Below are positions 1-64,000 of a stretch of 64,000 nt of DNA, piece by piece. The position numbers were made by a program, and so were the translations under genes. The notes under the pieces are model-generated. The model ran no database searches. It was given only the letters and a program-made list of their open reading frames with translations, and had not been told where the DNA came from. Source of the stretch: a virus; IMG/VR virus record IMGVR_UViG_3300008117_004657, positions 8,978 through 72,977 of that record, one strand, 5' to 3'. Each line of letters opens with the position of its first letter. The stretch's first letter is position 1.

Positions 1-2870
1 TAAACACCAGAAGTTACTGCTCTTTGATCCGCCGTATTAGCCTGTCCATAAGCAGCATTAGCATAAACACCAGAAGTTACTGCTCTTTGATCGGCAGTAT
101 TAGCACCAGTGAAAGCAGAATTGGCATAACTACCAGATGCCACAGCTCTTTGATCAGCCGTATTAGCCGCAACAAAAGCACCATTAGCATAACTTGATGC
201 TGAGTTGGCAGTATCATAAGCAGCATTAGCGTGTGGTCTAGCATAATTATCTACTGAACCAGAAGATACCGAATTAGCTAAAGCATAAGCAGCATTAGCA
301 TAAACACCTGAAGTTACTGCTCTTTGATCTGCTGTTGCTGCATTTGTTGTGGCAGTATTTGCTTGACCATATGCTGAATTAGCATAAGAACCAGATGTTA
401 CTGCTCTTTGATCTGCTGTATTAGCTGCACTAAACGAAGTATTAGCATAAACACCAGAAGTTACAGCTCTTTGATCTGATGTATTAGCAGCACTAAACCC
501 AGAATTAGCATACGAACCACTTGTTACAGCTCTTTGATCAGCCGTTGTTGCATTTGTTGTAGCGGTGTTAGCTTGAGTATAAGCAGAGTTAGCATAAGAT
601 CCTGATGCAACAGCTTTTTGATCCGCCGTATTAGCCTGGTCATATGCAGTATTAGCATAAACACCAGAAGTTACAGATTTTTGATCAGCGGTAGCAGCGT
701 TAGTGGTAGCAGTGTTAGCTTGGCCGTATGCTGAATTGGCATAACTCGAAGCAGCATTAGCAGCATTTCTTACCCAAGTATCAGTTGAATTATTAGCAGC
801 TGCAAAAGCAGCATTAGCATATACTCCCGAAGTTACTGCTTTTTGATCAGCCGTATTAGCTGCAACAAAAGCACCGTTAGCATAACTAGACGCTGAATTG
901 GCAACACCAAATGCAGCATTAGCATGAGGTCTAGCGTAAGTGTCTACAGCACCAGATGATATAGAATTAGCTAAAGCGTATGCTGAGTTAGCATAAGAAC
1001 CAGCAATTATAGCATTAGTATTTGCGGTATTCGCACCAACAAATGCAGAATTCGCATAAGAACTAGCCGAGTCTGATTTTTGACTAGATGTATTCGCGGT
1101 TGCAAATGCCGAGTTAGCATAAGATTCTGTGGATTGTGCCGCTACGTTATCATAAAACGCACCATTATTTGTAAACTGCCATGATTTTAGTGTTTCGTTC
1201 CATCTAAATTGCACTGGAGTTTCATCACCACGTATAACTCTTAATCCAGCACTTTCAGTAGGATTACCTACAGTAAAATTACTATTCAGGTCGATGATGT
1301 TATCAGCTAACTGTATAGTTTCTGTATTAACTATAGTTTGCGTTCCACTTATACTTAAATTACCATTAATTACAACATCACCAGAAATCGTACCGCCTGA
1401 TGAGGAATATCTTGTGTTAGCTAAAGTATATGCTGAATTAGCATAACTACCAGATGTTACAGCTTTTTGATCGGCTGTTGCAGCATTAGTGGTAGCAGTA
1501 TTTGCCTGGCCATATGCAGAGTTAGCATAGGATCCACTTGTTACAGCTTTTTGATCGGATGTATTAGCGGTAACAAATGCTGAATTGGCGTATGATCCAG
1601 ATGAAACTGCTTTTTGATCAGCTGTGTTAGCAAGACCATAAGCATCATTGGCGTAAGTGCCTGAAGTTACTGCTCTTTGATCGGCCGTGTTTGCTGAAAT
1701 AAAAGCAGAATTGGCATAATCACCACTTGTTACTGCTCGCTGGTCAGCAGTAGCAGCATTGTTAGTTGCTGTATTGGCTTGACCAAATGCTGAGTTAGCA
1801 TACGAACCTGAAGTTACAGCTTTTTGATCCGCTGTCGCAGCATTGGTAGTTGCTGTGTTGGCCTGTCCGTAGGCTGAGTTAGCGTAGGTGCCAGATGAAA
1901 CCGCTTTTTGATCTGCTGTAGCAGCGTTGTTTGTTGCTGTATTGGCCTGTCCATAGGCTGAGTTAGCATAATCTCCAGCACTTACAGCTTTTTGATCTGC
2001 TGTAGCAGCGTTGTTTGTTGCTGTATTGGCCTGTCCATAGGCTGAGTTAGCATATGAACCAGAAGTTATTGCTCTCTGATCAGCCGTATTAGCAATAGCA
2101 TATCCAGCATTAGCATAAACTGAAGCTGAATTTGCTGTACCGTAAGCAGCATTGGCGTAAGTGCCAGAAGATGATGAAAATTGCGTCGCACTATTAGCAA
2201 CACTATAAGCAGAATTGGCATAATCACCTGAAGTTACAGCACGTTGATCAGCAGTATTAGCCGTGTTAAATGCAGCATTAGCATAAGAACCACTTGTTAC
2301 TGCACGTTGATCTGCTGTAGCTGCATTGGTAGTTGCTGTGTTAGCCTGCCCATAAGCAGCGTTAGCATAAGAACCACTTGTTACAGCACGTTGATCAGCT
2401 GTATTTGCTGCAGCAAATCCAGAATTAGCATAATCACCAGATGTTACTGCTCTTTGATCCGCAGTCGCAGCATTTGTTGTTGCTGTATTAGCCTGACCAT
2501 AAGCAGCATTAGCATATGTACCGCTCGTTACTGCTCTTTGATCTGCGGTGTTAGCAACATTAAATCCCGAATTAGCATAATCACCTGAAGTTACAGCACG
2601 CTGATCTGCGGTATTAGCAACACCAAATCCTGAATTAGCATAATCACCTGAAGTTACGGCACGCTGATCTGCGGTATTCGCTGTTCCATAAGCACTGTTA
2701 GCATATGATCCTGAAGTTACGGCTCTTTGATCAGCAGTATTTGCTTGCCCATAAGCAGCGTTAGCGTAAACTCCAGAAGAATTAGCGGTTAGATGTGCTG
2801 AGTTAGCATCTAACTGAACTTTTTTTAGTTTACTGTCAGTAGATTGGTTACCAATGTAAGTATATGACAT
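1..2870 (-). CDS. Long tail fibre/adhesin-like protein with 21/28-aa heptad repeats (3' end runs off the window)
   Basis: ATG at 2870 (MSYTYIGNQSTDSK...). The same frame still reads S-G-V at base 3, so it is missing from the ORF track only because there is no stop in the window. Repeats ADQRAVTSGxYANSAYGQANT(ATTNAAT), plus one GGTISGDV...RGDETPVQFRWNE globular module near 1150-1400. Confidence 0.8.
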   Translation of the reverse strand, partial: MSYTYIGNQSTDSKLKKVQLDANSAHLTANSSGVYANAAYGQANTADQRAVTSGSYANSAYGTANTADQRAVTSGDYANSGFGVANTADQRAVTSGDYANSGFNVANTADQRAVTSGTYANAAYGQANTATTNAATADQRAVTSGDYANSGFAAANTADQRAVTSGSYANAAYGQANTATTNAATADQRAVTSGSYANAAFNTANTADQRAVTSGDYANSAYSVANSATQFSSSSGTYANAAYGTANSASVYANAGYAIANTADQRAITSGSYANSAYGQANTATNNAATADQKAVSAGDYANSAYGQANTATNNAATADQKAVSSGTYANSAYGQANTATTNAATADQKAVTSGSYANSAFGQANTATNNAATADQRAVTSGDYANSAFISANTADQRAVTSGTYANDAYGLANTADQKAVSSGSYANSAFVTANTSDQKAVTSGSYANSAYGQANTATTNAATADQKAVTSGSYANSAYTLANTRYSSSGGTISGDVVINGNLSISGTQTIVNTETIQLADNIIDLNSNFTVGNPTESAGLRVIRGDETPVQFRWNETLKSWQFTNNGAFYDNVAAQSTESYANSAFATANTSSQKSDSASSYANSAFVGANTANTNAIIAGSYANSAYALANSISSGAVDTYARPHANAAFGVANSASSYANGAFVAANTADQKAVTSGVYANAAFAAANNSTDTWVRNAANAASSYANSAYGQANTATTNAATADQKSVTSGVYANTAYDQANTADQKAVASGSYANSAYTQANTATTNATTADQRAVTSGSYANSGFSAANTSDQRAVTSGVYANTSFSAANTADQRAVTSGSYANSAYGQANTATTNAATADQRAVTSGVYANAAYALANSVSSGSVDNYARPHANAAYDTANSASSYANGAFVAANTADQRAVASGSYANSAFTGANTADQRAVTSGVYANAAYGQANTADQRAVTSGV

Positions 2871-2871
2871 G

Positions 2872-3198
2872 TTATGTTATTTCTAGTACGCTTAAGACAA
2901 CATCTAATGAAGTAGATGTATCTGATTGAACTTTAAGATAATCGCTAGCTTCCAAAACAAGTTTTTGATCTCCTCCAATAGGAACTAATGCACTTCCAGG
3001 TTCTATCGTCGCGCTTTTTACTAGAAAATAATCTGTTCCAGATGAATTTACAAAAACGGTAGCTTTTACATCACTTGCAGTAATGTTCGCAATAGTCATA
3101 CCTATTACAGTGGCTTGAACACCACTACCAGCTGTATAAACTGTTTCAGCTGTTTGTCCTACAGATTGTTTAAAACTATTCTTAAATGTATTCGGCAT
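2872..3198 (-). CDS. Small conserved phage (virion-associated) hypothetical protein
   Basis: 108-aa beta-rich ORF (MPNTFKN...GGDQKLVLEASD...SVLEIT) between fibre genes. GAGGA Shine-Dalgarno and a GATAAATA late-promoter-like box upstream. Confidence 0.75.
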   Translation of the reverse strand: MPNTFKNSFKQSVGQTAETVYTAGSGVQATVIGMTIANITASDVKATVFVNSSGTDYFLVKSATIEPGSALVPIGGDQKLVLEASDYLKVQSDTSTSLDVVLSVLEIT

Positions 3199-3221
3199 TT
3201 ATTTTCCTCAATAAATGATAT

Positions 3222-4445
3222 TTATCCTAACGCAATGGCAAAGGCTAAAGCATCTGCTAAAGCAGTATTTGCCGCTACATAAGAGGCATTTGCATGAGCA
3301 TATACACTATTTGCATAATTAACTGGATCATAACCACGAACTAATATAGATTGAGTTACGACATTAGCTTTTAAATTAGCAATTACAAAACTTGTATTTG
3401 ATACGTCAATAGTATTATTTGGCGTAACTGTATCAAAACTTGGATCTTCATAATTTTCAAACAGATAATATACACCATCTGATGCATCACGGAACAAACC
3501 GGTATGTCTCTTATTTACACCTGCGTCCTGACTATAATGTCCAAAAAAACCAATATCTAGTGCATCTGAAGTTTCATTATTAGAAGCTAACTGAATTAAC
3601 GAGTCATCTATTCTTAAGGTCGATACGTTAATTGTAGAAGCATTTCCAGATATGACTAAATTACCAGTAATTAAAACGTCACCAGAGATTGTACCGCCAA
3701 CAGAATCAAACTTATTATTTGCTAAACCATACGCACTGTTAGCATAATCACCAGATGTTACTGCACGTTGATCAGCAGTAGCAGCATTAGTGGTAGCAGT
3801 GTTGGCTTGACCATACGCACTGTTAGCATAATCACCTGAAGTTACAGCACGTTGGTCTGCTACACCAGAACTATTAATAGCACTATTAGCCTGACCATAA
3901 GCAGCATTAGCATATGTACCGCTCGTTACTGCTCTTTGATCTGCGGTATTAGCAACACCAAATCCTGAATTAGCATAATCACCTGAAGTTACAGCACGCT
4001 GATCAGCTGTTGCAGCATTGGTAGTTGCTGTATTGGCTTGGCCATAAGCAGCATTAGCGTAAGCACCAGAAGTTACAGCACGTTGATCAGCTGTATTTGC
4101 TGCGACAAAGGCACCATTAGCATATGTACCACTCGTTACAGCTCTTTGATCGGATGTGTTAGCCGTACCAAATGCCGAGTTGGCATAATCACCTGAAGTT
4201 ACAGCACGTTGATCCGCAGTAGCAGCATTGTTAGTTGCTGTATTGGCTTGACTATATGCTGAGTTAGCATATGAACCTGATGTTACAGCTCTTTGATCAG
4301 CAGTATTAGCTTGTCCATATGCGCTGTTAGCATAATCACCTGAAGTTACTGCACGTTGATCTGCTGTAGCTGCATTGGTGGTAGCAGTGTTGGCTTGGCC
4401 ATAAGCCGCATTAGCATAACTACCTGAAGTTACGGCTCTTTGGTC
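3222..4445 (-). pseudogene. C-terminal fragment of the long tail fibre gene (no start of its own)
   Basis: 408-codon frame from DQRAVTSG at 4445 to the stop at 3222. Contains repeats, a GGTISGDV module, HTGLFRDASDG and the end ALAFAIALG. The ORF track shows only the last 91 aa. Confidence 0.7.
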
Positions 4446-5065
4446 AAAGAGCTCTCAAACCTGCATTTTCAGTAGGGTTACTTCCAATTTGTTCTATATT
4501 GACATCAATTATTCCATCTTGTACTATGAAATGTGGAACACTAAATTCAGCCGTGTTACCTTGAATAGTTACATTACCTGTGATGATAACGTCACCACTT
4601 ACTGTACCACCAGAAGATGAGAACTTACCATTCGCAGTAGAAAATGCCGAGTTAGCATAAGATCCGGCACTTACTGCTTTCTGATCAGCTGTTGCAGCAT
4701 TTGTTGTGGCGGTATTAGCTTGAGCGTAAGCAGAATTAGCATATCTACCAGAAGTTGTTGCTCTTTGATCCGATGTGTTAGCTGTACTAAATGCTGAGTT
4801 AGCGTAATCACCTGAAGTAACTGCTCTTTGGTCTGCTGTGGTTGCACTAGTAGTTGCTGTGTTAGCTTGACCATAAGCAGCATTAGCATAAGTGCCTGAA
4901 ACTACAGATTTAGCATCAGCAGTATTAGCTTGTACATATGCACTGTTAGCGTAATCACCTGAAGTTACTGCACGTTGATCTGCTGTAGCTGCATTGGTGG
5001 TAGCAGTGTTGGCTTGGCCATAAGCCGCATTAGCATAACTACCTGAAGTTACGGCTCTTTGGTCA
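4333..5065. repeat. Exact 114-bp direct repeat (4333-4446 and 4952-5065)
   Basis: Identical 'taatcacctgaagttactgcacg…tacggctctttggtca'. The right end of each copy coincides with a reading-frame break. Confidence 0.9.
4444..5064 (-). pseudogene. Middle fragment of the long tail fibre gene
   Basis: 207-codon frame starting DQRAVTSG. It ends abruptly inside a globular module (…NPTENAGLRAL-stop), where the sister modules continue RG…WNE. Confidence 0.7.
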
Positions 5066-8000
5066 TCGTGGTGGCTGTGTTAGCTTGACCATAAGCAGCA
5101 TTAGCATAAGTGCCTGAAACTACAGATTTAGCATCAGCAGTATTCGCTGCAACAAAGGCACCATTTGCGTATGAACCAGCACTTACAGCTTTCAAATCAG
5201 CTGTCGCAGCACTATTATTTGCGGTATTTGCCTGTGAATAAGCAGAGTTCGCATAGCTACCTGATGTTACCGCTCTTTGGTCAGCAGTATTAGCGGTACT
5301 AAATGAAGCATTGGCATAATCACCAGAAGTAACCGCTCTTTGATCGGCTATTGCTGCATTAGTGGTAGCAGTGTTAGCTTGACCGTATGCTGAGTTAGCG
5401 TAAGATCCGGAACTTACGGCTTTCTGGTCAGCAGTATTCGATGCAGCGTAAGCTGAATTTGCATAAACACCTGTAGTATTTTGTGCAACAAAGGCCGCAT
5501 TAGCATAAACTTCTGATGAAGAAGATGCTACATTTACAAAATTTGTACCGTCTACAGTATATTGCCAATAATCTACACTTTCATTCCAAATAAAAGATAC
5601 ATTCGAAGATAAACCTCTATCAATTTCTAAACCAGCATTAAATGTGGGAACATCCGCTTGGCCAATAGATGCGTTTAACGTAACAATATTATCTTTAATT
5701 AAAATTGTTTCCGTGTTAGCGTATACTGTAGTTCCAACGATTGTTAAATTACCAGAAACAGTAACATCACCAGAAATTGTTCCACCAGAACTAGAGAACT
5801 TACTATTTGCTGTTCCGTAAGCAGCGTTAGCATATACACCTGTAGTATTCTGCGAATCAAAAGCGGCATTAGCTTTTAAGAAAGCTGAATTGGCGTAATT
5901 GGATCCAACATTTTGAGAATCAAAAGCCGCATTTGCTTGTAAATATGCAGCGTTAGCATATACACCGGTAGTATTTTGACTAGTAAATGCTGCATTAGCA
6001 TAAGCACCAGAAATTACTGCTCGTTGATCCGAAGTATTAGCAGCAGCAAATGCAGCATTAGTGTATACTCCAGTGGTGTTCTGACTTATAAATGCTGCGT
6101 TAGCATAAGCACCTGTAGTGTTCTGTGAATTAAAAGCTGCATTAGCATGTAAATAGGCAGTGTTTGCATAAACTTCTGCCGCTGCAGATCCCACAAAACT
6201 ATACAAAATTCCATCATTTGTAAAGGTCCATCTTAATAAAGATTCATTCCATCTAAATTGAACTGGAACTTCATCACCACGAATGACTCTAATACCAGCA
6301 TTTTGCGTCGGAGTACCTATAGTCTCGGCCGAAATATCGATAATATTATCTTCAATCGAAAGACTAGGCACACTTACTGTTACAGAAGAACCTTGTATTG
6401 TTAGGTTCGCATTAATTGTAACATCACCAGAAATTGTACCACCAGCAGAAGCAAATTTTGTGTTTGCTAATGCGTGTGCAGAGTTTGCGTGACTATAAGC
6501 AGCATTTACATGTGGTCTAGCATAAAAATCTATCGATGATGCAGCAAGAGTATTTGCAAAATTAAAAGATGCATTTGCATGAATATACGCTGTATTCGAT
6601 TGATTAAAAGAAGCATTTGCGGTATCATACGCAGCTTGACCTGTTGCTAAATCAATAATTGAGTTTGCCTTCGCATAGGAAGCAAGTGCAATAATTACAG
6701 CAAGATTTGCTTGTAAATGTGCCGAGTTAGCAAAGGCAAAATTTAAGTTGCCATTAGCATAAGAGGCATTAGCATGATTTCTTGCATATATGTCAGTTGC
6801 ACCTAATGATATTGTATTTGCATAAGCAAATGCAGCATTAGAATGTATAAAGGCGGAGTTAGCATAAGAACCAACCACATTTGCAACACTGTTTGACGAA
6901 TCAAATGCTGCATTTGCTCTATCGAAAGCAGATTGGTTAAATGTTGGACTCGTAGCATTAGCAGCTGCAAATGCAGCATTAGCCTGTAGATATGCTGCGT
7001 TAGCATGTTCACTAGGAGTATTGGCTTTTGTAAACGCAGAATTTACCGTGTTATATACAACATTCAAAACACTTATAGTGGTGTTTACGGTTGCAAAAGC
7101 CGCATTTGTTCTATTAAATGCCGAAGCAACTGAAACAGTAGATTGAGTTCCTACCGCAAAAGCAGTATTAGCCAAATCGAAAGCGGCATTGGCATAAGAA
7201 CTTGCTGCTCCCGATCCTACATTACTATAGTTTGAACCATCATTTGTAAATGTCCAACTATCTGTGGTTTCATTCCAAATAAAATAAACATTTGGAGATG
7301 AACCTCTTTCTACTTCAATACCAGCATCTTGAGTTGGTTCTGCTGCTTGACCCAAATCAGCATTAAGTGTGATGATATTATCACCGATATTCAACTGATT
7401 TGTTGCTATGTAATTTACATTACCAGTTACAGTTAAATTACCTGTAACTGTTAAGTTACCCGAAACTGTACCGCCACTTAAATTTAACTTAGAATTTGCA
7501 GTGTTATATGAAGCGTTTGCGTGAGCATATGCAAGTGTCGTCGATATATTTGTTGTGGTAGAAACGTAAAAAGCATTTATTGCATCATTCTGTACCGCAT
7601 CTATATTGTCAGATAAAGCGTCAACTAAAGCAGCAGTATTAGAAGATGTGCTTAAAGAACTATTAGCAACTGCAAAAGCAGCATTTACTGTAGTTGATAT
7701 ATAACTAGCTAAATTATATGCTTGATTAGCAGTTTCACTAGCATTTATATCTGTATTAGCTGCAACAAAAGCTGCATTTGCGTGTACGTAAGAATTTAAA
7801 GAACTTAATAGTGCAATATTAGCTATTTCAAAACTGGCGTTAGCATATAAAGAAGCACTTACAACATTGTTTGCAGTATTGAAGGCTGCGTTAGCATGAT
7901 TAAATGCCGTTTGATTAAAAGATGGTGTTGAAGTGTTTGCCGCATTAAAGGCCGCCTGCGCCAATACGTTTGCTAAATTAGCTTTCTCAAAAGCCGCATC

Positions 8001-8537
8001 AGATTGTTGCTGTGTTGCTACTGATATTGATAGATTCGAAGCCTGAGTAATTCTACCACTTTCATCTACAGTGATTACAGGAATTGTTGTGGAATTACCA
8101 TAAGTTCCTGCGTTAACGCCAGTAGAATCCAATTCTGTCTGAATAGTAACAGAATTACTAAAAGTTGTTACTGCTGTTCCGTTAAGGTTTCCAGTTAAAA
8201 TTATTTCAACGGGGTTAAAAATAGAATTAGCAGAATTTGCTATACCATCTAAATTACCAATAAATCCAGGTGTAACAACCGAGGTTGAAACAAAAACGCG
8301 AGATTGTATATCACCAGCTGCATTTCTCTCAACTATAGTATTAGAAGAAGTTGTATTACTTCTTCTATCCAACATATTAGTATAATATGAACCGCCAATG
8401 ATTTCATAAGAACCTGCGTCTGTTCCTATGAATAAATTTCCCGAAACAAAAGAATAAGCTAATTCGCCGCCTAATAATTGATTTGGTTCTGGAGTAGTAT
8501 TCGCTGTAGAATACTTTGTTACAATTGCTGTTGACAC
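5049..8537 (-). CDS. Long tail fibre protein, N-terminal part (frameshifted near 5065)
   Basis: GTG start, 1162 aa. N-terminal GELAYSF…LFIG fibre anchor, GVNAGTYG…ITVDESGRIT motif, Ala/Asn-rich coiled repeats and three GGT(V/I)SG…RG…WNE modules. Confidence 0.85.
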   Translation of the reverse strand: MSTAIVTKYSTANTTPEPNQLLGGELAYSFVSGNLFIGTDAGSYEIIGGSYYTNMLDRRSNTTSSNTIVERNAAGDIQSRVFVSTSVVTPGFIGNLDGIANSANSIFNPVEIILTGNLNGTAVTTFSNSVTIQTELDSTGVNAGTYGNSTTIPVITVDESGRITQASNLSISVATQQQSDAAFEKANLANVLAQAAFNAANTSTPSFNQTAFNHANAAFNTANNVVSASLYANASFEIANIALLSSLNSYVHANAAFVAANTDINASETANQAYNLASYISTTVNAAFAVANSSLSTSSNTAALVDALSDNIDAVQNDAINAFYVSTTTNISTTLAYAHANASYNTANSKLNLSGGTVSGNLTVTGNLTVTGNVNYIATNQLNIGDNIITLNADLGQAAEPTQDAGIEVERGSSPNVYFIWNETTDSWTFTNDGSNYSNVGSGAASSYANAAFDLANTAFAVGTQSTVSVASAFNRTNAAFATVNTTISVLNVVYNTVNSAFTKANTPSEHANAAYLQANAAFAAANATSPTFNQSAFDRANAAFDSSNSVANVVGSYANSAFIHSNAAFAYANTISLGATDIYARNHANASYANGNLNFAFANSAHLQANLAVIIALASYAKANSIIDLATGQAAYDTANASFNQSNTAYIHANASFNFANTLAASSIDFYARPHVNAAYSHANSAHALANTKFASAGGTISGDVTINANLTIQGSSVTVSVPSLSIEDNIIDISAETIGTPTQNAGIRVIRGDEVPVQFRWNESLLRWTFTNDGILYSFVGSAAAEVYANTAYLHANAAFNSQNTTGAYANAAFISQNTTGVYTNAAFAAANTSDQRAVISGAYANAAFTSQNTTGVYANAAYLQANAAFDSQNVGSNYANSAFLKANAAFDSQNTTGVYANAAYGTANSKFSSSGGTISGDVTVSGNLTIVGTTVYANTETILIKDNIVTLNASIGQADVPTFNAGLEIDRGLSSNVSFIWNESVDYWQYTVDGTNFVNVASSSSEVYANAAFVAQNTTGVYANSAYAASNTADQKAVSSGSYANSAYGQANTATTNAAIADQRAVTSGDYANASFSTANTADQRAVTSGSYANSAYSQANTANNSAATADLKAVSAGSYANGAFVAANTADAKSVVSGTYANAAYGQANTATTMTKEP

Positions 8538-8738
8538 TTAGAAACTTCCACCATTAATTACTGGAATTTCTTTCATAACAAATTTATTAGAACCAGCCTC
8601 ATAAGTCAAAACAAAACCGTCCTGAGATCCTTGAGTTTCTACATTATTTAATTGAGAGAGACTTAGATTTGCAGTTCTAGCCACGGTAACAGAAGATATG
8701 GTTGTTTTTTGCGGCTTTACGTTTACATTTATTGGCAT
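8538..8738 (-). CDS. Small phage structural hypothetical protein
   Basis: 66 aa, ends …DGFVLTY…INGGSF, a pattern typical of small virion proteins in T4-like phages. Tightly packed with its neighbours. Confidence 0.65.
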   Translation of the reverse strand: MPINVNVKPQKTTISSVTVARTANLSLSQLNNVETQGSQDGFVLTYEAGSNKFVMKEIPVINGGSF

Positions 8739-8740
8739 TT

Positions 8741-9073
8741 TTATCTCGTTACGTTAGGGAGGACAGTAATTATACCTTCAAATATTCGTGTCACTTCACC
8801 TGCACCATCATCTATTTCAACATCATAAACGTATCGTCCTGGGGTTAAATTTGCGGTATTTGCTGCCGACATTATCATAGTGATTTCTCCTATATTAGGA
8901 GTCGTCACCTGAACATTAAAATCGTATTTTGTTGAGGAATAATAAGATTTACGCATTTGAGACCTAGCGGTATAACCGAATAGGTTTTGACCAGCTCCAG
9001 TGCCATCATTCACTGTAATTACAGTATTAAAAGTAGCACCCTGATCTATTGTAAGTTCTACAAATTCAGCCAC
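8741..9073 (-). CDS. Conserved T4-like phage virion structural protein
   Basis: LTIDQGATF…ARSQMRKSY…GRYVYDVEI…RIFEGIITVLPNVTR pattern. AGGAG Shine-Dalgarno upstream. Confidence 0.75.
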   Translation of the reverse strand: MAEFVELTIDQGATFNTVITVNDGTGAGQNLFGYTARSQMRKSYYSSTKYDFNVQVTTPNIGEITMIMSAANTANLTPGRYVYDVEIDDGAGEVTRIFEGIITVLPNVTR

Positions 9074-9122
9074 ATTAAACTCCTCTTGTTAACGTGGTAT
9101 TTAGTCAAACCAATATCTTTAC

Positions 9123-9437
9123 CTAAACAGAAAAACTACTTCCGCAACCACAAGTTGTTTGTGCATTAGGATTTTCTATTGTAAAGGTATGGCCCATAAT
9201 ATCTTCTTTGAAATTCAAAGTTGCAGAACTTAAATATTGCATACTAAAAGAATCTACAAGAATAGAAAATCCATCAAGAGGAATTTCAAAATCATCTTCA
9301 GAAAGTTCTTCTTCAAAGTCGAATCCATATCTAAATCCAGAGCATCCTCCACCCTCAACGTAGACTCGCAAGTACTTATTTTCTTCATCTAAATATTGTT
9401 TAATTTCGTTGATCGCAGACTCGGTTACATTTAACAT
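9123..9437 (-). CDS. erpA: Iron-sulfur cluster insertion protein ErpA (HesB/IscA family)
   Basis: LRVYVEGGGCSGFRY and NPNAQTTCGCGSSF motifs. GGAGG Shine-Dalgarno. Confidence 0.92.
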   Translation of the reverse strand: MLNVTESAINEIKQYLDEENKYLRVYVEGGGCSGFRYGFDFEEELSEDDFEIPLDGFSILVDSFSMQYLSSATLNFKEDIMGHTFTIENPNAQTTCGCGSSFSV

Positions 9438-9471
9438 TAATACCTCCTATTAATACCTATATTTATTTTGC

Positions 9472-10029
9472 ATGGAAAAGACTATTTTAATGATACACAC
9501 GATTCAAGATAAACTCTTGAATCATCGATTGGAAGATTACATTTTAACATTTGATGACGGTCTTTACAACCATTTTTATTACTATCCAAAAATTAAAAAA
9601 CTAAAAACAGAAAAAATATTTTTTATTTCAACAGATATTATTTGTGACGGTAAACAATCCAAACTTTTTATTAATTCAGAAGAATGCCACAAAAAAGCTT
9701 ATATGGGTAATAAAGAAAATTTTATGACATTAGAACAGATAAAATATTTATCCGAAGAAAAAAATGTTTTCATTGGAGGACATTCACATTTTCATAAAAA
9801 TTTAAATTTGTTTTCTAACTTAAACGACACAATAAGTCATATTAAAAAAGACACTGAACTTATGTTAGAGTGGTTTCATAAAAAACTAAATTTATTTCCA
9901 AATAAGTTTTGTTTTCCTTATAATGATGACTTAAATGGATTATATAAATCGATATTGAAAACTTATGGTATTAATCAATTTTATGGAAAAGAAAGACTCG
10001 CAATAGAAAATATTAATTTGTCAAGTTGA
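9472..10029 (+). CDS. Polysaccharide deacetylase (NodB/CE4)-like protein
   Basis: LTFDDG, GGHSHFH and FCFPY motifs. Confidence 0.8.
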   Translation: MEKTILMIHTIQDKLLNHRLEDYILTFDDGLYNHFYYYPKIKKLKTEKIFFISTDIICDGKQSKLFINSEECHKKAYMGNKENFMTLEQIKYLSEEKNVFIGGHSHFHKNLNLFSNLNDTISHIKKDTELMLEWFHKKLNLFPNKFCFPYNDDLNGLYKSILKTYGINQFYGKERLAIENINLSS

Positions 10030-10597
10030 GTTTTGATGACAACATTTTGAAATAGATGTCCGATCTAAATTCATTTTGCCAAACTTTCTTTTCATTTTCA
10101 TCAAAAGAAAAACCATGATTAAGTTTTATGGGCGCAAAATCTAAATCAATAAAACTTAATTCTTCTTTATACTCTATTATATTGTGAAGATTTAGAGATA
10201 CATATCCCCAACCACATTTGACTGAATGATCCACTAACTTTTTTATATATTTTAAAAATTTTACTTGATTGGTACTTTTGAGATTTTGATCTACGAGTTT
10301 TCCTCTATAAGTAGAGTAACCACAACAAATACCATTGTCATAAATGAATTCATGAAATGCAGGCACAGTCTCTTGAGTTATTAAACCCGTATGATAAATA
10401 GACATTTCTTTCATACCTAACCATTGTAAATTTAGTCCGTCTAAAATATAATAACCTAAAGAAGTTCTTGAATAATATGAAATATTATTTATTATTTTGT
10501 AATAAAAGTTATTATCATAGTATAAGGTAGCTTTTAAGTTATTACCCACATTTTCAATTTTTTTTAAATGTGAAAGATTTATATTCTCTAGAATCAT
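10013..10597 (-). CDS. Hypothetical protein, possibly a degenerate kinase-like fold
   Basis: YVSLNLHNII…FIDLD resembles the kinase catalytic loop and DxD region, but Ser stands where the catalytic Asp would be. Confidence 0.4.
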   Translation of the reverse strand: MILENINLSHLKKIENVGNNLKATLYYDNNFYYKIINNISYYSRTSLGYYILDGLNLQWLGMKEMSIYHTGLITQETVPAFHEFIYDNGICCGYSTYRGKLVDQNLKSTNQVKFLKYIKKLVDHSVKCGWGYVSLNLHNIIEYKEELSFIDLDFAPIKLNHGFSFDENEKKVWQNEFRSDIYFKMLSSKLNLTN

Positions 10598-10627
10598 AAC
10601 AGATACGTTAAAATTTAAAATAAATTT

Positions 10628-11272
10628 ATGCCACTACTTTTTGAAAATCCAAAATCAACTTTTATACACATTCCTAAAAATGCCGGAAATAGTTTCGAAT
10701 CATGGGTAATTGAAAATAAAATTAAATATAAAAATGAATTCAATCACTACACTTTACAGCAATCTAAACAAATATGGCAAGATTTAGGTATAGTTTTTAG
10801 TTTTGTTAGAAATCCTTTTTCTAGAACCGTAAGCATTTTTCATTATTTAGGTCAAAATGCGGAAAGAAAAATTAAAGAAAAAAAATCAATCAACTTAATA
10901 GATGATTTGAAAACTGTAAAATTATACAAAAAAGGTTTTGATTATTGGTTAAATTGTTTATTTGATACGTCTAGTGAATTTAATGAAAAGAATGAGGTTA
11001 TGAGTTTTAATGGTGAAAGTAGTTGGCCTAGACGAGCACCTCAAGGATTTTGGTTTAATTGGGAAAAAATAGACTATGTAATTAAGATTGAAAAACTTAA
11101 TCATGATATGGGAATATTGAAAGACATATTCAAATTAAAAAAATGCACTTTAATACCTATTATAAATACTAGTGATCACAACGAATATAAAACTTATTAT
11201 AATAATCAAAACAAAAAAATTATTCGAAGTATGTTTGAATATGACCTGAACAATTTTAATTACGACTTTTAA
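10628..11272 (+). CDS. Sulfotransferase family 2 protein
   Basis: FIHIPKNAGNS (5'-PSB loop), FVRNPFSRTVS (3'-PB) and C-terminal D…F.Y.F. Confidence 0.88.
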   Translation: MPLLFENPKSTFIHIPKNAGNSFESWVIENKIKYKNEFNHYTLQQSKQIWQDLGIVFSFVRNPFSRTVSIFHYLGQNAERKIKEKKSINLIDDLKTVKLYKKGFDYWLNCLFDTSSEFNEKNEVMSFNGESSWPRRAPQGFWFNWEKIDYVIKIEKLNHDMGILKDIFKLKKCTLIPIINTSDHNEYKTYYNNQNKKIIRSMFEYDLNNFNYDF

Positions 11273-11274
11273 AA

Positions 11275-12804
11275 ATGAATCATTGCTTATTATTTGGTGT
11301 AAATAACTATCACCGTTCTGCTGGTGCTCACAGAATAGCTTCTCAATTAAGAACAGACGGATGGGATGCCGAAGTTATAGACTTTTCAGTTAGATGGCCT
11401 TTAGAAAAACTTCAAGAATTAGCAAAATCTAGAATTAATAAAAATACAAAATTTTTTGGTTTTTCTTTTATATTCAATAGAATTCCCCAAGAAGAAGTGG
11501 TTGTTCAATTTATGAAATGGATTAAAAAAACTTATCCAAGTATAATTTTAATTGGTGGCGGTCAAGGCCTAATGACAGAAAAGTTTTCTATTTTAGACTA
11601 TTATCTGGTTGGTTATGGGGAGATAGGACTTAAAGCATTACTTTCTTATCTATTTTCGAATGGAGAAAAACCTAACTTTGATGCTGCGTTGATATTAAAA
11701 GAGAAAAAAACAAAAACAATCAGTACATTACACAAATATCCTGCACACCCTTTTCCCGAAGCAATTATAAAATATGAGCCTAGAGATTTTTATACTGAGC
11801 ATGAATTTGGTCAAATAGAATTTTCTCGCGGTTGTAAATTTAAATGTTCTTTTTGTAATTTTCCTATTTTGGGAGTTAAAGGAGATTATACGAGAGATCC
11901 AGAAAGTGTATATGAACAATTAATGTTTAATTATGATAATTATGGTATAAGAGATTACACTATTGCAGATGAAACGTTTAATGACTATACAGAAAAGCTT
12001 ACTAAATTTGCTGATGTTGTAGACAGGTTACCTTGGAAACCTTTTATGTCATCTTTCATAAGAGCAGATTTATTAGTATCAAGAAAAAAAGATAGGGAAG
12101 AATTATTACGTATGGGAGTGACTGCTCATTACTATGGTATAGAAACGTTCAATGAAAAAGCGGGAAAATATATTGGTAAAGGTATGAATCCTGAAAAATT
12201 AAAAGAAGGAATGATTGAAGTAAAAAATTTTTTTAAAAGTCATGTAGGAAATCGTTATAAAGGAACTATTGCTTTAATTGCAGGACTTCCCGGTGAAACT
12301 TTAGAAAGCTTAGAACAAACAAAAAAATGGTTAATAAAAAACTGGAGAGATCAAGTCGTAGCACCAAATGTTTTAGAAATTCACAAACCAATACCGGGTG
12401 CAAGAAATTCTAAACTTGATGAAGAATATGAAAAATTAGGTTATCGTGAAATAGTGTTGGATGAAAAAATAATGCTAGAAAAAATAAAAATGATAATCCA
12501 CCATGATAACTTCGACATTAAAGTTGGAGATTCAGAAGGTTTTTCTTGGGAAAATAATGATATGAGTATATATGATGCTATACGTTGGACAGCAGAAATT
12601 GAAAAAGAAGTCTATGAAATTGGAGGAATTGATTTAAAAAAACCAGCTGCTCTTAAATTAGCTCAAATGTATTGTGACGAAAAAGGAAATGTTTTACCTT
12701 TAGACGATAAATTATCATTAACATCGGTTTACCATGAAGATGCATTAGGTTCTAATTTTCAAATTTTTGTTGATAAATATATAGAAAAAAAATTAAGTAT
12801 TTAA
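11275..12804 (+). CDS. B12-binding-type (class B-like) radical SAM protein
   Basis: N-terminal Rossmann-like region (IIGGG-type LIGGG…GYGE), SRGCKFKCSFC, ADETF, GIETF and IAGLPGET. Confidence 0.85.
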   Translation: MNHCLLFGVNNYHRSAGAHRIASQLRTDGWDAEVIDFSVRWPLEKLQELAKSRINKNTKFFGFSFIFNRIPQEEVVVQFMKWIKKTYPSIILIGGGQGLMTEKFSILDYYLVGYGEIGLKALLSYLFSNGEKPNFDAALILKEKKTKTISTLHKYPAHPFPEAIIKYEPRDFYTEHEFGQIEFSRGCKFKCSFCNFPILGVKGDYTRDPESVYEQLMFNYDNYGIRDYTIADETFNDYTEKLTKFADVVDRLPWKPFMSSFIRADLLVSRKKDREELLRMGVTAHYYGIETFNEKAGKYIGKGMNPEKLKEGMIEVKNFFKSHVGNRYKGTIALIAGLPGETLESLEQTKKWLIKNWRDQVVAPNVLEIHKPIPGARNSKLDEEYEKLGYREIVLDEKIMLEKIKMIIHHDNFDIKVGDSEGFSWENNDMSIYDAIRWTAEIEKEVYEIGGIDLKKPAALKLAQMYCDEKGNVLPLDDKLSLTSVYHEDALGSNFQIFVDKYIEKKLSI

Positions 12805-13445
12805 TCTCTAGAAAAAATGAGTTGAAAAGCTTCAGCGTATTTTACTCCAACTTGAACACCTCTAAACTTTGATCGTATTTCCATCGACTCCACGCTGCGA
12901 GCATCTGGATACTCATAGATTTCTGTTGAATATAAATTTAAAACTCGTTTTTTTAAGTCTATAAAATTAGATACATCCACATATGTATTAGGTTCAAATT
13001 TAGAAACAATCTGAGAAAAAGACCAATCACTACTTGCTGGCATTTCTGAAAAATAAAGTTTTTTTACTGTAGAATTTAGTTTAGGGCGGCATGCCACCAT
13101 ACATGATTGTGAAACTATTCTATGGTCCTTGTGTAAATCACCTATACTGTGTGTATAAACTATTTCGGGTTTAAAATTATTTACAATATTTTCAACTAAA
13201 CTTTTAGTTTCTGGTAAAGACAATAAACAGTCGGAAAAGTTATATATTTCTGATCTAGCACCCAACAAATCACAAGCTTGTTTAAAAGATTTTTTTCTTT
13301 CGTAAGAAACTTGTTCATTTCCAGGTCTACTACCATCACATAGTGATACAACTAAAGTTTCATTTTTCAAAGATGTTTTAGCTATAGTTCCTGCCGGTCC
13401 ATAACTTTCATCATCTGGATGGGCAAATAAAAAAAGTGTTCTCAT
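12801..13445 (-). CDS. PIG-L/LmbE family N-acetylhexosamine deacetylase
   Basis: AHPDDE and DLHKDH motifs, C-terminal YAEAF. Confidence 0.9.
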   Translation of the reverse strand: MRTLFLFAHPDDESYGPAGTIAKTSLKNETLVVSLCDGSRPGNEQVSYERKKSFKQACDLLGARSEIYNFSDCLLSLPETKSLVENIVNNFKPEIVYTHSIGDLHKDHRIVSQSCMVACRPKLNSTVKKLYFSEMPASSDWSFSQIVSKFEPNTYVDVSNFIDLKKRVLNLYSTEIYEYPDARSVESMEIRSKFRGVQVGVKYAEAFQLIFSRD

Positions 13446-14365
13446 AACATATCTCTAATAATGTCATCTATATTTTTAGATGGTGAATAATTAATATATT
13501 TTTTAATTTTTGTTAAATCTGGAATCCTAACTTTTATGTCACCGTGATTTTTAGAAAAAGCGTTTTCATAAGGTACGTGAATTATCTTACTTTTGGAGTT
13601 TGTTATTTCTATTACTCTTTTTGCTAAATCGTCGATTGTCATAGGAATATCATTGCCTATATTGAATAATTCTCCTTGGATTGAAGATACTTTAATTAAA
13701 GAATTTAATGCATCATCTATATGACAAAAACATCTTATTTGTTGTCCTGTCCCATATACTATTAAATCTTCATTCGATTTAGCAGCCTGTACAAATTTTG
13801 GAAGGACCATACCGTAATCTGCCAATTGGCCGGGACCTACAACATTAAAAAATCGAACTATCGTATATGGAAAATTACTAGCTCGAATCATAAACTCCAT
13901 CATAAGTTTACTGGTAGCGTAACCCCACCGAAGTTTACTACTAGGACCTATGTTAGCATTTGATTCTTCTGAAAATGGACCTTCTCCATACACCTCACTT
14001 GTACTAGAAAATACAACATGCCTTTTAACTTTTTCAAATAGTGGTAAGAGTTTATTATTTAATTCAATATTATTAAAAAGTGTTTCAGATGGATATTTGT
14101 CGATATATTCAACACCAACACTACCGGCTAAATGAAATATCCTATGATTTTTCCTAAAAAGTCTCAGTAAATCATTATCATCCATTTTTATAATATCAGC
14201 TTCAATAAATTCAAACAAATTTTTATATTCTGAAAAGTCATCTAAATTTATACTAGAGGTTTTTAAATTGTCAATAATAGTAACACGTTCTTGTCTTGTT
14301 TTTAATAGTTTATGTGTTAAATTTTGACCAATAAAACCAGCACCACCTAAAATAATATTATTCAT
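13442..14365 (-). CDS. NAD-dependent nucleotide-sugar epimerase/dehydratase
   Basis: GGAGFIG, STSEVYG, YATSK and RFFNVVGP. Confidence 0.9.
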   Translation of the reverse strand: MNNIILGGAGFIGQNLTHKLLKTRQERVTIIDNLKTSSINLDDFSEYKNLFEFIEADIIKMDDNDLLRLFRKNHRIFHLAGSVGVEYIDKYPSETLFNNIELNNKLLPLFEKVKRHVVFSSTSEVYGEGPFSEESNANIGPSSKLRWGYATSKLMMEFMIRASNFPYTIVRFFNVVGPGQLADYGMVLPKFVQAAKSNEDLIVYGTGQQIRCFCHIDDALNSLIKVSSIQGELFNIGNDIPMTIDDLAKRVIEITNSKSKIIHVPYENAFSKNHGDIKVRIPDLTKIKKYINYSPSKNIDDIIRDML

Positions 14366-15056
14366 AAATTATATCATCAAATAAAATATACAAATATAAA
14401 TTTGAATTTATGTCATCAATTCCATGCAACCAATTTCTAGAATTAAAATTGATAATCATTTGTTGATTTATATTTGGTAAAAAATATTTTTTTTCTTCAC
14501 CGGGAAAATTTACTCTAAGTTTCTCCCACCAATTAATAAAATCAAAAGAGTCATTAAACCCGGACAATAAAGATTTTTTAGGCATGGTATCCATAGTATT
14601 CTCTATATACTTGAACCAAAAATATTCCTTTATTTCTTCTCTAATTAAAATAGGTACAATAAAAGTGCGGGTGTTAATGGGAACTGAGTCATCATGTATT
14701 CTATATGGATGAGTATGAGCACTAAGTTTTTTTATATTATTAATAGGTAAAGATTTATCATTTCCTTGTATCCAACAAACGAATTGTGAGAGAGTTTTAA
14801 TTTTATCTTTTTCAACTTCATCTATAAAAATTTTTAAATATGAATAAAGTTTTGTATTAATTAAAAATTCTCTAACTTCTTTTAGAGTCCCTCCAGCATT
14901 AAAATGTATTTTGAAAAGTAAATTGACTTCGTTTTCAAATCCAACTAACGCATTTTTCTCTTTCATATTTTGTTTACAGATGTCAAATAGTAATCCAACA
15001 TCACTATCCACAATTTTTAATTGTGAGGGTTTATAATCAACATTCAAATTATTCAT
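14358..15056 (-). CDS. Hypothetical protein, possible cupin/2OG-Fe(II)-like
   Basis: 232-aa ORF coupled to its neighbours. AHTH…TFIVPI…FNSRNWLHGI resembles an HxH…H metal triad. Confidence 0.4.
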   Translation of the reverse strand: MNNLNVDYKPSQLKIVDSDVGLLFDICKQNMKEKNALVGFENEVNLLFKIHFNAGGTLKEVREFLINTKLYSYLKIFIDEVEKDKIKTLSQFVCWIQGNDKSLPINNIKKLSAHTHPYRIHDDSVPINTRTFIVPILIREEIKEYFWFKYIENTMDTMPKKSLLSGFNDSFDFINWWEKLRVNFPGEEKKYFLPNINQQMIINFNSRNWLHGIDDINSNLYLYILFDDIIYE

Positions 15057-15646
15057 TTATCTAAACCCCTTTTACCTGAAGTAAAATTTTCGTAAATTTC
15101 ACCTAAGGTTATTTGTTCGATCTCCAATTCTTTTAATTCTACCATACATTTAACAACTTTATCAACGTGAGCTATATAATGAATTTTGTTAAAATCTTTA
15201 GGTTTATATGCTTTTTTATTTACACATCGTTTAATAAAACAATCGTCTTGCATACCTATTCCGTAGACACTTGGTATCCTATAGTTTACATAATTTCTAC
15301 CAGAATATTTCAAATAAACTTCCATACTTTGTTTTGCTATATTATAACATTCTTGTGCTGTGTTGTCAACACTTAATACTCCCATACTACTGGCATTTAC
15401 GAATAAAGCTGTTGAATTTATTTTTAATGCTTCTCTAGTAACATCGAATATTATATCCATAGTTTTGGTTGGATTATTTACTATAAAATTCGTTGTGCTT
15501 GGACAAGCTAAATGGTAAATAATATCGCAATCGATTTGTCGAAAATTTCTACCTATTTCGTAGACAGTATCACCATTTTCTTCTAAAAGTTTAACTAAAT
15601 TTTTACCTATAAATCCAGTAGAACCTGTAACAACAACACGTTTCAT
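15053..15646 (-). CDS. Short NAD-dependent epimerase/dehydratase family protein
   Basis: VTGSTGFIG, YHLA, YNIAK and RIPSVYG. Confidence 0.82.
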   Translation of the reverse strand: MKRVVVTGSTGFIGKNLVKLLEENGDTVYEIGRNFRQIDCDIIYHLACPSTTNFIVNNPTKTMDIIFDVTREALKINSTALFVNASSMGVLSVDNTAQECYNIAKQSMEVYLKYSGRNYVNYRIPSVYGIGMQDDCFIKRCVNKKAYKPKDFNKIHYIAHVDKVVKCMVELKELEIEQITLGEIYENFTSGKRGLDK

Positions 15647-15648
15647 AA

Positions 15649-16140
15649 TTATTCTTCCAACAAATTACTTTTCCAGAGAGCGTCGTCCCAACCTAAACGT
15701 ATAAATCTGACTCCATTATATTTTAATCCATCTTTCAAATTTTTTATAAAAGTTGAAGAATCTTTTGGATCATAAAGAGGAATATCTAAAGCTTTCATAA
15801 GTTGGTGATCATCGAAAACTAAATGTCCTCTACCACAAATACTATAACAACCATTATGACCAGCGTTAACAAATACTATACTTCCATATTTTTCTGCCCA
15901 ACCTTTGATGTTTAGTTTAATCTGCTCATAAGATTTATAAATCACAAATCCGGCAACTCCGTAAATAATTACTTTTTTCCCTTGACTTGCTAACCCAGCT
16001 GCAATATTAATCATGTTGGGTTCCTGTACTCCACAATTTATTATATTGTAATTTCCATCTGTCCATTTCCACATGTCACAATGTAAAAAATAAACTTCTC
16101 CTTTATATAAATTTAAAAATCTATTTAAATATTTTCTCAA
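15649..16140 (-). CDS. Transketolase-like pyrimidine-binding subunit (short)
   Basis: INCGVQEPNMINIAAGLASQG, YEQIK, GH and FIRLG. Lacks the transketolase C-terminal domain. Confidence 0.8.
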   Translation of the reverse strand: MRKYLNRFLNLYKGEVYFLHCDMWKWTDGNYNIINCGVQEPNMINIAAGLASQGKKVIIYGVAGFVIYKSYEQIKLNIKGWAEKYGSIVFVNAGHNGCYSICGRGHLVFDDHQLMKALDIPLYDPKDSSTFIKNLKDGLKYNGVRFIRLGWDDALWKSNLLEE

Positions 16141-17429
16141 TTATACCATCCATTACGTTCGCGTTCCAACCAGTCAATATAATTCATACCTTTTTGTATT
16201 TTAATAATTTCTGTTGGATCCATTTGGTCACTAGGTGTTTTAATTTCACTGTCAAAACCGGATAGTATATAATCCCAAGCTTCCACAGGAAATATCTCCG
16301 TTTCTCTATACCTTTCTACTGGAATATTTTTATAATGATTCCAGTATTCATTTTCTCGTTTACTGTACTTGTAATGTGCCACAACAAAATTAATTATATC
16401 ATCATAATTTTTATTAACTTGATTGTTATAATCATTTTCGGTTATTTCACCATCCAAATAACGTGTAATCTTTTCGAGAGCACTTGTTACGAGATAAATT
16501 CCTGTTGATTCTATAGGTTCTATAAATCCGGAAGCTAAACCAACTCTAACTACATTATTCTTCAAATGTATTTTACATCTACCTGTACTAAACTTTACTC
16601 GACGAATATCTTTTTCTGTAACATCGACATTTAATTTTTCTTTTATTGCTTGGATAAATTCAGACATAACATCAAATTTATCACTGTGTACATATCCCAT
16701 GGCCAATTGATCTCCAAGTGGAATATTCCAAACCCATCCGTAATTCATTGCCTTAAATATTGAGTATGGTTTGCATTGTTCTGCGCGATTTGTGTAAGAG
16801 TGGCGGTAAACTAATGCACAATTATTTGGTATGATATGGCTAATATCAAAGTAATTATCAGGTATGTAACTAAACTTACTATTTAATCCCGTACAATCTA
16901 TTAAAAAATCATAAGTATTTTCTATTTCTTCCAAAACTGCTGTTTGCCTTTTAATAGTAACATTTTTTAAATTATGTACTTGTGTATCTAAATAATTCAA
17001 CAATTCAGTACTTCTAAAATGTGTTGATGTATCTGGATAATTTAATACATTTTCCGACACTTTTTCTGTTTTCATCATACGTCTTGTGGACGTGGCATTA
17101 TACGGTAAAGGTTCACCTAGACCAAAAGGAAAATCAAACTGTTCACCCGGCCTATTAAATCCATCAAATACTATACCTAATTTTAATGTTCCGTTACAAT
17201 GATGAATTATATCTAAATTAGACATTCCTATTCCTATCTTAGAGAGGAAATGACTACTTCTAGGTACCAAAGCTTCACCAACACCAATAGGATTGTTTTC
17301 TTCTGGATATATCCAAGTAATCTCTTTGTCTGGATACTGATTACTTAGATAAAATGTAGTTAAGTATCCTGTAGTTCCACCACCAATGATTGTAATTCTG
17401 TTAATGTCTCTATTTTTTTGTAATGCCAT
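16137..17429 (-). CDS. Flavin-dependent (tryptophan halogenase family) halogenase
   Basis: IIGGGTTG, IGVGEA, GTLKLGI (catalytic Lys position), GWVWNIPL (WxWxIP) and GFIEPIESTG. Confidence 0.88.
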   Translation of the reverse strand: MALQKNRDINRITIIGGGTTGYLTTFYLSNQYPDKEITWIYPEENNPIGVGEALVPRSSHFLSKIGIGMSNLDIIHHCNGTLKLGIVFDGFNRPGEQFDFPFGLGEPLPYNATSTRRMMKTEKVSENVLNYPDTSTHFRSTELLNYLDTQVHNLKNVTIKRQTAVLEEIENTYDFLIDCTGLNSKFSYIPDNYFDISHIIPNNCALVYRHSYTNRAEQCKPYSIFKAMNYGWVWNIPLGDQLAMGYVHSDKFDVMSEFIQAIKEKLNVDVTEKDIRRVKFSTGRCKIHLKNNVVRVGLASGFIEPIESTGIYLVTSALEKITRYLDGEITENDYNNQVNKNYDDIINFVVAHYKYSKRENEYWNHYKNIPVERYRETEIFPVEAWDYILSGFDSEIKTPSDQMDPTEIIKIQKGMNYIDWLERERNGWYN

Positions 17430-18100
17430 TTTTTAATATCCTTTTCCATAGAAATTACGCCACTACCCTTAATCGTTTTTAAAAAAATAATATTAGGTTT
17501 TTCAGAAGAAATACTATTATAAGAATCTAAAATTTCTTTACGATTATGTCCTTCCACTTCTTGTATGTGCCAATTATAAAGTTTACACATGTCAATAATA
17601 GGATGAACTGATAAAATTTCATCTATTTTACCAGTAACTTGTGAATTATTATAATCTACTGTTACAAAAATATTTTTAATATTGTTATGTCCTATAAATT
17701 GAATAGCTTCGATTGTGTTTCCCATTTGAAGGGTCGCATCACTAATATTAACCCAAACTTTTTTATTTTTATTTACCAGTGCTATACCAATTGAAACTCC
17801 TAAAGCATTACCCATTGTTTCTTCACTGTAATCAACAAAACTAATTTCGTCATGTTTAACACCTATACTAAGGTTTTCTACCTCATCGAGGTATTTTAAT
17901 TTTTTCCAGATTAAATAATAAGTTTGCGCACCAAAAGGTTTACCTATAACAATACAATCATTTGGAGTTACAATTTCATTTGTAAATAATTCATCAACAT
18001 AATCTAACATACTTAAAGCACTAGGAATATGAGATAAATTTTCTTTATAAGAATATTCTAATAATTCTTTTACAGTTATTTTATTTTTCAAATTGAACAT
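17360..18100 (-). CDS. Transketolase-like N-terminal (TPP-binding) subunit
   Basis: SHIPSALS, MGNALGVSIGIAL, SDATLQMG…VDYNN (variant GDG…NN motif), VEGH, TIKGSG and WH. Confidence 0.8.
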   Translation of the reverse strand: MFNLKNKITVKELLEYSYKENLSHIPSALSMLDYVDELFTNEIVTPNDCIVIGKPFGAQTYYLIWKKLKYLDEVENLSIGVKHDEISFVDYSEETMGNALGVSIGIALVNKNKKVWVNISDATLQMGNTIEAIQFIGHNNIKNIFVTVDYNNSQVTGKIDEILSVHPIIDMCKLYNWHIQEVEGHNRKEILDSYNSISSEKPNIIFLKTIKGSGVISMEKDIKKWHYKKIETLTELQSLVVELQDT

Positions 18101-18117
18101 TAATAATTAATTTATAC

Positions 18118-18975
18118 TTATGAATTATAAAAAATTAAACTTTGTGGAGCAAATAAAACTTTATTTCCAATTTTTGGTGATCCCCACATGCCATTAAATT
18201 CATTATTTTGATCGTCTACAGGTATAAAATTTAATTTACTTGTTAAAGAACTCAATACTTTAACCCTCTGTTTATAAACACTTTCAATATGAATTAAATC
18301 GATATTGGATAATTGACCCGTATGATACAATAATTTCATATCAAACCCTTTTACATCATCAAATTCAATATTATCATACAATTTATAAAGATCACCTTCT
18401 TTACTTAACCAAATTTTCTTTTCAACTAATTGATCAAATAATTCTCTATAATCATCCAGTGTAGCAAATAGATACTCATCATTATAGATAAAATTTTTGT
18501 AATAATCAAATAACGAATCACTCTTTTCAAATATAAAAAAAGCCGTTTCTTCTAATAAATCAAATTCTTTATTTTGTTGGTGTTTTTTACAATGATTATA
18601 TACAAAATTTAAAAAATTATCTTTAAGTTCTATATTTCTATCATTCCAAAGTTTTCTATGAAACATAGTTTTTGAACTAGCATTAAGTTGAAATGCAAAT
18701 TCGTTTAGTTCAAAAAAACCTTCCATACCTTTATGTACAATCATTTCAACAAACTCAACATCAAAATGAGGAATGTTAAAGTGTAAAGGATAATAAAATT
18801 TATTTTCATTATATTCTTTTGTTGTAGTATCTACTCTACGTTTAACTCTAAAATCTGGATAGCGTTCAAGTAATAACTTTTCTCTAGACAAACGAATGTT
18901 TCTCAAATAGTCACTTATTTGAGTATATTCTGAACCATTCAAATATTCTAAATTGTTTACATCATAAAGTTTCAT
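18118..18975 (-). CDS. Hypothetical protein
   Basis: 285-aa ORF overlapping the upstream radical SAM stop. No recognised motif. Confidence 0.6.
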   Translation of the reverse strand: MKLYDVNNLEYLNGSEYTQISDYLRNIRLSREKLLLERYPDFRVKRRVDTTTKEYNENKFYYPLHFNIPHFDVEFVEMIVHKGMEGFFELNEFAFQLNASSKTMFHRKLWNDRNIELKDNFLNFVYNHCKKHQQNKEFDLLEETAFFIFEKSDSLFDYYKNFIYNDEYLFATLDDYRELFDQLVEKKIWLSKEGDLYKLYDNIEFDDVKGFDMKLLYHTGQLSNIDLIHIESVYKQRVKVLSSLTSKLNFIPVDDQNNEFNGMWGSPKIGNKVLFAPQSLIFYNS

Positions 18976-19897
18976 TTAATTCAACTTCAAAGCTAATTAT
19001 GTTAAATTGACATTTTTTTTGTTGGCATTTTATAACTTTACCATTTAATAAATTTTTAGAAGGATCAAGAAAAATATTTCCTATTGGTTTTTGTTCATTT
19101 TCAAAACAACACATAGTAACATCTCCATTTCTATCTACCTCATAAGCTCGAACATTACAGTTTTTACCAGTAAATAATAATTTAGTTTCTTTATACATTT
19201 CATACTTACCTTTATTGTAAGGTAAAATAGAACCATCGATTTTATATATTACATCAAATTTATTTAAATATTTTTCAAATTTAGAATTCATATTAACTAA
19301 TTGATTAATAGTTTCTAGAAGATTACTGTTATCTAGAACCAGAGGTTGCAATTTCATATTTTTTAAAGAATCAAATACTTCCTCAATATAATCTATATCA
19401 TTTAAATAATCGTTATCGGTAAAAAAGAATAAAGAAGAATATTTAAAATTATCATCAACCCATTTTACATTATTTTTAAATTGAACTTTATTTAAATTTT
19501 CAGTATGTAAAGTGCATGTTATTTTTACTTTATCTCCAAACTTTTTTAATAAATTTAGTCTTTTTTTAAAAAAAGTTGGTTTATGATCGGCATGAGTTAT
19601 GATTGAAAATTTATGATCAGGATGTGCATTAGTGTACAAATAATTTATTATTTCTTCAAAATTTTTATGTAAAAGAGGTTCTCCTCCTATCAATTCGATA
19701 ATAATTTTTTTATTGTTCATAGACATTATTTTTTCAAGTCCTCTGAGAACACCACTAATATCATTATTATAACGAACACCATTGGTGTCCGCAACATTGT
19801 AACAGTATGAACAACTCTTATCGCACAAAGTAAATAATTCAAATTCTACTAGAACATGATCTCCTATAAATTCATTATGTGTTTTTATATGTTTCAT
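18962..19897 (-). CDS. Radical SAM protein with short C-terminal Cys cluster (twitch-like)
   Basis: CDKSCSYC, GGEPLLH and C-terminal C…CC…CQQKKC. Confidence 0.9.
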   Translation of the reverse strand: MKHIKTHNEFIGDHVLVEFELFTLCDKSCSYCYNVADTNGVRYNNDISGVLRGLEKIMSMNNKKIIIELIGGEPLLHKNFEEIINYLYTNAHPDHKFSIITHADHKPTFFKKRLNLLKKFGDKVKITCTLHTENLNKVQFKNNVKWVDDNFKYSSLFFFTDNDYLNDIDYIEEVFDSLKNMKLQPLVLDNSNLLETINQLVNMNSKFEKYLNKFDVIYKIDGSILPYNKGKYEMYKETKLLFTGKNCNVRAYEVDRNGDVTMCCFENEQKPIGNIFLDPSKNLLNGKVIKCQQKKCQFNIISFEVELNETL

Positions 19898-19908
19898 TTT
19901 GAAAAGTA

Positions 19909-20724
19909 TTATGACAAAGATTTTGCCTCTATACTTCGTTGAACAAATCTCATCAATTCATTGTAATATTGATCATCAGTCATTTCTCGACCAGTAATTT
20001 TAAAACTTTGTACTCCAACTTGTTTTAACTTTTTCATGGCATTAGGCATCAGATCCATACACTCGTATTTACTGTCTATATCTGGGTTAAATTTTGGCAA
20101 CCAACATTCTTCTATTTCTCGACTATAAGGTCTGCCTGCGGTATTTTCATCAGCGATAGCTTTAAAGTGTGCATCATAGTGTTTACATCCATAAACACAA
20201 GTATCATTTAACATAACTTCCCATTTAGTTCTATCCAATTCGATAGTTCTAGGGTCAAATACATGCTCAAATCTAGGAACTATCCAATCATAATTTTTTT
20301 CGAGAACTTTAAAAAACTGAATATCTTCATCCTGTAATGGAATATTCAGTTGTCCCATTCCAGTTATACTATAAATTAATTCATAATCTGGATAATTTGA
20401 ACGAACATATTTTCTCAGATCATCATTAACTATTATTAGTGCATTACCTTTTCGATGAAATTTTTCTAATAAATGATTACCAACTTCATCATTCAAATCT
20501 ATCGTATGATTACTTAATGTTAAAGCTATACTTATACCTTTACTATAATAAAAATTCATTAGATTTTCATTATAGTAAACATCTCTGTTAATTCTACCAC
20601 CATTCCATTTACATTTATTTACTCCATCATATACTAATATTTTTGTATTGTCTACAATTCTATTAGAAATAAATTTTATTATAGGAATGGTTTTACTGAA
20701 AGCACCAGCTATTAGGTATCTCAT
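19909..20724 (-). CDS. Peptidase U32-like (Fe-S) protein
   Basis: WNGGR, EVMLNDTCVYGC…EC…EC and GVQSFKITGR, which matches the U32 SxKIxGR signature. Confidence 0.6.
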   Translation of the reverse strand: MRYLIAGAFSKTIPIIKFISNRIVDNTKILVYDGVNKCKWNGGRINRDVYYNENLMNFYYSKGISIALTLSNHTIDLNDEVGNHLLEKFHRKGNALIIVNDDLRKYVRSNYPDYELIYSITGMGQLNIPLQDEDIQFFKVLEKNYDWIVPRFEHVFDPRTIELDRTKWEVMLNDTCVYGCKHYDAHFKAIADENTAGRPYSREIEECWLPKFNPDIDSKYECMDLMPNAMKKLKQVGVQSFKITGREMTDDQYYNELMRFVQRSIEAKSLS

Positions 20725-20732
20725 ATTCTATT

Positions 20733-21491
20733 CTACATTAAAAAACATTTAGGTTTTGGGCAAACGCCATCGGTTTTTATTCTATAACAACAGTTATATA
20801 AATCTAAGTTTGGCGCATAGAGAAAATATTTATCTTTATACAAACAAGGTTTCCCAAAAGTATTAAAGTTTGAATCTAACCACAATTCACTGCGTTGACG
20901 ACCAAACCTATCGATATCCTCAAAATTAATTATCTTTTTATAAATCGAATTGTTTTTCAATGATTGATATTGTGAAAGTAAAGTATCACTATAACCATCT
21001 CCAAAGTCGGTAACTGGAGTCAAAAATAAATTGTCATGTGAAAAAGATTTTTTTATAGCAAAATAATAATCTATAGCTTCTTTTCCTGTGTACATAACAT
21101 CTATGATTTTAATATTGACTTCAGTTTCTTTTAATCCGTCAACTATATCTTTTATTGATGTTTCTGTTGGATGAATACTAATATTAACTTTAAAAGGTTC
21201 TTTTATTTGTTCGATTATTTTTCGACTGTAATTACTAAAGTTTGTTTGTATAACAAAAGGTATACTAAATTCATTAAAAGTTTTTATTATAAATTCTATT
21301 TTAGGATGAACAAATGGTTCCCCACCGAACACAAAAATCTCTACATTAGGATATTTTTCTCCTAAAGTTTTTATAAAACTTTTTATTTTTTCTTCATCCA
21401 ATTCTGGTCTTATACTGGGGTCCAAATTCGTACAATATACGCATTTATAATTACACTTAAGTGTAATTTCCCATTCAACAATTTTATTCAT
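20733..21491 (-). CDS. Radical SAM protein (short, twitch-like C-terminus)
   Basis: CNYKCVYC, GGEPFVHP, QTN, SIHPTE and C…CC…CPKPKC. Confidence 0.9.
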   Translation of the reverse strand: MNKIVEWEITLKCNYKCVYCTNLDPSIRPELDEEKIKSFIKTLGEKYPNVEIFVFGGEPFVHPKIEFIIKTFNEFSIPFVIQTNFSNYSRKIIEQIKEPFKVNISIHPTETSIKDIVDGLKETEVNIKIIDVMYTGKEAIDYYFAIKKSFSHDNLFLTPVTDFGDGYSDTLLSQYQSLKNNSIYKKIINFEDIDRFGRQRSELWLDSNFNTFGKPCLYKDKYFLYAPNLDLYNCCYRIKTDGVCPKPKCFLM

Positions 21492-22386
21492 TTTTTATTT
21501 TTAATTGTTTTAAAAGACCATCACAATTACAAGCTTTATGTGGACAAATCATAGGAATAGTTTTCGTAATATTTTTAAAAAAATCTCTATTACTTAAAAG
21601 ATTCACATTATCAGTTTTAGGCATACAAAATTTTACTACGTTGCCTTTAACATCAATTTCATAATTATTATTGTAACAACTCCATCCCTTGAAGTTTGTC
21701 ATCTTATCTCTAAAGATAATATAGTCATTAAAAAAATCGTCATCATATTTGAGTTCTTTTTCATAAGACTCTAAAAAAGAAAAATATTCCCAAAAATCTT
21801 TTCTATAATTAAACAATTTTGTAATACTGTTGCCGTATAAAAAATGTGGATGCACTTTTAAATTAGGTATTTTTTCTAAAGTTTCAAACATGTTTTTTAT
21901 TTTTGGCCAAAGTTTTTTATCATGATGTAACATTACATTAACTTTACACTTATAACCTCTATTCAACATGTGATTTATATTATTTAAAAATCTATTTTCG
22001 TCAGTACAATCAGCTGGGTGATAACTAAACAAAAATGCCAGTCTATCATAATCTGGGTGAGTTGTCAAATCTTTTTCAGCATTAGTAACAACATATACCC
22101 AATTAAATTTTTCCATTTTACTAATTGAATCTAAAATATAATAGTAATGTGGACCTAGAGTTGGTTCACCACCTAATAATCCAAGATTAAAATTTAGACT
22201 GCTTCGATTTAGAGCGTCCAAAACTGCATCTATTACTGTTTTGCTCGATAACTTACCCCATTCTTTACCATATTCATTTCTAGCGTAACAATAAGAACAT
22301 TTAAGTTGACAGATAGTTAAACTGTCCCAATGAATATTAATGTGATCTGGATCTTGATCTTTATGATGTTGTATTTTATACTTCAT
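21484..22386 (-). CDS. Radical SAM protein (short, twitch-like C-terminus)
   Basis: CQLKCSYC, GGEPTL, VTN, SYHP and FKGWSC…C…CPHKACNC. Confidence 0.9.
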   Translation of the reverse strand: MKYKIQHHKDQDPDHINIHWDSLTICQLKCSYCYARNEYGKEWGKLSSKTVIDAVLDALNRSSLNFNLGLLGGEPTLGPHYYYILDSISKMEKFNWVYVVTNAEKDLTTHPDYDRLAFLFSYHPADCTDENRFLNNINHMLNRGYKCKVNVMLHHDKKLWPKIKNMFETLEKIPNLKVHPHFLYGNSITKLFNYRKDFWEYFSFLESYEKELKYDDDFFNDYIIFRDKMTNFKGWSCYNNNYEIDVKGNVVKFCMPKTDNVNLLSNRDFFKNITKTIPMICPHKACNCDGLLKQLKIKNE

Positions 22387-23047
22387 ATTTTTTTAAAAAA
22401 TCTAAAGACGAGGTTATGTTTATATCTTTTTTTGTGTCTGGAAAAGATATATTATCATTCCCATCTTTTGTCTGATAAAAAAACACTTTACCAGTAGTTC
22501 TAAATGATTTAGAGTTACCTGAAGCGTGATAAACTAATCTGATATCATTATGTATATTGTTGTCTTTACCAAATAAAAAATCACCTATAACTTCTTTATT
22601 AAATATAAATTGTCCTAATTGTAGATGTTCAAGATTCAATTTATTTAAAAAATCAATTTTGTTGTTAATATTTTCGTCTTTAAACATATTTACTATTTCT
22701 AATAAATTGTCAGGTTTGTAAGTTGGATAGTAATTTCCTGCTATTATATCAGAATCAAATTCTTGATTAAAAAAATCATTTCTCAAATAATCATCATCTT
22801 CCAAAAAATAGATATATTTACCTTTTGATTGTAAAAATAAAAATTCGTATATACTTGATAAGTTATCAAATTTTTTATAAAAATATTTGACATTAGGATT
22901 TAAAATTTCTTCAATATCACAACTATCATTATTTACAATAATTTCTGTTTGGGGTGTTATTTGAGATAAAACCGATTTTATACATCTATCGAATAAAGTG
23001 GGTCTTTTGTGGGTTAATAATAAAATAGAAAGTTCAACATTTAACAT
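22376..23047 (-). CDS. Glycosyltransferase family 2 (GT-A) protein
   Basis: SILLLTHKRP…CIKSVLSQ…EIIVNND…SKGKYIYFLEDDD. Confidence 0.85.
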   Translation of the reverse strand: MLNVELSILLLTHKRPTLFDRCIKSVLSQITPQTEIIVNNDSCDIEEILNPNVKYFYKKFDNLSSIYEFLFLQSKGKYIYFLEDDDYLRNDFFNQEFDSDIIAGNYYPTYKPDNLLEIVNMFKDENINNKIDFLNKLNLEHLQLGQFIFNKEVIGDFLFGKDNNIHNDIRLVYHASGNSKSFRTTGKVFFYQTKDGNDNISFPDTKKDINITSSLDFLKKYEV

Positions 23048-24036
23048 ACAATTTTTATCTTCTCACCCAAGATAGGATTAAGATTGACCTTTCCTTTTAG
23101 TTCATTTTCTACACCATCACAAACATAAAAATATTTACATTTTAAACATTCTTCAGTTTTAAAACAACTATAAATTCTCAAACGATCTGCTTCAGAAAAA
23201 CACTGATCCACTTTTTGTTCATGTGTGTAAGAAATTTTAGTATTTAAAGTTTCATTATAAACTGCTTTATTCCAATCCTTCATATCATATATGTGATGAT
23301 AATGATTTTTTATATACTTTTCTTTTGATGGCATGAAGCAGTAAGGAAAATATCTAGCGTTTACTTCAACAAAATCTTTTAATTGATCAATATAATCAGA
23401 TACATGTGAACAAATAATTTCATAATTTATAGGTTGAAAATCTTTATTGTCTCTCCAATAATTTAAAGCTATAAAATTTACCTGTGAAGGGCTTAAAGAC
23501 TTTATAAATGAGGTATCTATTTTATCAAAGTTTTCATGATATATTGTTGTGTTTAACCTAACTTCGATATTTAATTTGTGTGAGTTTTCGACAGCTTTAA
23601 TTAAATTATTAAAAGCTCCTTTTTTACCTACAATTTTGTCATGAATATTTTCATCCGTACAATGCAAACTAAAAAGTATTTCTCTTAATCCTAAATCATA
23701 ACTTTTTCTTATAAAATCTTCATCACTAAATTTTCCTCCATGACTAAGGCAACTGATTCTATCGAATTTATTTCGACAGTAATTTAATATATTAAACCAG
23801 TTTGGTTCAACGCTACTTTCACCACCACTTAGATCGATTTCTCTTATGCCATAATCAAGTAAATAATCTATTCTTTTGTATATTTTTTCAAGTTCATCTC
23901 TTTCAGTCAAACTATTTTTATAGTAACAAAATTCACATTTATAATTACAAAGTTTACCTGTGTCCAATTTAGCCCTACTATTAATAGGTCTATTATAATC
24001 AACAGTAACTTTATTAACACTTAATTTGTTCATCAA
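23041..24036 (-). CDS. Radical SAM protein with C-terminal CxxC…C motif
   Basis: CNYKCEFC, SGGE, HDKIVGKKGAF, FPYC and CLKCKYFYVCDG. The layout resembles HxsC-like enzymes. Confidence 0.88.
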   Translation of the reverse strand: MMNKLSVNKVTVDYNRPINSRAKLDTGKLCNYKCEFCYYKNSLTERDELEKIYKRIDYLLDYGIREIDLSGGESSVEPNWFNILNYCRNKFDRISCLSHGGKFSDEDFIRKSYDLGLREILFSLHCTDENIHDKIVGKKGAFNNLIKAVENSHKLNIEVRLNTTIYHENFDKIDTSFIKSLSPSQVNFIALNYWRDNKDFQPINYEIICSHVSDYIDQLKDFVEVNARYFPYCFMPSKEKYIKNHYHHIYDMKDWNKAVYNETLNTKISYTHEQKVDQCFSEADRLRIYSCFKTEECLKCKYFYVCDGVENELKGKVNLNPILGEKIKIVC

Positions 24037-24892
24037 TGTACTTTATTAAAAGGTCATCTTTTGTTAGGGACGTGTTTTGAATACCATCTTTTTTCCTAAC
24101 TTCCAGTGCCTTATCATAATAATCTACATCATAAATAATTTCTTTATCATAATACATACACTCCAAAATAAATCTACTAGAACAATCTTTTTTACCTGGC
24201 AGTTTGGTATAAACATATGTAGAAAACTTGTTCCACATATCAGGCACAGGAACTTTATATGTATTAAAATTTTGGTATAATTCTGGTTTATTCGTAAAAA
24301 TTATACTATCTTTAATTGAATATTTATTGATGACTTCAGTTAAATCTTCTTGTGGTAAGAATCGACTAACATCAGTTAAATAAAACATGGAAGAGTTTTC
24401 AATTTTTCCATCTATAGTTTTGAATTTAGAATATAAAATTTTCTTTTTATAATCTATAACATTTAGTCCTTCTGGTATATCATCATATATCTCAAAATCT
24501 TGAAATAGATGGCTTGAAAATTTTTTATTTGAATAATAACTGAAATCTTTCTCATGACATCTTAAAAGAAAAAAGTTGTCACAATAAATTTCAGAATTAT
24601 TAAACTTGGAATATCCGTCAACTATTAATAAATTTTTCGTTAATAATAGTTTTGGATAAGGATGATAGACTAAATTTTCAATGGTTAAATCATGGTATTT
24701 CGATTTTAAAGCTATATTGAATTCTTCAATAGTCGTACCATCAGACAATAATATACAAGGATTTAAATTTGTCCAATTTTTTATAGCCCAATAGTATTCA
24801 ATCATTTCAAATAAATGGCCACAAATACCAAATTTAAAGTTATATGAAGTGGTTATTACCAAATCATAACTTCTCAAATTAATTAAAGACAC
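24014..24892 (-). CDS. Hypothetical protein, possibly GT-B glycosyltransferase-like
   Basis: 292 aa, GTG start. C-terminal DCSSRFILECMYYDKEII loosely resembles the GT-B donor-binding E…EA helix. Confidence 0.4.
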   Translation of the reverse strand: MSLINLRSYDLVITTSYNFKFGICGHLFEMIEYYWAIKNWTNLNPCILLSDGTTIEEFNIALKSKYHDLTIENLVYHPYPKLLLTKNLLIVDGYSKFNNSEIYCDNFFLLRCHEKDFSYYSNKKFSSHLFQDFEIYDDIPEGLNVIDYKKKILYSKFKTIDGKIENSSMFYLTDVSRFLPQEDLTEVINKYSIKDSIIFTNKPELYQNFNTYKVPVPDMWNKFSTYVYTKLPGKKDCSSRFILECMYYDKEIIYDVDYYDKALEVRKKDGIQNTSLTKDDLLIKYIDEQIKC

Positions 24893-24898
24893 TTAAAA

Positions 24899-26002
24899 TT
24901 ATTTCAAAATAATTTGATCTATACTAAGTGGATTGTATCCTAGATACTCAAAAAAGTTTTTTGGAACTTGATTTACAACATCTTGTTTTAAATTGTTGTC
25001 TAAAATATTTTTAACATATTCAGATTTTAGTACATCAAAAAATAAATTTAAATTTTGATTCAAGTCAAAATTTGAAAAAATTTCTTGAAAATTGTCGATA
25101 GAGAAATTTTCTATAGATGAAGATTCGCATTTAAATAATTCAAATTCGTTTATAATACTATTATAATTTGATAATTGATTTCTCAAAAAAATTTCTTTGT
25201 CGTCAAGTAAAAATTTTTCGTTTTTTAAATAATCTTCATATTTAATATTGATTACATTTGGTAAAGATTTTACTAATACCATATTAAAGATAGAAAAAAT
25301 AAAATTTTTAAACTTATTATTTTTTTTAATATAATCTTCTTCATACCTTATTGCATCAAAATTATAATCTAAATTATTTATGAAAGAGCAAACACTAGGA
25401 TTTCTTATAATATTTAAAACTCTAACATTTTCTTCTCCTAGTTCTTCTTTAACTTTTTGTATAAAAGATGGTGAAAATATTCCTGTCCATATATTATATG
25501 AATTTTTTTCTTTAAAAGAATTTAAGATATTCTGATACTCTAACGCATTGGATATTAAAATTTTTTTAATATCTTCATTAGAATAAATATCTTTATACCT
25601 AGAGTTTGATTGTAGATTTGTTATTTCATCTTCCATTAAAACAAAAGATTCAAGATTGTAAAAAAAACTATCAAGATTGGTAGTTATCCAAGAAACTTCA
25701 ATATGGTTTTCATTAAAAATTTTATCTGTTAGTTCAATATTAAATTCTTCTATCCTTTGTATTAAAGAATAATTTTTTTGTTTTAATTCATCATCTTCAA
25801 CATTCAGTAAACCATAATTTATTTTTCCTAAAGATTCATTATTACAATATACATTTTTTTGTTCAGAATCAAAAATTATAAAATCATCGTTTCTATATTT
25901 TACGGTATATTCATCAAATTCCCAAACTTTTTCGGCGTCAAGAATACTTCTAGATATGTATTTTAGATTTACAGTTTTAGGACCATTTATTAAGGTTATC
26001 AA
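24899..26002 (-). CDS. Hypothetical protein with sulfotransferase-like motifs
   Basis: VLNIIRNP and INIKYED match sulfotransferase 3'-PB and downstream motifs; ends YLGY. No clear 5'-PSB loop. Confidence 0.5.
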   Translation of the reverse strand: MITLINGPKTVNLKYISRSILDAEKVWEFDEYTVKYRNDDFIIFDSEQKNVYCNNESLGKINYGLLNVEDDELKQKNYSLIQRIEEFNIELTDKIFNENHIEVSWITTNLDSFFYNLESFVLMEDEITNLQSNSRYKDIYSNEDIKKILISNALEYQNILNSFKEKNSYNIWTGIFSPSFIQKVKEELGEENVRVLNIIRNPSVCSFINNLDYNFDAIRYEEDYIKKNNKFKNFIFSIFNMVLVKSLPNVINIKYEDYLKNEKFLLDDKEIFLRNQLSNYNSIINEFELFKCESSSIENFSIDNFQEIFSNFDLNQNLNLFFDVLKSEYVKNILDNNLKQDVVNQVPKNFFEYLGYNPLSIDQIILK

Positions 26003-26004
26003 AA

Positions 26005-26424
26005 TTATCTCCTTAAGTAAGACTCAATAATTTCATTAACACTTTTCTCATCATTTAAATCTGGTAAAACTTTTAATTTATCAATTATATTATAAAATTC
26101 GTCTTTTTTTTCTTGTAATTGTTTAATTGAATCCATAAGGTTGATATATTTTTCCAACTTATTAATAAGTTCAACATCGCCTGTTTCTATAATTTTGATA
26201 TAAACTTCTTCTCTAAGTTCTTCGGTTATGATGTATCCCTTTGAAGCCAGTTCATTGTTAATAGTCATAAAACTGACGAAATCCAATAATTTAAACGTCA
26301 AAAGTTCATCACCAAAAATTCCTCTAGCTTTTGTTTTACATGCTAGAGCAGCTTTACCCGCATAAGTATTCGCGTCTATACCTTCAATTTCAACTCGTTT
26401 TTCTTCCATAAAATTTATCTCCAC
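26005..26424 (-). CDS. Hypothetical protein in the radical SAM cluster
   Basis: 139-aa helical ORF directly downstream of the Cys-repeat gene. Confidence 0.65.
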   Translation of the reverse strand: MEINFMEEKRVEIEGIDANTYAGKAALACKTKARGIFGDELLTFKLLDFVSFMTINNELASKGYIITEELREEVYIKIIETGDVELINKLEKYINLMDSIKQLQEKKDEFYNIIDKLKVLPDLNDEKSVNEIIESYLRR

Positions 26425-26433
26425 TATTAATAA

Positions 26434-27360
26434 TTATTTAATCTCAAAAGGAAGTTCAGAATAATTAACCATATAAAAACCATTTTTGGTCATATAAACA
26501 GCATTAGAATATTTTGTTTTTAGAAGTTCTTGGGCCATAACACCGACAAAAGTCTCATTACTCCAAATATAAGAAAAACTGTAAACATTAATTCCAAAAA
26601 TATTCTTCAAATATTTAATATTCCTTTTCAATCGTCTGTCACTATAATTACAATTGCATGTGCAAGAATAATTGCAGTTACATGTACAATAATTACAGTT
26701 ACATGTACAATAATTACAGTTACATAAACATACTGCGCCAGCATCTTTTACTTTTTTAATTAAAGCATTAATGTCTGTCGCACTTATTCTAGTTGATAGT
26801 TGTGCGTTATTAGTGGTAGATATACCGGCAAATCCAGTAACAAAACCTGCTACCGAAATTGCAGGACCTCGGTCTACTTGTGGATTAGTAGTATTTGGTC
26901 CACCCCAGAGTTCAACACCACCAAAAGCTACAAATTGAGTGCCGTTAGGAAAAATTCGTTGCGTTAATTGAGAACCCGAACTTACAACACTTTCTCCTCC
27001 GGATGACGATGTAGTTATGAGACCAAATGTCCTAGCTCCCGTTCTCTCTATCGAGGCTTTTAAATTATTTATTTGGGACGATGTTATGGAAGTGCCGGAA
27101 CTGACAGTTGATCCTGACGGTGCAGAAAGTCCTCGCCTAGTACATTCAGACGCATAAGCGGTTCTAATAGCATTTATTGATGCAGCCCCAATTAACGATC
27201 CTGCTGTAACATCAGTCAAAGAATAAGTTGTAGCAACTGCAGCGCCATTATAAACGTTTGCTTTTACTATGTAGGTTCCACTAGCATCGTTGTCAGGGTT
27301 GTAACCCTTTGCATGACCAGAGGAAGCAGGAGGTCTTTTTTTGGAAGATGAATACGGCAT
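26434..27360 (-). CDS. Tail-fibre-like protein with (CxCNCNY)4 tract and C-terminal Peptidase S74 intramolecular chaperone; candidate radical SAM substrate
   Basis: Gly/Ser/Thr-rich body with three I-x-[AS]-x-x-I-N motifs. Then CLCNCNYCTCNCNYCTCNCNYSCTCNCNY, then SDRRLKRNI…GINVYSFSY…GVMAQEL…GFYMVNYSEL. Confidence 0.85.
   Translation of the reverse strand: MPYSSSKKRPPASSGHAKGYNPDNDASGTYIVKANVYNGAAVATTYSLTDVTAGSLIGAASINAIRTAYASECTRRGLSAPSGSTVSSGTSITSSQINNLKASIERTGARTFGLITTSSSGGESVVSSGSQLTQRIFPNGTQFVAFGGVELWGGPNTTNPQVDRGPAISVAGFVTGFAGISTTNNAQLSTRISATDINALIKKVKDAGAVCLCNCNYCTCNCNYCTCNCNYSCTCNCNYSDRRLKRNIKYLKNIFGINVYSFSYIWSNETFVGVMAQELLKTKYSNAVYMTKNGFYMVNYSELPFEIK
26675..26725. repeat. Exact 21-bp tandem repeat (2.4 copies) within the Cys tract
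   Basis: cagttacatgtacaataatta at 26675-26695 and 26696-26716, partial copy at 26717-26725. Confidence 0.92.
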
Positions 27361-27361
27361 A

Positions 27362-27742
27362 TTAAATCTCTTTTGATAAGAAGTTTAAATTATCTTTAAC
27401 TTTATTTTCTTCTAAAAATTTTTCATAATCATCAACATCAACAGTAGATGATAAAAAGTCCATAGTTTCTTTATCGGGTTCTTTATCTGACAAAGAATCT
27501 TCTGAAGATTCTTTAATTATATACATCACCATTTCTTCTAAAGAAAAACCTAAAATGTTAGAAACAAGATTTATTTGATCGGAAATATCTAAAGTTCCTT
27601 TAAAGTCCTCTTTAGAAATAGTTTCCAGAACATTTATTGATAGACCTAATCCATCCAATAATACTCTACCCGCAACATTATCTTCTTCAGATATCTCACC
27701 CATAAGTCTAATTATTTCTTCTATTTTTTCAGTGGTTTTCAT
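27362..27742 (-). CDS. Hypothetical acidic protein in the radical SAM cluster
   Basis: 126 aa. ATGA overlap with the upstream radical SAM gene, and it stops 1 nt before the Cys-repeat gene. Confidence 0.65.
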   Translation of the reverse strand: MKTTEKIEEIIRLMGEISEEDNVAGRVLLDGLGLSINVLETISKEDFKGTLDISDQINLVSNILGFSLEEMVMYIIKESSEDSLSDKEPDKETMDFLSSTVDVDDYEKFLEENKVKDNLNFLSKEI

Positions 27743-28602
27743 ACCAATTCCTTTTCTTTAAAATCTCGAAATTTTGGGGAACTCTCAATATTGAAATGTG
27801 TAGTAACATTTCCTTCGTCTGTAAAATACGTTTTAATTTCTTTTCTAATACTACATCCGTCACAAATATCACAAAATAGAGAACATACAGGCGACTGAAT
27901 CTCATTATTTATCCAACTTAACCTGAGATTTTCTTTCATAGAATCTAAAAGTTTTAAGTCTTTCTCACTCAAAGTATCCCAGGCGACAGAGGTTATAAGT
28001 CTCTCCGGCCTAAAAGTTTTGATTAGTTTAGTTATATCTTCGGAAGCTCGCCTTATATTCAATTTATGAATGGTATATCTTATTCGAAACCTGAAATTAT
28101 TTTCCAATAACTTCTTAAATATCTTTACCATAAATGGTGTTGATTCCATACCATTGTGAAAAACTCTGTCTTTATTACCAACTCCATCAAAACTCACATC
28201 TATAGATAATAACTTCTTCTTATAAAAAAAATTATTTTTAGTTACGTCTATGAAATCTTGGCTTAAATATTTAATACCATTTGTTGTCATATTAAAATGA
28301 ACATTCTTCTTTTTACTATAGGCATAGTCCATAGCAAAACAAACATTTTCCCATTCTAATGTTGGCTCTCCACCAAACAATACTATAAGAGTTTGCTGAC
28401 TCGGATCCTCACGTTCTAAAATTTTATCAATACTTTTTACAATATCTTCTTTACTTAAAATTTGCGGCGGTCTTCCTGGTAAATCTTCATAGCAATACGT
28501 GCAAGCTAAGTTGCATTTATTGGTAAAATATAATACATTTACACCAGATCCAGAAACTATTGGTTTATTAGGATCTTGTATGTAAAATTGTTCTACATTC
28601 AT
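27739..28602 (-). CDS. Radical SAM protein (anSME/peptide-maturase-like core, short Cys-rich C-terminus)
   Basis: CNLACTYC, LFGGEPTL, MTTNG, VSFDG and CSLFCDICDGC. Confidence 0.9.
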   Translation of the reverse strand: MNVEQFYIQDPNKPIVSGSGVNVLYFTNKCNLACTYCYEDLPGRPPQILSKEDIVKSIDKILEREDPSQQTLIVLFGGEPTLEWENVCFAMDYAYSKKKNVHFNMTTNGIKYLSQDFIDVTKNNFFYKKKLLSIDVSFDGVGNKDRVFHNGMESTPFMVKIFKKLLENNFRFRIRYTIHKLNIRRASEDITKLIKTFRPERLITSVAWDTLSEKDLKLLDSMKENLRLSWINNEIQSPVCSLFCDICDGCSIRKEIKTYFTDEGNVTTHFNIESSPKFRDFKEKELV

Positions 28603-28898
28603 TGTATTATCATTTTATGAGAATTTTTATATCTATTTTCTTTTGGACGTTTTTTAGCTTCTTCAATTATGTGTCGCATGTTGTCCAAAAATTTGATATA
28701 ATCTAATTTGTAATCAAATAAATGTCCGGCTTCATTATATCCAACATATTTACTATCAACTTTAGCTTTACCTTTTCTAGCTTCTTCAATCTGCACTGAT
28801 AACTCATCAACAGGAATTACTTTGTTTGATGCATGTTCAACAGGTTGCATCTCAACCTTTATTGGTATAGATAATAAACTTTTAAAATTTTTTTTCAT
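28599..28898 (-). CDS. Hypothetical protein in the radical SAM cluster
   Basis: 99 aa, translationally coupled on both sides. Confidence 0.6.
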   Translation of the reverse strand: MKKNFKSLLSIPIKVEMQPVEHASNKVIPVDELSVQIEEARKGKAKVDSKYVGYNEAGHLFDYKLDYIKFLDNMRHIIEEAKKRPKENRYKNSHKMIIQ

Positions 28899-29746
28899 TA
28901 AATTTCCTTAGGATACATCATAAGTCCACCTTCACAAATTTCTTTCGGACAAATAACTTTTTTTGTAATATCTTTTAAAGATAACGGCATAATTTCATTA
29001 GTGCAAACATTTTTAACCAAATTATCCAATTCTATTTGAAAAGATTCTGGCACACATTTATAATCTCTAAAAGAATTTTTTTTCTCATATAATAATTTTA
29101 AATCTGTTGTTCTTTCTTCCGAACCATCATCATATAAAACATTTATATCTATCATATCTTCAGCATTAGAAGCTTCTGTAAAAAAATCTTGATCTAAGTT
29201 ATTTGTGTAATATGGAGTATCAACTAAAAAATTTAATTTAAATTTAATATTATTAGATTTACAGTTATCAATAATATTTAAAATATAGTTTTTATACTCT
29301 GGCATCATACTTATATGAACTTCACAATTTAGATTTTTACACTTTTTTAAAAAATCCTCTTTGTGATATTCTGGATGAAAAGATGCATAATACTTAACTT
29401 TTGAAAAACTTTTTATACTTTTATAAAAAGTTTCCGATCTAGTCAAGTTGGTAAAAAAATAAATTTTTACCAAATTTTTAATTTCATTTAATCCTTCCAG
29501 TATTTCTTCAATATTTGGATGTAATGTTGGTTCACCACCAGTTAAACAAATCTCAAAAGGTTTAGAAATAGTTTTTAATCTACTTATTATTAACTTGTAA
29601 CTTTGTGCAATCTGAGTCGTATCATTGTAATCATAACTTAAATTTTCCTTTACATTACAGTATGAACACTTCAAATTACACCAATTCAATATATGCCAGT
29701 TAATTCTAAGAATTTTATCTTGACTGGTGCAAGAAATAATTTTCAT
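28898..29746 (-). CDS. Radical SAM protein (short, twitch-like C-terminus)
   Basis: CNLKCSYC, TGGEPTLHP, FTN, SFHPE and FRDYKC…C…CPKEIC. Confidence 0.9.
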   Translation of the reverse strand: MKIISCTSQDKILRINWHILNWCNLKCSYCNVKENLSYDYNDTTQIAQSYKLIISRLKTISKPFEICLTGGEPTLHPNIEEILEGLNEIKNLVKIYFFTNLTRSETFYKSIKSFSKVKYYASFHPEYHKEDFLKKCKNLNCEVHISMMPEYKNYILNIIDNCKSNNIKFKLNFLVDTPYYTNNLDQDFFTEASNAEDMIDINVLYDDGSEERTTDLKLLYEKKNSFRDYKCVPESFQIELDNLVKNVCTNEIMPLSLKDITKKVICPKEICEGGLMMYPKEI

Positions 29747-29747
29747 A

Positions 29748-30872
29748 TTAATTCCTACACTCTACGCCTTCATTTTCAACACCAACATTTTCAATATAAT
29801 GTAATACTAAATCTTGAAAAACTGGAACATCCTTACACTCATCAACAACTCTTAAACCCTGTTCATAATATATGTGAAATAATTCACAAATACTATCCAA
29901 TGGTTTATTGTCATTCATAATTTGAGAATAAGTGCATCCAGTATTACATACTTGTTTTAAATCGCAAGGTTCACATTTATCAAAACTTTTAGGATTAAAT
30001 ATATCTTGATAATATTTAAAATTATATTGTTCGTCCATCTTCATAATTTTTTTAGATGCAAATCTGGCGCAAGGATAAAATTCACCAGAACTCATCAAAA
30101 CTCCACCATTGGTTCCTGCAAAACATCCAAATGATCTTTTTCCTTTTACTAATCCATATAGTGTGTCCAAAATAGCTAGTCTGAGAAAGCCAACTGAACA
30201 AGCTTTACCTGATTTTAGTTTTTCTATCCAAAAATCCGCCAATCTTTCACATTCATATCTAAACTGTTTGATATCTTCTACAGTCCAAACATCATCTCGA
30301 ACTATACTAAAATCGGGATGATCTATACCCCAATCTAGTAAGAATTGGAAATTCTCCGTCATATCTTTGGTATTACCTGGCCATATCATAACTTTACAAC
30401 CGTTTGTTAAATCTTTTATGATTTCTTTCTTGTACTCATACATTGAAAGAATACCATCAAATAAATCTCCAGTTTCTGGATTAGTATTTTCTAAAAGTGG
30501 TAATAAAGGTCTAGTTTCATTTGAACTCATACCATCAAAAGACCAAGAAACACCGACACCATTTTCTTTTAAATAATGAGCTTTATTTTCATCAATCATC
30601 GTAAGATTTGTGATGATATTAATACCTTTACATTTCTTATCCGATTTCAAATAAGGAACGGCGTGAGTTATAAGATCCCAATTTAATAGTGGTTCACCAC
30701 CAAAAAAACTTACATGATAATCCCTATCTCCCGATCTTTGCATCAAGTTGGGCAAATCTTTCATACCTTGATCGAAAACCTCTTTCGTCATCCAAGTTGG
30801 CCTATTTGCTACATAACAATAAGGACAACCTAGATTACATTTTTCAGTAACACTTACCTCTAATGTAAACAT
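29748..30872 (-). CDS. Radical SAM/SPASM domain protein
   Basis: CNLGCPYC, FFGGEPLLN and SFDG. SPASM region GCFAG…GEFYPC…CEPCDLKQVCNTGC…C. Confidence 0.92.
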   Translation of the reverse strand: MFTLEVSVTEKCNLGCPYCYVANRPTWMTKEVFDQGMKDLPNLMQRSGDRDYHVSFFGGEPLLNWDLITHAVPYLKSDKKCKGINIITNLTMIDENKAHYLKENGVGVSWSFDGMSSNETRPLLPLLENTNPETGDLFDGILSMYEYKKEIIKDLTNGCKVMIWPGNTKDMTENFQFLLDWGIDHPDFSIVRDDVWTVEDIKQFRYECERLADFWIEKLKSGKACSVGFLRLAILDTLYGLVKGKRSFGCFAGTNGGVLMSSGEFYPCARFASKKIMKMDEQYNFKYYQDIFNPKSFDKCEPCDLKQVCNTGCTYSQIMNDNKPLDSICELFHIYYEQGLRVVDECKDVPVFQDLVLHYIENVGVENEGVECRN

Positions 30873-30882
30873 TCTTTTATCC

Positions 30883-31989
30883 TTAAACTGTGCATTGTTC
30901 AGCCTCGATTTTAATCGTAGGCTTTTTATAACTCTTTAGTGCTGTTCTTAGAGCATGATGTACTATCTCATTCGTTTTGAATACCTTACATACCTGCCAA
31001 TTAGCTGTATGATCACTCCATTTTTCTAAATAAGTTTCTTTTTCAGATTTCTCATAAGTCGCAGCATTACACTTCATACAAAACTGACTATCGCAACTCA
31101 TACAGTCTAGTGGTTGATTTTTCAATGCGTCTTTATACATCTGAGATTTTTCTTCAATCAACTGATCTAAATCTGGAACTTTAAAAATATTACCGAGTTT
31201 ATGTGAATGAGATTCTTTATACATGCATCCGTGACAAGGACTTAAATCCCCATTCAAGTCCACACTCACATAATTTATACCTGCAGCACATAGAGCTCTA
31301 GACTGTTGAAACCATCCAAATTTTTCAGGAGGTAATTTGTTATCATAAATGTGTTTAGCAATTTTTTTCAATCCATCCTTCAAAACTTCTAATCTAGGCA
31401 TGAATTCTTCTTCATTCAACTGACTGTATAAGTCTGGTGTTGGAAAATAATTATTATCCATTTCTATTACATCTAGAAATGCTTCATAAATTAAATGGAA
31501 ATTATCGGATGTCAAAACAGATTTCAATGAAACATTTAGCCCAGCTTGTTTAGCTGCAATATAGTTTGCTTTAACTAAGGCTGATGATGGAGTACCAGAC
31601 TTAGTTACTCTTGCGATATCATTTACTGGTTTTCCATCATATGAAACTTGTAACTTTAGTCTACCTGGAATTTCATTATGAATTCTAACCAAATCTTTTA
31701 AATATCTTTTTAAATATGTTCCATTTGTATAGAAGAAAAAAGAAAACCCAGGATCGTGTTTAAACTTCTCAATAACACCTTTACAAAAATCCCAATTAAC
31801 AAACGGTTCGCCACCCCAAAAATAAACATCCTTTTTAGGATCAGAAATTTTAGCCATAAATTCTTCAACATTATCTAATGTCAAAGAAGTATTTTCTTCA
31901 AACTCAGTAGATAGACCACACTCAAAACCTTCGGAACAATATGTGCAAGCTAAATTGCAAATACTTGTTACGTTTATATCTACTACCAT
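30883..31989 (-). CDS. Radical SAM/SPASM domain protein
   Basis: CNLACTYC, FWGGEP, YTNG and VSYDG. SPASM region CAAG…GDLSPCHGC…CMSCDSQFCMKC…C. AAGGAG Shine-Dalgarno. Confidence 0.92.
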   Translation of the reverse strand: MVVDINVTSICNLACTYCSEGFECGLSTEFEENTSLTLDNVEEFMAKISDPKKDVYFWGGEPFVNWDFCKGVIEKFKHDPGFSFFFYTNGTYLKRYLKDLVRIHNEIPGRLKLQVSYDGKPVNDIARVTKSGTPSSALVKANYIAAKQAGLNVSLKSVLTSDNFHLIYEAFLDVIEMDNNYFPTPDLYSQLNEEEFMPRLEVLKDGLKKIAKHIYDNKLPPEKFGWFQQSRALCAAGINYVSVDLNGDLSPCHGCMYKESHSHKLGNIFKVPDLDQLIEEKSQMYKDALKNQPLDCMSCDSQFCMKCNAATYEKSEKETYLEKWSDHTANWQVCKVFKTNEIVHHALRTALKSYKKPTIKIEAEQCTV

Positions 31990-32044
31990 TTTTTCTCCTT
32001 TTATTTTAAATCAAAGACGCACTAGTATATAGTAGTTGATAAAC

Positions 32045-32782
32045 TCAATCAACATTTCTGTAGTATTCGTTCAGTTCTAAAACTTTTTTAAGTAATTCTA
32101 CATCATAATTTTTCACCAAACACTCGGTATCTTTTGGTAAGCAAGGACCTCCAAATCCTCTTTTTCCGTCAGGTCCAGGAACTTTAAAATGATTGGATCC
32201 CATCCAAGGATGTTTAGAAAGTATTTCGATAGCTTCCTCATAGTTTACCTCCATCTTTTTAGCTACATCATACATTGAATTCATAAAAATAACTTTTGTT
32301 GCATAAAAAGAATTCATTGAGTATTTTATAAAAGAAGCAGTATTGATATCCGTTATGAATGTATTACTCATATCTACAGTAGAATACTTTCTATAAATTT
32401 CTAATGCTTGTTCAGATTTATTACCCGATAAAATCGTTAGAGGAGGATTTACAAAATCTTCCTTTGAAGTGGACCTTGATAAAAATTCTGGATTATATAC
32501 TACGTCATATTGTTTTAAATATTGTGGTAACACAGTTGATTTGACTATGACAACTCCTTTATAATTCATTCGTCGTATTTCATCAAGTACAGAAATCAAC
32601 AAAGAATAATTAGTGTTATCTGTGGGAGTAGGAACACAAACGAAGATAGCCTCAGGATTTAATAAACAAAGGCCTTTCACCGTTACGTGATTATATTTCG
32701 GATCACAAACAAAAACTTTAGTTTTGGAAAAGCCGTATTCAACGGCTTGTCCAACCATTCCATAACCAATAATTCCAATCAT
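32045..32782 (-). CDS. UDP-glucose/GDP-mannose dehydrogenase family protein (short, phage type)
   Basis: GYGMVG, VCVPTP, KSTV, YNPEFL and GFGGPCLPKD. Lacks the C-terminal UDP-binding domain. Confidence 0.88.
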   Translation of the reverse strand: MIGIIGYGMVGQAVEYGFSKTKVFVCDPKYNHVTVKGLCLLNPEAIFVCVPTPTDNTNYSLLISVLDEIRRMNYKGVVIVKSTVLPQYLKQYDVVYNPEFLSRSTSKEDFVNPPLTILSGNKSEQALEIYRKYSTVDMSNTFITDINTASFIKYSMNSFYATKVIFMNSMYDVAKKMEVNYEEAIEILSKHPWMGSNHFKVPGPDGKRGFGGPCLPKDTECLVKNYDVELLKKVLELNEYYRNVD

Positions 32783-32785
32783 AAT

Positions 32786-35700
32786 TTACATGATAGCTAC
32801 TTCTATCTTTCCTTCTTCTTCAGTGTTTTTATCTTCTAAACAAATTAATCTTAATGGTAATTTGTTACCATCAGATACTTTAGCTACTCCTGGTACATCA
32901 GACATTTCAAGTAAATCACCTTTTTTACATGTGCCTAAAATTCTAACAGGCAATCTACCTTTGAGTCCAACAACTATACCACCTTCTAATCCATCATTCA
33001 TTAAGAAAGCAGGTTTTTCCGAAACAACTCCTATTATAACATGTAATTTATCTTTTGTCGCGGCTGTAACTTCTTTATTGCCGCCAATCATCATAATCGT
33101 TCCATAATCATAAGATTGGTCTGGTAAATAACATTCGGCTAAGTCCGCAGAATAGTATGCTGATGTTGCGATGCCTCGGAAGAAATCAGCTACAATATCC
33201 TTTTCACAGAATATACCACCTTCAACATATAGAGAAGCACCAGCGGCAGGACTAGTAGAATTATCTTGACCAGTTGTAGCTTGAGTGCTATTTCTAATTC
33301 TAACCCTACCATAAAGATCGGAAGCACCATAATTAGTTAAATTAGCAGAAGTTGCTTGGCCAGCGACGCCAGTAACAATCGTTCCTCCAGAAGTAACATT
33401 AGTTGTACTACCAGCAGTTGTAGCGCTACTAGCAGATGTAGCACTACCAGCACTAGTTGCATATCCAGCATCACCGGTAATATTCATGGGATAAGTTCTA
33501 GCGCCACCTGTGTCAGTTCTTGAAACTCTATTTGTAGGTAATAAACCGGCAGCATCAACTTGAATATATCCAGTTAAATTGGGAGCAGAAATTTCAGACC
33601 AACTAAATCCAGTACCCGTCCAATTTAAAAAACGATTTAAATTTGCTGGAGGAGCAACAATGAAAGCTGTAGTATCTTGTTCTGATTGATATACAATTCT
33701 ACTTGCAGCACCGCCAGTAATATTATTCGCTCTATCAGAAACAAAACCTAAAGTTGTAAAATCTGCTGGATCTGAAGTTGCATGTGTATATTGCCATCTG
33801 TCAATAGTTTCATTATAACGGAATATAGCATTTGGAGAAACACCCCTATCAACTTCAATTGTAGCACTTAAAGACGGACTCTGATTTTGGTTTTGATTAC
33901 CATTAAATACAAAAGTTCCACCTTGTAGGAGTGCTGTGCCTCCATTAAACTTAATGTTGCCACTTTCCAATTTACCAGTAACATTTATATTACCATTTAT
34001 GGTTTGAATATCACTACCACCCGTTCTATAAACAGCATTATTTGCATTACTGAACGCAGCATTGGCATGCCTAAATGCCACATCTAAATGTACGTTTGCT
34101 GTATTTGCAAATAAAAATGCCGCATTAGCGTGAATAAATGCTGGAACAACATTAGCTAAAGCTTGAGATGCAGATTCTTGTGCAACAGCAGCAGCAGCTG
34201 CAGCAGTATTGGCAGCTCCAAAAGCTCCATTCGCATAAGAACTAGCACTATTTGCACTTCCAAATGCTGAGTTAGCATATCCACCAGAAATTACACCACC
34301 ACTCAATGCAGCAGCATTAGCCGCAGCAAAAGCAGAATTAGCATACACGCCTGCACTATTTGCACTTCCAAATGCTGAGTTAGCATATCCACCAGAAATT
34401 ACACCACCCTGCAAGGCAGCAAGATTCGCTGCAGCATAAGCGCCATTAGCATAATTTGATGCACTCGTTATATTAATTGTAAACAGAGCCGAGTTAGCAT
34501 TAGCAGTATTAGACACTACGTTTGCCCAATTAAATGCAGCATTAGCATGAGTGTAACCCGAGTTGGCATATCTACCAGATGTTTGTGCGACTGAGTGCGC
34601 GGTGTTTACCGCTAAAGGCGTAGCTATATTAGATGTACTTAAATTTGAAACTTCAGAATCTAAGAAACTTGCATCCAAAATTCCATAAAGTTCACTATAG
34701 GTATTACCTTTTGAGATTTTCCATTGGTCATCAGTTTCAACCCATCTAATAATCGCATCATCACCAACAGGCCTTTCATTTCTAAAAACTGCATCAGCGT
34801 TTGTTGGTGTTCTCTTATTTAAAATTATCTCACTTGTCTCATATTCAATGTCACCTAAAGCTGTCCAAGTTCCCTCAACAGTTAAATTACTTGAAATGTA
34901 AGCTGTATTGAGTGTAGTTTTTCCATCAACGATTAAAGATTCATATTGGCTGCCCGGAGCATAAATCCTTAATTGCGATCCACTTTGCATCCATAGATTA
35001 GAAGAAACATTTACCCAAGCAGCATTAATTGTGGAAACTTCAACATTATTTGTAATAATATTATTAGCGGTAATTCTATGAGTTGAAGTTAAATTATATG
35101 ATGTTAATATGTTAATTGAAGATGTATTGATTGAAGCTACATTTATACTTGAACTATTTGAAACTAGATTTACTACATTACCATTTAATATGGTAGCGGT
35201 ATTGATCGAAGATACATTGATTGAAGCTAAATTTGATACTAGAGTTACTACATTACCAACTAATGTGGTTGACGCATTTACTGTAGCAACATTAATTGAT
35301 GATGAATTCGACACTAGAGTTACTACATTACCATTTAATATGGTAGCGGTATTGATCGAAGATACATTCGAACTAAAATTAACAATATTACCAGAAATAT
35401 TGGCGACCAAATACCTTGTGGAAACGGAATTAGAGGTATGCGAATTCGAAGAAAGATAGTAAGAATTGCCTGTTACATTTTCTAAAATACCTATTCTAGC
35501 AAAAGCGAGATCATCTAAAACATCTATTCTAGCAAACGAAGCATATAAATTTGCAGTGCTTACGTTAGTAGAAAAAGTATCTGTGGAGTATATTGTATTA
35601 GATTTTATGGATCCATTATTAGCATAAGCTACATTTCCTGTACCACTTAATCTTAGAGTGCCGGTAGATATTGTTAAATTGTTCGCTACAGTTACACTAC

Positions 35701-36097
35701 CATTTGCAATATAATTATTCGAATATACATTACTTACTACTTGTAAATCGACACCAATATATGAATTATTCGAAACAGAAAGAGCTGATCCAGGACCTCT
35801 TACCGAAACTGTGCCGCCAGCAATAATATTACCAGTTGCGGAACTTTGTACTCCTAAGAAAAGAGTATTTCCTAAAGTTAAACTACTTTGAAATAAAACG
35901 TTGTTTGCAACTTGTAGAGGGGTACCATCAGCTGTAATATTTAAAATAGAAGTATTCGAAAGTATTAATGTTCCTTGAGTTTTATCGTAGTTATAAAACC
36001 CAAGGTCATTCAAATCTGATGCAGATTTGTTTGTTTGAATTCTCCATTCGTCAATGGTATTCGTTCTAGCAATGATTGGTATTAATGAGGTAGGCAT
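32786..36097 (-). CDS. Tail fibre/spike protein with C-terminal autoproteolytic chaperone (Peptidase G2 IMC-like)
   Basis: N-terminal TNTIDEWRIQTN, Asn/Ser-rich repeats, YANSAF coiled segment and two R…W/YxE modules. C-terminal ADLAECY…GVVSEKPAFLMN…GLKGRLPV…KGDLL. Confidence 0.8.
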   Translation of the reverse strand: MPTSLIPIIARTNTIDEWRIQTNKSASDLNDLGFYNYDKTQGTLILSNTSILNITADGTPLQVANNVLFQSSLTLGNTLFLGVQSSATGNIIAGGTVSVRGPGSALSVSNNSYIGVDLQVVSNVYSNNYIANGSVTVANNLTISTGTLRLSGTGNVAYANNGSIKSNTIYSTDTFSTNVSTANLYASFARIDVLDDLAFARIGILENVTGNSYYLSSNSHTSNSVSTRYLVANISGNIVNFSSNVSSINTATILNGNVVTLVSNSSSINVATVNASTTLVGNVVTLVSNLASINVSSINTATILNGNVVNLVSNSSSINVASINTSSINILTSYNLTSTHRITANNIITNNVEVSTINAAWVNVSSNLWMQSGSQLRIYAPGSQYESLIVDGKTTLNTAYISSNLTVEGTWTALGDIEYETSEIILNKRTPTNADAVFRNERPVGDDAIIRWVETDDQWKISKGNTYSELYGILDASFLDSEVSNLSTSNIATPLAVNTAHSVAQTSGRYANSGYTHANAAFNWANVVSNTANANSALFTINITSASNYANGAYAAANLAALQGGVISGGYANSAFGSANSAGVYANSAFAAANAAALSGGVISGGYANSAFGSANSASSYANGAFGAANTAAAAAAVAQESASQALANVVPAFIHANAAFLFANTANVHLDVAFRHANAAFSNANNAVYRTGGSDIQTINGNINVTGKLESGNIKFNGGTALLQGGTFVFNGNQNQNQSPSLSATIEVDRGVSPNAIFRYNETIDRWQYTHATSDPADFTTLGFVSDRANNITGGAASRIVYQSEQDTTAFIVAPPANLNRFLNWTGTGFSWSEISAPNLTGYIQVDAAGLLPTNRVSRTDTGGARTYPMNITGDAGYATSAGSATSASSATTAGSTTNVTSGGTIVTGVAGQATSANLTNYGASDLYGRVRIRNSTQATTGQDNSTSPAAGASLYVEGGIFCEKDIVADFFRGIATSAYYSADLAECYLPDQSYDYGTIMMIGGNKEVTAATKDKLHVIIGVVSEKPAFLMNDGLEGGIVVGLKGRLPVRILGTCKKGDLLEMSDVPGVAKVSDGNKLPLRLICLEDKNTEEEGKIEVAIM
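34245..35368. repeat. Exact internal duplications in the fibre gene (56 bp: 34245-34300/34353-34408; 49 bp: 35170-35218/35320-35368)
   Basis: Identical copies read directly from the sequence, with in-frame spacings of 108 and 150 nt. Confidence 0.85.
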
Positions 36098-36106
36098 TTC
36101 TGATTA

Positions 36107-36346
36107 TTAATCCTTCTTATGAATCAGCGTCTGTAATAGAGATTTTATTTCATTCATATCATTAGACATTTCTTCAATTTTAGTTTTTAAGTTATTTATC
36201 TCGTCATCATTTCCGCTTATTTTTTTACCTAATTTTTTTCTAGCTTCATTCTGTTGCAAAATAGTTTTATTTACGGCCAATAGAGCACCATTTGTTTTAT
36301 TTTTAACAAATTGGCCGCCTTCGACCTTAAGTAAATTATTTTCCAT
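36107..36346 (-). CDS. Small coiled-coil hypothetical protein conserved in T4-like phages
   Basis: KVEG…TNGALL…EINNLK…EIKSLL. Typical follower of the DUF4815 gene. Confidence 0.7.
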   Translation of the reverse strand: MENNLLKVEGGQFVKNKTNGALLAVNKTILQQNEARKKLGKKISGNDDEINNLKTKIEEMSNDMNEIKSLLQTLIHKKD

Positions 36347-36347
36347 A

Positions 36348-39300
36348 TTATCCTGCCGGTAAAGCTATAATTCTCAAATCTTTAATTCTAGGTATAACTG
36401 ATGGGTCTTGAGATGTCATTACAATTTTTATTGCGAAAGTTTTAAAAGTATCGTATGTTACACCAGCATCAGAAATATAAGTAACTTGATCTTCAGTCAA
36501 TGAAGGTCTATATTCATATTCTCTAAACTCATTTTCATTAATGGATGCAGCTACCGTTGGGTTTAAACATTCAAATTTACCATATGGTCTGTCTTTGAAA
36601 TTTGTTGTATCAGATCCAGACAATATTTTATAGAAAACATGAATTTCGGTTCCAACTGGTTTATTGGCGGCTAAGAAAACTCTCATGTCGCCGGCATCAA
36701 AACCATCTGTTAAAACTATAGGTTTAGTAATATATCTAGCTAAGCAAGGACCGCCAGAACTGTCAAACTCAGAATTTAAAGTAATTGCAGCGTTTGATGT
36801 TACGTTTGGTGTATTTCCAGTATCAGGATAAGAAATAGTAAAATCATCCGTATAACCTATACCGGAAGAAACAACATTAGCAGATAAAACATTTCCATTT
36901 ACTCCATCACAACTCATATAAACAAGAGCGCCTTCACCAGTAGATGAAGTTATTATAATCGTATTTGAATTAGAATATCCAGCGCCTTTACTAATAATAT
37001 TGAAATCTTCATTGTCTATTTCACCATTATCTATAAAATTTTCCCAACAATTCAACTGTAAGCTTTCCAGAGAAACTAATGGTGTCACAGAATCATCATT
37101 TGTTGACATTTCAAGTTTAACGGTAAAATCGTTTTTATCTAAAATCTGTTTTCTTCTATTACCAATAGCATACTGAGTATCATCTGCCATATTATAAATT
37201 GTATATGGAGTTATACTTCTATAAATTGTTTCTTTTGATCCTCCAGCCACTTTAGAGATAAATGAATATTTCAGAGAAATTGGAGATTCTGACTGTGACG
37301 TAATAGACTTTTCCAATAATCTGAATCTATCGATATATTTGACACTATCTTGTTTTTCACTTTGTAAAGCAAAAGTGGCAGTTGATGTTGAAAATTTACA
37401 ACGATTAAACTCAAACATCAAATCTTCATTTAAATATGGTACGTATTCCATAGCATTTTGAGACTTGTAAAGTGTACCAACATAAGGATTAACAGAAACA
37501 ATTTGATTATTTAAAGTTGTCTGTCCTTTTTCTGCTGTCCATACCACATAATCCGGAGAATCTGTGAGAATAACTAGAGCATATAAACCAGGTTTTAAGA
37601 AAACAGGAGAATCAAAAGTAAATTTAGTTTTACTTGCTTCAACGTCTATACTTGGAGTGCTTGTTGTAGTAATTTCATTAGGAAACTTTTCTACGACAGA
37701 TTCGGGATACCAATAATCAAAAGAAGGCGTTCCATTTACGGTAGGTCTAATTTGAACTCTAACTGGAAGTCCTTCATCATCCACGGCACTAAAAAACAAA
37801 TTAACACTTTCCATATACAAACCATGTGGATAAGTTTGTTCATCGACATAAAATGTTTGTGCTAAAGGATCTACTCTCCAGGTGCTGGTTATTCTACTCG
37901 AAACTGCTGTACTTTGAAGTATGGGTGAAGTTACTGTTCCAACAATTTTAGTACTTGTTCCAACATTATAAACAGTATCAACTAAAGATGTTTTTGTAGT
38001 AGTTATACCAGAAGAAACAAAAGTTTTTTCAGCAAAAGAAATAGCATCTCTATCATAACTATTATTAAAGGATTCTGTTAGTCTATATTTTCTCTCTCCA
38101 CTTCTAAAAGTAGCTACTGGAGGATAGAAAATTCCACCAATTTGACCTTTACTGTTTGTAAAGTTAGTTCCTATACTATAAGAGAAAATTTTTCCTTGTT
38201 GTGTTGATGGTATAGTTTCTGAAACCGTAGCGACTTTAGTTGTAGTATTGTAAGCTATAATAGTATATTTTGAACCTGTTCCAGAAGCCTCATCACTTTT
38301 TCTTACTAAAGTTACATTATTTCCAGCAATATTAACACTTGGTGCATCAGGCGCTAAAGTAATTGTGCTCGAAGTTATTCCTCTTGTCATACCACATCTG
38401 TGATCAACAACGGTAGAAATTACTTTTGTGGTAGAAGAATCTAATCCAATTATATATTTTCCTGCAAGTGATAAAGGAAAAGTTTCATTAACTATACTTA
38501 CATTTGAACTGCCAGATTCAGACGCAGCACAAACACCCAAATGATAAACACCACTATCTGCCGCAAAATTTGCGAGTTGTGTAGCGATTTCACCATTAGT
38601 ATTAGCAATTAGAACCATTTCTCCAGATTTAAATGGATTAGTTCCACTTATAGTTAATTTATTAGGAACAATGGTATAGTTATCAACTAGAACATCATCA
38701 AAGAAAGAATAGAATCTAGTTTTCGGTCTTAGTGAAGATCCAGCAAAAACTATACCTCTAGGTTTTAGATACGGATTAACAGCAATATCCGTAATATAAG
38801 ATCCTAAATCAACTTTAGATGATGTTACATCTATCGATTCAGCACTTAATGTTGTTCCTTTTTTGACAAAAACTTGGTCTGTTGTTGTTTGCAAATTACC
38901 AAATGTATTATTTCCTAAATCAACAGTCGCATTAGTTTGCGTTTTGACCGTTTCAAACCATGAAGAATCCGGAACTTTAGCAAAAGGACTGTCTTTATCA
39001 CTCAACCATGTTGGATTTTTATCTGATATAAAGTCGAAAGCTTCATTTATAAAATTAAATGCATTTTCTAATCCCTGAACCGAATTTAATGTAATCTTTG
39101 AAGTTACACTGGTATCATGGTCACTTGTAAATTCTGGAAATAATCTTAAATTTCCATTAAAGTTACCATAAAGAGCACTAGCAACAGGAATAGTTTTCGT
39201 TGCATATGGTTGCGAAGCAAAAACTGATGATGTATAATCCATTATTAAAGACTTTTGAGTGTTGGTACCCATAATTTTGTAACTACCGGCTGATCCACTT

Positions 39301-42300
39301 TGTGACCAGAGAAGTTTTATAGTTCTCATTAAAGAAGCAGGCTTTAACTCACCATCTTCAATCTTATTTCTGTTATCAAAACTAACATCAGTATAAGTAG
39401 CTTGTACCGAATCTGAAGTAAAATTATCTACTAAAATTCCATACTTTGATCTTTCTAATCCATTTGCATCTAAAATTTTTGAGTCATTAGCATTTTTTTC
39501 CAAAGTATTTAATGAAACATAATACTCTAATCCTTTAATACGATTTTCAAAAGCGCCAATGTCTCTCATCGTAAATCTACGATTATTTTGAAAATCTGCA
39601 CGAATTTCTTTTACACTTGAAGTATATGGAGGAATATACAAAGTATAGATTAACATATCATTAACACTATGTGGAGGTGTTAATGGTTTAACAGCGGATT
39701 CTCCTTCTATTACTACCATCTCTTTCGAAGGTTTTACAACAATCTTATCGATTCTTGATAGATAATTTTGAAATGAAAGTTCTGCTGTCGTATCGGGATC
39801 AGGACAAACTGCGCCTGTGATGTTATCTCCAGCTATTTCTCTTGAAGGTCTAAAGTCAAAAGACGCTCTATTTGAAATAACTTTACCTCCAGATTTGTCT
39901 ACAAATTTTGATATGGTATCATATGTAATATTTGAAGCTCCACCCAAATAAGAATCTACTGTAAATAGTCCAATATTTTGTGGTGAAGGCGCCTGGCTAT
40001 GTCTAAAATATTTGTACATGATATAGATTGAACCACCTACAGGAGAACTGAATCCTCTTTTTAATTTTATCGATGAATGATCGTAGTGTGTTCTTTTTTG
40101 ACCATTGTCGAGTTCATATCTGTTCGTAATGTCGTATGTTGGATCGGTCAACATAGCAGTTGTGATATTACCGGTTGTAGTTCTAGAATCTATAATTTTA
40201 ACTATTTCATATACATCAGGAACTTGTAAACTGACAGGAACTCCTGGAGTTTTTAACATTCTCACTTTACCATCACTACCTGAAGATTCATTATCAAAAT
40301 ACGTAACGCCTAAGTCAGGGAAAACATATCCTCCAGAAATTGGTGTTACTGTTCCCGTATTAGCTGAAGTTAATCCTGTGGTGGTGTCAATAGTATAAGC
40401 AACTTTTTCATGTTTGTCATCTAAAAGTGGATATAATGTTTTTACTCTAACTGCTCCGTTAGTTCCATCTTCCGCATTATTAACTTTTGTTGTAACTAAG
40501 AAATCGGCTCGAACACCAGCAGTGTTAAAATCAATCTCAAGTGTTGAGTCATTAATAGCCGTTACAGTGAACAAATTATTAGCTAAACTCAAAACTGTAT
40601 TTGGAGTTATACCCGAAGAACCATTTGAAGCAGAATCGTGTCGAATAAAACAAATAATATTATTTAAAATTGTATTGTCCGAAAGTGTTCCTGGAGAACC
40701 AGCAAATGGAAAAGTGTCAGTGCCAACAGTTGCTAAAGTAACAATACCGCCAGCGTTAGAAACTTTATTTGAATAAACCTTTCTTGCTATAAAATCAAAA
40801 TTAGTAATTGTATTCGCTTTGATCGCGTCAAAAGGAACATCAAAAATTAAACCTTGTCTGTTAGGTTCCGTTATTAACGCATTACCATTATTATCTTTTG
40901 ATCTAGAATGTATATTTGCACCAAATACTTTTGCGGACGAATTTCTTAGGATAACAGATTCCGCAGATTTAAAATCAGAATCGATTGAGAAGGTATTCGA
41001 TGAGGGAGTAAAAGGTAAAGCAGAAGAAAGCCAAATTGCTTTGTATGCTCCATCTGAACCTTCAATTTTTATTGGAGCTAAATTTAATCCTGCACCATCT
41101 TTAACACTAAAATAAAGACCAGAATAACTATTTGCTGGCAATTGAGCAAAAGAAGATGGTAAAACAACGTATCTTGTATTTGATCCTGAAGAAGCTAAAG
41201 TTCCTGTAATTGATGATGAATTGGCATCAAAAACATTCATAGTAAAAATATGGGTAGTGCCATTATCCGATGCAGCTGAAGCAGTATCATACTTCAACAT
41301 GTGAGCTCTCAGTGATCCTATCTTTGATGAATTATATTCTGCGGTTGTTGAAAGGACTACGTTTGCATGATCTGTACAGTGTACATCCAATACGCTAAAA
41401 TCAGATATGGTTAAAGTACCATGAACATTCGCAACATGAACATAACTTGAATAATTTGTGGGTAAATCGTAATCATTAATGTTAGCCGTTTGTCTACCTC
41501 TTGCTATCTGCAATTTTGTTGGCGATATAGTTTGAACCTCATAACCTCCAACATAAGCTTTTCCTGGATCTAAAACAGCAGTTAAATAATCCGGATCAAC
41601 ATAATTATTATTTGCTGTATCAACATATTCTTCTTCTAAAGATAACACAAAAGGATCAACAGTATAGTTACCAGATTCATCAAAAGTTCTTCTAGCCAAA
41701 GTTTTTTCTATTTCACTATAAACGGGATAATCAATCTCTTTTGTTTTTACACCATCAACAATTCGAATAACTTCAAAGAAAGAAGATTCGTCAGCCGAAT
41801 CCAGTGTTCTTTTACTTAATATAGTATTAATTTTGTATCTGTTAGCGCCTGGTGCTTGATAGTTAAAAGATCCTTGTGCGGGGTCTAACAGAGTTACATC
41901 ATCAATTTCATCAATAATTAATTCTTCAAATTCAATACCAATTCTATATGATGGTTGTTTATTAATTGTTGAAGTATTTAACCCGAGTCTATAGTAAAGT
42001 TCTAAAACTAAAAATTGGGGAACAACTTTTACAAATTGGCCTTTAAAATAATATACACCTTCTTGAATACTCGCTACATATGATCTTCCGGTTGCATTTG
42101 TGTCTGCAAGTTCAGCAAAAATATTTTGTCCATATATTTTTAATTCATCACCTTCTTCAAAAAAGTCTCCACTCAAATATTTTAATATTAATATAGGATT
42201 AGCTGAAGAATTATCAATAGCAATAACTTTAGCTCTAGCTGTTTTTGTAGAATTGTATGATATAATAGTTTTATTTAAAAAATCTTCTAATACGATATCC

Positions 42301-42551
42301 TGTCCACTATATTGTGGTTTTAGAACTGTATAATACGCTCTATCATCTAAAGATATTTTACCACCGACTATTGGACTACCACTTTTAAAAATGTGATTGC
42401 CAAACTTTTCGATCTGATTCGACAAAATAGTTTGCAGCTGCGTAAGTTCTCTCGCCTGTAAAGAATATCCTGGGCGAAACAAAACTCTCATGAAGTTTTT
42501 ATCTTCATCAAAATCGTCAAAATATGGATCGAAATTAAAAAGCTTAGTCAT
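36348..42551 (-). CDS. Large virion structural protein (DUF4815 family)
   Basis: PYFDDFDEDKNFMRVLFRPG…QARELTQLQ, LARRTFDESGNY, GKAYVGGY, DPLAQTF and PRIKDLRIIAL. Confidence 0.88.
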   Translation of the reverse strand: MTKLFNFDPYFDDFDEDKNFMRVLFRPGYSLQARELTQLQTILSNQIEKFGNHIFKSGSPIVGGKISLDDRAYYTVLKPQYSGQDIVLEDFLNKTIISYNSTKTARAKVIAIDNSSANPILILKYLSGDFFEEGDELKIYGQNIFAELADTNATGRSYVASIQEGVYYFKGQFVKVVPQFLVLELYYRLGLNTSTINKQPSYRIGIEFEELIIDEIDDVTLLDPAQGSFNYQAPGANRYKINTILSKRTLDSADESSFFEVIRIVDGVKTKEIDYPVYSEIEKTLARRTFDESGNYTVDPFVLSLEEEYVDTANNNYVDPDYLTAVLDPGKAYVGGYEVQTISPTKLQIARGRQTANINDYDLPTNYSSYVHVANVHGTLTISDFSVLDVHCTDHANVVLSTTAEYNSSKIGSLRAHMLKYDTASAASDNGTTHIFTMNVFDANSSSITGTLASSGSNTRYVVLPSSFAQLPANSYSGLYFSVKDGAGLNLAPIKIEGSDGAYKAIWLSSALPFTPSSNTFSIDSDFKSAESVILRNSSAKVFGANIHSRSKDNNGNALITEPNRQGLIFDVPFDAIKANTITNFDFIARKVYSNKVSNAGGIVTLATVGTDTFPFAGSPGTLSDNTILNNIICFIRHDSASNGSSGITPNTVLSLANNLFTVTAINDSTLEIDFNTAGVRADFLVTTKVNNAEDGTNGAVRVKTLYPLLDDKHEKVAYTIDTTTGLTSANTGTVTPISGGYVFPDLGVTYFDNESSGSDGKVRMLKTPGVPVSLQVPDVYEIVKIIDSRTTTGNITTAMLTDPTYDITNRYELDNGQKRTHYDHSSIKLKRGFSSPVGGSIYIMYKYFRHSQAPSPQNIGLFTVDSYLGGASNITYDTISKFVDKSGGKVISNRASFDFRPSREIAGDNITGAVCPDPDTTAELSFQNYLSRIDKIVVKPSKEMVVIEGESAVKPLTPPHSVNDMLIYTLYIPPYTSSVKEIRADFQNNRRFTMRDIGAFENRIKGLEYYVSLNTLEKNANDSKILDANGLERSKYGILVDNFTSDSVQATYTDVSFDNRNKIEDGELKPASLMRTIKLLWSQSGSAGSYKIMGTNTQKSLIMDYTSSVFASQPYATKTIPVASALYGNFNGNLRLFPEFTSDHDTSVTSKITLNSVQGLENAFNFINEAFDFISDKNPTWLSDKDSPFAKVPDSSWFETVKTQTNATVDLGNNTFGNLQTTTDQVFVKKGTTLSAESIDVTSSKVDLGSYITDIAVNPYLKPRGIVFAGSSLRPKTRFYSFFDDVLVDNYTIVPNKLTISGTNPFKSGEMVLIANTNGEIATQLANFAADSGVYHLGVCAASESGSSNVSIVNETFPLSLAGKYIIGLDSSTTKVISTVVDHRCGMTRGITSSTITLAPDAPSVNIAGNNVTLVRKSDEASGTGSKYTIIAYNTTTKVATVSETIPSTQQGKIFSYSIGTNFTNSKGQIGGIFYPPVATFRSGERKYRLTESFNNSYDRDAISFAEKTFVSSGITTTKTSLVDTVYNVGTSTKIVGTVTSPILQSTAVSSRITSTWRVDPLAQTFYVDEQTYPHGLYMESVNLFFSAVDDEGLPVRVQIRPTVNGTPSFDYWYPESVVEKFPNEITTTSTPSIDVEASKTKFTFDSPVFLKPGLYALVILTDSPDYVVWTAEKGQTTLNNQIVSVNPYVGTLYKSQNAMEYVPYLNEDLMFEFNRCKFSTSTATFALQSEKQDSVKYIDRFRLLEKSITSQSESPISLKYSFISKVAGGSKETIYRSITPYTIYNMADDTQYAIGNRRKQILDKNDFTVKLEMSTNDDSVTPLVSLESLQLNCWENFIDNGEIDNEDFNIISKGAGYSNSNTIIITSSTGEGALVYMSCDGVNGNVLSANVVSSGIGYTDDFTISYPDTGNTPNVTSNAAITLNSEFDSSGGPCLARYITKPIVLTDGFDAGDMRVFLAANKPVGTEIHVFYKILSGSDTTNFKDRPYGKFECLNPTVAASINENEFREYEYRPSLTEDQVTYISDAGVTYDTFKTFAIKIVMTSQDPSVIPRIKDLRIIALPAG

Positions 42552-42564
42552 TTATTCCTCTTTA

Positions 42565-43902
42565 TCAGAAACTTAAAATAAATCTAATTCTATCTGTTTG
42601 GTCTGGATCTCTTATAACCGGAACTTTATCCGATACAAATAAAACTTTACCAGAATATAACTCTAAAGTTGGAGGAGTAGTATTAATACCTACTCTAATT
42701 GCTCCACTAGTTAAACCTTTTATCGGTTGATTGGGATTAAAAGTGCCATTGAAATTATTAACATAGATTATATTAGTGCCTTCATCAAAAGATATAACTT
42801 CGGCACTAAATGTGGAATTTTCTAAATTCTCACCCTGTATAACAATTTCATCATTATTGTAATCTCCAACACCTGGAGAAACTGTAATCTTTGTATATAG
42901 TGTGTATAAATCGGCAGATGCTAAAGTTTCAGTGTCTCGTACATAAGGGTTATACACCAAAGAAACTTCCCTATATTCATTTTCTGCTGGAAAAACACCA
43001 TTTACACTACCCTCAAAATCTACATTAAATATAACAGTATTCGCATATAATTCTTCTACAGGATCATATCCATGTCCATTTTGCGGTGACAAAACAACAT
43101 TGGCTGAAGCTCCTGTTCCGATTCCTCCAGAAATGTCAGTAAAAATTAAATTGGCTTTTGTGTAGTCTTGGCCTCTGTTCTGAATAACAATATTCACAAC
43201 ATTTCCATCAACAACATTCGCTTTTAAAACAGCATTTCTTCCATCACCTTCGATTGTTATAATATTTTGTGTAGGTCCATCCACATAATTATTTCCCGCA
43301 TTAGTAATTCTTACAATATCAATACTTCTATTAATTGCGGCTGATCTAACGAATCTATTAAACGTAACTGGCATCCACTCATCATTTAAAAACTTTTGTC
43401 TTTGATTTGAACTTAAAGTATATAAGTATTTCCACTTGTAACCGTCAGAAGTTATAAAGAAAGGTTCTTCCAATGAAGTAGCTGAAAGAAATAGTTCAGG
43501 TTCATCGGTAGATGGTGAATTATTATTGTTATCTAAACATTTAAAAACCTGTCCTTTGGAATTTAAAATATAAAATGGAGTTCCTATTGGACAAACTGTG
43601 CATCCGTATCTCGAATATGTGGTGCCACTTGTCCAATCATATCTTGGCACAACAAAAGACACATTTTCTAAAGAAACTCTTTTAGCTACTATGGCTCTAT
43701 CGTTATAAGCAATTAGGTCTCTGGTTGATTGTCCAGGAGTTGGAGGAGTGTCAGATATACCCCAAGGAGTCTGTTTTCCTATAGTCGCAAAAACATAAGA
43801 CCTTCTATTCAAAGGAAGGTAAGAATTAGCACCAACATCCAATAAATTTATGAATTGTTGAGCAATTAAAGTAGAAAAATTAGTTGTTATAATTGTTGAC
43901 AT
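42565..43902 (-). CDS. gp8: Baseplate wedge subunit gp8-like
   Basis: VVPRYDWTSGTTY, VFKCLDNNN, DGYKWKYLY and SPQNGHG. Synteny gp6-gp7-gp8. Confidence 0.85.
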   Translation of the reverse strand: MSTIITTNFSTLIAQQFINLLDVGANSYLPLNRRSYVFATIGKQTPWGISDTPPTPGQSTRDLIAYNDRAIVAKRVSLENVSFVVPRYDWTSGTTYSRYGCTVCPIGTPFYILNSKGQVFKCLDNNNNSPSTDEPELFLSATSLEEPFFITSDGYKWKYLYTLSSNQRQKFLNDEWMPVTFNRFVRSAAINRSIDIVRITNAGNNYVDGPTQNIITIEGDGRNAVLKANVVDGNVVNIVIQNRGQDYTKANLIFTDISGGIGTGASANVVLSPQNGHGYDPVEELYANTVIFNVDFEGSVNGVFPAENEYREVSLVYNPYVRDTETLASADLYTLYTKITVSPGVGDYNNDEIVIQGENLENSTFSAEVISFDEGTNIIYVNNFNGTFNPNQPIKGLTSGAIRVGINTTPPTLELYSGKVLFVSDKVPVIRDPDQTDRIRFILSF

Positions 43903-43910
43903 AGACTTAT

Positions 43911-46703
43911 TTATCTCACTTTTTGAACGATAATTGAAACAAAATTATTTGTTGAGGTAACATTTGTATCAACTAAAATTGTGTTTGCGTTTGCAAAAGA
44001 AACATTTTTGGTTTCATCAAAAACCACATTTATTGTCGAGTCGGTGGAAGAAACATTTAAAACACTAGTTGCATAAATGGTATTTGCGTTAATAACAGTT
44101 TTTACAACAACAGTATTTCCTGAAGAAAGATATATGGTTTGTCCATCGACTAAATCATTTATAAAGTTGGTTCCATTACCAGTAATTACATTTGAACTAC
44201 TGGTTATATTTGCAGTACCAACAATAGTTTTAAACACATTTTTCAGTACTATAAAATCACCAATTGAAACCTGAGAAGAAACATTAGGTGTTAAACTTGT
44301 AGAAACAATATTATTAGATCCATTACTTACATTAAATGTATTTGAGTGATACTCTTGTGTTAAATATATTATAGATGCATTTTGATTAAATACGTCTTTG
44401 GTGTGGGTATCAATACGTGTTACAAAAGATTTTGTTCCTGTTGGATGTGCAACTTCTTGTAAAGTTTTCTTAAATTTATAGTAATCGTTTGTTGTATTAA
44501 TCACATAAGAGTAATTATGGTATTTTTTATCATCTTGTAACTTCTGATCAGAACTTGGTTGCCCATCATTGTTTAAATAAATTCCAGGATAACGTATTAG
44601 ACCGTTTTCAAAAACAGCTGTTGCTTTTGCTCTACCATCACCATAAGCCGAATATGTGATAACATTTCCAGTGACCAAATCGTCATCAGACTTAATAGGA
44701 AGGGCACTATCAAAAGTGCCTTTGTAATTATAAATTCTTAAGAAATTATTTGATGTGATATACTTGTCAACAAAAGCTGTCCAAGTCGCTGTTGTATTAG
44801 TTGCTCCTTGATATACTTTACTATTAGCGATATAAATTTGACCTTCGGTTACATTATTCAATAAAATATCAGCATTTCTTAAAGAAATTAATGGAGCTGA
44901 AACATAATCATACCCGTAACTTATAACTCTTATTGTTGAAATAGATCCAATTCTCGAAGTCGAAACATCTTTTTGAACACCCTCACCTAAAATTTCCGTA
45001 ACTTTTAATATTGCTCCTGAACCAGAAGTGGTGCTAACATTTACTGTTGGCAAATCTTGCATCGTGTAACCTTCACCACCTCTAATATAAGAAGAAGATT
45101 CATTAAAAGTTATTGTCTTGATTCCGTTGTTACCAGCGTGTACAGAAGAAACATTAGCGTTAGCTCCATAACCTCGACCATTACTACTAAATGTTAAATA
45201 TTCTCCTACAGCATAACCACTTCCACCATTGACTATTTGAATTCTTCCTAAAGAACCCACATCATTTAATTTTCTTCTATTAATTTTATATACTGATAAG
45301 TTGTCAATATTATTTTGAAAAGGTTCTAAGAAAGTAATAGTATTTGATGAAACATTTGCAATTTTTCTAACATCTTCAAATCTATTTTTCAAAAATAATC
45401 TAACAGATTCACCTGGCTCAAACGATAATGTTAAGTCTTGAGACTCGTCCATCAAAATGTTGGTGTCTTTTACAGCAACAGTTGAATTTATTATTAAAGT
45501 ATCATCAAGTTCTTCCATATATAAACTGTAAATATCAATTTCAGGTTTACTTCTATAACCTCCACCAGAAGAATCTACAGTTATAAAAGATATTGGAAAA
45601 ACATTTAATGTTTGTTTTGTAGTTAATTCATTTAATGTTTTATTATTAGCTACATTATCAGTCGCATTAATAGTTAAAGAAAATAAAGATTCTATTGTTA
45701 TATTACTTACATTTATTGTTCTATAAGTTGCTTCATCTAATAAAAGTATTCTAGCTTTAGCTTCAGCACCTAATAGTACATCTTCAAAACCGCCTCTAAA
45801 GTCTATTATTGAAGAATTTGTATTAACAGAAGGATTTCTAAAACCAAAACCTCCATTCGTTACTAAAACATCTTCAACTGAACCCTTCAAAACACTACCA
45901 ACAGTGGCTACAGCGCCAATAGGATTACCCGATGTGGGATTTAGACCACCGATAATTGTAACGGGGTCGCCATCATAGTCCAATTCTGGATCGTAAGCAT
46001 TATAGTATAAACCTCTATTTTTAGGATCAATCTTAATTTCAGAAAGAGATCCAATTAGTTTAGCTGTGACAAAATCTTCTGTGCCATTGGTTCTAACTAC
46101 AGTGGTAGATACATTTTCACCCGTAGTAAACAATTTATCAATATTCGAAATATAAAGTTCGATATATTCAATACCAAGTTGTCTGTCTACAGATTTTATT
46201 ACCTTTTCAACTATAGCTGTAGCTTTGGAATTATTTCCCGTTATTTTACATCGTTCTATGTCGAAAATATTCGTATCACCAGTTTCAACTCTTAAAGATA
46301 ATGGTAAAACCCATTTACCATCGGAAGATTTTATTACCTGTTCTTTAGGAAAATAAATCTCTATTTCTTCGTTATATAAAATTCTAAAAAGAAATTTTAC
46401 AGCTTCTGGAGTTCCTTTTGATCTATAAAAACTACCAACATGTTTTATAAAAGTCGATTTGTCTAATAATATTTCTTTTGGAAAGTAAGGTAAAACTTCT
46501 TTTATTATTTCGTTAAGATAATAGTCATCTACTAAATCTATATCTTTCGAATCATATAAAGTTTTAACTTCATACAAAGCATTATTACTGCTTTCCAACC
46601 ACTCATAGTATTTTTCTAAAAACAATACAAATTTTGGGTTATCGGATCTTATAAAATCGGGCAACTGGCCCGAAACTAAGTTTGAAACAATTAATTCTGA
46701 CAT
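43911..46703 (-). CDS. Baseplate wedge subunit, gp7-like
   Basis: QLPDFIR…FLEKYYEWLE, FYRSKGT, SDGKW, YSYVI and HPTG. Lies between gp6 and gp8. Confidence 0.75.
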   Translation of the reverse strand: MSELIVSNLVSGQLPDFIRSDNPKFVLFLEKYYEWLESSNNALYEVKTLYDSKDIDLVDDYYLNEIIKEVLPYFPKEILLDKSTFIKHVGSFYRSKGTPEAVKFLFRILYNEEIEIYFPKEQVIKSSDGKWVLPLSLRVETGDTNIFDIERCKITGNNSKATAIVEKVIKSVDRQLGIEYIELYISNIDKLFTTGENVSTTVVRTNGTEDFVTAKLIGSLSEIKIDPKNRGLYYNAYDPELDYDGDPVTIIGGLNPTSGNPIGAVATVGSVLKGSVEDVLVTNGGFGFRNPSVNTNSSIIDFRGGFEDVLLGAEAKARILLLDEATYRTINVSNITIESLFSLTINATDNVANNKTLNELTTKQTLNVFPISFITVDSSGGGYRSKPEIDIYSLYMEELDDTLIINSTVAVKDTNILMDESQDLTLSFEPGESVRLFLKNRFEDVRKIANVSSNTITFLEPFQNNIDNLSVYKINRRKLNDVGSLGRIQIVNGGSGYAVGEYLTFSSNGRGYGANANVSSVHAGNNGIKTITFNESSSYIRGGEGYTMQDLPTVNVSTTSGSGAILKVTEILGEGVQKDVSTSRIGSISTIRVISYGYDYVSAPLISLRNADILLNNVTEGQIYIANSKVYQGATNTTATWTAFVDKYITSNNFLRIYNYKGTFDSALPIKSDDDLVTGNVITYSAYGDGRAKATAVFENGLIRYPGIYLNNDGQPSSDQKLQDDKKYHNYSYVINTTNDYYKFKKTLQEVAHPTGTKSFVTRIDTHTKDVFNQNASIIYLTQEYHSNTFNVSNGSNNIVSTSLTPNVSSQVSIGDFIVLKNVFKTIVGTANITSSSNVITGNGTNFINDLVDGQTIYLSSGNTVVVKTVINANTIYATSVLNVSSTDSTINVVFDETKNVSFANANTILVDTNVTSTNNFVSIIVQKVR

Positions 46704-46706
46704 TTA

Positions 46707-48701
46707 TTATACCGTCTTTAATTCAACAACAACACTTGTTGGGTCAGTTTGATCAAAAGCTAACATTTTATTTTTAATCGACTGTAGAACTGTAGATTTA
46801 GGTCTAACATTTACGGTTAACTCATCAAAGTCATTATCTATTGATAAAGGAGAAAAATCGTTTATTGTAATTTTACCTAAAACATAATCTATTGTTCCAG
46901 TAATTCCTTCATTCTTTGAAGCATTTAAAATAACTTTCGTACTTTTGCTGGTAACTTCATCAGGTTTAAAATATGCTAAACGAATTTTACCGAATCTATT
47001 TTCTAAAACAGCTTCAGCTGTAGCTCCAGTTCCACCACCACCAATAATTCTTATAGCTGCGGTAGTGTAACCGATACCGGGATTAGTTACTTTTACGGAG
47101 TTTAATTTTCCATTTATTATAATAGCCGTTGCTTTAGCTCCTCTACCATCACCAACAATTTCAATAGTAGGAGTGGTAGTATAATTTGATCCTGGAGTTA
47201 TAACTGAAATTGTTTCTACTCCAGTAAACGAAGAAGGAACTTCTTCAATAAAACAAGTTCTTTCGACAAGATTTTCGTCTAATATAGTAAATGTTGGAGA
47301 AGAATAAAAATTATCTAAAGTTGTACCTCTGGATAGTTCAACTCCAAAATCTAAAATATAAGTATTTGTTTGATTTAATCTAAGTTTTGATGAACTAAAA
47401 ATAGAATTAAATTTATTTAAATTTAAATTAGAAAAAGAATTTATAGCTGTGCTAATTTTTGATTGTAATGTTTGAGAATTTAAATCCGTTTTTGTTGGAT
47501 CATAATAAACTGTAGAAATTAATTTTACATAGTTATAATCAACGTCAACAAATTCTGGAGTAACAGTTAGAACACTTATTGGCTTAACGATTTCATTTAT
47601 AAAAAAATCTTTTTCTGTGTCAGAAACTTCAAATCCTAATTTTGGTTTAGCAGAAATAAAAACTTTACCATAAACAGGAGGAATATTTTCTTCGCCACCC
47701 CAAACATTTACGGCATCAAATTGTGGATATTTTTGTTGTATTAATTTTACATAATCATTTTTTGTAACAGCTCTATTCTGAGAAATAAACTGTAAAGGAG
47801 CAGCAAATTTAATTTGATCTACAGATTCTTTCTCTGATCCTCCTGCTGATGCTGCAACTGGAATCACCGTAAAAGTGGTGAATGAAGAAACTGGTGACGT
47901 AGCTACAAAATTATTTGCTTTGTTTGCAACAGAACCGCTGGTTGAAAGATAGGTTACATTCACAACTCCACCATCAGGTATTTTTTTACCAATAATATTA
48001 TCGCCAAAATAAATTTCGTATTGATTATTAAGGCCTTCTTGTAAAAAATAGACGTTCGAATTTGATGTTAGATTTAACACATCGGTTGCTAAACTATAAA
48101 CAACTGAGTCTGTATTAGATGATGCTTGCTGTACAGTAACTTTTAATGTTGAAGTGTCTACATTTTCGTTTGGTATAGTAAATATTTGTTTTGGATTAGA
48201 AGATTCTGAGTAATTAAAAGAATATCTGTTAAGAGTTCCTTCATATATCTTCAAATTATTAAATACAAAATTTGTTCCTGTTTTTGTTACTGTGGTATCT
48301 TCCAACGTAACAAAATTATAAACTTTATTATCGATTAGACTAGAAAGAAATACATATCCCCTAGGTAAAGTTAAACTACCTGGTGTAGAGTTTAAACTAT
48401 TAATAGTAAAATTAATCGTTGCCCTTGCAGCTGTTGCTGATCTAGGAACGTAACCAAACTTTTTAGAATGAGAGACAACAGAATTTCTAAGTAAAGCCGT
48501 ATCCAAAAAAGATTCATTTGCTATCATGTTTAGATAGTAAGCATTATAATGCGTGTTATAAGCCAAAATATCTAAAAGAACACTTAATCCGGAACCATCA
48601 AAATCATAGTCAGTAAATTCATTTTGACTTTTTAAAAAATTTTTTAAATTTGTTTTGATTTCATCAAAATCAAGTTCTGTTACTCTTAAACGATCTGTCA
48701 T
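46707..48701 (-). CDS. gp6: Baseplate wedge subunit gp6
   Basis: ELDFDEIKTNLKNFL…FTDYDFDGSGLSVLLDILAYNTHY, QNRAVTKNDY and WGGEENIPPVYGKVFIS. Confidence 0.93.
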   Translation of the reverse strand: MTDRLRVTELDFDEIKTNLKNFLKSQNEFTDYDFDGSGLSVLLDILAYNTHYNAYYLNMIANESFLDTALLRNSVVSHSKKFGYVPRSATAARATINFTINSLNSTPGSLTLPRGYVFLSSLIDNKVYNFVTLEDTTVTKTGTNFVFNNLKIYEGTLNRYSFNYSESSNPKQIFTIPNENVDTSTLKVTVQQASSNTDSVVYSLATDVLNLTSNSNVYFLQEGLNNQYEIYFGDNIIGKKIPDGGVVNVTYLSTSGSVANKANNFVATSPVSSFTTFTVIPVAASAGGSEKESVDQIKFAAPLQFISQNRAVTKNDYVKLIQQKYPQFDAVNVWGGEENIPPVYGKVFISAKPKLGFEVSDTEKDFFINEIVKPISVLTVTPEFVDVDYNYVKLISTVYYDPTKTDLNSQTLQSKISTAINSFSNLNLNKFNSIFSSSKLRLNQTNTYILDFGVELSRGTTLDNFYSSPTFTILDENLVERTCFIEEVPSSFTGVETISVITPGSNYTTTPTIEIVGDGRGAKATAIIINGKLNSVKVTNPGIGYTTAAIRIIGGGGTGATAEAVLENRFGKIRLAYFKPDEVTSKSTKVILNASKNEGITGTIDYVLGKITINDFSPLSIDNDFDELTVNVRPKSTVLQSIKNKMLAFDQTDPTSVVVELKTV

Positions 48702-49106
48702 TTATCTTACTCGATCTAGAAAAAAAGTTATTGTTATGGGTTCAGTTCTATTTACTATAGTAAATTCCATATCTACTGTAAAACCATTGTTGTCATAATC
48801 AGGTAAAGCTCTAACTCTGTAAACGGAAGCCCTAGGCTCAAAGTTTCTTATGGTTTGAAGAATTTCTCTTTCTAACGCAGAAGCCGTAACAAAATCTAAA
48901 TTTTCAAATAATAATTTCGAGACATTTGACCCTATTTCTGGTTGAAAAGGTCGTTCATAATGGTTGGTTAAAACCAAATTTTTAATAGAATTAATCACAG
49001 ACATTTCTGCTGTGTGTTTATTAATATCTTTTTTTATTGGATGAACATTAAAAAGGAGGTCTAAATCCTTATAAGTTCTTGCAACATTAGTAGTAATTGT
49101 GGCCAT
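48702..49106 (-). CDS. gp25: Baseplate wedge subunit gp25
   Basis: YKDLDL, SIKNLVLT…ERPFQPEIGS…LLFE and FEPR. Confidence 0.92.
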   Translation of the reverse strand: MATITTNVARTYKDLDLLFNVHPIKKDINKHTAEMSVINSIKNLVLTNHYERPFQPEIGSNVSKLLFENLDFVTASALEREILQTIRNFEPRASVYRVRALPDYDNNGFTVDMEFTIVNRTEPITITFFLDRVR

Positions 49107-49113
49107 CTATTAT

Positions 49114-49926
49114 TTATTCAATTCCTAAAGAGGTTTTGAGTTTCGCAGTTCCTATTTTATTGGCAATTAGACTTTTCTCAGTACTTCCTGAATTTTGAAG
49201 CCCATTTAATATCTGGAAATCTTTTAAAATTTGTTGGGAAGTATAAAAATAGTTCTCATCTTCAGTTCTTCTTGTATAAAGTAATGTATTTGCGGTGTTT
49301 ATAATCACGTTCATTGCATTTACTTCAGATGTGTTTAGTGAAGAAGGTACGGTCTGTAATGAATTTTTTGTATTTCCTATACTCCAATTATTAGCAGACA
49401 ACTCGTCCTCAATATATAAACTAGTAAATTGATTCAAGATAGGAGTGGAATTTCTAACATTATCAGTTGTTCCTAGTATCGTTAGTAACATTCCACCAGA
49501 TCCAACACAATCTTGATAATTAGGTTTTATAACTCCTGTAGAAGAATCAAAATAACTTTCCGAAACACCCGATATTCTATTTGTATGTTGTAAAAATAAA
49601 TTTAATTGAGTTACCAAATTATTAGAAGAATTGGCTAGATTCTGTACGGCAGCCGTTGAAGATGGATAATTATTGGCTGGATCCGAAGTGCATAAAGTTA
49701 TTATTAAATTTAAATTAGAAGATATACTAGAAACATAAGATGCAACAGGATTTTGAAAATAATCTGAACGTGTTACTGCACCGTTAGCTAAGTCACTAGC
49801 TGCCCAAGAACTTATTTTTATAGGACCAGTATTTAAAAAAGCTTTAGCTCTATCACTTAAATTGATATCATCACCGAATTTGGTCGAATTGAAAGTAGTT
49901 GTTAATCTATTTAAAACATTTGCCAT
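49114..49926 (-). CDS. Hypothetical (probable structural) protein
   Basis: 270-aa Asn/Ser-rich ORF between gp5-C and gp25. Confidence 0.65.
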   Translation of the reverse strand: MANVLNRLTTTFNSTKFGDDINLSDRAKAFLNTGPIKISSWAASDLANGAVTRSDYFQNPVASYVSSISSNLNLIITLCTSDPANNYPSSTAAVQNLANSSNNLVTQLNLFLQHTNRISGVSESYFDSSTGVIKPNYQDCVGSGGMLLTILGTTDNVRNSTPILNQFTSLYIEDELSANNWSIGNTKNSLQTVPSSLNTSEVNAMNVIINTANTLLYTRRTEDENYFYTSQQILKDFQILNGLQNSGSTEKSLIANKIGTAKLKTSLGIE

Positions 49927-50738
49927 TATAAAGCTCCTATGCTAGGAATTCCAGTAACTCCTCCAGAATCTCCTGGATGAAAATGATATGTATACGCATG
50001 TCTGAATATCTGTATTGGTCCAACAATATCGTTCAAAACGGGTGCTGTAACCGAAGAAAGTGACGAAATAGGACCAGCAGAATATATTCCAGGCAAAATA
50101 GGACCTGCGTCGGGAAGGCCAACTAAAACTCCAGTAGGAGTTACTAATCCTAAAGCACCAAAAACTTTTTTACTTGCTATTATATTTTCAGAACAAGCAA
50201 TAGGTCCTGTAGAAGATATTCCTCCGTTTACTGTTAAATCACCTTCGACATGAACCGAAAAAGGAGCATTTAAATTAATTTGTCCAGTTAAACCGCCAGC
50301 TGTTATATTTACATCTGCTTCTGAAGTTAAATTTACCTCACCGGTGACAACAGCGTCCATCTGACCTTCAATGTTTTGATAAACATTACCTTCAATGTTT
50401 TGATAAACATCTCCCTTAACATTTAACTTAGAGTCACCTTCTATAGTCACAGAGCAATAACCTTTTATCAAAACATGATTGTTCTTAACAACTATTTCAT
50501 AATTATCACCAATAATTTTATGTATCTCGGTTCCATCAGATTGTATTTCAGTATAATTTCCTATTCTATGTTGTAATCTTATTCGTTCAAACGATGGGGT
50601 ATCATCCATCTCAACAAAATGTCCAGAATCAGAATAAAATCCTTTTACATGAGGATAAACTGAATTATTTGCTTGAGAATCGGGTTCATACCAAGTACTA
50701 TCACCTTCTGGTTTTTTAACTTCTGTATCTGCCATCAC
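49926..50738 (-). CDS. gp5: Baseplate central spike gp5, C-terminal beta-helix part
   Basis: YPH…SGHFVEMDDTPSFERIRLQHRIG, VxG beta-helix repeats and terminal HFH. Confidence 0.82.
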   Translation of the reverse strand: MMADTEVKKPEGDSTWYEPDSQANNSVYPHVKGFYSDSGHFVEMDDTPSFERIRLQHRIGNYTEIQSDGTEIHKIIGDNYEIVVKNNHVLIKGYCSVTIEGDSKLNVKGDVYQNIEGNVYQNIEGQMDAVVTGEVNLTSEADVNITAGGLTGQINLNAPFSVHVEGDLTVNGGISSTGPIACSENIIASKKVFGALGLVTPTGVLVGLPDAGPILPGIYSAGPISSLSSVTAPVLNDIVGPIQIFRHAYTYHFHPGDSGGVTGIPSIGAL

Positions 50739-52546
50739 TATACCTTTTCAAATGTTGCTTCTATCGCTTTAATTTCTGTATACACTATCGCTGTTGCTTC
50801 TACTGTTTCTGTTGCTGTTTGAATTGTACTTTGCGTTTGTTTTACCAAATCAGTTACCTCGGAAAAAGATACACTTCCACCACTATCACCAGTCAAAGAC
50901 AATGATTCGGAAAAAGCATCATTTAATGAATTGAAAAAGTGATTCAAACAGTCTTGTAATAAAACTAAAAGTCTTGCTGGTAAACTTAATATCCAATTTA
51001 TTAATTGTCTTATTTGTGCCGTAATTTTTGCAATCTCCAAAACTATCTCATTTATAAATTTTAAAAACTTTTGAATACTTTTAAGAACAGCTGTTAAAAG
51101 TTTAGCCGTTTCTTTAATCCACTGAGCCGTAGCAGAATTTCCATCAATTGGAAAAAGAGCAAGTATTTTATCTCTTAACCATCTAACAGCTTGAATTATT
51201 TCTTGTCTTTTAGTAAGAATCTTTAATCTAGTTTCATAAGAAATATCACAATTCCAAGTTTTATCATTATTTGATTTTTCTATAGCTACGCTATCCGAAG
51301 GATCTATAATTGTACTCAGTTGGCCAGATTTTGAACCATTAAGATTTGTTGATTGTAAATAAGATTCTTCACTTATTCTACCTTTCGAATCTATTGGTAT
51401 TAATTTTTTTCTGTCCGGTATAGAAGGTCCAGGCTGTAATGCGTAACCAGGCAAGTAGAAAAAATATCCTGTCCAATTACCTATCAATTCTTCTTGCGTA
51501 TTATAAACTTTTCCAGAAGTTTCATCATATCGGCCAACTCTAGCATCCAATGATCTCGCCTGTTCTATAGAAGTTAAAGAATTTGGAGCATTCGGAGCCT
51601 GAGACTTTAACTCTGCAAGTTGTTTATCTATTTCTTGTATTTTAAGACTTTGTTTATCTATATCTGATTGAATGGATTTTTTAAGATCATTTACTCTATT
51701 TAATTGATTTTTAGAATTTGAAATAAGATTAGCTAAAGTACTTTCTGCATCAAATAAATTACGATTTAATAACCCTAATCTATCTACTAATTTTGTTCTT
51801 TCAGATAGTTGTTCAGCGGTAACTTCATCAGTATATTGTTCTAATGTTAAACCATTCTTTTTTTCATCACTATTATCATAAGTTACAATAGCAAAATTTC
51901 TTAAAGATTTTATGTTTGTATCCAACTGTTCAATTCTACTGTCGTAAGATTGACCAGATATTGGACCAATTGAACCAACATCATTTAAAAAATTATCACG
52001 TTCAAGTTTTAAGTTTTCAATAGTAGAAGTATAAGCAACTTCATCTATAGGTGAAACTTGATATTTTTCTTCATCCGTATTTAAAGCATTTAATTCTTCT
52101 AGGTTAGCATTTAACTGACCTTCTAATTGTTTTTTTTCAAATTCTAAATCAGATATTTTATTTTTAATCGTTGAATAGTCCACCGGACTTTCATTTAAAA
52201 ATTTTTGATTTTCACTATCATATTTTAGATAAAGTCTTGGATCTCTATTTCCAGTTATTTTTAAGTAAGGAGAAGGTGAATGCCACTCTAAAGCATCTTG
52301 AGCAGCAAACGATCTCATTGCATTTCCAAAAGAAAATTTATATCTGACTTTTATTGGAGTCCATATTTTTGGAATAGAAACAACATTTGGAGATTGTGTT
52401 GAAAATGCCCAAGGAAGATTTTCGAAAGGAGTTTTAATTCCAGTTATATCATGTACACCGTAAATGAAAACTTGAAGTCGACCTATTCCAAGTGGGTCAG
52501 CATTATTCACAACTATAGCATCTCGTTCTACAACTTGCATCGTCAT
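50738..52546 (-). CDS. Baseplate spike gp5 N-terminal (OB-fold) part with long coiled-coil insertion
   Basis: DPLGIGRLQVFIYGVH…LPWA at the N-terminus, followed by heptad-rich segments. No lysozyme motif seen. Confidence 0.7.
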   Translation of the reverse strand: MTMQVVERDAIVVNNADPLGIGRLQVFIYGVHDITGIKTPFENLPWAFSTQSPNVVSIPKIWTPIKVRYKFSFGNAMRSFAAQDALEWHSPSPYLKITGNRDPRLYLKYDSENQKFLNESPVDYSTIKNKISDLEFEKKQLEGQLNANLEELNALNTDEEKYQVSPIDEVAYTSTIENLKLERDNFLNDVGSIGPISGQSYDSRIEQLDTNIKSLRNFAIVTYDNSDEKKNGLTLEQYTDEVTAEQLSERTKLVDRLGLLNRNLFDAESTLANLISNSKNQLNRVNDLKKSIQSDIDKQSLKIQEIDKQLAELKSQAPNAPNSLTSIEQARSLDARVGRYDETSGKVYNTQEELIGNWTGYFFYLPGYALQPGPSIPDRKKLIPIDSKGRISEESYLQSTNLNGSKSGQLSTIIDPSDSVAIEKSNNDKTWNCDISYETRLKILTKRQEIIQAVRWLRDKILALFPIDGNSATAQWIKETAKLLTAVLKSIQKFLKFINEIVLEIAKITAQIRQLINWILSLPARLLVLLQDCLNHFFNSLNDAFSESLSLTGDSGGSVSFSEVTDLVKQTQSTIQTATETVEATAIVYTEIKAIEATFEKV

Positions 52547-52567
52547 ATATTTTACCTTTTAATTTTT

Positions 52568-53920
52568 TTATGCAAAGGATTCGTGGGCATAATCAACAAC
52601 TCCAATCATTTTATCACTCATATCGCTTCTATTTGAACTGTTTGTACAAGCTTCAAAAATAGTCTCATGTTTATTGTCAGGAGTTAATTTGTGTCTAGCT
52701 GCAATCACCAAATAGTGTCCATACAAAGTTCTATCCAAATTATTTTCGCCAGGAATTTTTTCTGAAAATTTTGGTATATTTAAATATACGTTTACTCCAG
52801 ACGAAACAGCAAAATTTCCAGGAATAACTAACTTAACTCTTTGAGAAAAGAGATTTGTAAATATTGATTTCCGTTGAAATAATATTTGTTCGTAATTTAT
52901 CTTTTTCTCAAATTCACCAGGACTATTTTCTTTAACATCATTTAAAGAACTAGTTACTAAACTGGTTGAACCTTCAACAATACTAGATTCAGAAAAAGTG
53001 TTTAAAATATCACCATCAGTAAGTTTTAAATTTGCTACAGCTGGGCCATTATTTCTGGAATTTTTAGGATGATTTATAGAATTATAATCAAAATTTAATT
53101 CCATACTTTGTCCTATATTTCTATCATATCCAATAAATTTACCAGAATAAACTCCATTTTTAATGTTTGTTAATATATCAAATTGTTGAATTACTTGAAA
53201 ATATCTAGCCCCTAACATATCCTTGGATTCGTCTGAGCTATTTAAATTTTTAGGATCAAAATTTATATTTACAACAGATTCTTTATTTAACAAATTACTC
53301 AAACTTGTAAAATTATAACCAAAAATATTTTCATAAAATAAGAAACAAGGCCTGTGTTCCATATCAATAGACAATTTTGCTATCCACAATATAGCATCAA
53401 TTGGATTTAAATATAGAGGAACTATTACGTCTCTAATTCCTAAAGAATCATTAAATTCTCCTCCTTTAATTTTTTCTTCAGGAGTTTTCATATAATCTCT
53501 AAGTATTTTAAGAGTTGTATTAGTATAAGTTGTATTTAAAAAACACTGACCAACTTTTTTAAACTGAGATGTTATATATTCTTCAGAAATGAAATGAAGT
53601 ATATAAGTTTCTTTATTTTGATTAACGACCGTTCTATCAGATTGTTTATAAATCCTAAACATTCTTTTAATGTCCAACAAATCATCATCAACTTTACCAA
53701 TATGAATTTTTAAAAAATCGTTACCATCAAATAAAAAGGAATCCGATAGCCCAGAAGAATCTTCTATTAATATATTTCCAGTTAAACAAGGTTGCAGTAT
53801 AGAATCAAAAATATTTAATTCTTTATAGTGACCAATAAGAGTTCTTTCAGTTTTATCTTTTGCAACTAGACTTAGTTCTTTTATTCTAAATCCAGTTGAA
53901 ATTAAGTAATCATAGCTCAT
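52568..53920 (-). CDS. Putative baseplate hub protein (gp27-like)
   Basis: LNIFDSILQPCLTGNILIED, YILHFISEE, FLFYEN, IPGNF and LYGHYLVIAARH. Lies between gp53 and gp5. Confidence 0.65.
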   Translation of the reverse strand: MSYDYLISTGFRIKELSLVAKDKTERTLIGHYKELNIFDSILQPCLTGNILIEDSSGLSDSFLFDGNDFLKIHIGKVDDDLLDIKRMFRIYKQSDRTVVNQNKETYILHFISEEYITSQFKKVGQCFLNTTYTNTTLKILRDYMKTPEEKIKGGEFNDSLGIRDVIVPLYLNPIDAILWIAKLSIDMEHRPCFLFYENIFGYNFTSLSNLLNKESVVNINFDPKNLNSSDESKDMLGARYFQVIQQFDILTNIKNGVYSGKFIGYDRNIGQSMELNFDYNSINHPKNSRNNGPAVANLKLTDGDILNTFSESSIVEGSTSLVTSSLNDVKENSPGEFEKKINYEQILFQRKSIFTNLFSQRVKLVIPGNFAVSSGVNVYLNIPKFSEKIPGENNLDRTLYGHYLVIAARHKLTPDNKHETIFEACTNSSNRSDMSDKMIGVVDYAHESFA

Positions 53921-53921
53921 A

Positions 53922-54575
53922 TTATTTTGTTAATTCTTTAAACTCTTTTTCCAATAAAGGAACAAATTCTGTTTTTAATAATTTAATTTTTCTTTTGTTT
54001 TCATTATTTTCTAATTCGTATTCATAATAAGTTTTTGATCCTCTTGTTTTTTTAAGTTCTATTTGTGTACTGTCACTTAACGTATAGTTATTAGTTGTTA
54101 CTGGAGATGTATTAGCATAGTCTTGTTGAGTTATAATTAAAGTTTTTTCTGTATATTCTCCCGTACTAATTACGGTATTTTTTTCTTTTATAAAATACTC
54201 TTTTATATTGGATTTTGACCAAGATAAACCGCTTACTGAAGTGTTAGCAGAGTCAGCATAATTATTTGCAGAATATTTTGAATTAATATATTTGTTTAAA
54301 GTTATGTAATTCATTGGCCAGTCAATTAATGGATTAATTATATTATTAACCATCAATATTATCCAATGTCTTTCCGAGGAATTATAAAATTTATCAGCTA
54401 AAATTTCTGGAGTTTCTCCTTCGGGAACTATGTAATCATAATACACAACAGAATTTTCTTTGAATCCTTCATTAAATTTAAACTTAAAAGTTAAATTCGT
54501 TATAATATCTAAAGAGGGTTGATCTCTATCAGAAAAATAAACAACTTTAGGAAAGTAATTAAAAAATTTTGCCAT
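53922..54575 (-). CDS. gp53: Baseplate wedge subunit gp53
   Basis: FFNYFP, GETPEILADKFY…HWIILMVNNIINP…DWP and YEYELENNENKRKIKLL. Confidence 0.88.
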   Translation of the reverse strand: MAKFFNYFPKVVYFSDRDQPSLDIITNLTFKFKFNEGFKENSVVYYDYIVPEGETPEILADKFYNSSERHWIILMVNNIINPLIDWPMNYITLNKYINSKYSANNYADSANTSVSGLSWSKSNIKEYFIKEKNTVISTGEYTEKTLIITQQDYANTSPVTTNNYTLSDSTQIELKKTRGSKTYYEYELENNENKRKIKLLKTEFVPLLEKEFKELTK

Positions 54576-54586
54576 TTAATAGCGCC

Positions 54587-55876
54587 TTATCTTAAATCTT
54601 TAGATTCATTATAACGAGTTTCAATAGAACCACTACTGTCAGAAGTAAAGTCTGTTGTAACGACATTATTAAAATTGTCTTTAGTCAGAATTTCTGTTTC
54701 TTGGAAATTCAGTGATAACTTTATGCCTACTGGCATACCAGTTTTTCCTAATGCTGGAGCTCCACCATTTTCAGGAACTTCATACGCAGACCAACCGTTT
54801 GGAGCATAATCAGTGTCTATAGACGTTAAAACACAAGTTGAAATTCTAGGTATGTTAGGATTAATTCTACCATTGTAGTAAAATTCAATATCAAACTCTG
54901 AAGGAGGCACCATAAAAAAACCTCCTAATGCGCCTATACCTTCTTTGAAAATTTCTGGTGCTTGATGAAATCTTAATCTGTTTAATATTCTTTGTACTTC
55001 AAGAGCTTCTTTAGAACTTCTAGGATATAACATAAAATCAAATCTAAATTCTCTAAAAGAAGGAGAAGTATATATCATTTCGAGTTGGGGATTTAGAACT
55101 GTACCTGTTCCTGCTGCAAAAATTCCTGCACCAGCATTTCCAAATTTATTTTTTAATACACTATTCAAAATAAAAGGTGTTAAATTTTTGACAGCATCTT
55201 CAATTTTTTTATCAGAATTTTTTATTTGACTGTAACCAGCAGTTGCTGCTGCCAAATACGCTAATGGTGAAGCACCAAATTCCATTGTAGAATATTGTTG
55301 ATTATTTGTAAAATTTAATGTATCGGGCATATAGAAAGCAATACTGTCTGTAGTTCTTTCTATTGTTCTTAATCCTCTGTCTGATCCTAATAAACTAAAA
55401 ACTTCTTTAGTTGCGGTAGCTATTCCTTTTCCAACAGAACTTCCTCCTTCAAGAGCATTTTCTAATGGAGCTCGAAACTGCTCATCCATATTTTCAATTC
55501 TGGCAGCTGCCTTTTCAGTAAACAAAGAGGCCTGTTTTTCCATGTAACCACCAATAACTTTTGCAATATCAGATTTGCCAACATCTTGTGCTATTTCAGT
55601 GAATCCTGAAATTGTTTGAGAGATTGGACTTTTAATTCCAGTATTTTGTTGATTTTGTAAAATAGTTGGTAAATCTCCAGAAAGTTCTTTTTTGAATCTA
55701 GTTTTCACCTGTTGATTGATATGAATGACCATATAGTGGCCTTTATCTAGAGATCCTATGTCTATAGGATATCTTAACACATTAGACATGTACTTTTTAT
55801 TAGGCAAAAGATCACTAGATTTGAATCCTTTTTGCTTGTCTGATATCTTGATGTCAGTTAAAGTAAAGAACGCCAT
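54587..55876 (-). CDS. gp48: Baseplate tail-tube cap gp48-like
   Basis: LRYPID, YMPDTL, NPQLEMIYTSPSFREFRFDF, CVLTSIDTDYAP and LNFQETEILTK. Start re-called at ATG 55876 (AAGGA Shine-Dalgarno) rather than 55951. Confidence 0.8.
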   Translation of the reverse strand: MAFFTLTDIKISDKQKGFKSSDLLPNKKYMSNVLRYPIDIGSLDKGHYMVIHINQQVKTRFKKELSGDLPTILQNQQNTGIKSPISQTISGFTEIAQDVGKSDIAKVIGGYMEKQASLFTEKAAARIENMDEQFRAPLENALEGGSSVGKGIATATKEVFSLLGSDRGLRTIERTTDSIAFYMPDTLNFTNNQQYSTMEFGASPLAYLAAATAGYSQIKNSDKKIEDAVKNLTPFILNSVLKNKFGNAGAGIFAAGTGTVLNPQLEMIYTSPSFREFRFDFMLYPRSSKEALEVQRILNRLRFHQAPEIFKEGIGALGGFFMVPPSEFDIEFYYNGRINPNIPRISTCVLTSIDTDYAPNGWSAYEVPENGGAPALGKTGMPVGIKLSLNFQETEILTKDNFNNVVTTDFTSDSSGSIETRYNESKDLR

Positions 55877-55904
55877 ACGATTCCTTTTCGAATATATAAT
55901 ATTT

Positions 55905-56339
55905 ATGCCATATTCAGGAAAGTTTACCCCTAAGAATCCAACAAAGTACAACGGAGATGCGACAAATATAATTTATCGTTCTTCGTGGGAACTCTATGTC
56001 ATGAAATATCTTGATGAAAATCCTATGGTAACATGGTGGGCATCAGAAGAACTTTTCATACCGTATCGAAATCCAATCGACAAAAAGATGCATCGTTACT
56101 TTCCAGATTTTGTTGTTAAAACGAAGAAAAAAGACGGAACCGTGATGACTTACATACTCGAAGTAAAGCCAGAATCTCAAACTAAGTTACCTAAACAAAA
56201 AAGAAAAACAAAAAGGTTTTTACAAGAGGCTGCGACATATGCGATCAATCAGGAAAAATGGAAAGCAGCAGACCTGTTCTGTAAAGAACACGGTTGGAAG
56301 TTTCTCATACTCACAGAAAACGATCTGGGTCTAGTATAA
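55905..56339 (+). CDS. gp4: Head completion nuclease gp4
   Basis: YSGKFTPKNPTKYNGD…YRSSWE…WASEE…HRYFPDF…EVKP…NQEKWKAA. Start re-called at ATG 55905. Confidence 0.9.
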   Translation: MPYSGKFTPKNPTKYNGDATNIIYRSSWELYVMKYLDENPMVTWWASEELFIPYRNPIDKKMHRYFPDFVVKTKKKDGTVMTYILEVKPESQTKLPKQKRKTKRFLQEAATYAINQEKWKAADLFCKEHGWKFLILTENDLGLV

Positions 56340-56342
56340 ATA
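56335..56342 (+). promoter_or_regulatory. T4-type late promoter
   Basis: Exact TATAAATA just upstream of the gp2 ATG (56347). Confidence 0.7.
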
Positions 56343-56346
56343 GTCG

Positions 56347-56937
56347 ATGGCATATTTAATCGACAGAATTCAAGCATCACTTCAGAAAGAAGGTTACGCT
56401 GCTAGATCAAGAGAATCTAGAGATTGGTTACGCACGAAGGTTGAAAATTTAAAACCAACAAAAGCCAGTCTAATGAACGATATGGCAAGGTTGCGTGAAC
56501 GTAGTATTGTTGGTAGAATGTATTTTTTCTTTTACGATCCTAAAACAAAAGAAAAAATGAAATATTATGATAGGTTTCCTTTAGTTCTACCAATAGAACC
56601 TTATACCGATGGTTTTTTAGGACTGAATTTGCATTATATTCATCCTAAGCAAAGAATAATACTAATGGATAAACTCAGTTCTTATGCCAATAATGACAAA
56701 TTTGACAAAACCACAAAATTAAAATTAACATATCAAACATTGAAATCTGCATCAAAAATATTTGAAAAAAATGCTTGTATAAAAAGATATCTGTTTACAC
56801 AAATACAATCAAGATTTTTAGAAATAAGTGCTGAAGAATGGGATATAGCTGTTTTACTTCCAATGGAAGATTTTACATCCAATAAAAAACCCGTTTCTAA
56901 ATTTCAAGTTTTTCAAGATTCTAAGGATACATTCTAA
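56347..56937 (+). CDS. gp2: DNA end protector protein gp2
   Basis: GRMYFFFYDPKTK…YYDRFPLV…GFLGLNLHY…CIKRYL…W…LP. Confidence 0.9.
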   Translation: MAYLIDRIQASLQKEGYAARSRESRDWLRTKVENLKPTKASLMNDMARLRERSIVGRMYFFFYDPKTKEKMKYYDRFPLVLPIEPYTDGFLGLNLHYIHPKQRIILMDKLSSYANNDKFDKTTKLKLTYQTLKSASKIFEKNACIKRYLFTQIQSRFLEISAEEWDIAVLLPMEDFTSNKKPVSKFQVFQDSKDTF

Positions 56938-57686
56938 TGTCTTTTACACCAACATTGTTTCTCTCCAACTTACGATCAAAAGACGGACCAGCAAGAGCAA
57001 ATAGATTTAAAGTAATTTTACCAATTCCTCGTTACATAGGTAATTTCGTTAGTACGGGAGTGTTAGAACAATTATTAAATTTACCAAATACTCTTGTCAC
57101 CGACATTACAGATTGGGTAAGTAAAACAACCAGTTATGAAACGACAGGAGAACCATTTAGAAGAACTTCTAATCCTTCAATTACAAGATATCTCTCTTTA
57201 CAATGTGACACCGCTGAGCTCCCTGGAAAAACATTACAAACAGCTGACATAAAAATTTATGGCCCTACATTTAAAATTCCTTATCAAAAACAATATAATG
57301 ATATTAGTTTAAGTTTTATTTGTACGAATGATTTTTACGAGAGAAAGTTATTTGATCTTTGGATCGATGCAATCATGCCGTCTGATACAAATAACTTAAG
57401 ATTTCCTAAAGATGAATCGACACGTTACATGACGGATATTCAAATACTTCAGTATGATGAATTCATTAAACAAATATATTCTGTGAAATTAAGAGATGCT
57501 TTTCCTATAGGACTTGCCGCACAACCTCTAGCATGGAGTGATGATGGATATCATAGATTAACTGTTCAATTTGCGTATCAAAAATACGAACCAATTTATG
57601 AGGGATATTATGATCTCGGTGAAGCAGCAGCTTCTTATTTTGGAGCAAAGAGTACAAAATTATTTGAGAATTTCTTTAAATTTTAA
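56937..57686 (+). CDS. Tail tube-like protein (gp54/gp19 family)
   Basis: ARANRFKV, CDTAELPGKTLQT…YGP…PY, FDLW, LRDAFP and LTVQFAY. Confidence 0.75.
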   Translation: MSFTPTLFLSNLRSKDGPARANRFKVILPIPRYIGNFVSTGVLEQLLNLPNTLVTDITDWVSKTTSYETTGEPFRRTSNPSITRYLSLQCDTAELPGKTLQTADIKIYGPTFKIPYQKQYNDISLSFICTNDFYERKLFDLWIDAIMPSDTNNLRFPKDESTRYMTDIQILQYDEFIKQIYSVKLRDAFPIGLAAQPLAWSDDGYHRLTVQFAYQKYEPIYEGYYDLGEAAASYFGAKSTKLFENFFKF

Positions 57687-57697
57687 ATGGAGTTACT

Positions 57698-58426
57698 ATG
57701 TTACCTAAAATTGATGTACCTGTATATGAAATAAAATTACCTTCTACTGGTGAATTTATCAAATTTAGACCTTTTACGGTCAAAGAAGAAAAATTATTTT
57801 TGATGGCGTATGAATCAGATGATGCAAAGTATTCTGTTGATACAATAATACAAGTTTTAAATAATTGTATCATAAGTGAGATTGATATAAAAGACTTGCC
57901 AACTTTTGATATTGAATATTTGTTTTTAAATATCAGAGCTCGTTCAATTGGAGAAATAGTTAAACTAAGATATCGTTGCAACAATGATGTTGGCACAGAA
58001 GAAGATCCTAAAAAATGTAATAGTCCAGTAGAGATAGAATTAAATGTTTTAGAGATCGATCCTATTAAGAGTTTAAATCACTCAAACAAAATAGAAATTA
58101 ACGATAAATTGGGTATTTTTATGAAATATCCAAAAATGAATTTAATCAAAGACAATACTGATGTAGAAGATTTTAATGTTGTTTTAGATTTAATCATAAA
58201 TTGCATTGATTACATTTATGACGAAAATAACGTATATTATGCAAAAGATTCTTCTAAAGAAGAACTGACCGAATTCTTAGATTCTTTACAATCTAAAGAT
58301 TTGGAAAAAATTAAAGAGTTTTTTGATACTATGCCAAAACTTAAAAAGAAAGTAGATTTTCATTGTAATAAATGTGGTTATCAAGAAAATATTGAGTTAG
58401 AAGGTCTACAAAGTTTTTTCGGTTAA
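57698..58426 (+). CDS. gp26: Baseplate hub assembly protein gp26-like
   Basis: LPKIDVPVYEIKLPSTG…FRPFTVKEEK, FDIEYLFLNIRARSIGE, MKYP, FFDTMPKL, CNKC and LEGLQSFF. Confidence 0.88.
   Translation: MLPKIDVPVYEIKLPSTGEFIKFRPFTVKEEKLFLMAYESDDAKYSVDTIIQVLNNCIISEIDIKDLPTFDIEYLFLNIRARSIGEIVKLRYRCNNDVGTEEDPKKCNSPVEIELNVLEIDPIKSLNHSNKIEINDKLGIFMKYPKMNLIKDNTDVEDFNVVLDLIINCIDYIYDENNVYYAKDSSKEELTEFLDSLQSKDLEKIKEFFDTMPKLKKKVDFHCNKCGYQENIELEGLQSFFG
58414..58420 (+). promoter_or_regulatory. Candidate -1 ribosomal frameshift slippery heptamer T TTT TTC
   Basis: X XXY YYZ heptamer in the correct phase, one codon before the gp26 stop. The -1 frame is the gp51-like ORF. Confidence 0.6.
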
Positions 58427-58614
58427 TATTTGGTCATGACAACTTACAGAATCACTATCACACCAACTTTGCACTAATGCAACACCACAAGTACAGTTTA
58501 ACAGAGTTGGAAAATATGATTCCTTGGGAAAAAGATATCTATGTGAATATGTTAATGAGATATCTAGAAGAAGAAGCAGAAAGATTAAAGGCTGCACAAA
58601 ATCAAAAGAGATAA
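58414..58614 (+). CDS. gp51: gp51-like baseplate hub assembly protein, in the -1 frame of gp26 (first in-frame ATG at 58477)
   Basis: Not in the ORF track. The frame reads FFRLIFGHDNLQNHYHTNFALMQHHKYSLTELENMIPWEKDIYVNMLMRYLEEE…KR-stop. Confidence 0.8.
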   Translation, partial: FFRLIFGHDNLQNHYHTNFALMQHHKYSLTELENMIPWEKDIYVNMLMRYLEEEAERLKAAQNQKR

Positions 58615-58617
58615 TAC

Positions 58618-60531
58618 ATGGCAACTAAAAAACCACCACAGACAGGAAGATTAACAGAAATCGTTGCTTCACGCAGAAGTCAAGGCAGTAGTGTAACTGG
58701 TGCTTTAGCTGGAGGTATCAAAGAAAGGCTCAAAGAAAAGTTTGACCCTAGACAGTTAATAAATCAAAAAGGATTATTAACAGCATTATTTCCTGGGTTA
58801 AAAACTTATCAATCAAAAACTGCTGCGACAGAAATATCTAAATCTTCTATGCAAGCCATGTCTTTTGATGAGATAAAGCCCATCTTAGAAACTATTTCTT
58901 TTAATACAAAAATGACAGTTAAAAACACCATGGTTCTTCCAGCATTACATAGAGATGTAAATGTAATGCGTCAAAATATGGTAAAGTTAGTCAAATTAAA
59001 AAGTGGTGACGCAAGAACAAAAGCTGATATGTATTTTGTCAAAGCAAAAGATCGTGAGGACAAATACGAAAGAGAACTAAAAAAAGAAAGAAATAAACAA
59101 AGTAAAATTCAAAAATTAAAAGATGAGGAAAGAAAAAAAGAAGAAGATAATTCTAAAAGCTTTTTTGGAAAAATAATTTCTTCTATAGTAAAAGGACTAT
59201 CTTCGATAGTTAGTGCTTTAGCTAATTTAGGTAAAGCAATATTAGGAGTATTCAAGTTTTTAGGAAATATTGTAGGTAGTATAATATTGACCATAGTAAA
59301 AGCTTTAATGAATAGTTTACTTGGAATAAATTTATCAGATAAAATATCGGATTTATTTAAGAGGCTTGTATCTAAAAACTGGATAAAATTTCTATTTGGT
59401 ATTATTAGTAAAGGAATTTTCAGTTTTTTATTTAGTGCAACTGGTCTGAAAACTTTGGCCAGAAATATGGCACTTTATTTGATTCCAATAATTTTAGGTA
59501 GAGAAGCCCTTAAATCTTATATGGAAAGAAAATTGCAAGAGGGAGAAATCACATTAGAAGCGGAAAGAAAAGCTTTTAGAGATGAAGAAGGTGGTCAACA
59601 AATACCAGAATCATCTATTTCAGGCAAAGCACTAGATGAGTATAAAAATTTAGGTTTAGTAGATAAAAACACTATAGCTTTAGGTGGAGGTCCAGGTAGA
59701 GGATTTAAATTAGATCAAACATATGCAAAAGAATTAGTTCATATGTTAAATAAAGATATTTTGTTTGAGTATCAAGAGGGAAAAAGACAATCTTATAATT
59801 TAAAGGTGCCAGGATTAACAGGAACTCAACTAATGTTTCTGACAGAAAAAGAGGCAACAGAGTGGGGTGATAACAGAAGAAAATATTTGGCTGTCATAGA
59901 TAGGCTAATAAAATTCAAAGAAGGAAAAATAGATTTATCGGAAGATAAATTAGGAAATCTATATGACGCTTATGCACAAAGTCGAAGTAAATTATTGGAT
60001 TTAACGGAAAAGTATGTAAAAGAACAATATGAAAGTAGAGAACAAAAACCAGTTCTCAATGCAATACAAGTTGCTAGAGATCGTAAAAAGGAAGATTTTT
60101 TAAATATTATGGGTAGAAATATCATGGAAGATTTTATTGACCCCGTTTTTGAAAGTGTTTTTCCTACAAAGAAACCTAAATTCATAGAAGATATTGAACG
60201 TGACGCAGGTCAAGTTGTTACTGGATTTAAACAATTAGGAAATTTACCAGAAACCATAAGAAATAATATGTCTAAAGTTCCTGATCAAATAAAAAGTTTA
60301 GTATCAGAGGCCGAAAAAAAATATATAGATCCCCTAATAGATAAAACTTTAGATAACAGAAGAAGTAGTGTTGTTTTTAAACAACCAATTATTGTCAATC
60401 AAGAAAGTGTAGTCAAAAAAAGTAATCCTGTAAATCAATTAGGAAGTCCAGCTTCAGCTTGGAACAATGATTTTATAGATAAGTATTTTTCCGATATAAT
60501 GATGAATCCTACAAAAAATATTGGTTACTAA
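58618..60531 (+). CDS. Tape-measure/gp29-like tail protein, paralogue 1
   Basis: 637 aa, helical, with charged then hydrophobic/amphipathic segments. Follows gp26/gp51. Confidence 0.6.
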   Translation: MATKKPPQTGRLTEIVASRRSQGSSVTGALAGGIKERLKEKFDPRQLINQKGLLTALFPGLKTYQSKTAATEISKSSMQAMSFDEIKPILETISFNTKMTVKNTMVLPALHRDVNVMRQNMVKLVKLKSGDARTKADMYFVKAKDREDKYERELKKERNKQSKIQKLKDEERKKEEDNSKSFFGKIISSIVKGLSSIVSALANLGKAILGVFKFLGNIVGSIILTIVKALMNSLLGINLSDKISDLFKRLVSKNWIKFLFGIISKGIFSFLFSATGLKTLARNMALYLIPIILGREALKSYMERKLQEGEITLEAERKAFRDEEGGQQIPESSISGKALDEYKNLGLVDKNTIALGGGPGRGFKLDQTYAKELVHMLNKDILFEYQEGKRQSYNLKVPGLTGTQLMFLTEKEATEWGDNRRKYLAVIDRLIKFKEGKIDLSEDKLGNLYDAYAQSRSKLLDLTEKYVKEQYESREQKPVLNAIQVARDRKKEDFLNIMGRNIMEDFIDPVFESVFPTKKPKFIEDIERDAGQVVTGFKQLGNLPETIRNNMSKVPDQIKSLVSEAEKKYIDPLIDKTLDNRRSSVVFKQPIIVNQESVVKKSNPVNQLGSPASAWNNDFIDKYFSDIMMNPTKNIGY

Positions 60532-60532
60532 A

Positions 60533-62389
60533 ATGTCCAGATTATCAGATATAGTTTCATATCAAAGAAGGCAAGGCGGAAGTGTCACCGGATCTTTAGC
60601 CGGAGGTATTAAAGAAAGACTTAAAGAAAAGTTTGATCCTCGACAATTAATCAATCAAAGAGGATTGATGACTGCTTTATTTCCTGGATTAAAAAGATAT
60701 CAAGCAAAAACAGTTTCGACTGCAAGAATATCCGGTAAATCTATAGAAAAATCTTCTACTGATGTCTCACAAATAAAACCAATTTTTGAAAATATACAGT
60801 CTGATACAAGAATTACTGCTAAAAATTTAAGTATTTTGCCGTCGATGCATAGAGACTTCAATGTGATGCGTCAAAATATGGTAAAGCTTTTAAAATTAGA
60901 AAAAGTTGATGCTGCAACAAAGGCTGATATGTATTTTAAAGCCGCATCAAAACGCGAAGAAATGTACGAATCCCAATTATCAAAATTAAAAGCAGACAAT
61001 TCTCCAGAAAGACAAACGACTAGAGCTTCTACAGGATCTTTGACTATAGGTAATATAATGGGTAATATAATGGATGCAGCTTTTTTTGCTGGATTATTAG
61101 GAGCAGTTACACTAGCAATTAAAGGTGTATATGATGCTGTAGAAAAAATAAGAAATATAGATTTAAAAGTAGCTGTTGATGATTTTGTATCTTCTGTAAA
61201 TAAATCAATCGATGAAATATTTTCTATCAATCTTTTTCCAAGTTCTTCTGATATGGAAAGAGAATTGTCCACATTAACATTTTCAGATTTGACGGAAGAA
61301 CAAAAAGAAAACTTTTTAAATGCACAAGCGAAAGCAGAAGGATTTGAAAAGTCTGGAACAAAACCAAATATACTTAACAATCCAGGAGCAATGCTTTACA
61401 AAGAAGGTGATATGTCACTGAAAGGAACAGGTGCTAAACCTTCTGAAAAACAATTCTTAGACATTAATGGAAAAAAAGTACCTTTTGCACAATTTCCTAA
61501 TGTAGAAGCAGGAAAAAAAGCACAACGTCAAAAATGGGAATCATCAGCATATAGCAATTTACCACTGAATCAAGCAATAAGAAAATGGAGTGGAACAACA
61601 GATCAAGACACAGAAGCTTCTAGAAATTATATGGAACAATTATATAAATCATTGAATTTGGGTATTATGAAAAAACCTTCTGAAAATAGAAGTGTACAAG
61701 ATGTTACAATTGAAGGTTTCAGTATGAAAAAAGTTACTGGCAACTTCGGAACTTATGGTGAAATGTCTAAAGTGGAAAATATTGTCTTACATCATACTGG
61801 CGATAACAGATTGAGTAGTGCTCTTAACGAATTTGAAAGATTTCAAACGACTAAAGAAGGAAAAAGTAAAGGATACAAACACGGATCACAATATATCATA
61901 GATCGAGATGGCATGGTTTATAATTTAGCGCCAGACAAATCAATTATGTATCATGCTGGAACTACTTCAGGAATAACAAATGCCAACTCAATTGGTATAG
62001 AAATTGTCTCTAAAAATAGTGAGTCATTCACTGAAGCACAAACTAAATCAGCAAAAGCTCTCGTAGCGTATTTAAGAAAAAAACATGGTGATTTAAAAGT
62101 ATATGGTCACGGTGAAATAGGTGCAGTTTCAGGTAAAATGAAATCTGAAGGTAAAGCATTAGCTGAAGAAATAAGAAAAAATCCTCCGGTGTTTAGTCCT
62201 ATATCTATGGGCAATATGGGAGAAATTATCGATTCTTCTTCATTTGATGTGGCTTTCGGATCATTATCTGAAGAAGTACCTTTAGTTTTTGTTAATAATG
62301 TAAATAATCAAGAAAATATAACAATAGTCGGTGATGAAAATAAATCACAAGATTACTTACCAAGTTTATTTCAAAGTGTTATAGTATAA
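60533..62389 (+). CDS. Tape-measure/gp29-like tail protein, paralogue 2, with C-terminal N-acetylmuramoyl-L-alanine amidase
   Basis: N-terminus nearly identical to paralogue 1. IVLHHTG…YIIDRDG…YHAG…NANSIGIEIV…GHGE (Amidase_2), and a central NNPG motif. Start re-called at ATG 60533. Confidence 0.72.
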   Translation: MSRLSDIVSYQRRQGGSVTGSLAGGIKERLKEKFDPRQLINQRGLMTALFPGLKRYQAKTVSTARISGKSIEKSSTDVSQIKPIFENIQSDTRITAKNLSILPSMHRDFNVMRQNMVKLLKLEKVDAATKADMYFKAASKREEMYESQLSKLKADNSPERQTTRASTGSLTIGNIMGNIMDAAFFAGLLGAVTLAIKGVYDAVEKIRNIDLKVAVDDFVSSVNKSIDEIFSINLFPSSSDMERELSTLTFSDLTEEQKENFLNAQAKAEGFEKSGTKPNILNNPGAMLYKEGDMSLKGTGAKPSEKQFLDINGKKVPFAQFPNVEAGKKAQRQKWESSAYSNLPLNQAIRKWSGTTDQDTEASRNYMEQLYKSLNLGIMKKPSENRSVQDVTIEGFSMKKVTGNFGTYGEMSKVENIVLHHTGDNRLSSALNEFERFQTTKEGKSKGYKHGSQYIIDRDGMVYNLAPDKSIMYHAGTTSGITNANSIGIEIVSKNSESFTEAQTKSAKALVAYLRKKHGDLKVYGHGEIGAVSGKMKSEGKALAEEIRKNPPVFSPISMGNMGEIIDSSSFDVAFGSLSEEVPLVFVNNVNNQENITIVGDENKSQDYLPSLFQSVIV

Positions 62390-62413
62390 AAAACCCACCT
62401 TTCGGTGGGTTTT
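62390..62413. terminator. Bidirectional intrinsic terminator
   Basis: aaaacccacc-tttc-ggtgggtttt hairpin with A and T tracts on both sides, between convergent genes. Confidence 0.88.
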
Positions 62414-62416
62414 ATT

Positions 62417-63310
62417 TTAGTCTTGAGCAGCTAGTGATTTAAAGTAATCTAAATCATCGTCATCAATGTTTGTTGTGCTATCAAAGACGGGACCTTCGAG
62501 ATCAGGTGAATTTTTCGGTATCACATAATCTTCAGCCTTAGTTCTTGGAGCAACAGCTTCAAAACCTAGAGCTTTATCTAAACGTGCTTTCAATTGCTCA
62601 TATGATTTAAAATGTTTCTTCTCTGTAAATTCCTTGAGAGAATATTCATTCTTCCAGAGCTGTTCAAGTTTATCATCATCACCATCAAGTAAAGATGACT
62701 TATCAGCAAATTCAGATTTATCATAATTACGATAACCTTCAACATTACGAATCTTTAATTTGAAGTTGGCACCTTCCCACAAATCAAATGGATTTACAGG
62801 AGTTTCATCAGCAAATTCAGGATTCATTGCTTCAGTAATCTTGTCGAAGATTTTTTTACCAAACTTGAACAGTTTAATCTGACCTTCATTTTCAGGATTA
62901 CTAGGATCAGATACAACATAAATGTTTGAAATATAAGATAATTTACGTTTTTGTTTACGTGCGATATCTTTATTGGCTTCAACGCCAGAATTCCATAATG
63001 TAGAATTGTGTTCACATACAGGACATTTATCGTTCAATGTAGTGAGACAATTATCAATCAACCATCCACCTGGACCTTGAAATCCGTGATGAAAGATTCG
63101 AATCCAGGGGAGACCCTCATCACCATCGACAGCTGGTGCTGGAAGAAAACGAATCACTGCCATACCATTACCAGCTTTATCAACTGATGGTTGCCAGAAT
63201 CTATTATCTTCTTTTGAATTTGAATCTGAGGATTGGGTTGTTGCTTCAATCGCTTTTGTTAGTTTGTCCAACGAACTGCGATTGCGTTTGAGGTTTGCAA
63301 AACTAGACAT
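62417..63310 (-). CDS. gp32: Single-stranded DNA-binding protein gp32
   Basis: DKAGNGMAVIRFLPAP, HGFQGPGGW…CLTT…CPVC, FGKKIFDKI, FDLWEGANFKLK and an acidic tail DDDDLDYFKSLA. Confidence 0.96.
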   Translation of the reverse strand: MSSFANLKRNRSSLDKLTKAIEATTQSSDSNSKEDNRFWQPSVDKAGNGMAVIRFLPAPAVDGDEGLPWIRIFHHGFQGPGGWLIDNCLTTLNDKCPVCEHNSTLWNSGVEANKDIARKQKRKLSYISNIYVVSDPSNPENEGQIKLFKFGKKIFDKITEAMNPEFADETPVNPFDLWEGANFKLKIRNVEGYRNYDKSEFADKSSLLDGDDDKLEQLWKNEYSLKEFTEKKHFKSYEQLKARLDKALGFEAVAPRTKAEDYVIPKNSPDLEGPVFDSTTNIDDDDLDYFKSLAAQD

Positions 63311-63328
63311 AGTACTTCCTTTCGTATA

Positions 63329-63366
63329 AACGGTGTATTAACGGTGTATAAAACGACTTATCCACA
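63329..63366 (-). promoter_or_regulatory. gp32 leader with 10-bp direct repeat and a perfect DnaA-box 9-mer
   Basis: aacggtgtat at 63329-63338 and 63340-63349; TTATCCACA at 63358-63366. AAGGA Shine-Dalgarno downstream. Confidence 0.45.
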
Positions 63367-63379
63367 TAAACATAGTATA

Positions 63380-63877
63380 TCACTTATTTAGTGAACTTTC
63401 AAGCAATTTTTTTAACTTTTCCTTAGTTTTACCTATATCTTTATGAAGTATGCCGTGACCGCCAGCCTTATTAAAACTTTCAATTACGTCTGGAGTATCA
63501 TCAATCAAAATCGTTTCTGGAGTAGCATAATCTTTCTTATGTTTTCTACCAGGAACGATATTTGCTTTATAGTTAATACCATGACTGCGAAGCCACTTTA
63601 TTTTTTGCACAGTTACTTCACCATGAAATTTCTCTCCACCAGATGAAGAAAGAATTTCAACATCAACCGGATATTTTTTAATAAAACTCAATAATTCCTT
63701 ACCACCAGGATACCAATCCAATGTGGCAAAGTTTTCACCCTTAACAAATTGTTTCCAATTAGGATTAAAATTTTTCTTATCTCTTGTTTCACTCGGTGTT
63801 TCATCAAATAAATGAAAATAGCGTTTTTCAAAATCACACAAAACGCCATCCATATCAAGATATATTTTTTTAATCAT
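63380..63877 (-). CDS. HAD-superfamily 5'(3')-deoxyribonucleotidase-like protein
   Basis: IYLDMDGVLCDF, ILSS, K…WL, ILIDD and AGGHGILH. Confidence 0.85.
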   Translation of the reverse strand: MIKKIYLDMDGVLCDFEKRYFHLFDETPSETRDKKNFNPNWKQFVKGENFATLDWYPGGKELLSFIKKYPVDVEILSSSGGEKFHGEVTVQKIKWLRSHGINYKANIVPGRKHKKDYATPETILIDDTPDVIESFNKAGGHGILHKDIGKTKEKLKKLLESSLNK

Positions 63878-63879
63878 AG

Positions 63880-64000
63880 TTATTTTAGTAAATAGTTTGC
63901 TAACCTAAAAACTTCTGTTTCTTCTAAAAAGAAATCATAAGAGGAAGTATTTGTCATCTCACCTTCTTTATTATACTGTTCACCAGTAAAACGTAAATGC
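63880..64000 (-). CDS. 3' end of a hypothetical protein (partial)
   Basis: Open frame …HLRFTGEQYNKEGEMTNTSSYDFFLEETEVFRLANYLLK-stop, entering from the window edge. Confidence 0.55.
   Translation of the reverse strand, partial: HLRFTGEQYNKEGEMTNTSSYDFFLEETEVFRLANYLLK

Follow-up and report, generated by a model that had tools for sequence, protein, structure and literature searches.

CteB (SCIFF, thermocellin; structures 5WGG and 5WHY) is a radical SAM (rSAM) enzyme with a seven-Cys SPASM domain and an N-terminal domain that we take to be an RRE. It joins Cys to Thr in the Cys-rich CteA, a peptide of ~45 residues. PapB, which modifies PapA (freyrasin, NF047865), works at the spacing Cys-X3-Asp. 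In known S74 cases (endosialidase, 3GW6 and 3GUD; MyRF, 7DC3), the part upstream of the S74 domain is a beta-helical stalk or a receptor-binding tip. The accessible part of PMC9413430 describes links made by PapB from Cys to Asp or Glu.

The closest published precedent for the locus reported here, judged from the accessible part of PMC13692751, is CrpC/CrpA of Methanococcus voltae (Dieter et al. 2026). CrpC is a SPASM rSAM with a predicted RRE (TIGR04463) that forms ranthionine cross-links on CrpA, a 28.8 kDa Cys-rich repeat protein with a repeated C-X-X-Q/D motif, and the authors suspect that CrpA binds metals. In phages, arrays of rSAM genes occur in CP220-like Campylobacter phages (Firehammervirus), as the first-pass annotation of this DNA had mentioned: CP220 and CPt10 have 11-12 such genes, with a metabolic role guessed (PMC2853527). 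In pelagimyophages, rSAM "gene cassettes" are placed with glycosyltransferases in a hypervariable host-recognition region (accessible text of PMC7029224). Host-metabolic roles, or none, were proposed in the accessible text of these papers, and the word "cysteine" does not occur in that of PMC2853527, PMC7029224 or PMC3322345. We found no description in the literature of a Cys-heptad protein paired with rSAM enzymes.

Layout of the radical SAM island

The window (64,000 nt, positions 8,978 to 72,977 of IMG/VR record IMGVR_UViG_3300008117_004657) comes from a freshwater T4-like phage. Between 18962 and 31989 it encodes eight rSAM proteins (Table 1), all on the minus strand and all above the Pfam Radical_SAM cut-off (PF04055; 32.8-61 bits against 29.5), with CxxxCxxC within the first 37 residues in 8/8. 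Neighbouring genes overlap by at most 23 nt and lie at most 11 nt apart, and these co-oriented, tightly packed genes enclose one for a protein with four Cys heptads, the arrangement that the first-pass annotation had described. A ninth rSAM, with a B12-binding domain, is encoded at 11275-12804 on the plus strand. The island consists of two modules, module 1 at 26005-31989 and module 2 at 18962-24892. It had been placed between tail-fibre genes; the flanking proteins (1103 and 1162 aa) are indeed repeat-rich and fibre-like, and T4-type baseplate genes come after them, but no Pfam family was found for either.

Table 1. Features of the island and its surroundings (window positions; all on the minus strand).
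Feature	Position	Strand	Evidence and remarks
A-type Fe-S carrier (IscA/ErpA-like)	9123-9437	-	PF01521 E 3.9e-20, 72.5 bits; island edge
Short rSAM, partial SPASM/twitch C-terminus	18962-19897	-	PF04055 32.8 bits; PF13186 21.7 vs 21.5
Weakly U32-like protein	19909-20724	-	PF01136 E 0.0067, 16.2 bits, below cut-off 22.4
Short rSAM, 4-Cys C-terminus	20733-21491	-	PF04055 49.3 bits
Short rSAM, 4-Cys C-terminus	21484-22386	-	PF04055 33.3 bits
Family-2 glycosyltransferase (GT2)	22376-23047	-	PF00535 30.7 bits vs cut-off 23.3
rSAM, HxsC-like by best sub-threshold match	23041-24036	-	PF04055 61 bits; TIGR03977 69 bits vs 268
phrog_24441 protein, possibly glycosyltransferase	24014-24892	-	PHROG E 1.4e-15
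367-aa protein	24899-26002	-	No family found; weakly conserved, 23-41%
Helical partner, 139 aa	26005-26424	-	phrog_25260; always just downstream of Cys-core gene
Cys-heptad protein, 308 aa	26434-27360	-	N-domain; helix 194-209; core aa 211-239; S74 aa 240-308
S74 intramolecular-chaperone (self-cleaving) domain	26437-26643	-	PF13884 29.6 bits vs cut-off 22, E 8.8e-7; starts SDRRLK
Cys core, 12 Cys	26644-26730	-	CLCNCNY CTCNCNY CTCNCNY S CTCNCNY, aa 211-239, read from sequence
Acidic 126-aa protein	27362-27742	-	No family found; 34-50% identity in close subgroup
rSAM enzyme C, 287 aa, PapB-like core	27739-28602	-	PF04055 49.4 bits; C-terminal CxxxCxxCxxC, Cys 240/244/247/250
99-aa protein	28599-28898	-	No Pfam or PHROG family; 43-82% identity in 12 loci, close subgroup
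Short rSAM, 4-Cys C-terminus	28898-29746	-	PF04055 45.6 bits; variable insert in module 1
rSAM/SPASM enzyme B, 374 aa, CteB/PapB-like	29748-30872	-	PF04055 48.7 bits; CxxxCxxC at residue 12; no RRE
rSAM/SPASM enzyme A, 368 aa	30883-31989	-	PF04055 56 bits; CxxxCxxC at residue 11; no N-terminal RRE
UDP-glucose/GDP-mannose dehydrogenase-like	32045-32782	-	PF00984 61.6 bits, PF03721 41.2 bits; heads block
Candidate T4-type late-promoter core ATAAATA	36193-36199	-	96 nt upstream of fibre-like gene 32786-36097

The Cys-heptad protein and the enzymes beside it

In the Cys-heptad protein, an N-terminal domain with an invariant RR (R75, R76) and no clear fold match (best Z 5.1) precedes the core, which runs directly into SDRRLK and Peptidase_S74. 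The S74 domain, above cut-off and opening with the SDxRLK start as in tailspike and fibre proteins, has weak fold matches to 7dc3, 3gw6 and 3gud (Z 3.2-3.5); it differs from those systems in sitting after a 29-residue Cys ladder. The Cys core has pLDDT <50 in the monomer model.

Codons of the four heptads differ synonymously (TGT/TGC, AAC/AAT). The motif is not a chance feature: each of the best 120 of 560 homologues has 3-12 heptads. The consensus of these 506 heptads is C-T-C-N-C-N-Y, with N467/D35/Q3 at position 4 and N488/D13 at position 6, so that C-x-x-N/D occurs twice per heptad; variant Cys cores keep this spacing too. Two consecutive heptads were matched in only 2 contigs among genomes of 185,579 prokaryote species.

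The remainder of the protein is less constant. S74 is fused in only 11/57 unique Cys-core genes of the fetched loci, a stop follows within 6 residues of the core in 13/57 (natural "pre-cleaved" forms), and many family members have only a 12-residue stub or no S74. Ten of 30 candidates are long relatives (540-2000 aa), with a Pfam domain in none.

Two full SPASM enzymes had been proposed, and the Cys pattern is present in both. Enzyme A (C234..C334) passes TIGR04085 (31.5 bits against 27) and reaches 21.1 bits against 21.5 for PF13186; no Pfam SPASM match was found for enzyme B, in which C12, C16, C19 and seven SPASM Cys are invariant across 12 aligned orthologues. For both, the best relative of solved structure is CteB 5wgg (E 7.4e-34 for the enzyme B profile, E 2.6e-11 for enzyme A), with which they share the rSAM core and seven-Cys SPASM. 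Chain residues 101-449 are aligned with enzyme B; since the alignment begins only at residue 101, the phage enzymes are without the N-terminal domain of CteB, and for TIGR03974 they score 87 (cut-off 425). PapB is the best NCBIfam match of enzymes B, C and A (130.8, 89 and 77 bits), including enzyme C, for which the earlier label, anSME-like, fits less well. These scores are far below the cut-off of 340, so the three are not family members and their reaction type is an analogy. TIGR04463 is not among the best 25 NCBIfam matches, and neither an RRE nor a leader-binding protein was found for module 1.

The four short paralogues reported earlier do share a 4-Cys C-terminus; the one in module 1 is a paralogue of 21484-22386 in module 2 (BLAST E 8e-14), and its identity is 23-34% in most related loci and 84% in one. 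The helical partner is modelled with five helices (pLDDT 90), with no fold match at E<=0.001 in PDB or BFVD.

The Cys protein and the enzymes of 27739-31989 predict each other in both directions, as expected from the pairing proposed in the first-pass annotation. Of 35 loci with a relative of the Cys protein, 28 were taken (the other 7 are duplicates); 25/28 viral records hold 3-16 PF04055 matches and the remaining three, with none, are fragments of 16-23 kb. The four complete genomes of cultured relatives have no heptad and 0, 0, 1 and 2 PF04055 matches. In the other direction, a heptad ORF lies 160-3506 bp away on the same strand in 33/42 unique enzyme B orthologues (>=38% identity); with at least 5 kb of flanks, the heptad gene adjoins in 26/30. 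The order SPASM rSAM, SPASM rSAM, rSAM, Cys gene(s) and helical partner holds on a single strand even where identity has fallen to 25-40%, and nearly all related loci have an enzyme A orthologue upstream of their Cys-core gene. SPASM orthologues at 25-31% identity adjoin variant Cys cores (e.g., CICNSDCxCNxVCxCHNDCxCNY, followed by SDxRLK or a stop). One MAG contig encodes an 835-aa heptad protein with the rSAM motif absent across its 8 kb.

Heptad cores have three Cys per unit and variant cores two; an enzyme C-like rSAM is upstream of 27/39 unique heptad cores and 0/16 variant cores. Enzyme number thus tracks core type, a correlation confounded by kinship, and three loci (L014, L015, L084) with heptad cores and only two upstream rSAMs are counter-examples to "one enzyme per Cys".

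Module 2 and neighbouring sugar genes

The rSAM at 23041-24036 had been named HxsC-like; this is its best match, at a score well under threshold. It is always accompanied by a homologue of 24014-24892, whose nearest named Atlas clusters are GT1, GT4 and DUF2827 (score 0.90, a lead only). Identity of the U32-like protein is 40-77% in related loci, the PF13186 match of 18962-19897 covers profile positions 7-50 of 67, and the dehydrogenase-like gene at 32045-32782 is syntenic in related loci. The Cys-core gene is absent from 16/46 loci with the module 2 cassette, and in at least 7 of those 16 the SPASM pair and partner gene are absent as well (at least 7 kb upstream). The idea that all eight enzymes decorate the Cys protein therefore lacks support. 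Module 2 and the sugar-nucleotide genes (9472-18100 and 32045-32782) form a separable cassette, probably for building glycans; it may or may not also act on the Cys protein. Among characterized enzymes, those of module 1 are nearest the thioether-forming maturases CteB and PapB; the module 2 rSAM genes belong with GT2 and a GT-like gene.

Possible chemistry and competing readings

Taken together, these patterns make it probable that the phage introduces cross-links into a protein of its own. We favour, with moderate confidence, a reading with two cassettes in which module 1 matures the Cys core. That enzymes A, B and C act on this C-terminal core is likely. Its C-x-x-N/D resembles the C-X-X-Q/D motif of CrpA, which CrpC cross-links. 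Of the eight enzymes, only three or four bear out the first-pass proposal. The most likely reaction would be formation of ranthionine-type thioether bridges from Cys sulfur to a carbon in the side chain of the Asn/Asp at +3, giving a rigid, reduction-proof ladder; by analogy with known maturases, we put the chances of such chemistry at about even. S74 may then fold or trimerize the protein and cut itself off at SDRRLK, so that a fibre- or spike-type protein would end in the ladder; the helical protein would be a dedicated partner. A place in the virion seems marginally more probable than not, and the repeat may be the tip; the few S74 fusions, the lack of a clear N-domain fold, the CP220 gel bands and the small number of long relatives, all of them devoid of Pfam domains, weigh against a virion location.

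Known systems fit in part. As in PapA, Asn/Asp residues lie at a constant distance from Cys; unlike PapA, the spacing is C-x-x-N/D, most acceptors would be Asn, there are three enzymes rather than one and the setting is viral. The putative substrate is a 308-aa protein with heptad repeats and a self-cleaving domain rather than a short peptide as for CteB. As with CrpA/CrpC, a Cys-rich repeat protein rather than a peptide would be modified; CrpA too has a leader-like N-terminal part, and a helper-like protein (CrpB) is encoded with it. That system differs in being archaeal and cellular, with a 17-residue rather than 7-residue repeat, one enzyme, and neither S74 nor fibre context.

The rSAMs could instead all, or mostly, tailor sugars, cofactors or nucleotides in a glycan- or DNA-modification pathway of a host-recognition island, the Cys protein being merely a neighbouring fibre gene. 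Module 2 indeed travels with GT2, the GT-like gene, UGD, SDR epimerases, a split transketolase, a deacetylase and a sulfotransferase, often without a Cys core, and both the pelagimyophage setting (in the accessible text) and the metabolic guess for CP220/CPt10 agree with tailoring. This reading probably holds for module 2. It probably does not for module 1, where the SPASM pair and the Cys-core gene are linked in both directions and the pair's nearest characterized relatives are peptide thioether maturases rather than sugar or nucleotide enzymes. As an account of the whole island it is unlikely. We regard as quite unlikely that the core is a metal- or Fe-S-binding tract, such as a thiolate ladder in a trimeric needle, with the rSAMs serving another pathway or using the tract as a cluster scaffold. 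The T4 long-tail-fibre tip has His-x-His iron sites, CxC spacing puts alternate Cys on one strand face, and disorder in the monomer would suit a fold that forms only with a ligand or partner chains; the suspected metal binding of CrpA, in the accessible text, and the Fe-S carrier at the island edge point the same way. Left unexplained are the two or three CteB/PapB-like SPASM enzymes that stay beside the core gene over an identity range of 25% to 97%, and the conservation of the +3 Asn/Asp and of the Tyr at position 7, which equals that of Cys. Metal binding and maturation are not mutually exclusive: the phage-borne carrier was also counted in favour of maturation, and the capacity of CxC-rich tracts to bind metals against it. 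Very unlikely, finally, is a released RiPP-like product acting on host or competitors, with the N-domain as leader and S74 as a self-removing follower. The leader-like plus core architecture, tandem paralogous core genes (three in L007, four in L020, two each in L013 and L021), frequent lack of S74 and a CP220 gel-band list without the heptad protein would suit it. Against it, the island genes yielded no match to a family of transporters or leader peptidases, in line with the first-pass annotation, family proteins are 125-534 aa rather than short peptides, and the cassette lies in a fibre/baseplate region, with PHROG matches of the S74 part to virion and tail-fibre families.

A 534-aa protein with CxCDCNY heptads occurs in the cultured Campylobacter phages CPt10, CP220 and CP21, which thus provide a testable system for the maturation of the Cys core by module 1. 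Their rSAM genes are scattered, unlike the single operon here: the enzyme B orthologue is ~31 kb from the heptad gene and a 30883-like rSAM is 2.2 kb downstream. The CP220 heptad protein, CPT_0180, is missing from the list of 11 gel bands for that phage (PMC2853527). RNA-library contigs identical to the window lie on the Cys gene in 3/3 runs from three studies, weak support for the main reading given possible DNA carry-over. ATAAATA is rarer in the window than expected (19 copies against 55), and the copy at 36193-36199, read with what we take to be the T4-type late-promoter consensus, is possibly the core of a late promoter.

Cysteine-heptad protein and its C-terminal end

The cysteine-repeat gene picked out by the first-pass annotation reads as described: its product carries CLCNCNY-CTCNCNY-CTCNCNY-S-CTCNCNY, followed by SDRRLK (residues 240-245) and a Peptidase_S74 domain, a self-cleaving chaperone domain (PF13884, 29.6 bits against a cut-off of 22, over aa 240-288). 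The DNA differences between the heptads are synonymous except for L/T at position 2, which indicates conservation of the peptide rather than a DNA repeat. A protein search recovered 560 relatives at E<=0.001. The best 120 of these have 3-12 heptads each (four in 102/120), with the consensus C-T-C-N-C-N-Y (position 4, N467/D35/Q3; position 6, N488/D13; position 7, Y499/F6), and in all 120 SDxRLK directly follows the heptads. Across 79 aligned sequences R75, R76, the entire core and SD.RLK (S240, D241, R243, L244, K245) are invariant.

In the sources these proteins are named only 'hypothetical' or 'chaperone of endosialidase'. There is no NCBIfam model for the family, and its PHROGs entry, phrog_26958, is of unknown function. 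When the genomes of 185,579 prokaryote species were searched with a degenerate DNA pattern for two heptads, 2 contigs matched; both belong to MAGs, with a radical SAM ORF directly upstream in one and not in the other. As judged from such searches, the family is close to virus-restricted. Comparison of the protein with phage records by tblastn matched the S74 part alone, in one Microcystis phage, and a profile of the alignment found nothing below E 0.27 among PDB sequences. Long fused forms (10 proteins out of 30 candidates) contain no Pfam domain. Also identified was an 835-aa protein with six heptads mid-protein (locus L114, 3481-5985), on a contig assigned to a Firmicute MAG; the 8 kb available contain no ORF with CxxxCxxC.

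In the monomer model, residues 40-110, a helix at 194-209 and the S74 domain are predicted with confidence; the core has pLDDT <50 and no structure. No clear fold was found for the N-terminal domain in a wide VIA-align search (best Z 5.1). The C-terminal 69 residues show weak fold matches to the intramolecular chaperones 7DC3, 3GW6 and 3GUD (Z 3.2-3.5). A three-copy complex prediction for residues 186-308 scored 0.01 against a mark of 0.42 and is evidence neither way.

The S74 domain is the main argument for fibre or spike identity, yet the gene counts show it to be optional. Of the 57 unique core genes at the loci retrieved, only 11 encode it in full; 18 have a 12-residue SDxxLKxxxxY[MLFI] stub and then a stop, 13 end no more than 6 residues past the core, and the tails of the other 15 are of different kinds. 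Genes ending in ...CNY(S) resemble naturally occurring forms of the cleaved product, which fits a cut at Ser that leaves the core as the C-terminus. Where genes end in a stub or at the core, a simple search for G[VIL][MILV]A[QE]E detected no S74 ORF of its own further downstream. At locus L151 (7000-8000) a gene with a diverged core ends in a SDERLKRNIRSI stub and the remaining S74-like domain lies in another frame; by its sequence this gene is either split or frameshifted. Tandem heptad genes, in two to four copies, occur at L007, L020, L013 and L021. At L007 a full S74 domain is present in the middle copy alone, and the copies on either side finish with the 12-residue SDxxLK stub, an arrangement that might reflect a shared chaperone or a hetero-oligomer.

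Radical SAM enzymes and their pairing with the cysteine core

Eight ORFs in 18962-31989 score above the Pfam Radical_SAM (PF04055) cut-off (32.8-61 bits against 29.5) and have CxxxCxxC near the N-terminus, beginning at residues 11-30, in agreement with the earlier count. The two enzymes called full SPASM proteins were tested with the pattern C..G....C, gap, CxxCx5CxxxC, gap, C, and with the PF13186 and TIGR04085 cut-offs. The seven-Cys pattern is complete in both, and the four short paralogues were likewise confirmed, as they match each other by BLAST and have a four-Cys C-terminus in common.

Features of the radical SAM island and its edges (window coordinates)
Position	Strand	Feature	Details
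5049-8537		Long flanking protein	
9123-13445		Island edge	IscA/ErpA-type Fe-S carrier (PF01521, E 4e-20), polysaccharide deacetylase, sulfotransferase-like gene, PIG-L deacetylase, B12-binding radical SAM gene
11275-12804		Ninth radical SAM enzyme	B12-binding domain; above PF04055 cut-off, with CxxxCxxC
15649-18100	-	Flavin-dependent halogenase-like gene between halves of a split transketolase-like enzyme	Halogenase PF04820, E 6e-63
18962-19897	-	Short radical SAM enzyme	Partial SPASM match only (21.7 against 21.5; profile positions 7-50 of 67)
20733-21491	-	Short radical SAM enzyme	
21484-22386	-	Short radical SAM enzyme	
23041-24036	-	HxsC-like radical SAM enzyme	TIGR03977, 69.4 bits against 267.9
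24014-24892	-	phrog_24441 protein	
26005-26424	-	Helical partner	phrog_25260
26434-27360	-	Cys-heptad protein	308 aa; core at aa 211-239
27362-27742	-	ORF	No PqqD or other Pfam match at E<=5
27739-28602	-	Radical SAM enzyme	C-terminal end CxxxCxxCxxC
28599-28898	-	ORF	No PqqD or other Pfam match at E<=5
28898-29746	-	Short radical SAM enzyme	
29748-30872	-	SPASM radical SAM enzyme	C250, C268, C300, C303, C309, C313, C329 invariant across 12 orthologues; no Pfam SPASM match despite the seven-Cys pattern
30883-31989	-	SPASM radical SAM enzyme	TIGR04085, 31.5 against 27; PF13186, 21.1 against 21.5
32786-36097	-	Long flanking protein	

The three module 1 enzymes (29748-30872, 27739-28602 and 30883-31989) have PapB (NF047865) as their best NCBIfam match, at 130.8, 89.2 and 77.4 bits against a membership cut-off of 340. 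For the SCIFF maturase family that includes CteB (TIGR03974) they score 87.1, 61.0 and 49.7 bits against 425. The label anSME-like is not the best one for 27739-28602, and the TIGR03942 scores of the three enzymes are 54.6, 42.7 and 41.6 against 349. Anaerobic sulfatase-maturing enzymes act on a C/S-x-P/A-x-R motif, and no motif of this type is present in the CTCNCNY core. The Crp-type family TIGR04463 was not among the best 25 of the 66 and 53 matching NCBIfam families. The closest solved relative of the 29748-30872 profile is CteB (5WGG, E 7.4e-34, chain residues 101-449 aligned), and next come 8VPO, anSME, ChlB and SuiB. A CteB-type N-terminal recognition domain is absent from the phage enzymes; their CxxxCxxC begins at residue 11 in 30883-31989, 12 in 29748-30872 and 30 in the third, and starting at the cluster motif leaves no room for one. 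We predict from sequence comparison that the module 1 enzymes work like the PapB, SCIFF and anSME families, yet they are not members of them.

Co-occurrence of enzymes and cysteine core was borne out in both directions for module 1. Relatives of the Cys protein are encoded at 35 viral loci, 34 of which have a C.C.C-repeat ORF. We searched 28 of them for PF04055, omitting 7 duplicates, and 25 records gave 3-16 matches; the remaining three are fragments, 16-23 kb long. As a control, the complete genomes of four cultured relatives gave 1, 2, 0 and 0 matches and have no heptads. Starting instead from a profile of the 12 orthologues of 29748-30872, we retrieved 76 loci (61 unique). At >=38% identity 33/42 unique loci have a heptad ORF at a distance of 160-3506 bp, in each case on the strand of the enzyme gene; the figure is 26/30 where at least 5 kb is available on both sides. 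The four negatives with full flanks are L044, where only the S74 part is in frame, and three Campylobacter phages.

Gene order on one strand (30883-like SPASM, 29748-like SPASM, 27739-like radical SAM, Cys gene or genes, 26005-like) is kept down to 25-40% identity, although at distant loci the internal order of the three upstream radical SAM genes differs. Below 38% identity strict heptads were found at 2/19 loci. Cores diverged from the strict heptad (e.g., CICNSDCxCNxVCxCHNDCxCNY, then SDxRLK or a stop) occupy the same position at L090, L092, L094, L097, L098, L100, L101, L103-L109 and L112 in a general scan, and were found by eye at L091 and L151. The presence of such variants beside distant enzymes indicates that enzyme and core diversify together. 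Heptad cores, with three Cys per unit, have the 27739-like third enzyme upstream in 27/39 cases; variant cores, with two Cys per unit, have it in 0/16, and the SPASM pair alone in 14/16. That enzyme number tracks Cys per unit is suggestive only, since these sequence groups are kin, and the heptad loci L014, L015 and L084 are counter-examples with two enzymes. The genomic comparisons give good support to a functional link between the Cys-core protein and the SPASM enzyme set. In the literature we did not find the heptad protein, or its pairing with radical SAM enzymes, described.

Candidate chemistry, module 2 and cultured carriers

Thioether-forming radical SAM/SPASM maturases are known from secreted peptides. 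A whole-protein substrate has been shown only recently (2026): CrpC of Methanococcus voltae, a SPASM enzyme, puts ranthionine links on CrpA (PMC13692751), a Cys-rich repeat protein of 28.8 kDa in which C-X-X-Q/D motifs occur. In the phage, SPASM enzymes adjoin the Cys-repeat protein. The heptad has C-x-x-N/D twice (C1 to N4, C3 to N6), and the variant cores retain CxCN...D/N. From this likeness we infer that the phage core may acquire Cys-to-Asn/Asp thioethers. The Cys protein is presumably located in the virion, and any role of the other five radical SAM enzymes is likewise presumptive.

The first-pass annotation proposed that the radical SAM array modifies the Cys protein. Such a role is supported for the module 1 SPASM set but is not supported for module 2 (18962-24892), which is separable. 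We surveyed module 2 with a profile of its HxsC-like enzyme. HxsC is the best match of this enzyme, as had been noted, at a score far below that for membership, and no His-Xaa-Ser repeat protein of the HxsC-partner type is present among the island ORFs. The block of phrog_24441 protein, HxsC-like enzyme, GT2, short radical SAM enzymes and U32-like protein is syntenic across the 46 loci retrieved. A Cys core is present in 30/46 (21 heptad, 8 variant, plus L151) and absent in 16/46; at least 7 of the coreless loci (L125, L130, L133, L134, L140, L142 and L149, each with at least 7 kb upstream) also lack the SPASM pair and the helical partner. Companion genes encode UGD, SDR enzymes, a split transketolase, a halogenase-like flavoprotein, PIG-L and polysaccharide deacetylases, and a sulfotransferase. 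The nearest named Atlas clusters of the phrog_24441 protein are glycosyltransferases (score 0.90, a lead only). Module 2 is probably a glycan or sugar cassette.

A RiPP pathway in the strict sense has a short leader-bearing precursor, an RRE (recognition domain) or other leader-binding element, and a leader peptidase or exporter. Here the precursor would be a protein of 308 aa and the enzymes have no RRE. As first reported, no transporter or leader peptidase is evident; Pfam found no peptidase or transporter families in the island. The helical partner gene always follows the core gene. Its confident model consists of five helices, and searches of PDB and BFVD at E<=0.001 gave no match. A weak PHROG match to 'transcriptional regulator' (E 0.0015) raised the possibility of an RRE or winged helix, which we rejected because the confident model is all-helical and matched no structure in those searches.

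A broader reading, which we consider unlikely as a whole, is that several phage lineages use RiPP chemistry to harden the tip of the host-binding fibre, with enzyme, S74 and glycan steps. The lineages would be freshwater and marine T4-like phages and Campylobacter Firehammerviruses. Position-specific radical SAM/SPASM enzymes, one per Cys position, would make each CTCNCNY heptad a knot of thioether bridges, S74 self-cleavage would expose the Cys ladder as the fibre tip (36 Cys per trimer), and the neighbouring glycan cassette would add further decoration. If this hardened-tip reading is true, enzymes would cross-link a virion protein after translation into a protease- and redox-proof adhesin, a class of virion maturation so far undescribed.

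If the main reading holds, in which the module 1 enzymes cross-link the Cys core, viruses would apply the same chemistry as the peptide maturases to their own, probably structural, proteins, and a new kind of virion maturation step would be added. The family is large, with 560 homologues, and dozens of viral contigs have enzyme identities of 25-97%. With a recognition unit of seven residues and no RRE, the compact cross-linking enzymes could serve as tools. The main reading would also account for the 'highly unusual' radical SAM arrays, known since 2010, of CP220-like Campylobacter phages and for pelagimyophage host-recognition clusters, which have radical SAM cassettes (PMC7029224).

The idea is directly testable because CP220-type phages are cultured. 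Loci L016 and L017 are the Campylobacter phages CPt10 and CP21, and a 534-aa heptad protein occurs in 15 Firehammervirus records (CPT_0180 in CP220), annotated as hypothetical or as a lyase; the lyase annotation is surely wrong. A 30883-like enzyme lies 2.2 kb downstream of this gene and a 29748-like enzyme about 31 kb away. The published account termed the 11-12 radical SAM genes 'highly unusual' and guessed at a role in host metabolism; it does not mention cysteine, and CPT_0180 is absent from the 11 gel bands given (PMC2853527). CP220 also encodes a 123-aa protein with 27 Cys, one every third residue (CxNCxNC...; L085:17842-18210), about 7 kb downstream of its orthologue of 29748-30872. This protein is a possible second type of radical SAM substrate.

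Source phage, expression signals and gene layout

The window covers 64 kb of an IMG/VR viral record of 72,977 bases with an estimated completeness of 43%. By PHROG matches the baseplate genes are of T4 type (gp6/gp8-like wedge, tube cap), and the gp6-like protein shares ~43% identity with its counterparts in Pelagibacter phages HTVC008M and Mosig, Methylophilales phage Melnitz and cyanomyoviruses. Near-identical DNA occurs in runs from many studies labelled lake-water or freshwater metagenome; in run X10, not flagged as a possible source, contigs with 0-1 differences cover most of 18000-37000. The baseplate genes and these runs together show the source to be a freshwater T4-like phage. By megablast the island matched none of 50,697 phage records.

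All sizeable ORFs in 12801-36097 are on the minus strand, and neighbouring genes within 18962-31989 overlap by up to 23 nt or are at most 11 nt apart. The window is strongly depleted in ATAAATA, a putative T4-type late-promoter core (19 found, 55 expected), as would be expected if the motif has that function and is avoided elsewhere; a copy is located 96 nt upstream of the fibre-like gene at the head of the block. Also strongly depleted is TATAAATA (2 found, 16 expected), and neither of its two window copies heads the island. A sigma-70 scan of the window was at background (128 found, 124 expected). RNA-library contigs with zero differences fall on the Cys gene in 3/3 metatranscriptome runs from three studies, and others on neighbouring genes, with DNA carry-over possible in both cases; most of 18000-26000 is without cover, a gap that carries no information.

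One DNA-run contig joins 19019 to 29230, omitting 10.2 kb, with only 25 letters on its shorter side. Its ends fall within the paralogous short radical SAM genes 18962-19897 and 28898-29746, and the joint may represent a relative or a repeat artefact. The halogenase-like gene and split transketolase form a trio that is also syntenic at L129 and L152. The two long flanking proteins, for which no Pfam family was matched, have YANAAF/ANTA-type repeats and an 'IEVDRG..PN..F.WNE..D.W' motif in common.

Follow-up and report, generated by a model that had tools for sequence, protein, structure and literature searches.

Peptidase_S74 domains, which combine intramolecular chaperone and auto-processing functions, are found at the C-terminal end of K1F endosialidase, T5 pb1 and the GA-1 neck appendage, where the motif S-D-x-x-L-K supplies a Ser and a Lys (at +5). 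For T5 pb1, it has been reported that cleavage takes place immediately ahead of the equivalent Ser, that a Lys is found at +5, that the Ser departs with the chaperone, and that an Arg and an Asp supplied by the mature part are required (PMC4690869). Additionally, separately encoded IMC-like tail-fibre chaperones of the Alteromonas phages V22 and A5 have been described as "transient caps" (PMC10579305).

In a second group of systems, PapA/PapB, SCIFF/ScfB and QhpC/QhpD, a Cys-rich repetitive target is encoded next to a radical-SAM/SPASM enzyme; among these targets, QhpC is a protein subunit, not a free peptide. Similarly, CXXX-repeat systems pair Cys-repeat targets (PF27846, Pfam 38.1) with SPASM maturases (TIGR04115). 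Radical-SAM genes are also conspicuous in Campylobacter group II phages, which have 11-12 of them (PMC2853527), and in aquatic T4-like phages, and in the published accounts they have so far been explained as metabolic boosters, "antibiotic synthesis" genes or variable cassettes (PMC7029224, PMC2853527); in one paper, a radical-SAM maturase was treated as an antibiotic gene. The Campylobacter group II phages CP220, CPt10, CP21 and IBB_35 (Firehammervirus) also encode a 534-aa protein with six Cys heptads, whose 21-bp units are annotated "Repetitive region x.1-6". Both the repeat and the many radical-SAM genes were noted in 2010, as features without relation to each other (PMC2853527), and the two have never been connected. 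Our literature search found no paper for the heptad CTCNCNY and none for the CXXX repeat together with radical SAM, and, among the matches listed for ranthipeptides in the phage literature, none concerned phage proteins by title or abstract.

Here, we describe a gene with features of both groups, encoded in a 64,000-nucleotide stretch of viral DNA (the window). The genome is T4-like, and the gene is found in its structural half, with baseplate genes as neighbours. The product of the gene, the heptad protein, is organised as follows:

26434..27360, minus strand: heptad protein gene, 308 aa, ATG start, encoding a body, a Cys-heptad tract and an S74 domain
26731..27360, minus strand: body, residues 1-210, with three related helices and a poorly predicted, variable middle (115-190)
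26644..26730, minus strand: Cys-heptad tract (residues 211-239) of four C-x-C-N-C-N-Y units, interrupted by a single Ser and containing 12 Cys
26437..26643, minus strand: Peptidase_S74 domain, residues 240-308, intramolecular chaperone and auto-processing, with Ser240 and Lys245 as presumed catalytic pair

A first-pass annotation, made from the letters of this DNA, had described the tract, three related motifs in the body and a GC content above that of the neighbouring genes, and all three descriptions were confirmed. The tract reads CLCNCNY followed by two CTCNCNY units, a single Ser and a last CTCNCNY, after which SDRRLK (beginning with S240) follows immediately; 12 of the 13 Cys of the protein lie inside it. 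The motifs are located at residues 57, 92 and 192, and the GC content of the gene is 0.370 (0.422 for the body) vs 0.21-0.32 in adjacent genes and 0.314 in the window. In an AF2 monomer model, each motif coincides with the start of a confident helix or lies immediately ahead of it (helices 59-75, 94-105 and 194-208; block pLDDT 83-94), the model of residues 115-190 is poor (pLDDT < 50 for 115-152) and the Cys tract is left unfolded (pLDDT < 50). In the body, the searches gave no support for the description of the protein as fibre-like. Outside the tract and the S74 domain, the protein has no Pfam, PHROG or NCBIfam match; Foldseek returned nothing against PDB at E<=0.001 and, in BFVD, matched only the S74 part; and PDB sequence searches with the family profile or with the S74 part alone gave no real match. 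The window protein matches none of the NCBIfam target models, while phrog_26958 matches residues 190-240 (E=3.5e-12).

The S74 domain itself is real. Pfam PF13884 matches residues 240-288 over positions 1-57 of 58 of the model (E=8.8e-7, 29.6 bits vs a cut-off of 22), PHROG families of S74 type also match (phrog_6121, E=4.2e-13), and S240, D241, R243, L244 and K245 are invariant in 102 aligned sequences, so that both the catalytic Ser and the Lys at +5 are retained; their spacing equals that of Ser1264 and Lys1269 in the published T5 pb1 account. This part is confidently modelled (AF2 block pLDDT 81-92) and its predicted fold resembles BFVD models of proteins named "intramolecular chaperone auto-processing domain" (best E=5.4e-5, rmsd 2.0, 65 columns), with no match in PDB. 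The domain shares with those of K1F endosialidase, T5 pb1 and the GA-1 appendage the S-D-x-x-L-K motif, the Ser and Lys pair, the C-terminal position and a profile match above the cut-off; if it were cut just ahead of the Ser, as reported for T5 pb1, the upstream segment would become the mature end. However, what lies upstream differs, being a Cys heptad tract on a protein whose mature part would measure only ~240 aa, as opposed to the long beta-helical fibre or spike of the known class. The window domain is also short (69 aa) and lacks the C-terminal coiled-coil helix present in the split versions described below. As neither Arg nor Asp is present in tract residues 211-239, the T5-type sensor residues have no counterpart there; their requirement is a feature of one solved member and is not part of the Pfam definition.

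The tract is conserved among the homologues. With E<=1e-3 as threshold, 560 homologues were found among 5367 candidates, and all 120 listed carry the tract before S-D-x-R/Q/E-L/V-K, 114 of them directly and six with one extra residue. In the 102 aligned sequences, each Cys, each Tyr and most of the Asn are either invariant or conserved to at least 90%, as against a body whose identity falls to 35-40%. Within the heptads, position 4 varies only among N, D, Q and H, and position 6 is N in 488 of 506. At the DNA level, 15 distinct versions of the tract differ pairwise at an average of 12.9 synonymous vs 1.04 non-synonymous codons of 29, with the limit that the pattern by which they were selected fixes 27 of the 29 residues; thus, in tracts chosen in this way, synonymous sites are saturated and the residues stay fixed. 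The tract is more than a product of chance. The architecture of the family, which is almost confined to phages, consists of a variable body, an amphipathic helix and 3 to 28 heptads of the form C-(T)-C-(N/D)-C-N-Y, and a conserved helix precedes every tract. In a search for tracts fused to radical-SAM or fibre domains, longer proteins numbered only nine (610-851 aa), none with a precomputed Pfam domain.

What follows the tract varies between relatives, in which four forms are found: a fused S74 domain, a 12-residue stub accompanied by a separate gene, an end at ...CNCNY and other short tails. Short forms of 70-170 aa are common and, of the 97 matches, 46 end naturally at ...CNCNY (plus at most three residues) and 25 have only the S74 stub, S-D-x-x-L-K-x-x-I-x-Y-M. 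The natural end is also that of the closest relatives of the window phage (L027 and L034-41). In the split form, the stub is followed by a separate ORF of ~90-105 aa that matches positions ~14-58 of the Pfam S74 model, above the cut-off in six of eight cases and with 16-17 bits in the other two. In one locus (L026), four tandem stub-bearing paralogues precede a single downstream chaperone gene. Read-through or recoding of such in-frame tandem paralogues (L026, L007) was considered and rejected, the junctions being an ordinary TAA followed by ATG.

Since relatives reach the same end in fused, split and natural-end forms, the proposal that the mature protein ends in the Cys tract has strong comparative support, and for the window protein this end would be produced by cleavage. 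As in the published description of V22 and A5, most of the S74 domain can thus be encoded by a small downstream gene, with the difference that the split lies here inside the domain and its first 12 residues, including the catalytic Ser and Lys, remain on the substrate; therefore, cleavage would still be possible. A further element of the earlier proposal, a mature trimer with 36 clustered Cys, does not hold for the family: many relatives have no S74 domain and, consequently, trimerisation cannot be essential to the family and the 36-Cys trimer is no general property of it. For the window protein, a prediction of the trimer (three copies of residues 186-308, 102-row alignment) gave "no answer" (score 0.01, mark 0.42), which counts neither for nor against binding.

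The main new result concerns the genes that accompany the heptad gene, which in the window include the following four:

27739..28602, minus strand: w27739, radical-SAM protein of 287 aa with CxxxCxxC and a 4-Cys C-terminal cluster, conserved triad member (PF04055, E=7.7e-13)
28898..29746, minus strand: w28898, additional radical-SAM protein of 282 aa, outside the core triad (PF04055, E=1.1e-11)
29748..30872, minus strand: w29748, radical-SAM/SPASM protein of 374 aa, conserved triad member (PF04055)
30883..31989, minus strand: w30883, radical-SAM/SPASM protein of 368 aa, conserved triad member whose gene, in most divergent loci, immediately precedes the heptad gene (PF04055, SPASM PF13186, TIGR04085)

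The heptad gene is linked to three of them. As the island of the window clade contains nine radical-SAM genes together with sugar enzymes, synteny there would alone be weak evidence. Linkage was scanned across loci, within 10 kb of the heptad gene, with the radical-SAM genes of the window as the source of the HMM. At least one radical-SAM gene was found in 41 of 44 viral loci and three of four loci from genome collections, always on the same strand; the exceptions are the viral loci L013-L015 (records 9-23% complete) and the genome locus L046, in which the fragment has the heptad gene and no radical-SAM gene. The linked loci include Campylobacter phages and MAG contigs labelled Bacillota and Thermoplasmata. 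Orthologues of the triad recur at 25-41% identity and, in L012, L016-18, L023, L028-32 and L043-45, they are found in the order w29748-like, w27739-like, w30883-like and heptad gene, the last two separated by -31 to +15 nt. The w30883-like genes adjoining heptad genes form 14 clusters at 45% identity. On the other hand, w28898 has orthologues (84% identical) only in the nearest relatives (L034-L041), matches elsewhere being of just 21-34%.

The reverse test, with a w29748-like profile, gave a similar picture. Among loci with at least 31% identity to the profile, 27 of 37 have an ORF with at least three heptads within 8 kb, one further locus has two heptads and another a 71-aa remnant, while none of the 41 loci with 29% identity or less has a heptad ORF. 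The association is also kept where the module is dispersed, as in the Campylobacter phages CPt10 and CP220 and in the contig of L043/L079. There, a w30883-like gene stays near the heptad gene (overlapping it in L043, 2.2-2.3 kb away in CPt10 and CP220), and the w29748-like and w139-like genes are found together elsewhere on the same genome. Firehammervirus shares with the window its w30883-like, w29748-like and w139-like genes, and differs from it in the dispersed module, in the absence of S74 and in a tract that is internal and followed by a 208-aa Cys-containing tail. In CP220, the heptad gene has tail tube/sheath genes on one side and a gp63-like tail-fibre attachment gene on the other; the heptad protein is not among the 11 proteins listed from the CP220 virion gel in the published account (PMC2853527).

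In addition to CxxxCxxC, the triad enzymes contain further invariant Cys: seven in w29748 (three plus seven in 17 orthologues), seven in w30883 (three plus seven in 18 of 18) and four in w27739 (Cys 30, 34, 37, 240, 244, 247 and 250 in 14 of 14, with orthologues in divergent loci). The best NCBIfam model for all three is PapB, a thioether-forming ranthipeptide maturase, with 89 (w27739), 131 (w29748) and 77 (w30883) bits vs a cut-off of 340; in w29748, positions 5-320 of 330 are aligned (E=6.6e-38), and the next models are nif11-peptide, SCIFF and QhpD maturases. TIGR04115 matches the triad enzymes weakly (E 1e-12 to 1e-15). As the scores for PapB, SCIFF, QhpD and CcpM are all far below the curated cut-offs, the enzymes fall outside any characterised maturase family and their chemistry is a guess. 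Moreover, the triad enzymes begin at the CxxxCxxC motif, with no N-terminal extension (the NCBIfam alignments start at residues 3-25), and no RRE domain was recognised in them. The arrangement resembles PapA/PapB, SCIFF/ScfB and QhpC/QhpD in its Cys-rich repetitive target beside radical-SAM/SPASM enzymes, but has three enzymes instead of one, no recognised RRE domain, a follower that is a presumed self-cleaving domain and, as target, a phage protein of 140-540 aa whose C-x-C-x-C-x-Y spacing is not known to have been described for PapA, SCIFF and QhpC. The likeness to CXXX-repeat systems lies in the pairing of a Cys-repeat target with SPASM-type enzymes and, as a lead only, PF27846 ("rSAM target Cxxx repeat") is found on 19-25% of the members of atlas clusters similar to the query.

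Other genes are kept with the module to different extents:

24014..24892, minus strand: w292, conserved module-associated protein (phrog_24441)
26005..26424, minus strand: w139, helical protein directly downstream of the heptad gene, kept with the module in divergent loci (phrog_25260)
27362..27742, minus strand: acidic ORF of 126 aa directly upstream of the heptad gene, clade-specific, no family match
28599..28898, minus strand: ORF of 99 aa between radical-SAM genes, no Pfam, PHROG or NCBIfam match, in the window clade plus L010, L011 and L033 only

By jackhmmer, they are found in the window and in 33 (w292), 34 (w139), 19 (126-aa ORF) and 21 (99-aa ORF) loci. The nearest named atlas clusters of w292 are glycosyltransferases (score 0.90), a lead according to which it is possibly glycosyltransferase-like. 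The protein w139 (AF2 pLDDT 89) was considered as a recognition (RRE) protein and dropped, as it is all helical, Foldseek gave nothing specific and its best VIA-wide Z, 7.2, is common for helical bundles. None of the module genes scanned could be identified as a protease or an exporter. The proposal of the first-pass annotation that S74 would work as a self-removing follower fits the observations.

Starting from the observed domain, conservation, alternative C-termini and gene linkage, we give about even odds to a RiPP-like pathway, in which the Cys tract of a protein probably associated with the virion would be cross-linked and S74 would act as traceless follower. By homology, S74 would trimerise the C-terminal end and then cut the Tyr239-Ser240 bond, so that, after its removal, ...CNCNY would be the mature C-terminus. 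The tract would be the most likely substrate of the three co-inherited radical-SAM enzymes, two of SPASM type and one with a 4-Cys C-terminal cluster; the earlier suggestion of a radical-SAM substrate thus gains the conserved linkage to the triad. Most likely, thiols would be converted to thioether or other radical-made cross-links to neighbouring Asn, Asp, Thr or Tyr. Residues of the N/D/Q/H type belong to the acceptor classes used by known thioether-forming enzymes, and the restriction of heptad position 4 to N, D, Q and H, with N at position 6, counts for the thioether reading for this reason. In such a model, an oxidation-prone string of Cys would become a rigid, redox-inert ladder, and the heptad protein would probably be a small virion appendage, for which the position of its gene among structural genes, in the window and in CP220, also speaks. 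Points that count against this reading are the maturase scores far below the cut-offs, the lack of a recognised RRE domain, the loci with no radical-SAM gene on the fragment, the lack of T5-type Arg and Asp in the tract, the failure of AF2 to fold the tract, the body without a match to a fibre fold and the many relatives without S74. The broader version, in which phages of lakes, oceans and the animal gut share a pathway that uses three radical-SAM enzymes to build a ladder, poly-thioether or similar, into the C-terminal heptads of a virion protein, and S74, fused or split into a 12-residue stub and a trans-acting body, is its traceless self-cleaving follower, can only be put forward tentatively.

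The alternative that survives best, and that we nonetheless consider unlikely, is a metal-binding tip, in which the inward Cys of chains trimerised by S74 would form a metal ladder (Fe, Zn, Cu or others), giving stability to a short fibre end, the radical-SAM genes serving another purpose or only supplying or needing Fe-S. In T4 gp37, gp12 and P2-type spikes, metal ions are located on the fibre axis and bound by His-x-His ladders. Like the heptads, these ladders are short repeats with ligands at alternate residues at the end of an appendage, presumed trimeric in our case; however, their ligand is His instead of Cys, and the heptad protein has no HxH motif and is linked to radical-SAM enzymes. 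The alternating C-x-C-x-C would also fit a beta-strand with one face of Cys, the Cys, Asn and Tyr are invariant, and S74 domains are known to fold trimeric beta-helical ends (PMC4690869, PMC10579305). Nevertheless, such a tip leaves unexplained why three specific enzymes are linked to the heptad gene across 14 deep lineages while none of the 41 more distant radical-SAM loci has it. Moreover, the many members without S74 have no obvious trimeriser, a three-fold axis would offer three or six thiolates at each site, an unusual arrangement for either Fe or Zn, and no structure model backs a Cys-lined axis.

Alternatively, the protein might be a true RiPP precursor from which the modified tract is freed on both sides, S74 making the C-terminal cut, to give a diffusible metallophore, antimicrobial or host-manipulating product outside the virion. 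The precursor-like architecture (conserved helix, repetitive core, removable follower), the abundance of short forms, the PF27846 lead and the resemblance of the island to a biosynthetic cluster, as it also contains a Trp-halogenase, a B12 radical-SAM enzyme, a glycosyltransferase and sugar enzymes, would be in line with such a product. We regard it as improbable, given that no module gene scanned was recognised as the protease or exporter required, that the matches of S74 in BFVD are otherwise named as fibres, spikes and appendages, that the gene sits among structural genes and that the body is under selection and has conserved helices.

Still less probable is a plain structural stalk, in which the heptads would be no more than a compact stalk, beta-helical or stapled by disulfides, whose folding depends on S74, and the radical-SAM linkage would reflect a shared hypervariable island instead of a shared function. 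Islands of this kind have been viewed, in the published account, as host-recognition clusters with radical-SAM cassettes (PMC7029224), and S74 is a known folding aid for trimeric ends (PMC4690869). By contrast, the linkage survives both rearrangement and 25-40% divergence, including in Campylobacter phages and in the MAG contigs labelled Bacillota and Thermoplasmata. Finally, nine radical-SAM genes are present in the window, among them several with two or three clusters, and the heptad gene is co-inherited with such genes. Even so, it is very hard to believe that the protein is an Fe-S, iron or sulfur scaffold or donor that loads the phage radical-SAM enzymes instead of being their substrate, as a scaffold would have no need of a self-cleaving S74 domain, of a variable body or of 3 to 28 repeats, the invariance of Asn and Tyr would be unexplained, and the linkage is to three particular enzymes and not to radical-SAM genes in general.

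With the RiPP-like pathway as the preferred explanation, at least three radical-SAM genes gain, in a neighbouring gene, a concrete candidate for their substrate. Cross-linking of the tract would amount to a new type of RiPP chemistry, carried out on a C-x-C-x-C-x-Y scaffold and in a protein instead of a peptide and, if S74 is the follower, there would be a natural protease-free way of removing it. The split form of S74 also contributes to our knowledge of the evolution of fibre chaperones, and the heptad, compact and strongly constrained, may offer protein engineers a rigid, redox-inert or metal-binding module. If its broader version is true, the heptad protein would represent the first case of a viral structural protein modified by radical-SAM enzymes, and the wealth of radical-SAM genes in Campylobacter group II and aquatic T4-like phages would be explained.

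The gene under study lies in a single viral record of 72,977 bases and encodes a protein in which 12 of the 13 cysteines fall within one repeat tract:

26434-27360, minus strand: heptad gene, an ORF of 308 aa
26644-26730 (residues 211-239), minus strand: Cys-heptad tract, CLCNCNY-CTCNCNY-CTCNCNY-S-CTCNCNY, followed without a gap by SDRRLK

The first-pass annotation had described this 12-Cys tract abutting S-D-R-R-L-K, an S74 domain behind it, three related motifs in the body and a GC content above that of the neighbours. Residues 240-288 match Pfam Peptidase_S74 (PF13884; 29.6 bits against a cut-off of 22, E=8.8e-7), PHROG families of S74 type also match, and AF2 gives a confident model for this region (block pLDDT 81-92), similar to BFVD models labelled 'intramolecular chaperone auto-processing domain' (best E=5.4e-5). 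The body motifs begin at residues 57, 92 and 192, at or just ahead of the starts of three confident AF2 helices, and the GC content of the gene is 0.370 (0.422 in the body) versus 0.21-0.32 in its neighbours. Consequently, every element of that first observation is confirmed.

Nor can the tract be put down to chance. A protein search (5367 candidates) returned 560 homologues at E<=1e-3 and, among the matches listed, the tract directly precedes S-D-x-R/Q/E-L/V-K in 120 of 120, with no spacer in 114, an extra Ser in five and an extra Thr in one. Four heptads are present in 102 of these 120, and 3, 5, 6, 7 or 12 in the others. Of the 506 heptads examined, all have Cys at positions 1, 3 and 5, 499 have Tyr at position 7 and 488 have Asn at position 6; position 4 is occupied by N, D, Q or H. 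In a 102-sequence alignment, the tract and S-D-x-R-L-K are invariant or nearly so, versus a body that falls to 35-40% identity. Between 15 distinct DNA versions of the tract, pairs differ on average in 12.9 synonymous versus 1.04 non-synonymous codons of 29; these DNA tracts were selected by a pattern fixing 27 residues, and therefore the informative part is the saturation of silent sites. The number of repeats changes quickly, since a database protein 98% identical to that of the window (P0001) carries three heptads instead of four (301 versus 308 aa), as expected for 21-bp slippage between near-identical phages. Across loci, there are 2 to 28 heptads per protein. The extremes (L021:5265-6305, L028:9632-10726 and L010:8762-9907) are proteins of 346-381 aa that contain 17-28 heptads and 54-90 Cys, and some of them carry C-x-C-D-C-N-H units or Gly-rich tails.

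Four C-terminal forms are found across loci: a full S74, a 12-residue stub, a natural end and other tails. The stub is exactly 12 residues, S-D-x-x-L/V-K-x-x-I/V-x-Y/A/F-M/L/I/F, followed by a stop, while proteins with the natural end (among them L027 and L034-41, which share 67-97% identity with the window in their radical-SAM genes) finish in ...CNCNY or ...CNCNYS. The 97 shorter homologues from the database divide into 46 that stop at the tract (with up to three residues beyond it), 25 that carry the stub, 2 with a full S74 and 24 with other short tails. Directly downstream of the stub genes lies an ORF of about 90-105 aa; all eight such ORFs that were scanned match Pfam S74 at about positions 14-58 of 58, six with scores above the cut-off, at 23-40 bits, and two falling short of it, at 16-17 bits:

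L017:10220-10540, S74 remainder
L018:10156-10461, S74 remainder
L042:10237-10545, S74 remainder
L044:10158-10442, S74 remainder
L047:2745-3047, S74 remainder
L048:10576-10887, S74 remainder
L026:10813-11091, S74 remainder
L007:11011-11283, S74 remainder

The S74 domain is therefore split in those phages: its first 12 residues, which hold the predicted catalytic Ser and Lys, remain part of the substrate, the rest being a separate protein. In L026, one remainder ORF follows four tandem stub-bearing paralogues, and the junctions are ordinary TAA-ATG. These downstream ORFs end in a coiled-coil-like helix. The head-to-tail arrays of L026 (8264-10828) and L007 (8963-11020) contain four and three paralogues in one frame, with TAA-ATG between them; of the three in L007, just the middle one carries a full S74. 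Separately encoded IMC-like chaperones have been described in Alteromonas phages (PMC10579305); literature searches on other subjects brought up no description of a stub-plus-body split.

In T5 pb1, cleavage occurs before the equivalent Ser, which is activated by the Lys at +5 and departs with the chaperone (PMC4690869). Applied to the window protein, this scheme would give a mature end at ...CNCNY239, a predicted end that coincides exactly with those of the S74-less relatives, so the earlier proposal that the tract would become the mature C-terminus is strongly supported by comparison. One limit of the analogy is that cleavage in T5 pb1 also draws on an Arg and an Asp supplied by the mature part (PMC4690869), residues that the heptad tract lacks.

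Nine radical-SAM genes are present in the window, four of them directly upstream of the heptad gene. When an HMM built from eight of the nine was used to count matches within 10 kb, one was found near the heptad gene in 41 of 44 viral loci and three of four genome loci (not L046), always on the same strand; the viral records lacking it (L013-L015) are 9-23% complete. By BLAST, three window enzymes recur across loci, named here by start coordinate: w29748 (374 aa), w27739 (287 aa) and w30883 (368 aa). Lineages that share no more than 25-41% identity show the gene order w29748-like, w27739-like, w30883-like and heptad gene, with a gap of -31 to +15 nt ahead of the latter in L012, L016-18, L023, L028-32 and L043-45; the w27739-like gene is absent from L017, L018, L023 and L045. 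The w30883-like genes adjoining heptad genes fall into 14 clusters when grouped at 45% identity. In genomes with a dispersed module (CPt10/CP220, and the contig carrying L043/L079), a w30883-like gene is still near the heptad gene, overlapping it in L043 and lying 2.2-2.3 kb away in CPt10/CP220, while w29748-like and w139-like genes are together elsewhere on the same genome. Two neighbours travel with the module:

26005-26424: w139, in the window and 34 loci
24014-24892: w292, in the window and 33 loci

In the reverse direction, a profile of w29748-like proteins recovered 78 loci, around which heptad ORFs were sought within 8 kb. At identities of at least 31%, 27 of 37 loci have an ORF of three or more heptads; L086 has two heptads, L057 has a 71-aa remnant, in L078 and L079 the heptad gene lies at another place on the contig, contig ends truncate four loci, and no heptad gene was found in L080 and L120. 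At 29% identity or less, a heptad ORF was found in none of 41 loci. The L057 remnant (10665-10880) is N-terminal and lies at the usual place, in a phage with a w29748-like enzyme that shares 75% identity with that of the window; it reflects either gene decay or assembly collapse across the repeat.

All three enzymes contain CxxxCxxC, with seven further invariant Cys in the w29748-like and w30883-like proteins (a SPASM-type arrangement) and four in the w27739-like ones; w30883 is matched by Pfam SPASM and TIGR04085. For w27739, w29748 and w30883, the top NCBIfam model is the PapB ranthipeptide maturase (E values of 2.9e-25, 6.6e-38 and 1.1e-21, respectively), followed, for the full-length SPASM enzyme w29748, by nif11-peptide, SCIFF and QhpD maturases, and by another order for the remaining two. 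As their scores (77-131 bits) are far below the curated cut-off of 340, the three enzymes belong to no characterised family. The N-terminal recognition domain present in the families just named is missing from them, and their alignments to the SCIFF, nif11 and QhpD models start at about model positions 80-100.

The surroundings hold further genes:

11275-12804, plus strand: B12-binding radical-SAM gene
16137-17429: Trp-halogenase-family protein (Pfam, 213 bits)
18962-19897: radical-SAM gene with SPASM
20733-21491: radical-SAM gene
21484-22386: radical-SAM gene
23041-24036: radical-SAM gene, best match HxsC-like
32786-36097: 1103-aa protein without family, between baseplate genes and module
36348-42551: 2067-aa protein (DUF4815, phrog_358), between baseplate genes and module

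For four of these five extra radical-SAM genes, orthologues occur within the clade of the window and in a small number of divergent loci (L032, L044). Other island genes (10628-17429, 22376-23047 and 32045-32782) encode a GT2 glycosyltransferase, nucleotide-sugar epimerase-like and sulfotransferase-like proteins and a UDP-glucose dehydrogenase fragment. Together with the Trp-halogenase-family protein, these make the island resemble a biosynthetic cluster set within the structural region. The final 100 residues of the 1103-aa protein are also found beside heptad genes in L064, L067, L083 and L021.

The family is nearly confined to phages, with 44 loci in the IMG/VR scan and only four in the prokaryote scan (one genome per species, 185,579 species), all on MAG contigs with the same module. 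The window is a fragment of a T4-like myovirus (baseplate wedge and tail genes at 42565-55951), and its DNA is present in metagenome runs whose labels read freshwater or lake water. Three metatranscriptome libraries contain contigs that match segments of the heptad gene exactly (26308-26646, 26906-27137 and 27249-27463), which is compatible with expression but may reflect DNA carry-over. Over 26000-28700, identical contigs come from these libraries and one further DNA run (X15-X18, all labelled freshwater), and the contig from the DNA run crosses the tract, with four heptads present and no difference. Two loci are the Campylobacter phages CPt10 and CP21. The CP220 homologue is gp140, a 534-aa 'hypothetical protein' encoded between genes for the tail sheath/tube and a gp63-like gene, with six 21-bp units annotated 'Repetitive region x.1-6'. 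This Campylobacter form (L049, CP220 record 160932-162536; L019/L020) has six central heptads, a 208-aa tail with scattered C-x-C and no S74. Nothing observed supports the label 'putative N-acetylneuraminate pyruvate lyase' that the CP21 record gives to its homologue.

The most economical reading of the combination is a RiPP-like pathway that acts on a protein. Its components are a Cys/Asn/Tyr repeat under extreme constraint, a C-terminal domain that can be removed and always abuts the last Tyr, and three auxiliary-cluster radical-SAM enzymes, peptide-modifying in kind and inherited together with the repeat. The enzymes would introduce thioether-type cross-links into the tract. This putative chemistry, although unproven, is the most likely, since the best enzyme models are thioether formers, position 4 is limited to N/D/Q/H and free thiols would be a liability on a released particle. 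A metal-binding Cys ladder would be compatible with such a pathway but leaves the specific enzyme linkage unexplained; a released peptide product, an Fe-S helper and a plain stalk were also considered. As for the location of the modified protein, S74 membership, its place among structural genes and the names of S74-bearing BFVD matches (tail fibre, neck appendage) favour a virion appendage. Against this, no fibre fold can be recognised in the body, and the mature portion is of small size.

Elements of this system have been reported before. Timms et al. (2010) described 11-12 radical-SAM proteins and a 21-bp repeat within one CDS of CP220/CPt10, and drew no link between the two (PMC2853527). 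Zaragoza-Solas et al. (2020) reported that the host-recognition cluster of pelagimyophages contains radical-SAM cassettes (PMC7029224), and in a 2025 cyanophage paper the genes classed under 'antibiotic synthesis' include a radical-SAM maturase (PMC12801897). Literature searches for the heptad motif and 'CXXX repeat' gave no matches. A lead comes from atlas clusters similar to the heptad protein, in which 19-25% of members carry PF27846 of Pfam 38.1, 'rSAM target Cxxx repeat', and therefore database curators may already view related repeats as radical-SAM targets. The known kinds that the finding extends are S74 chaperones and radical-SAM-modified Cys-rich targets.
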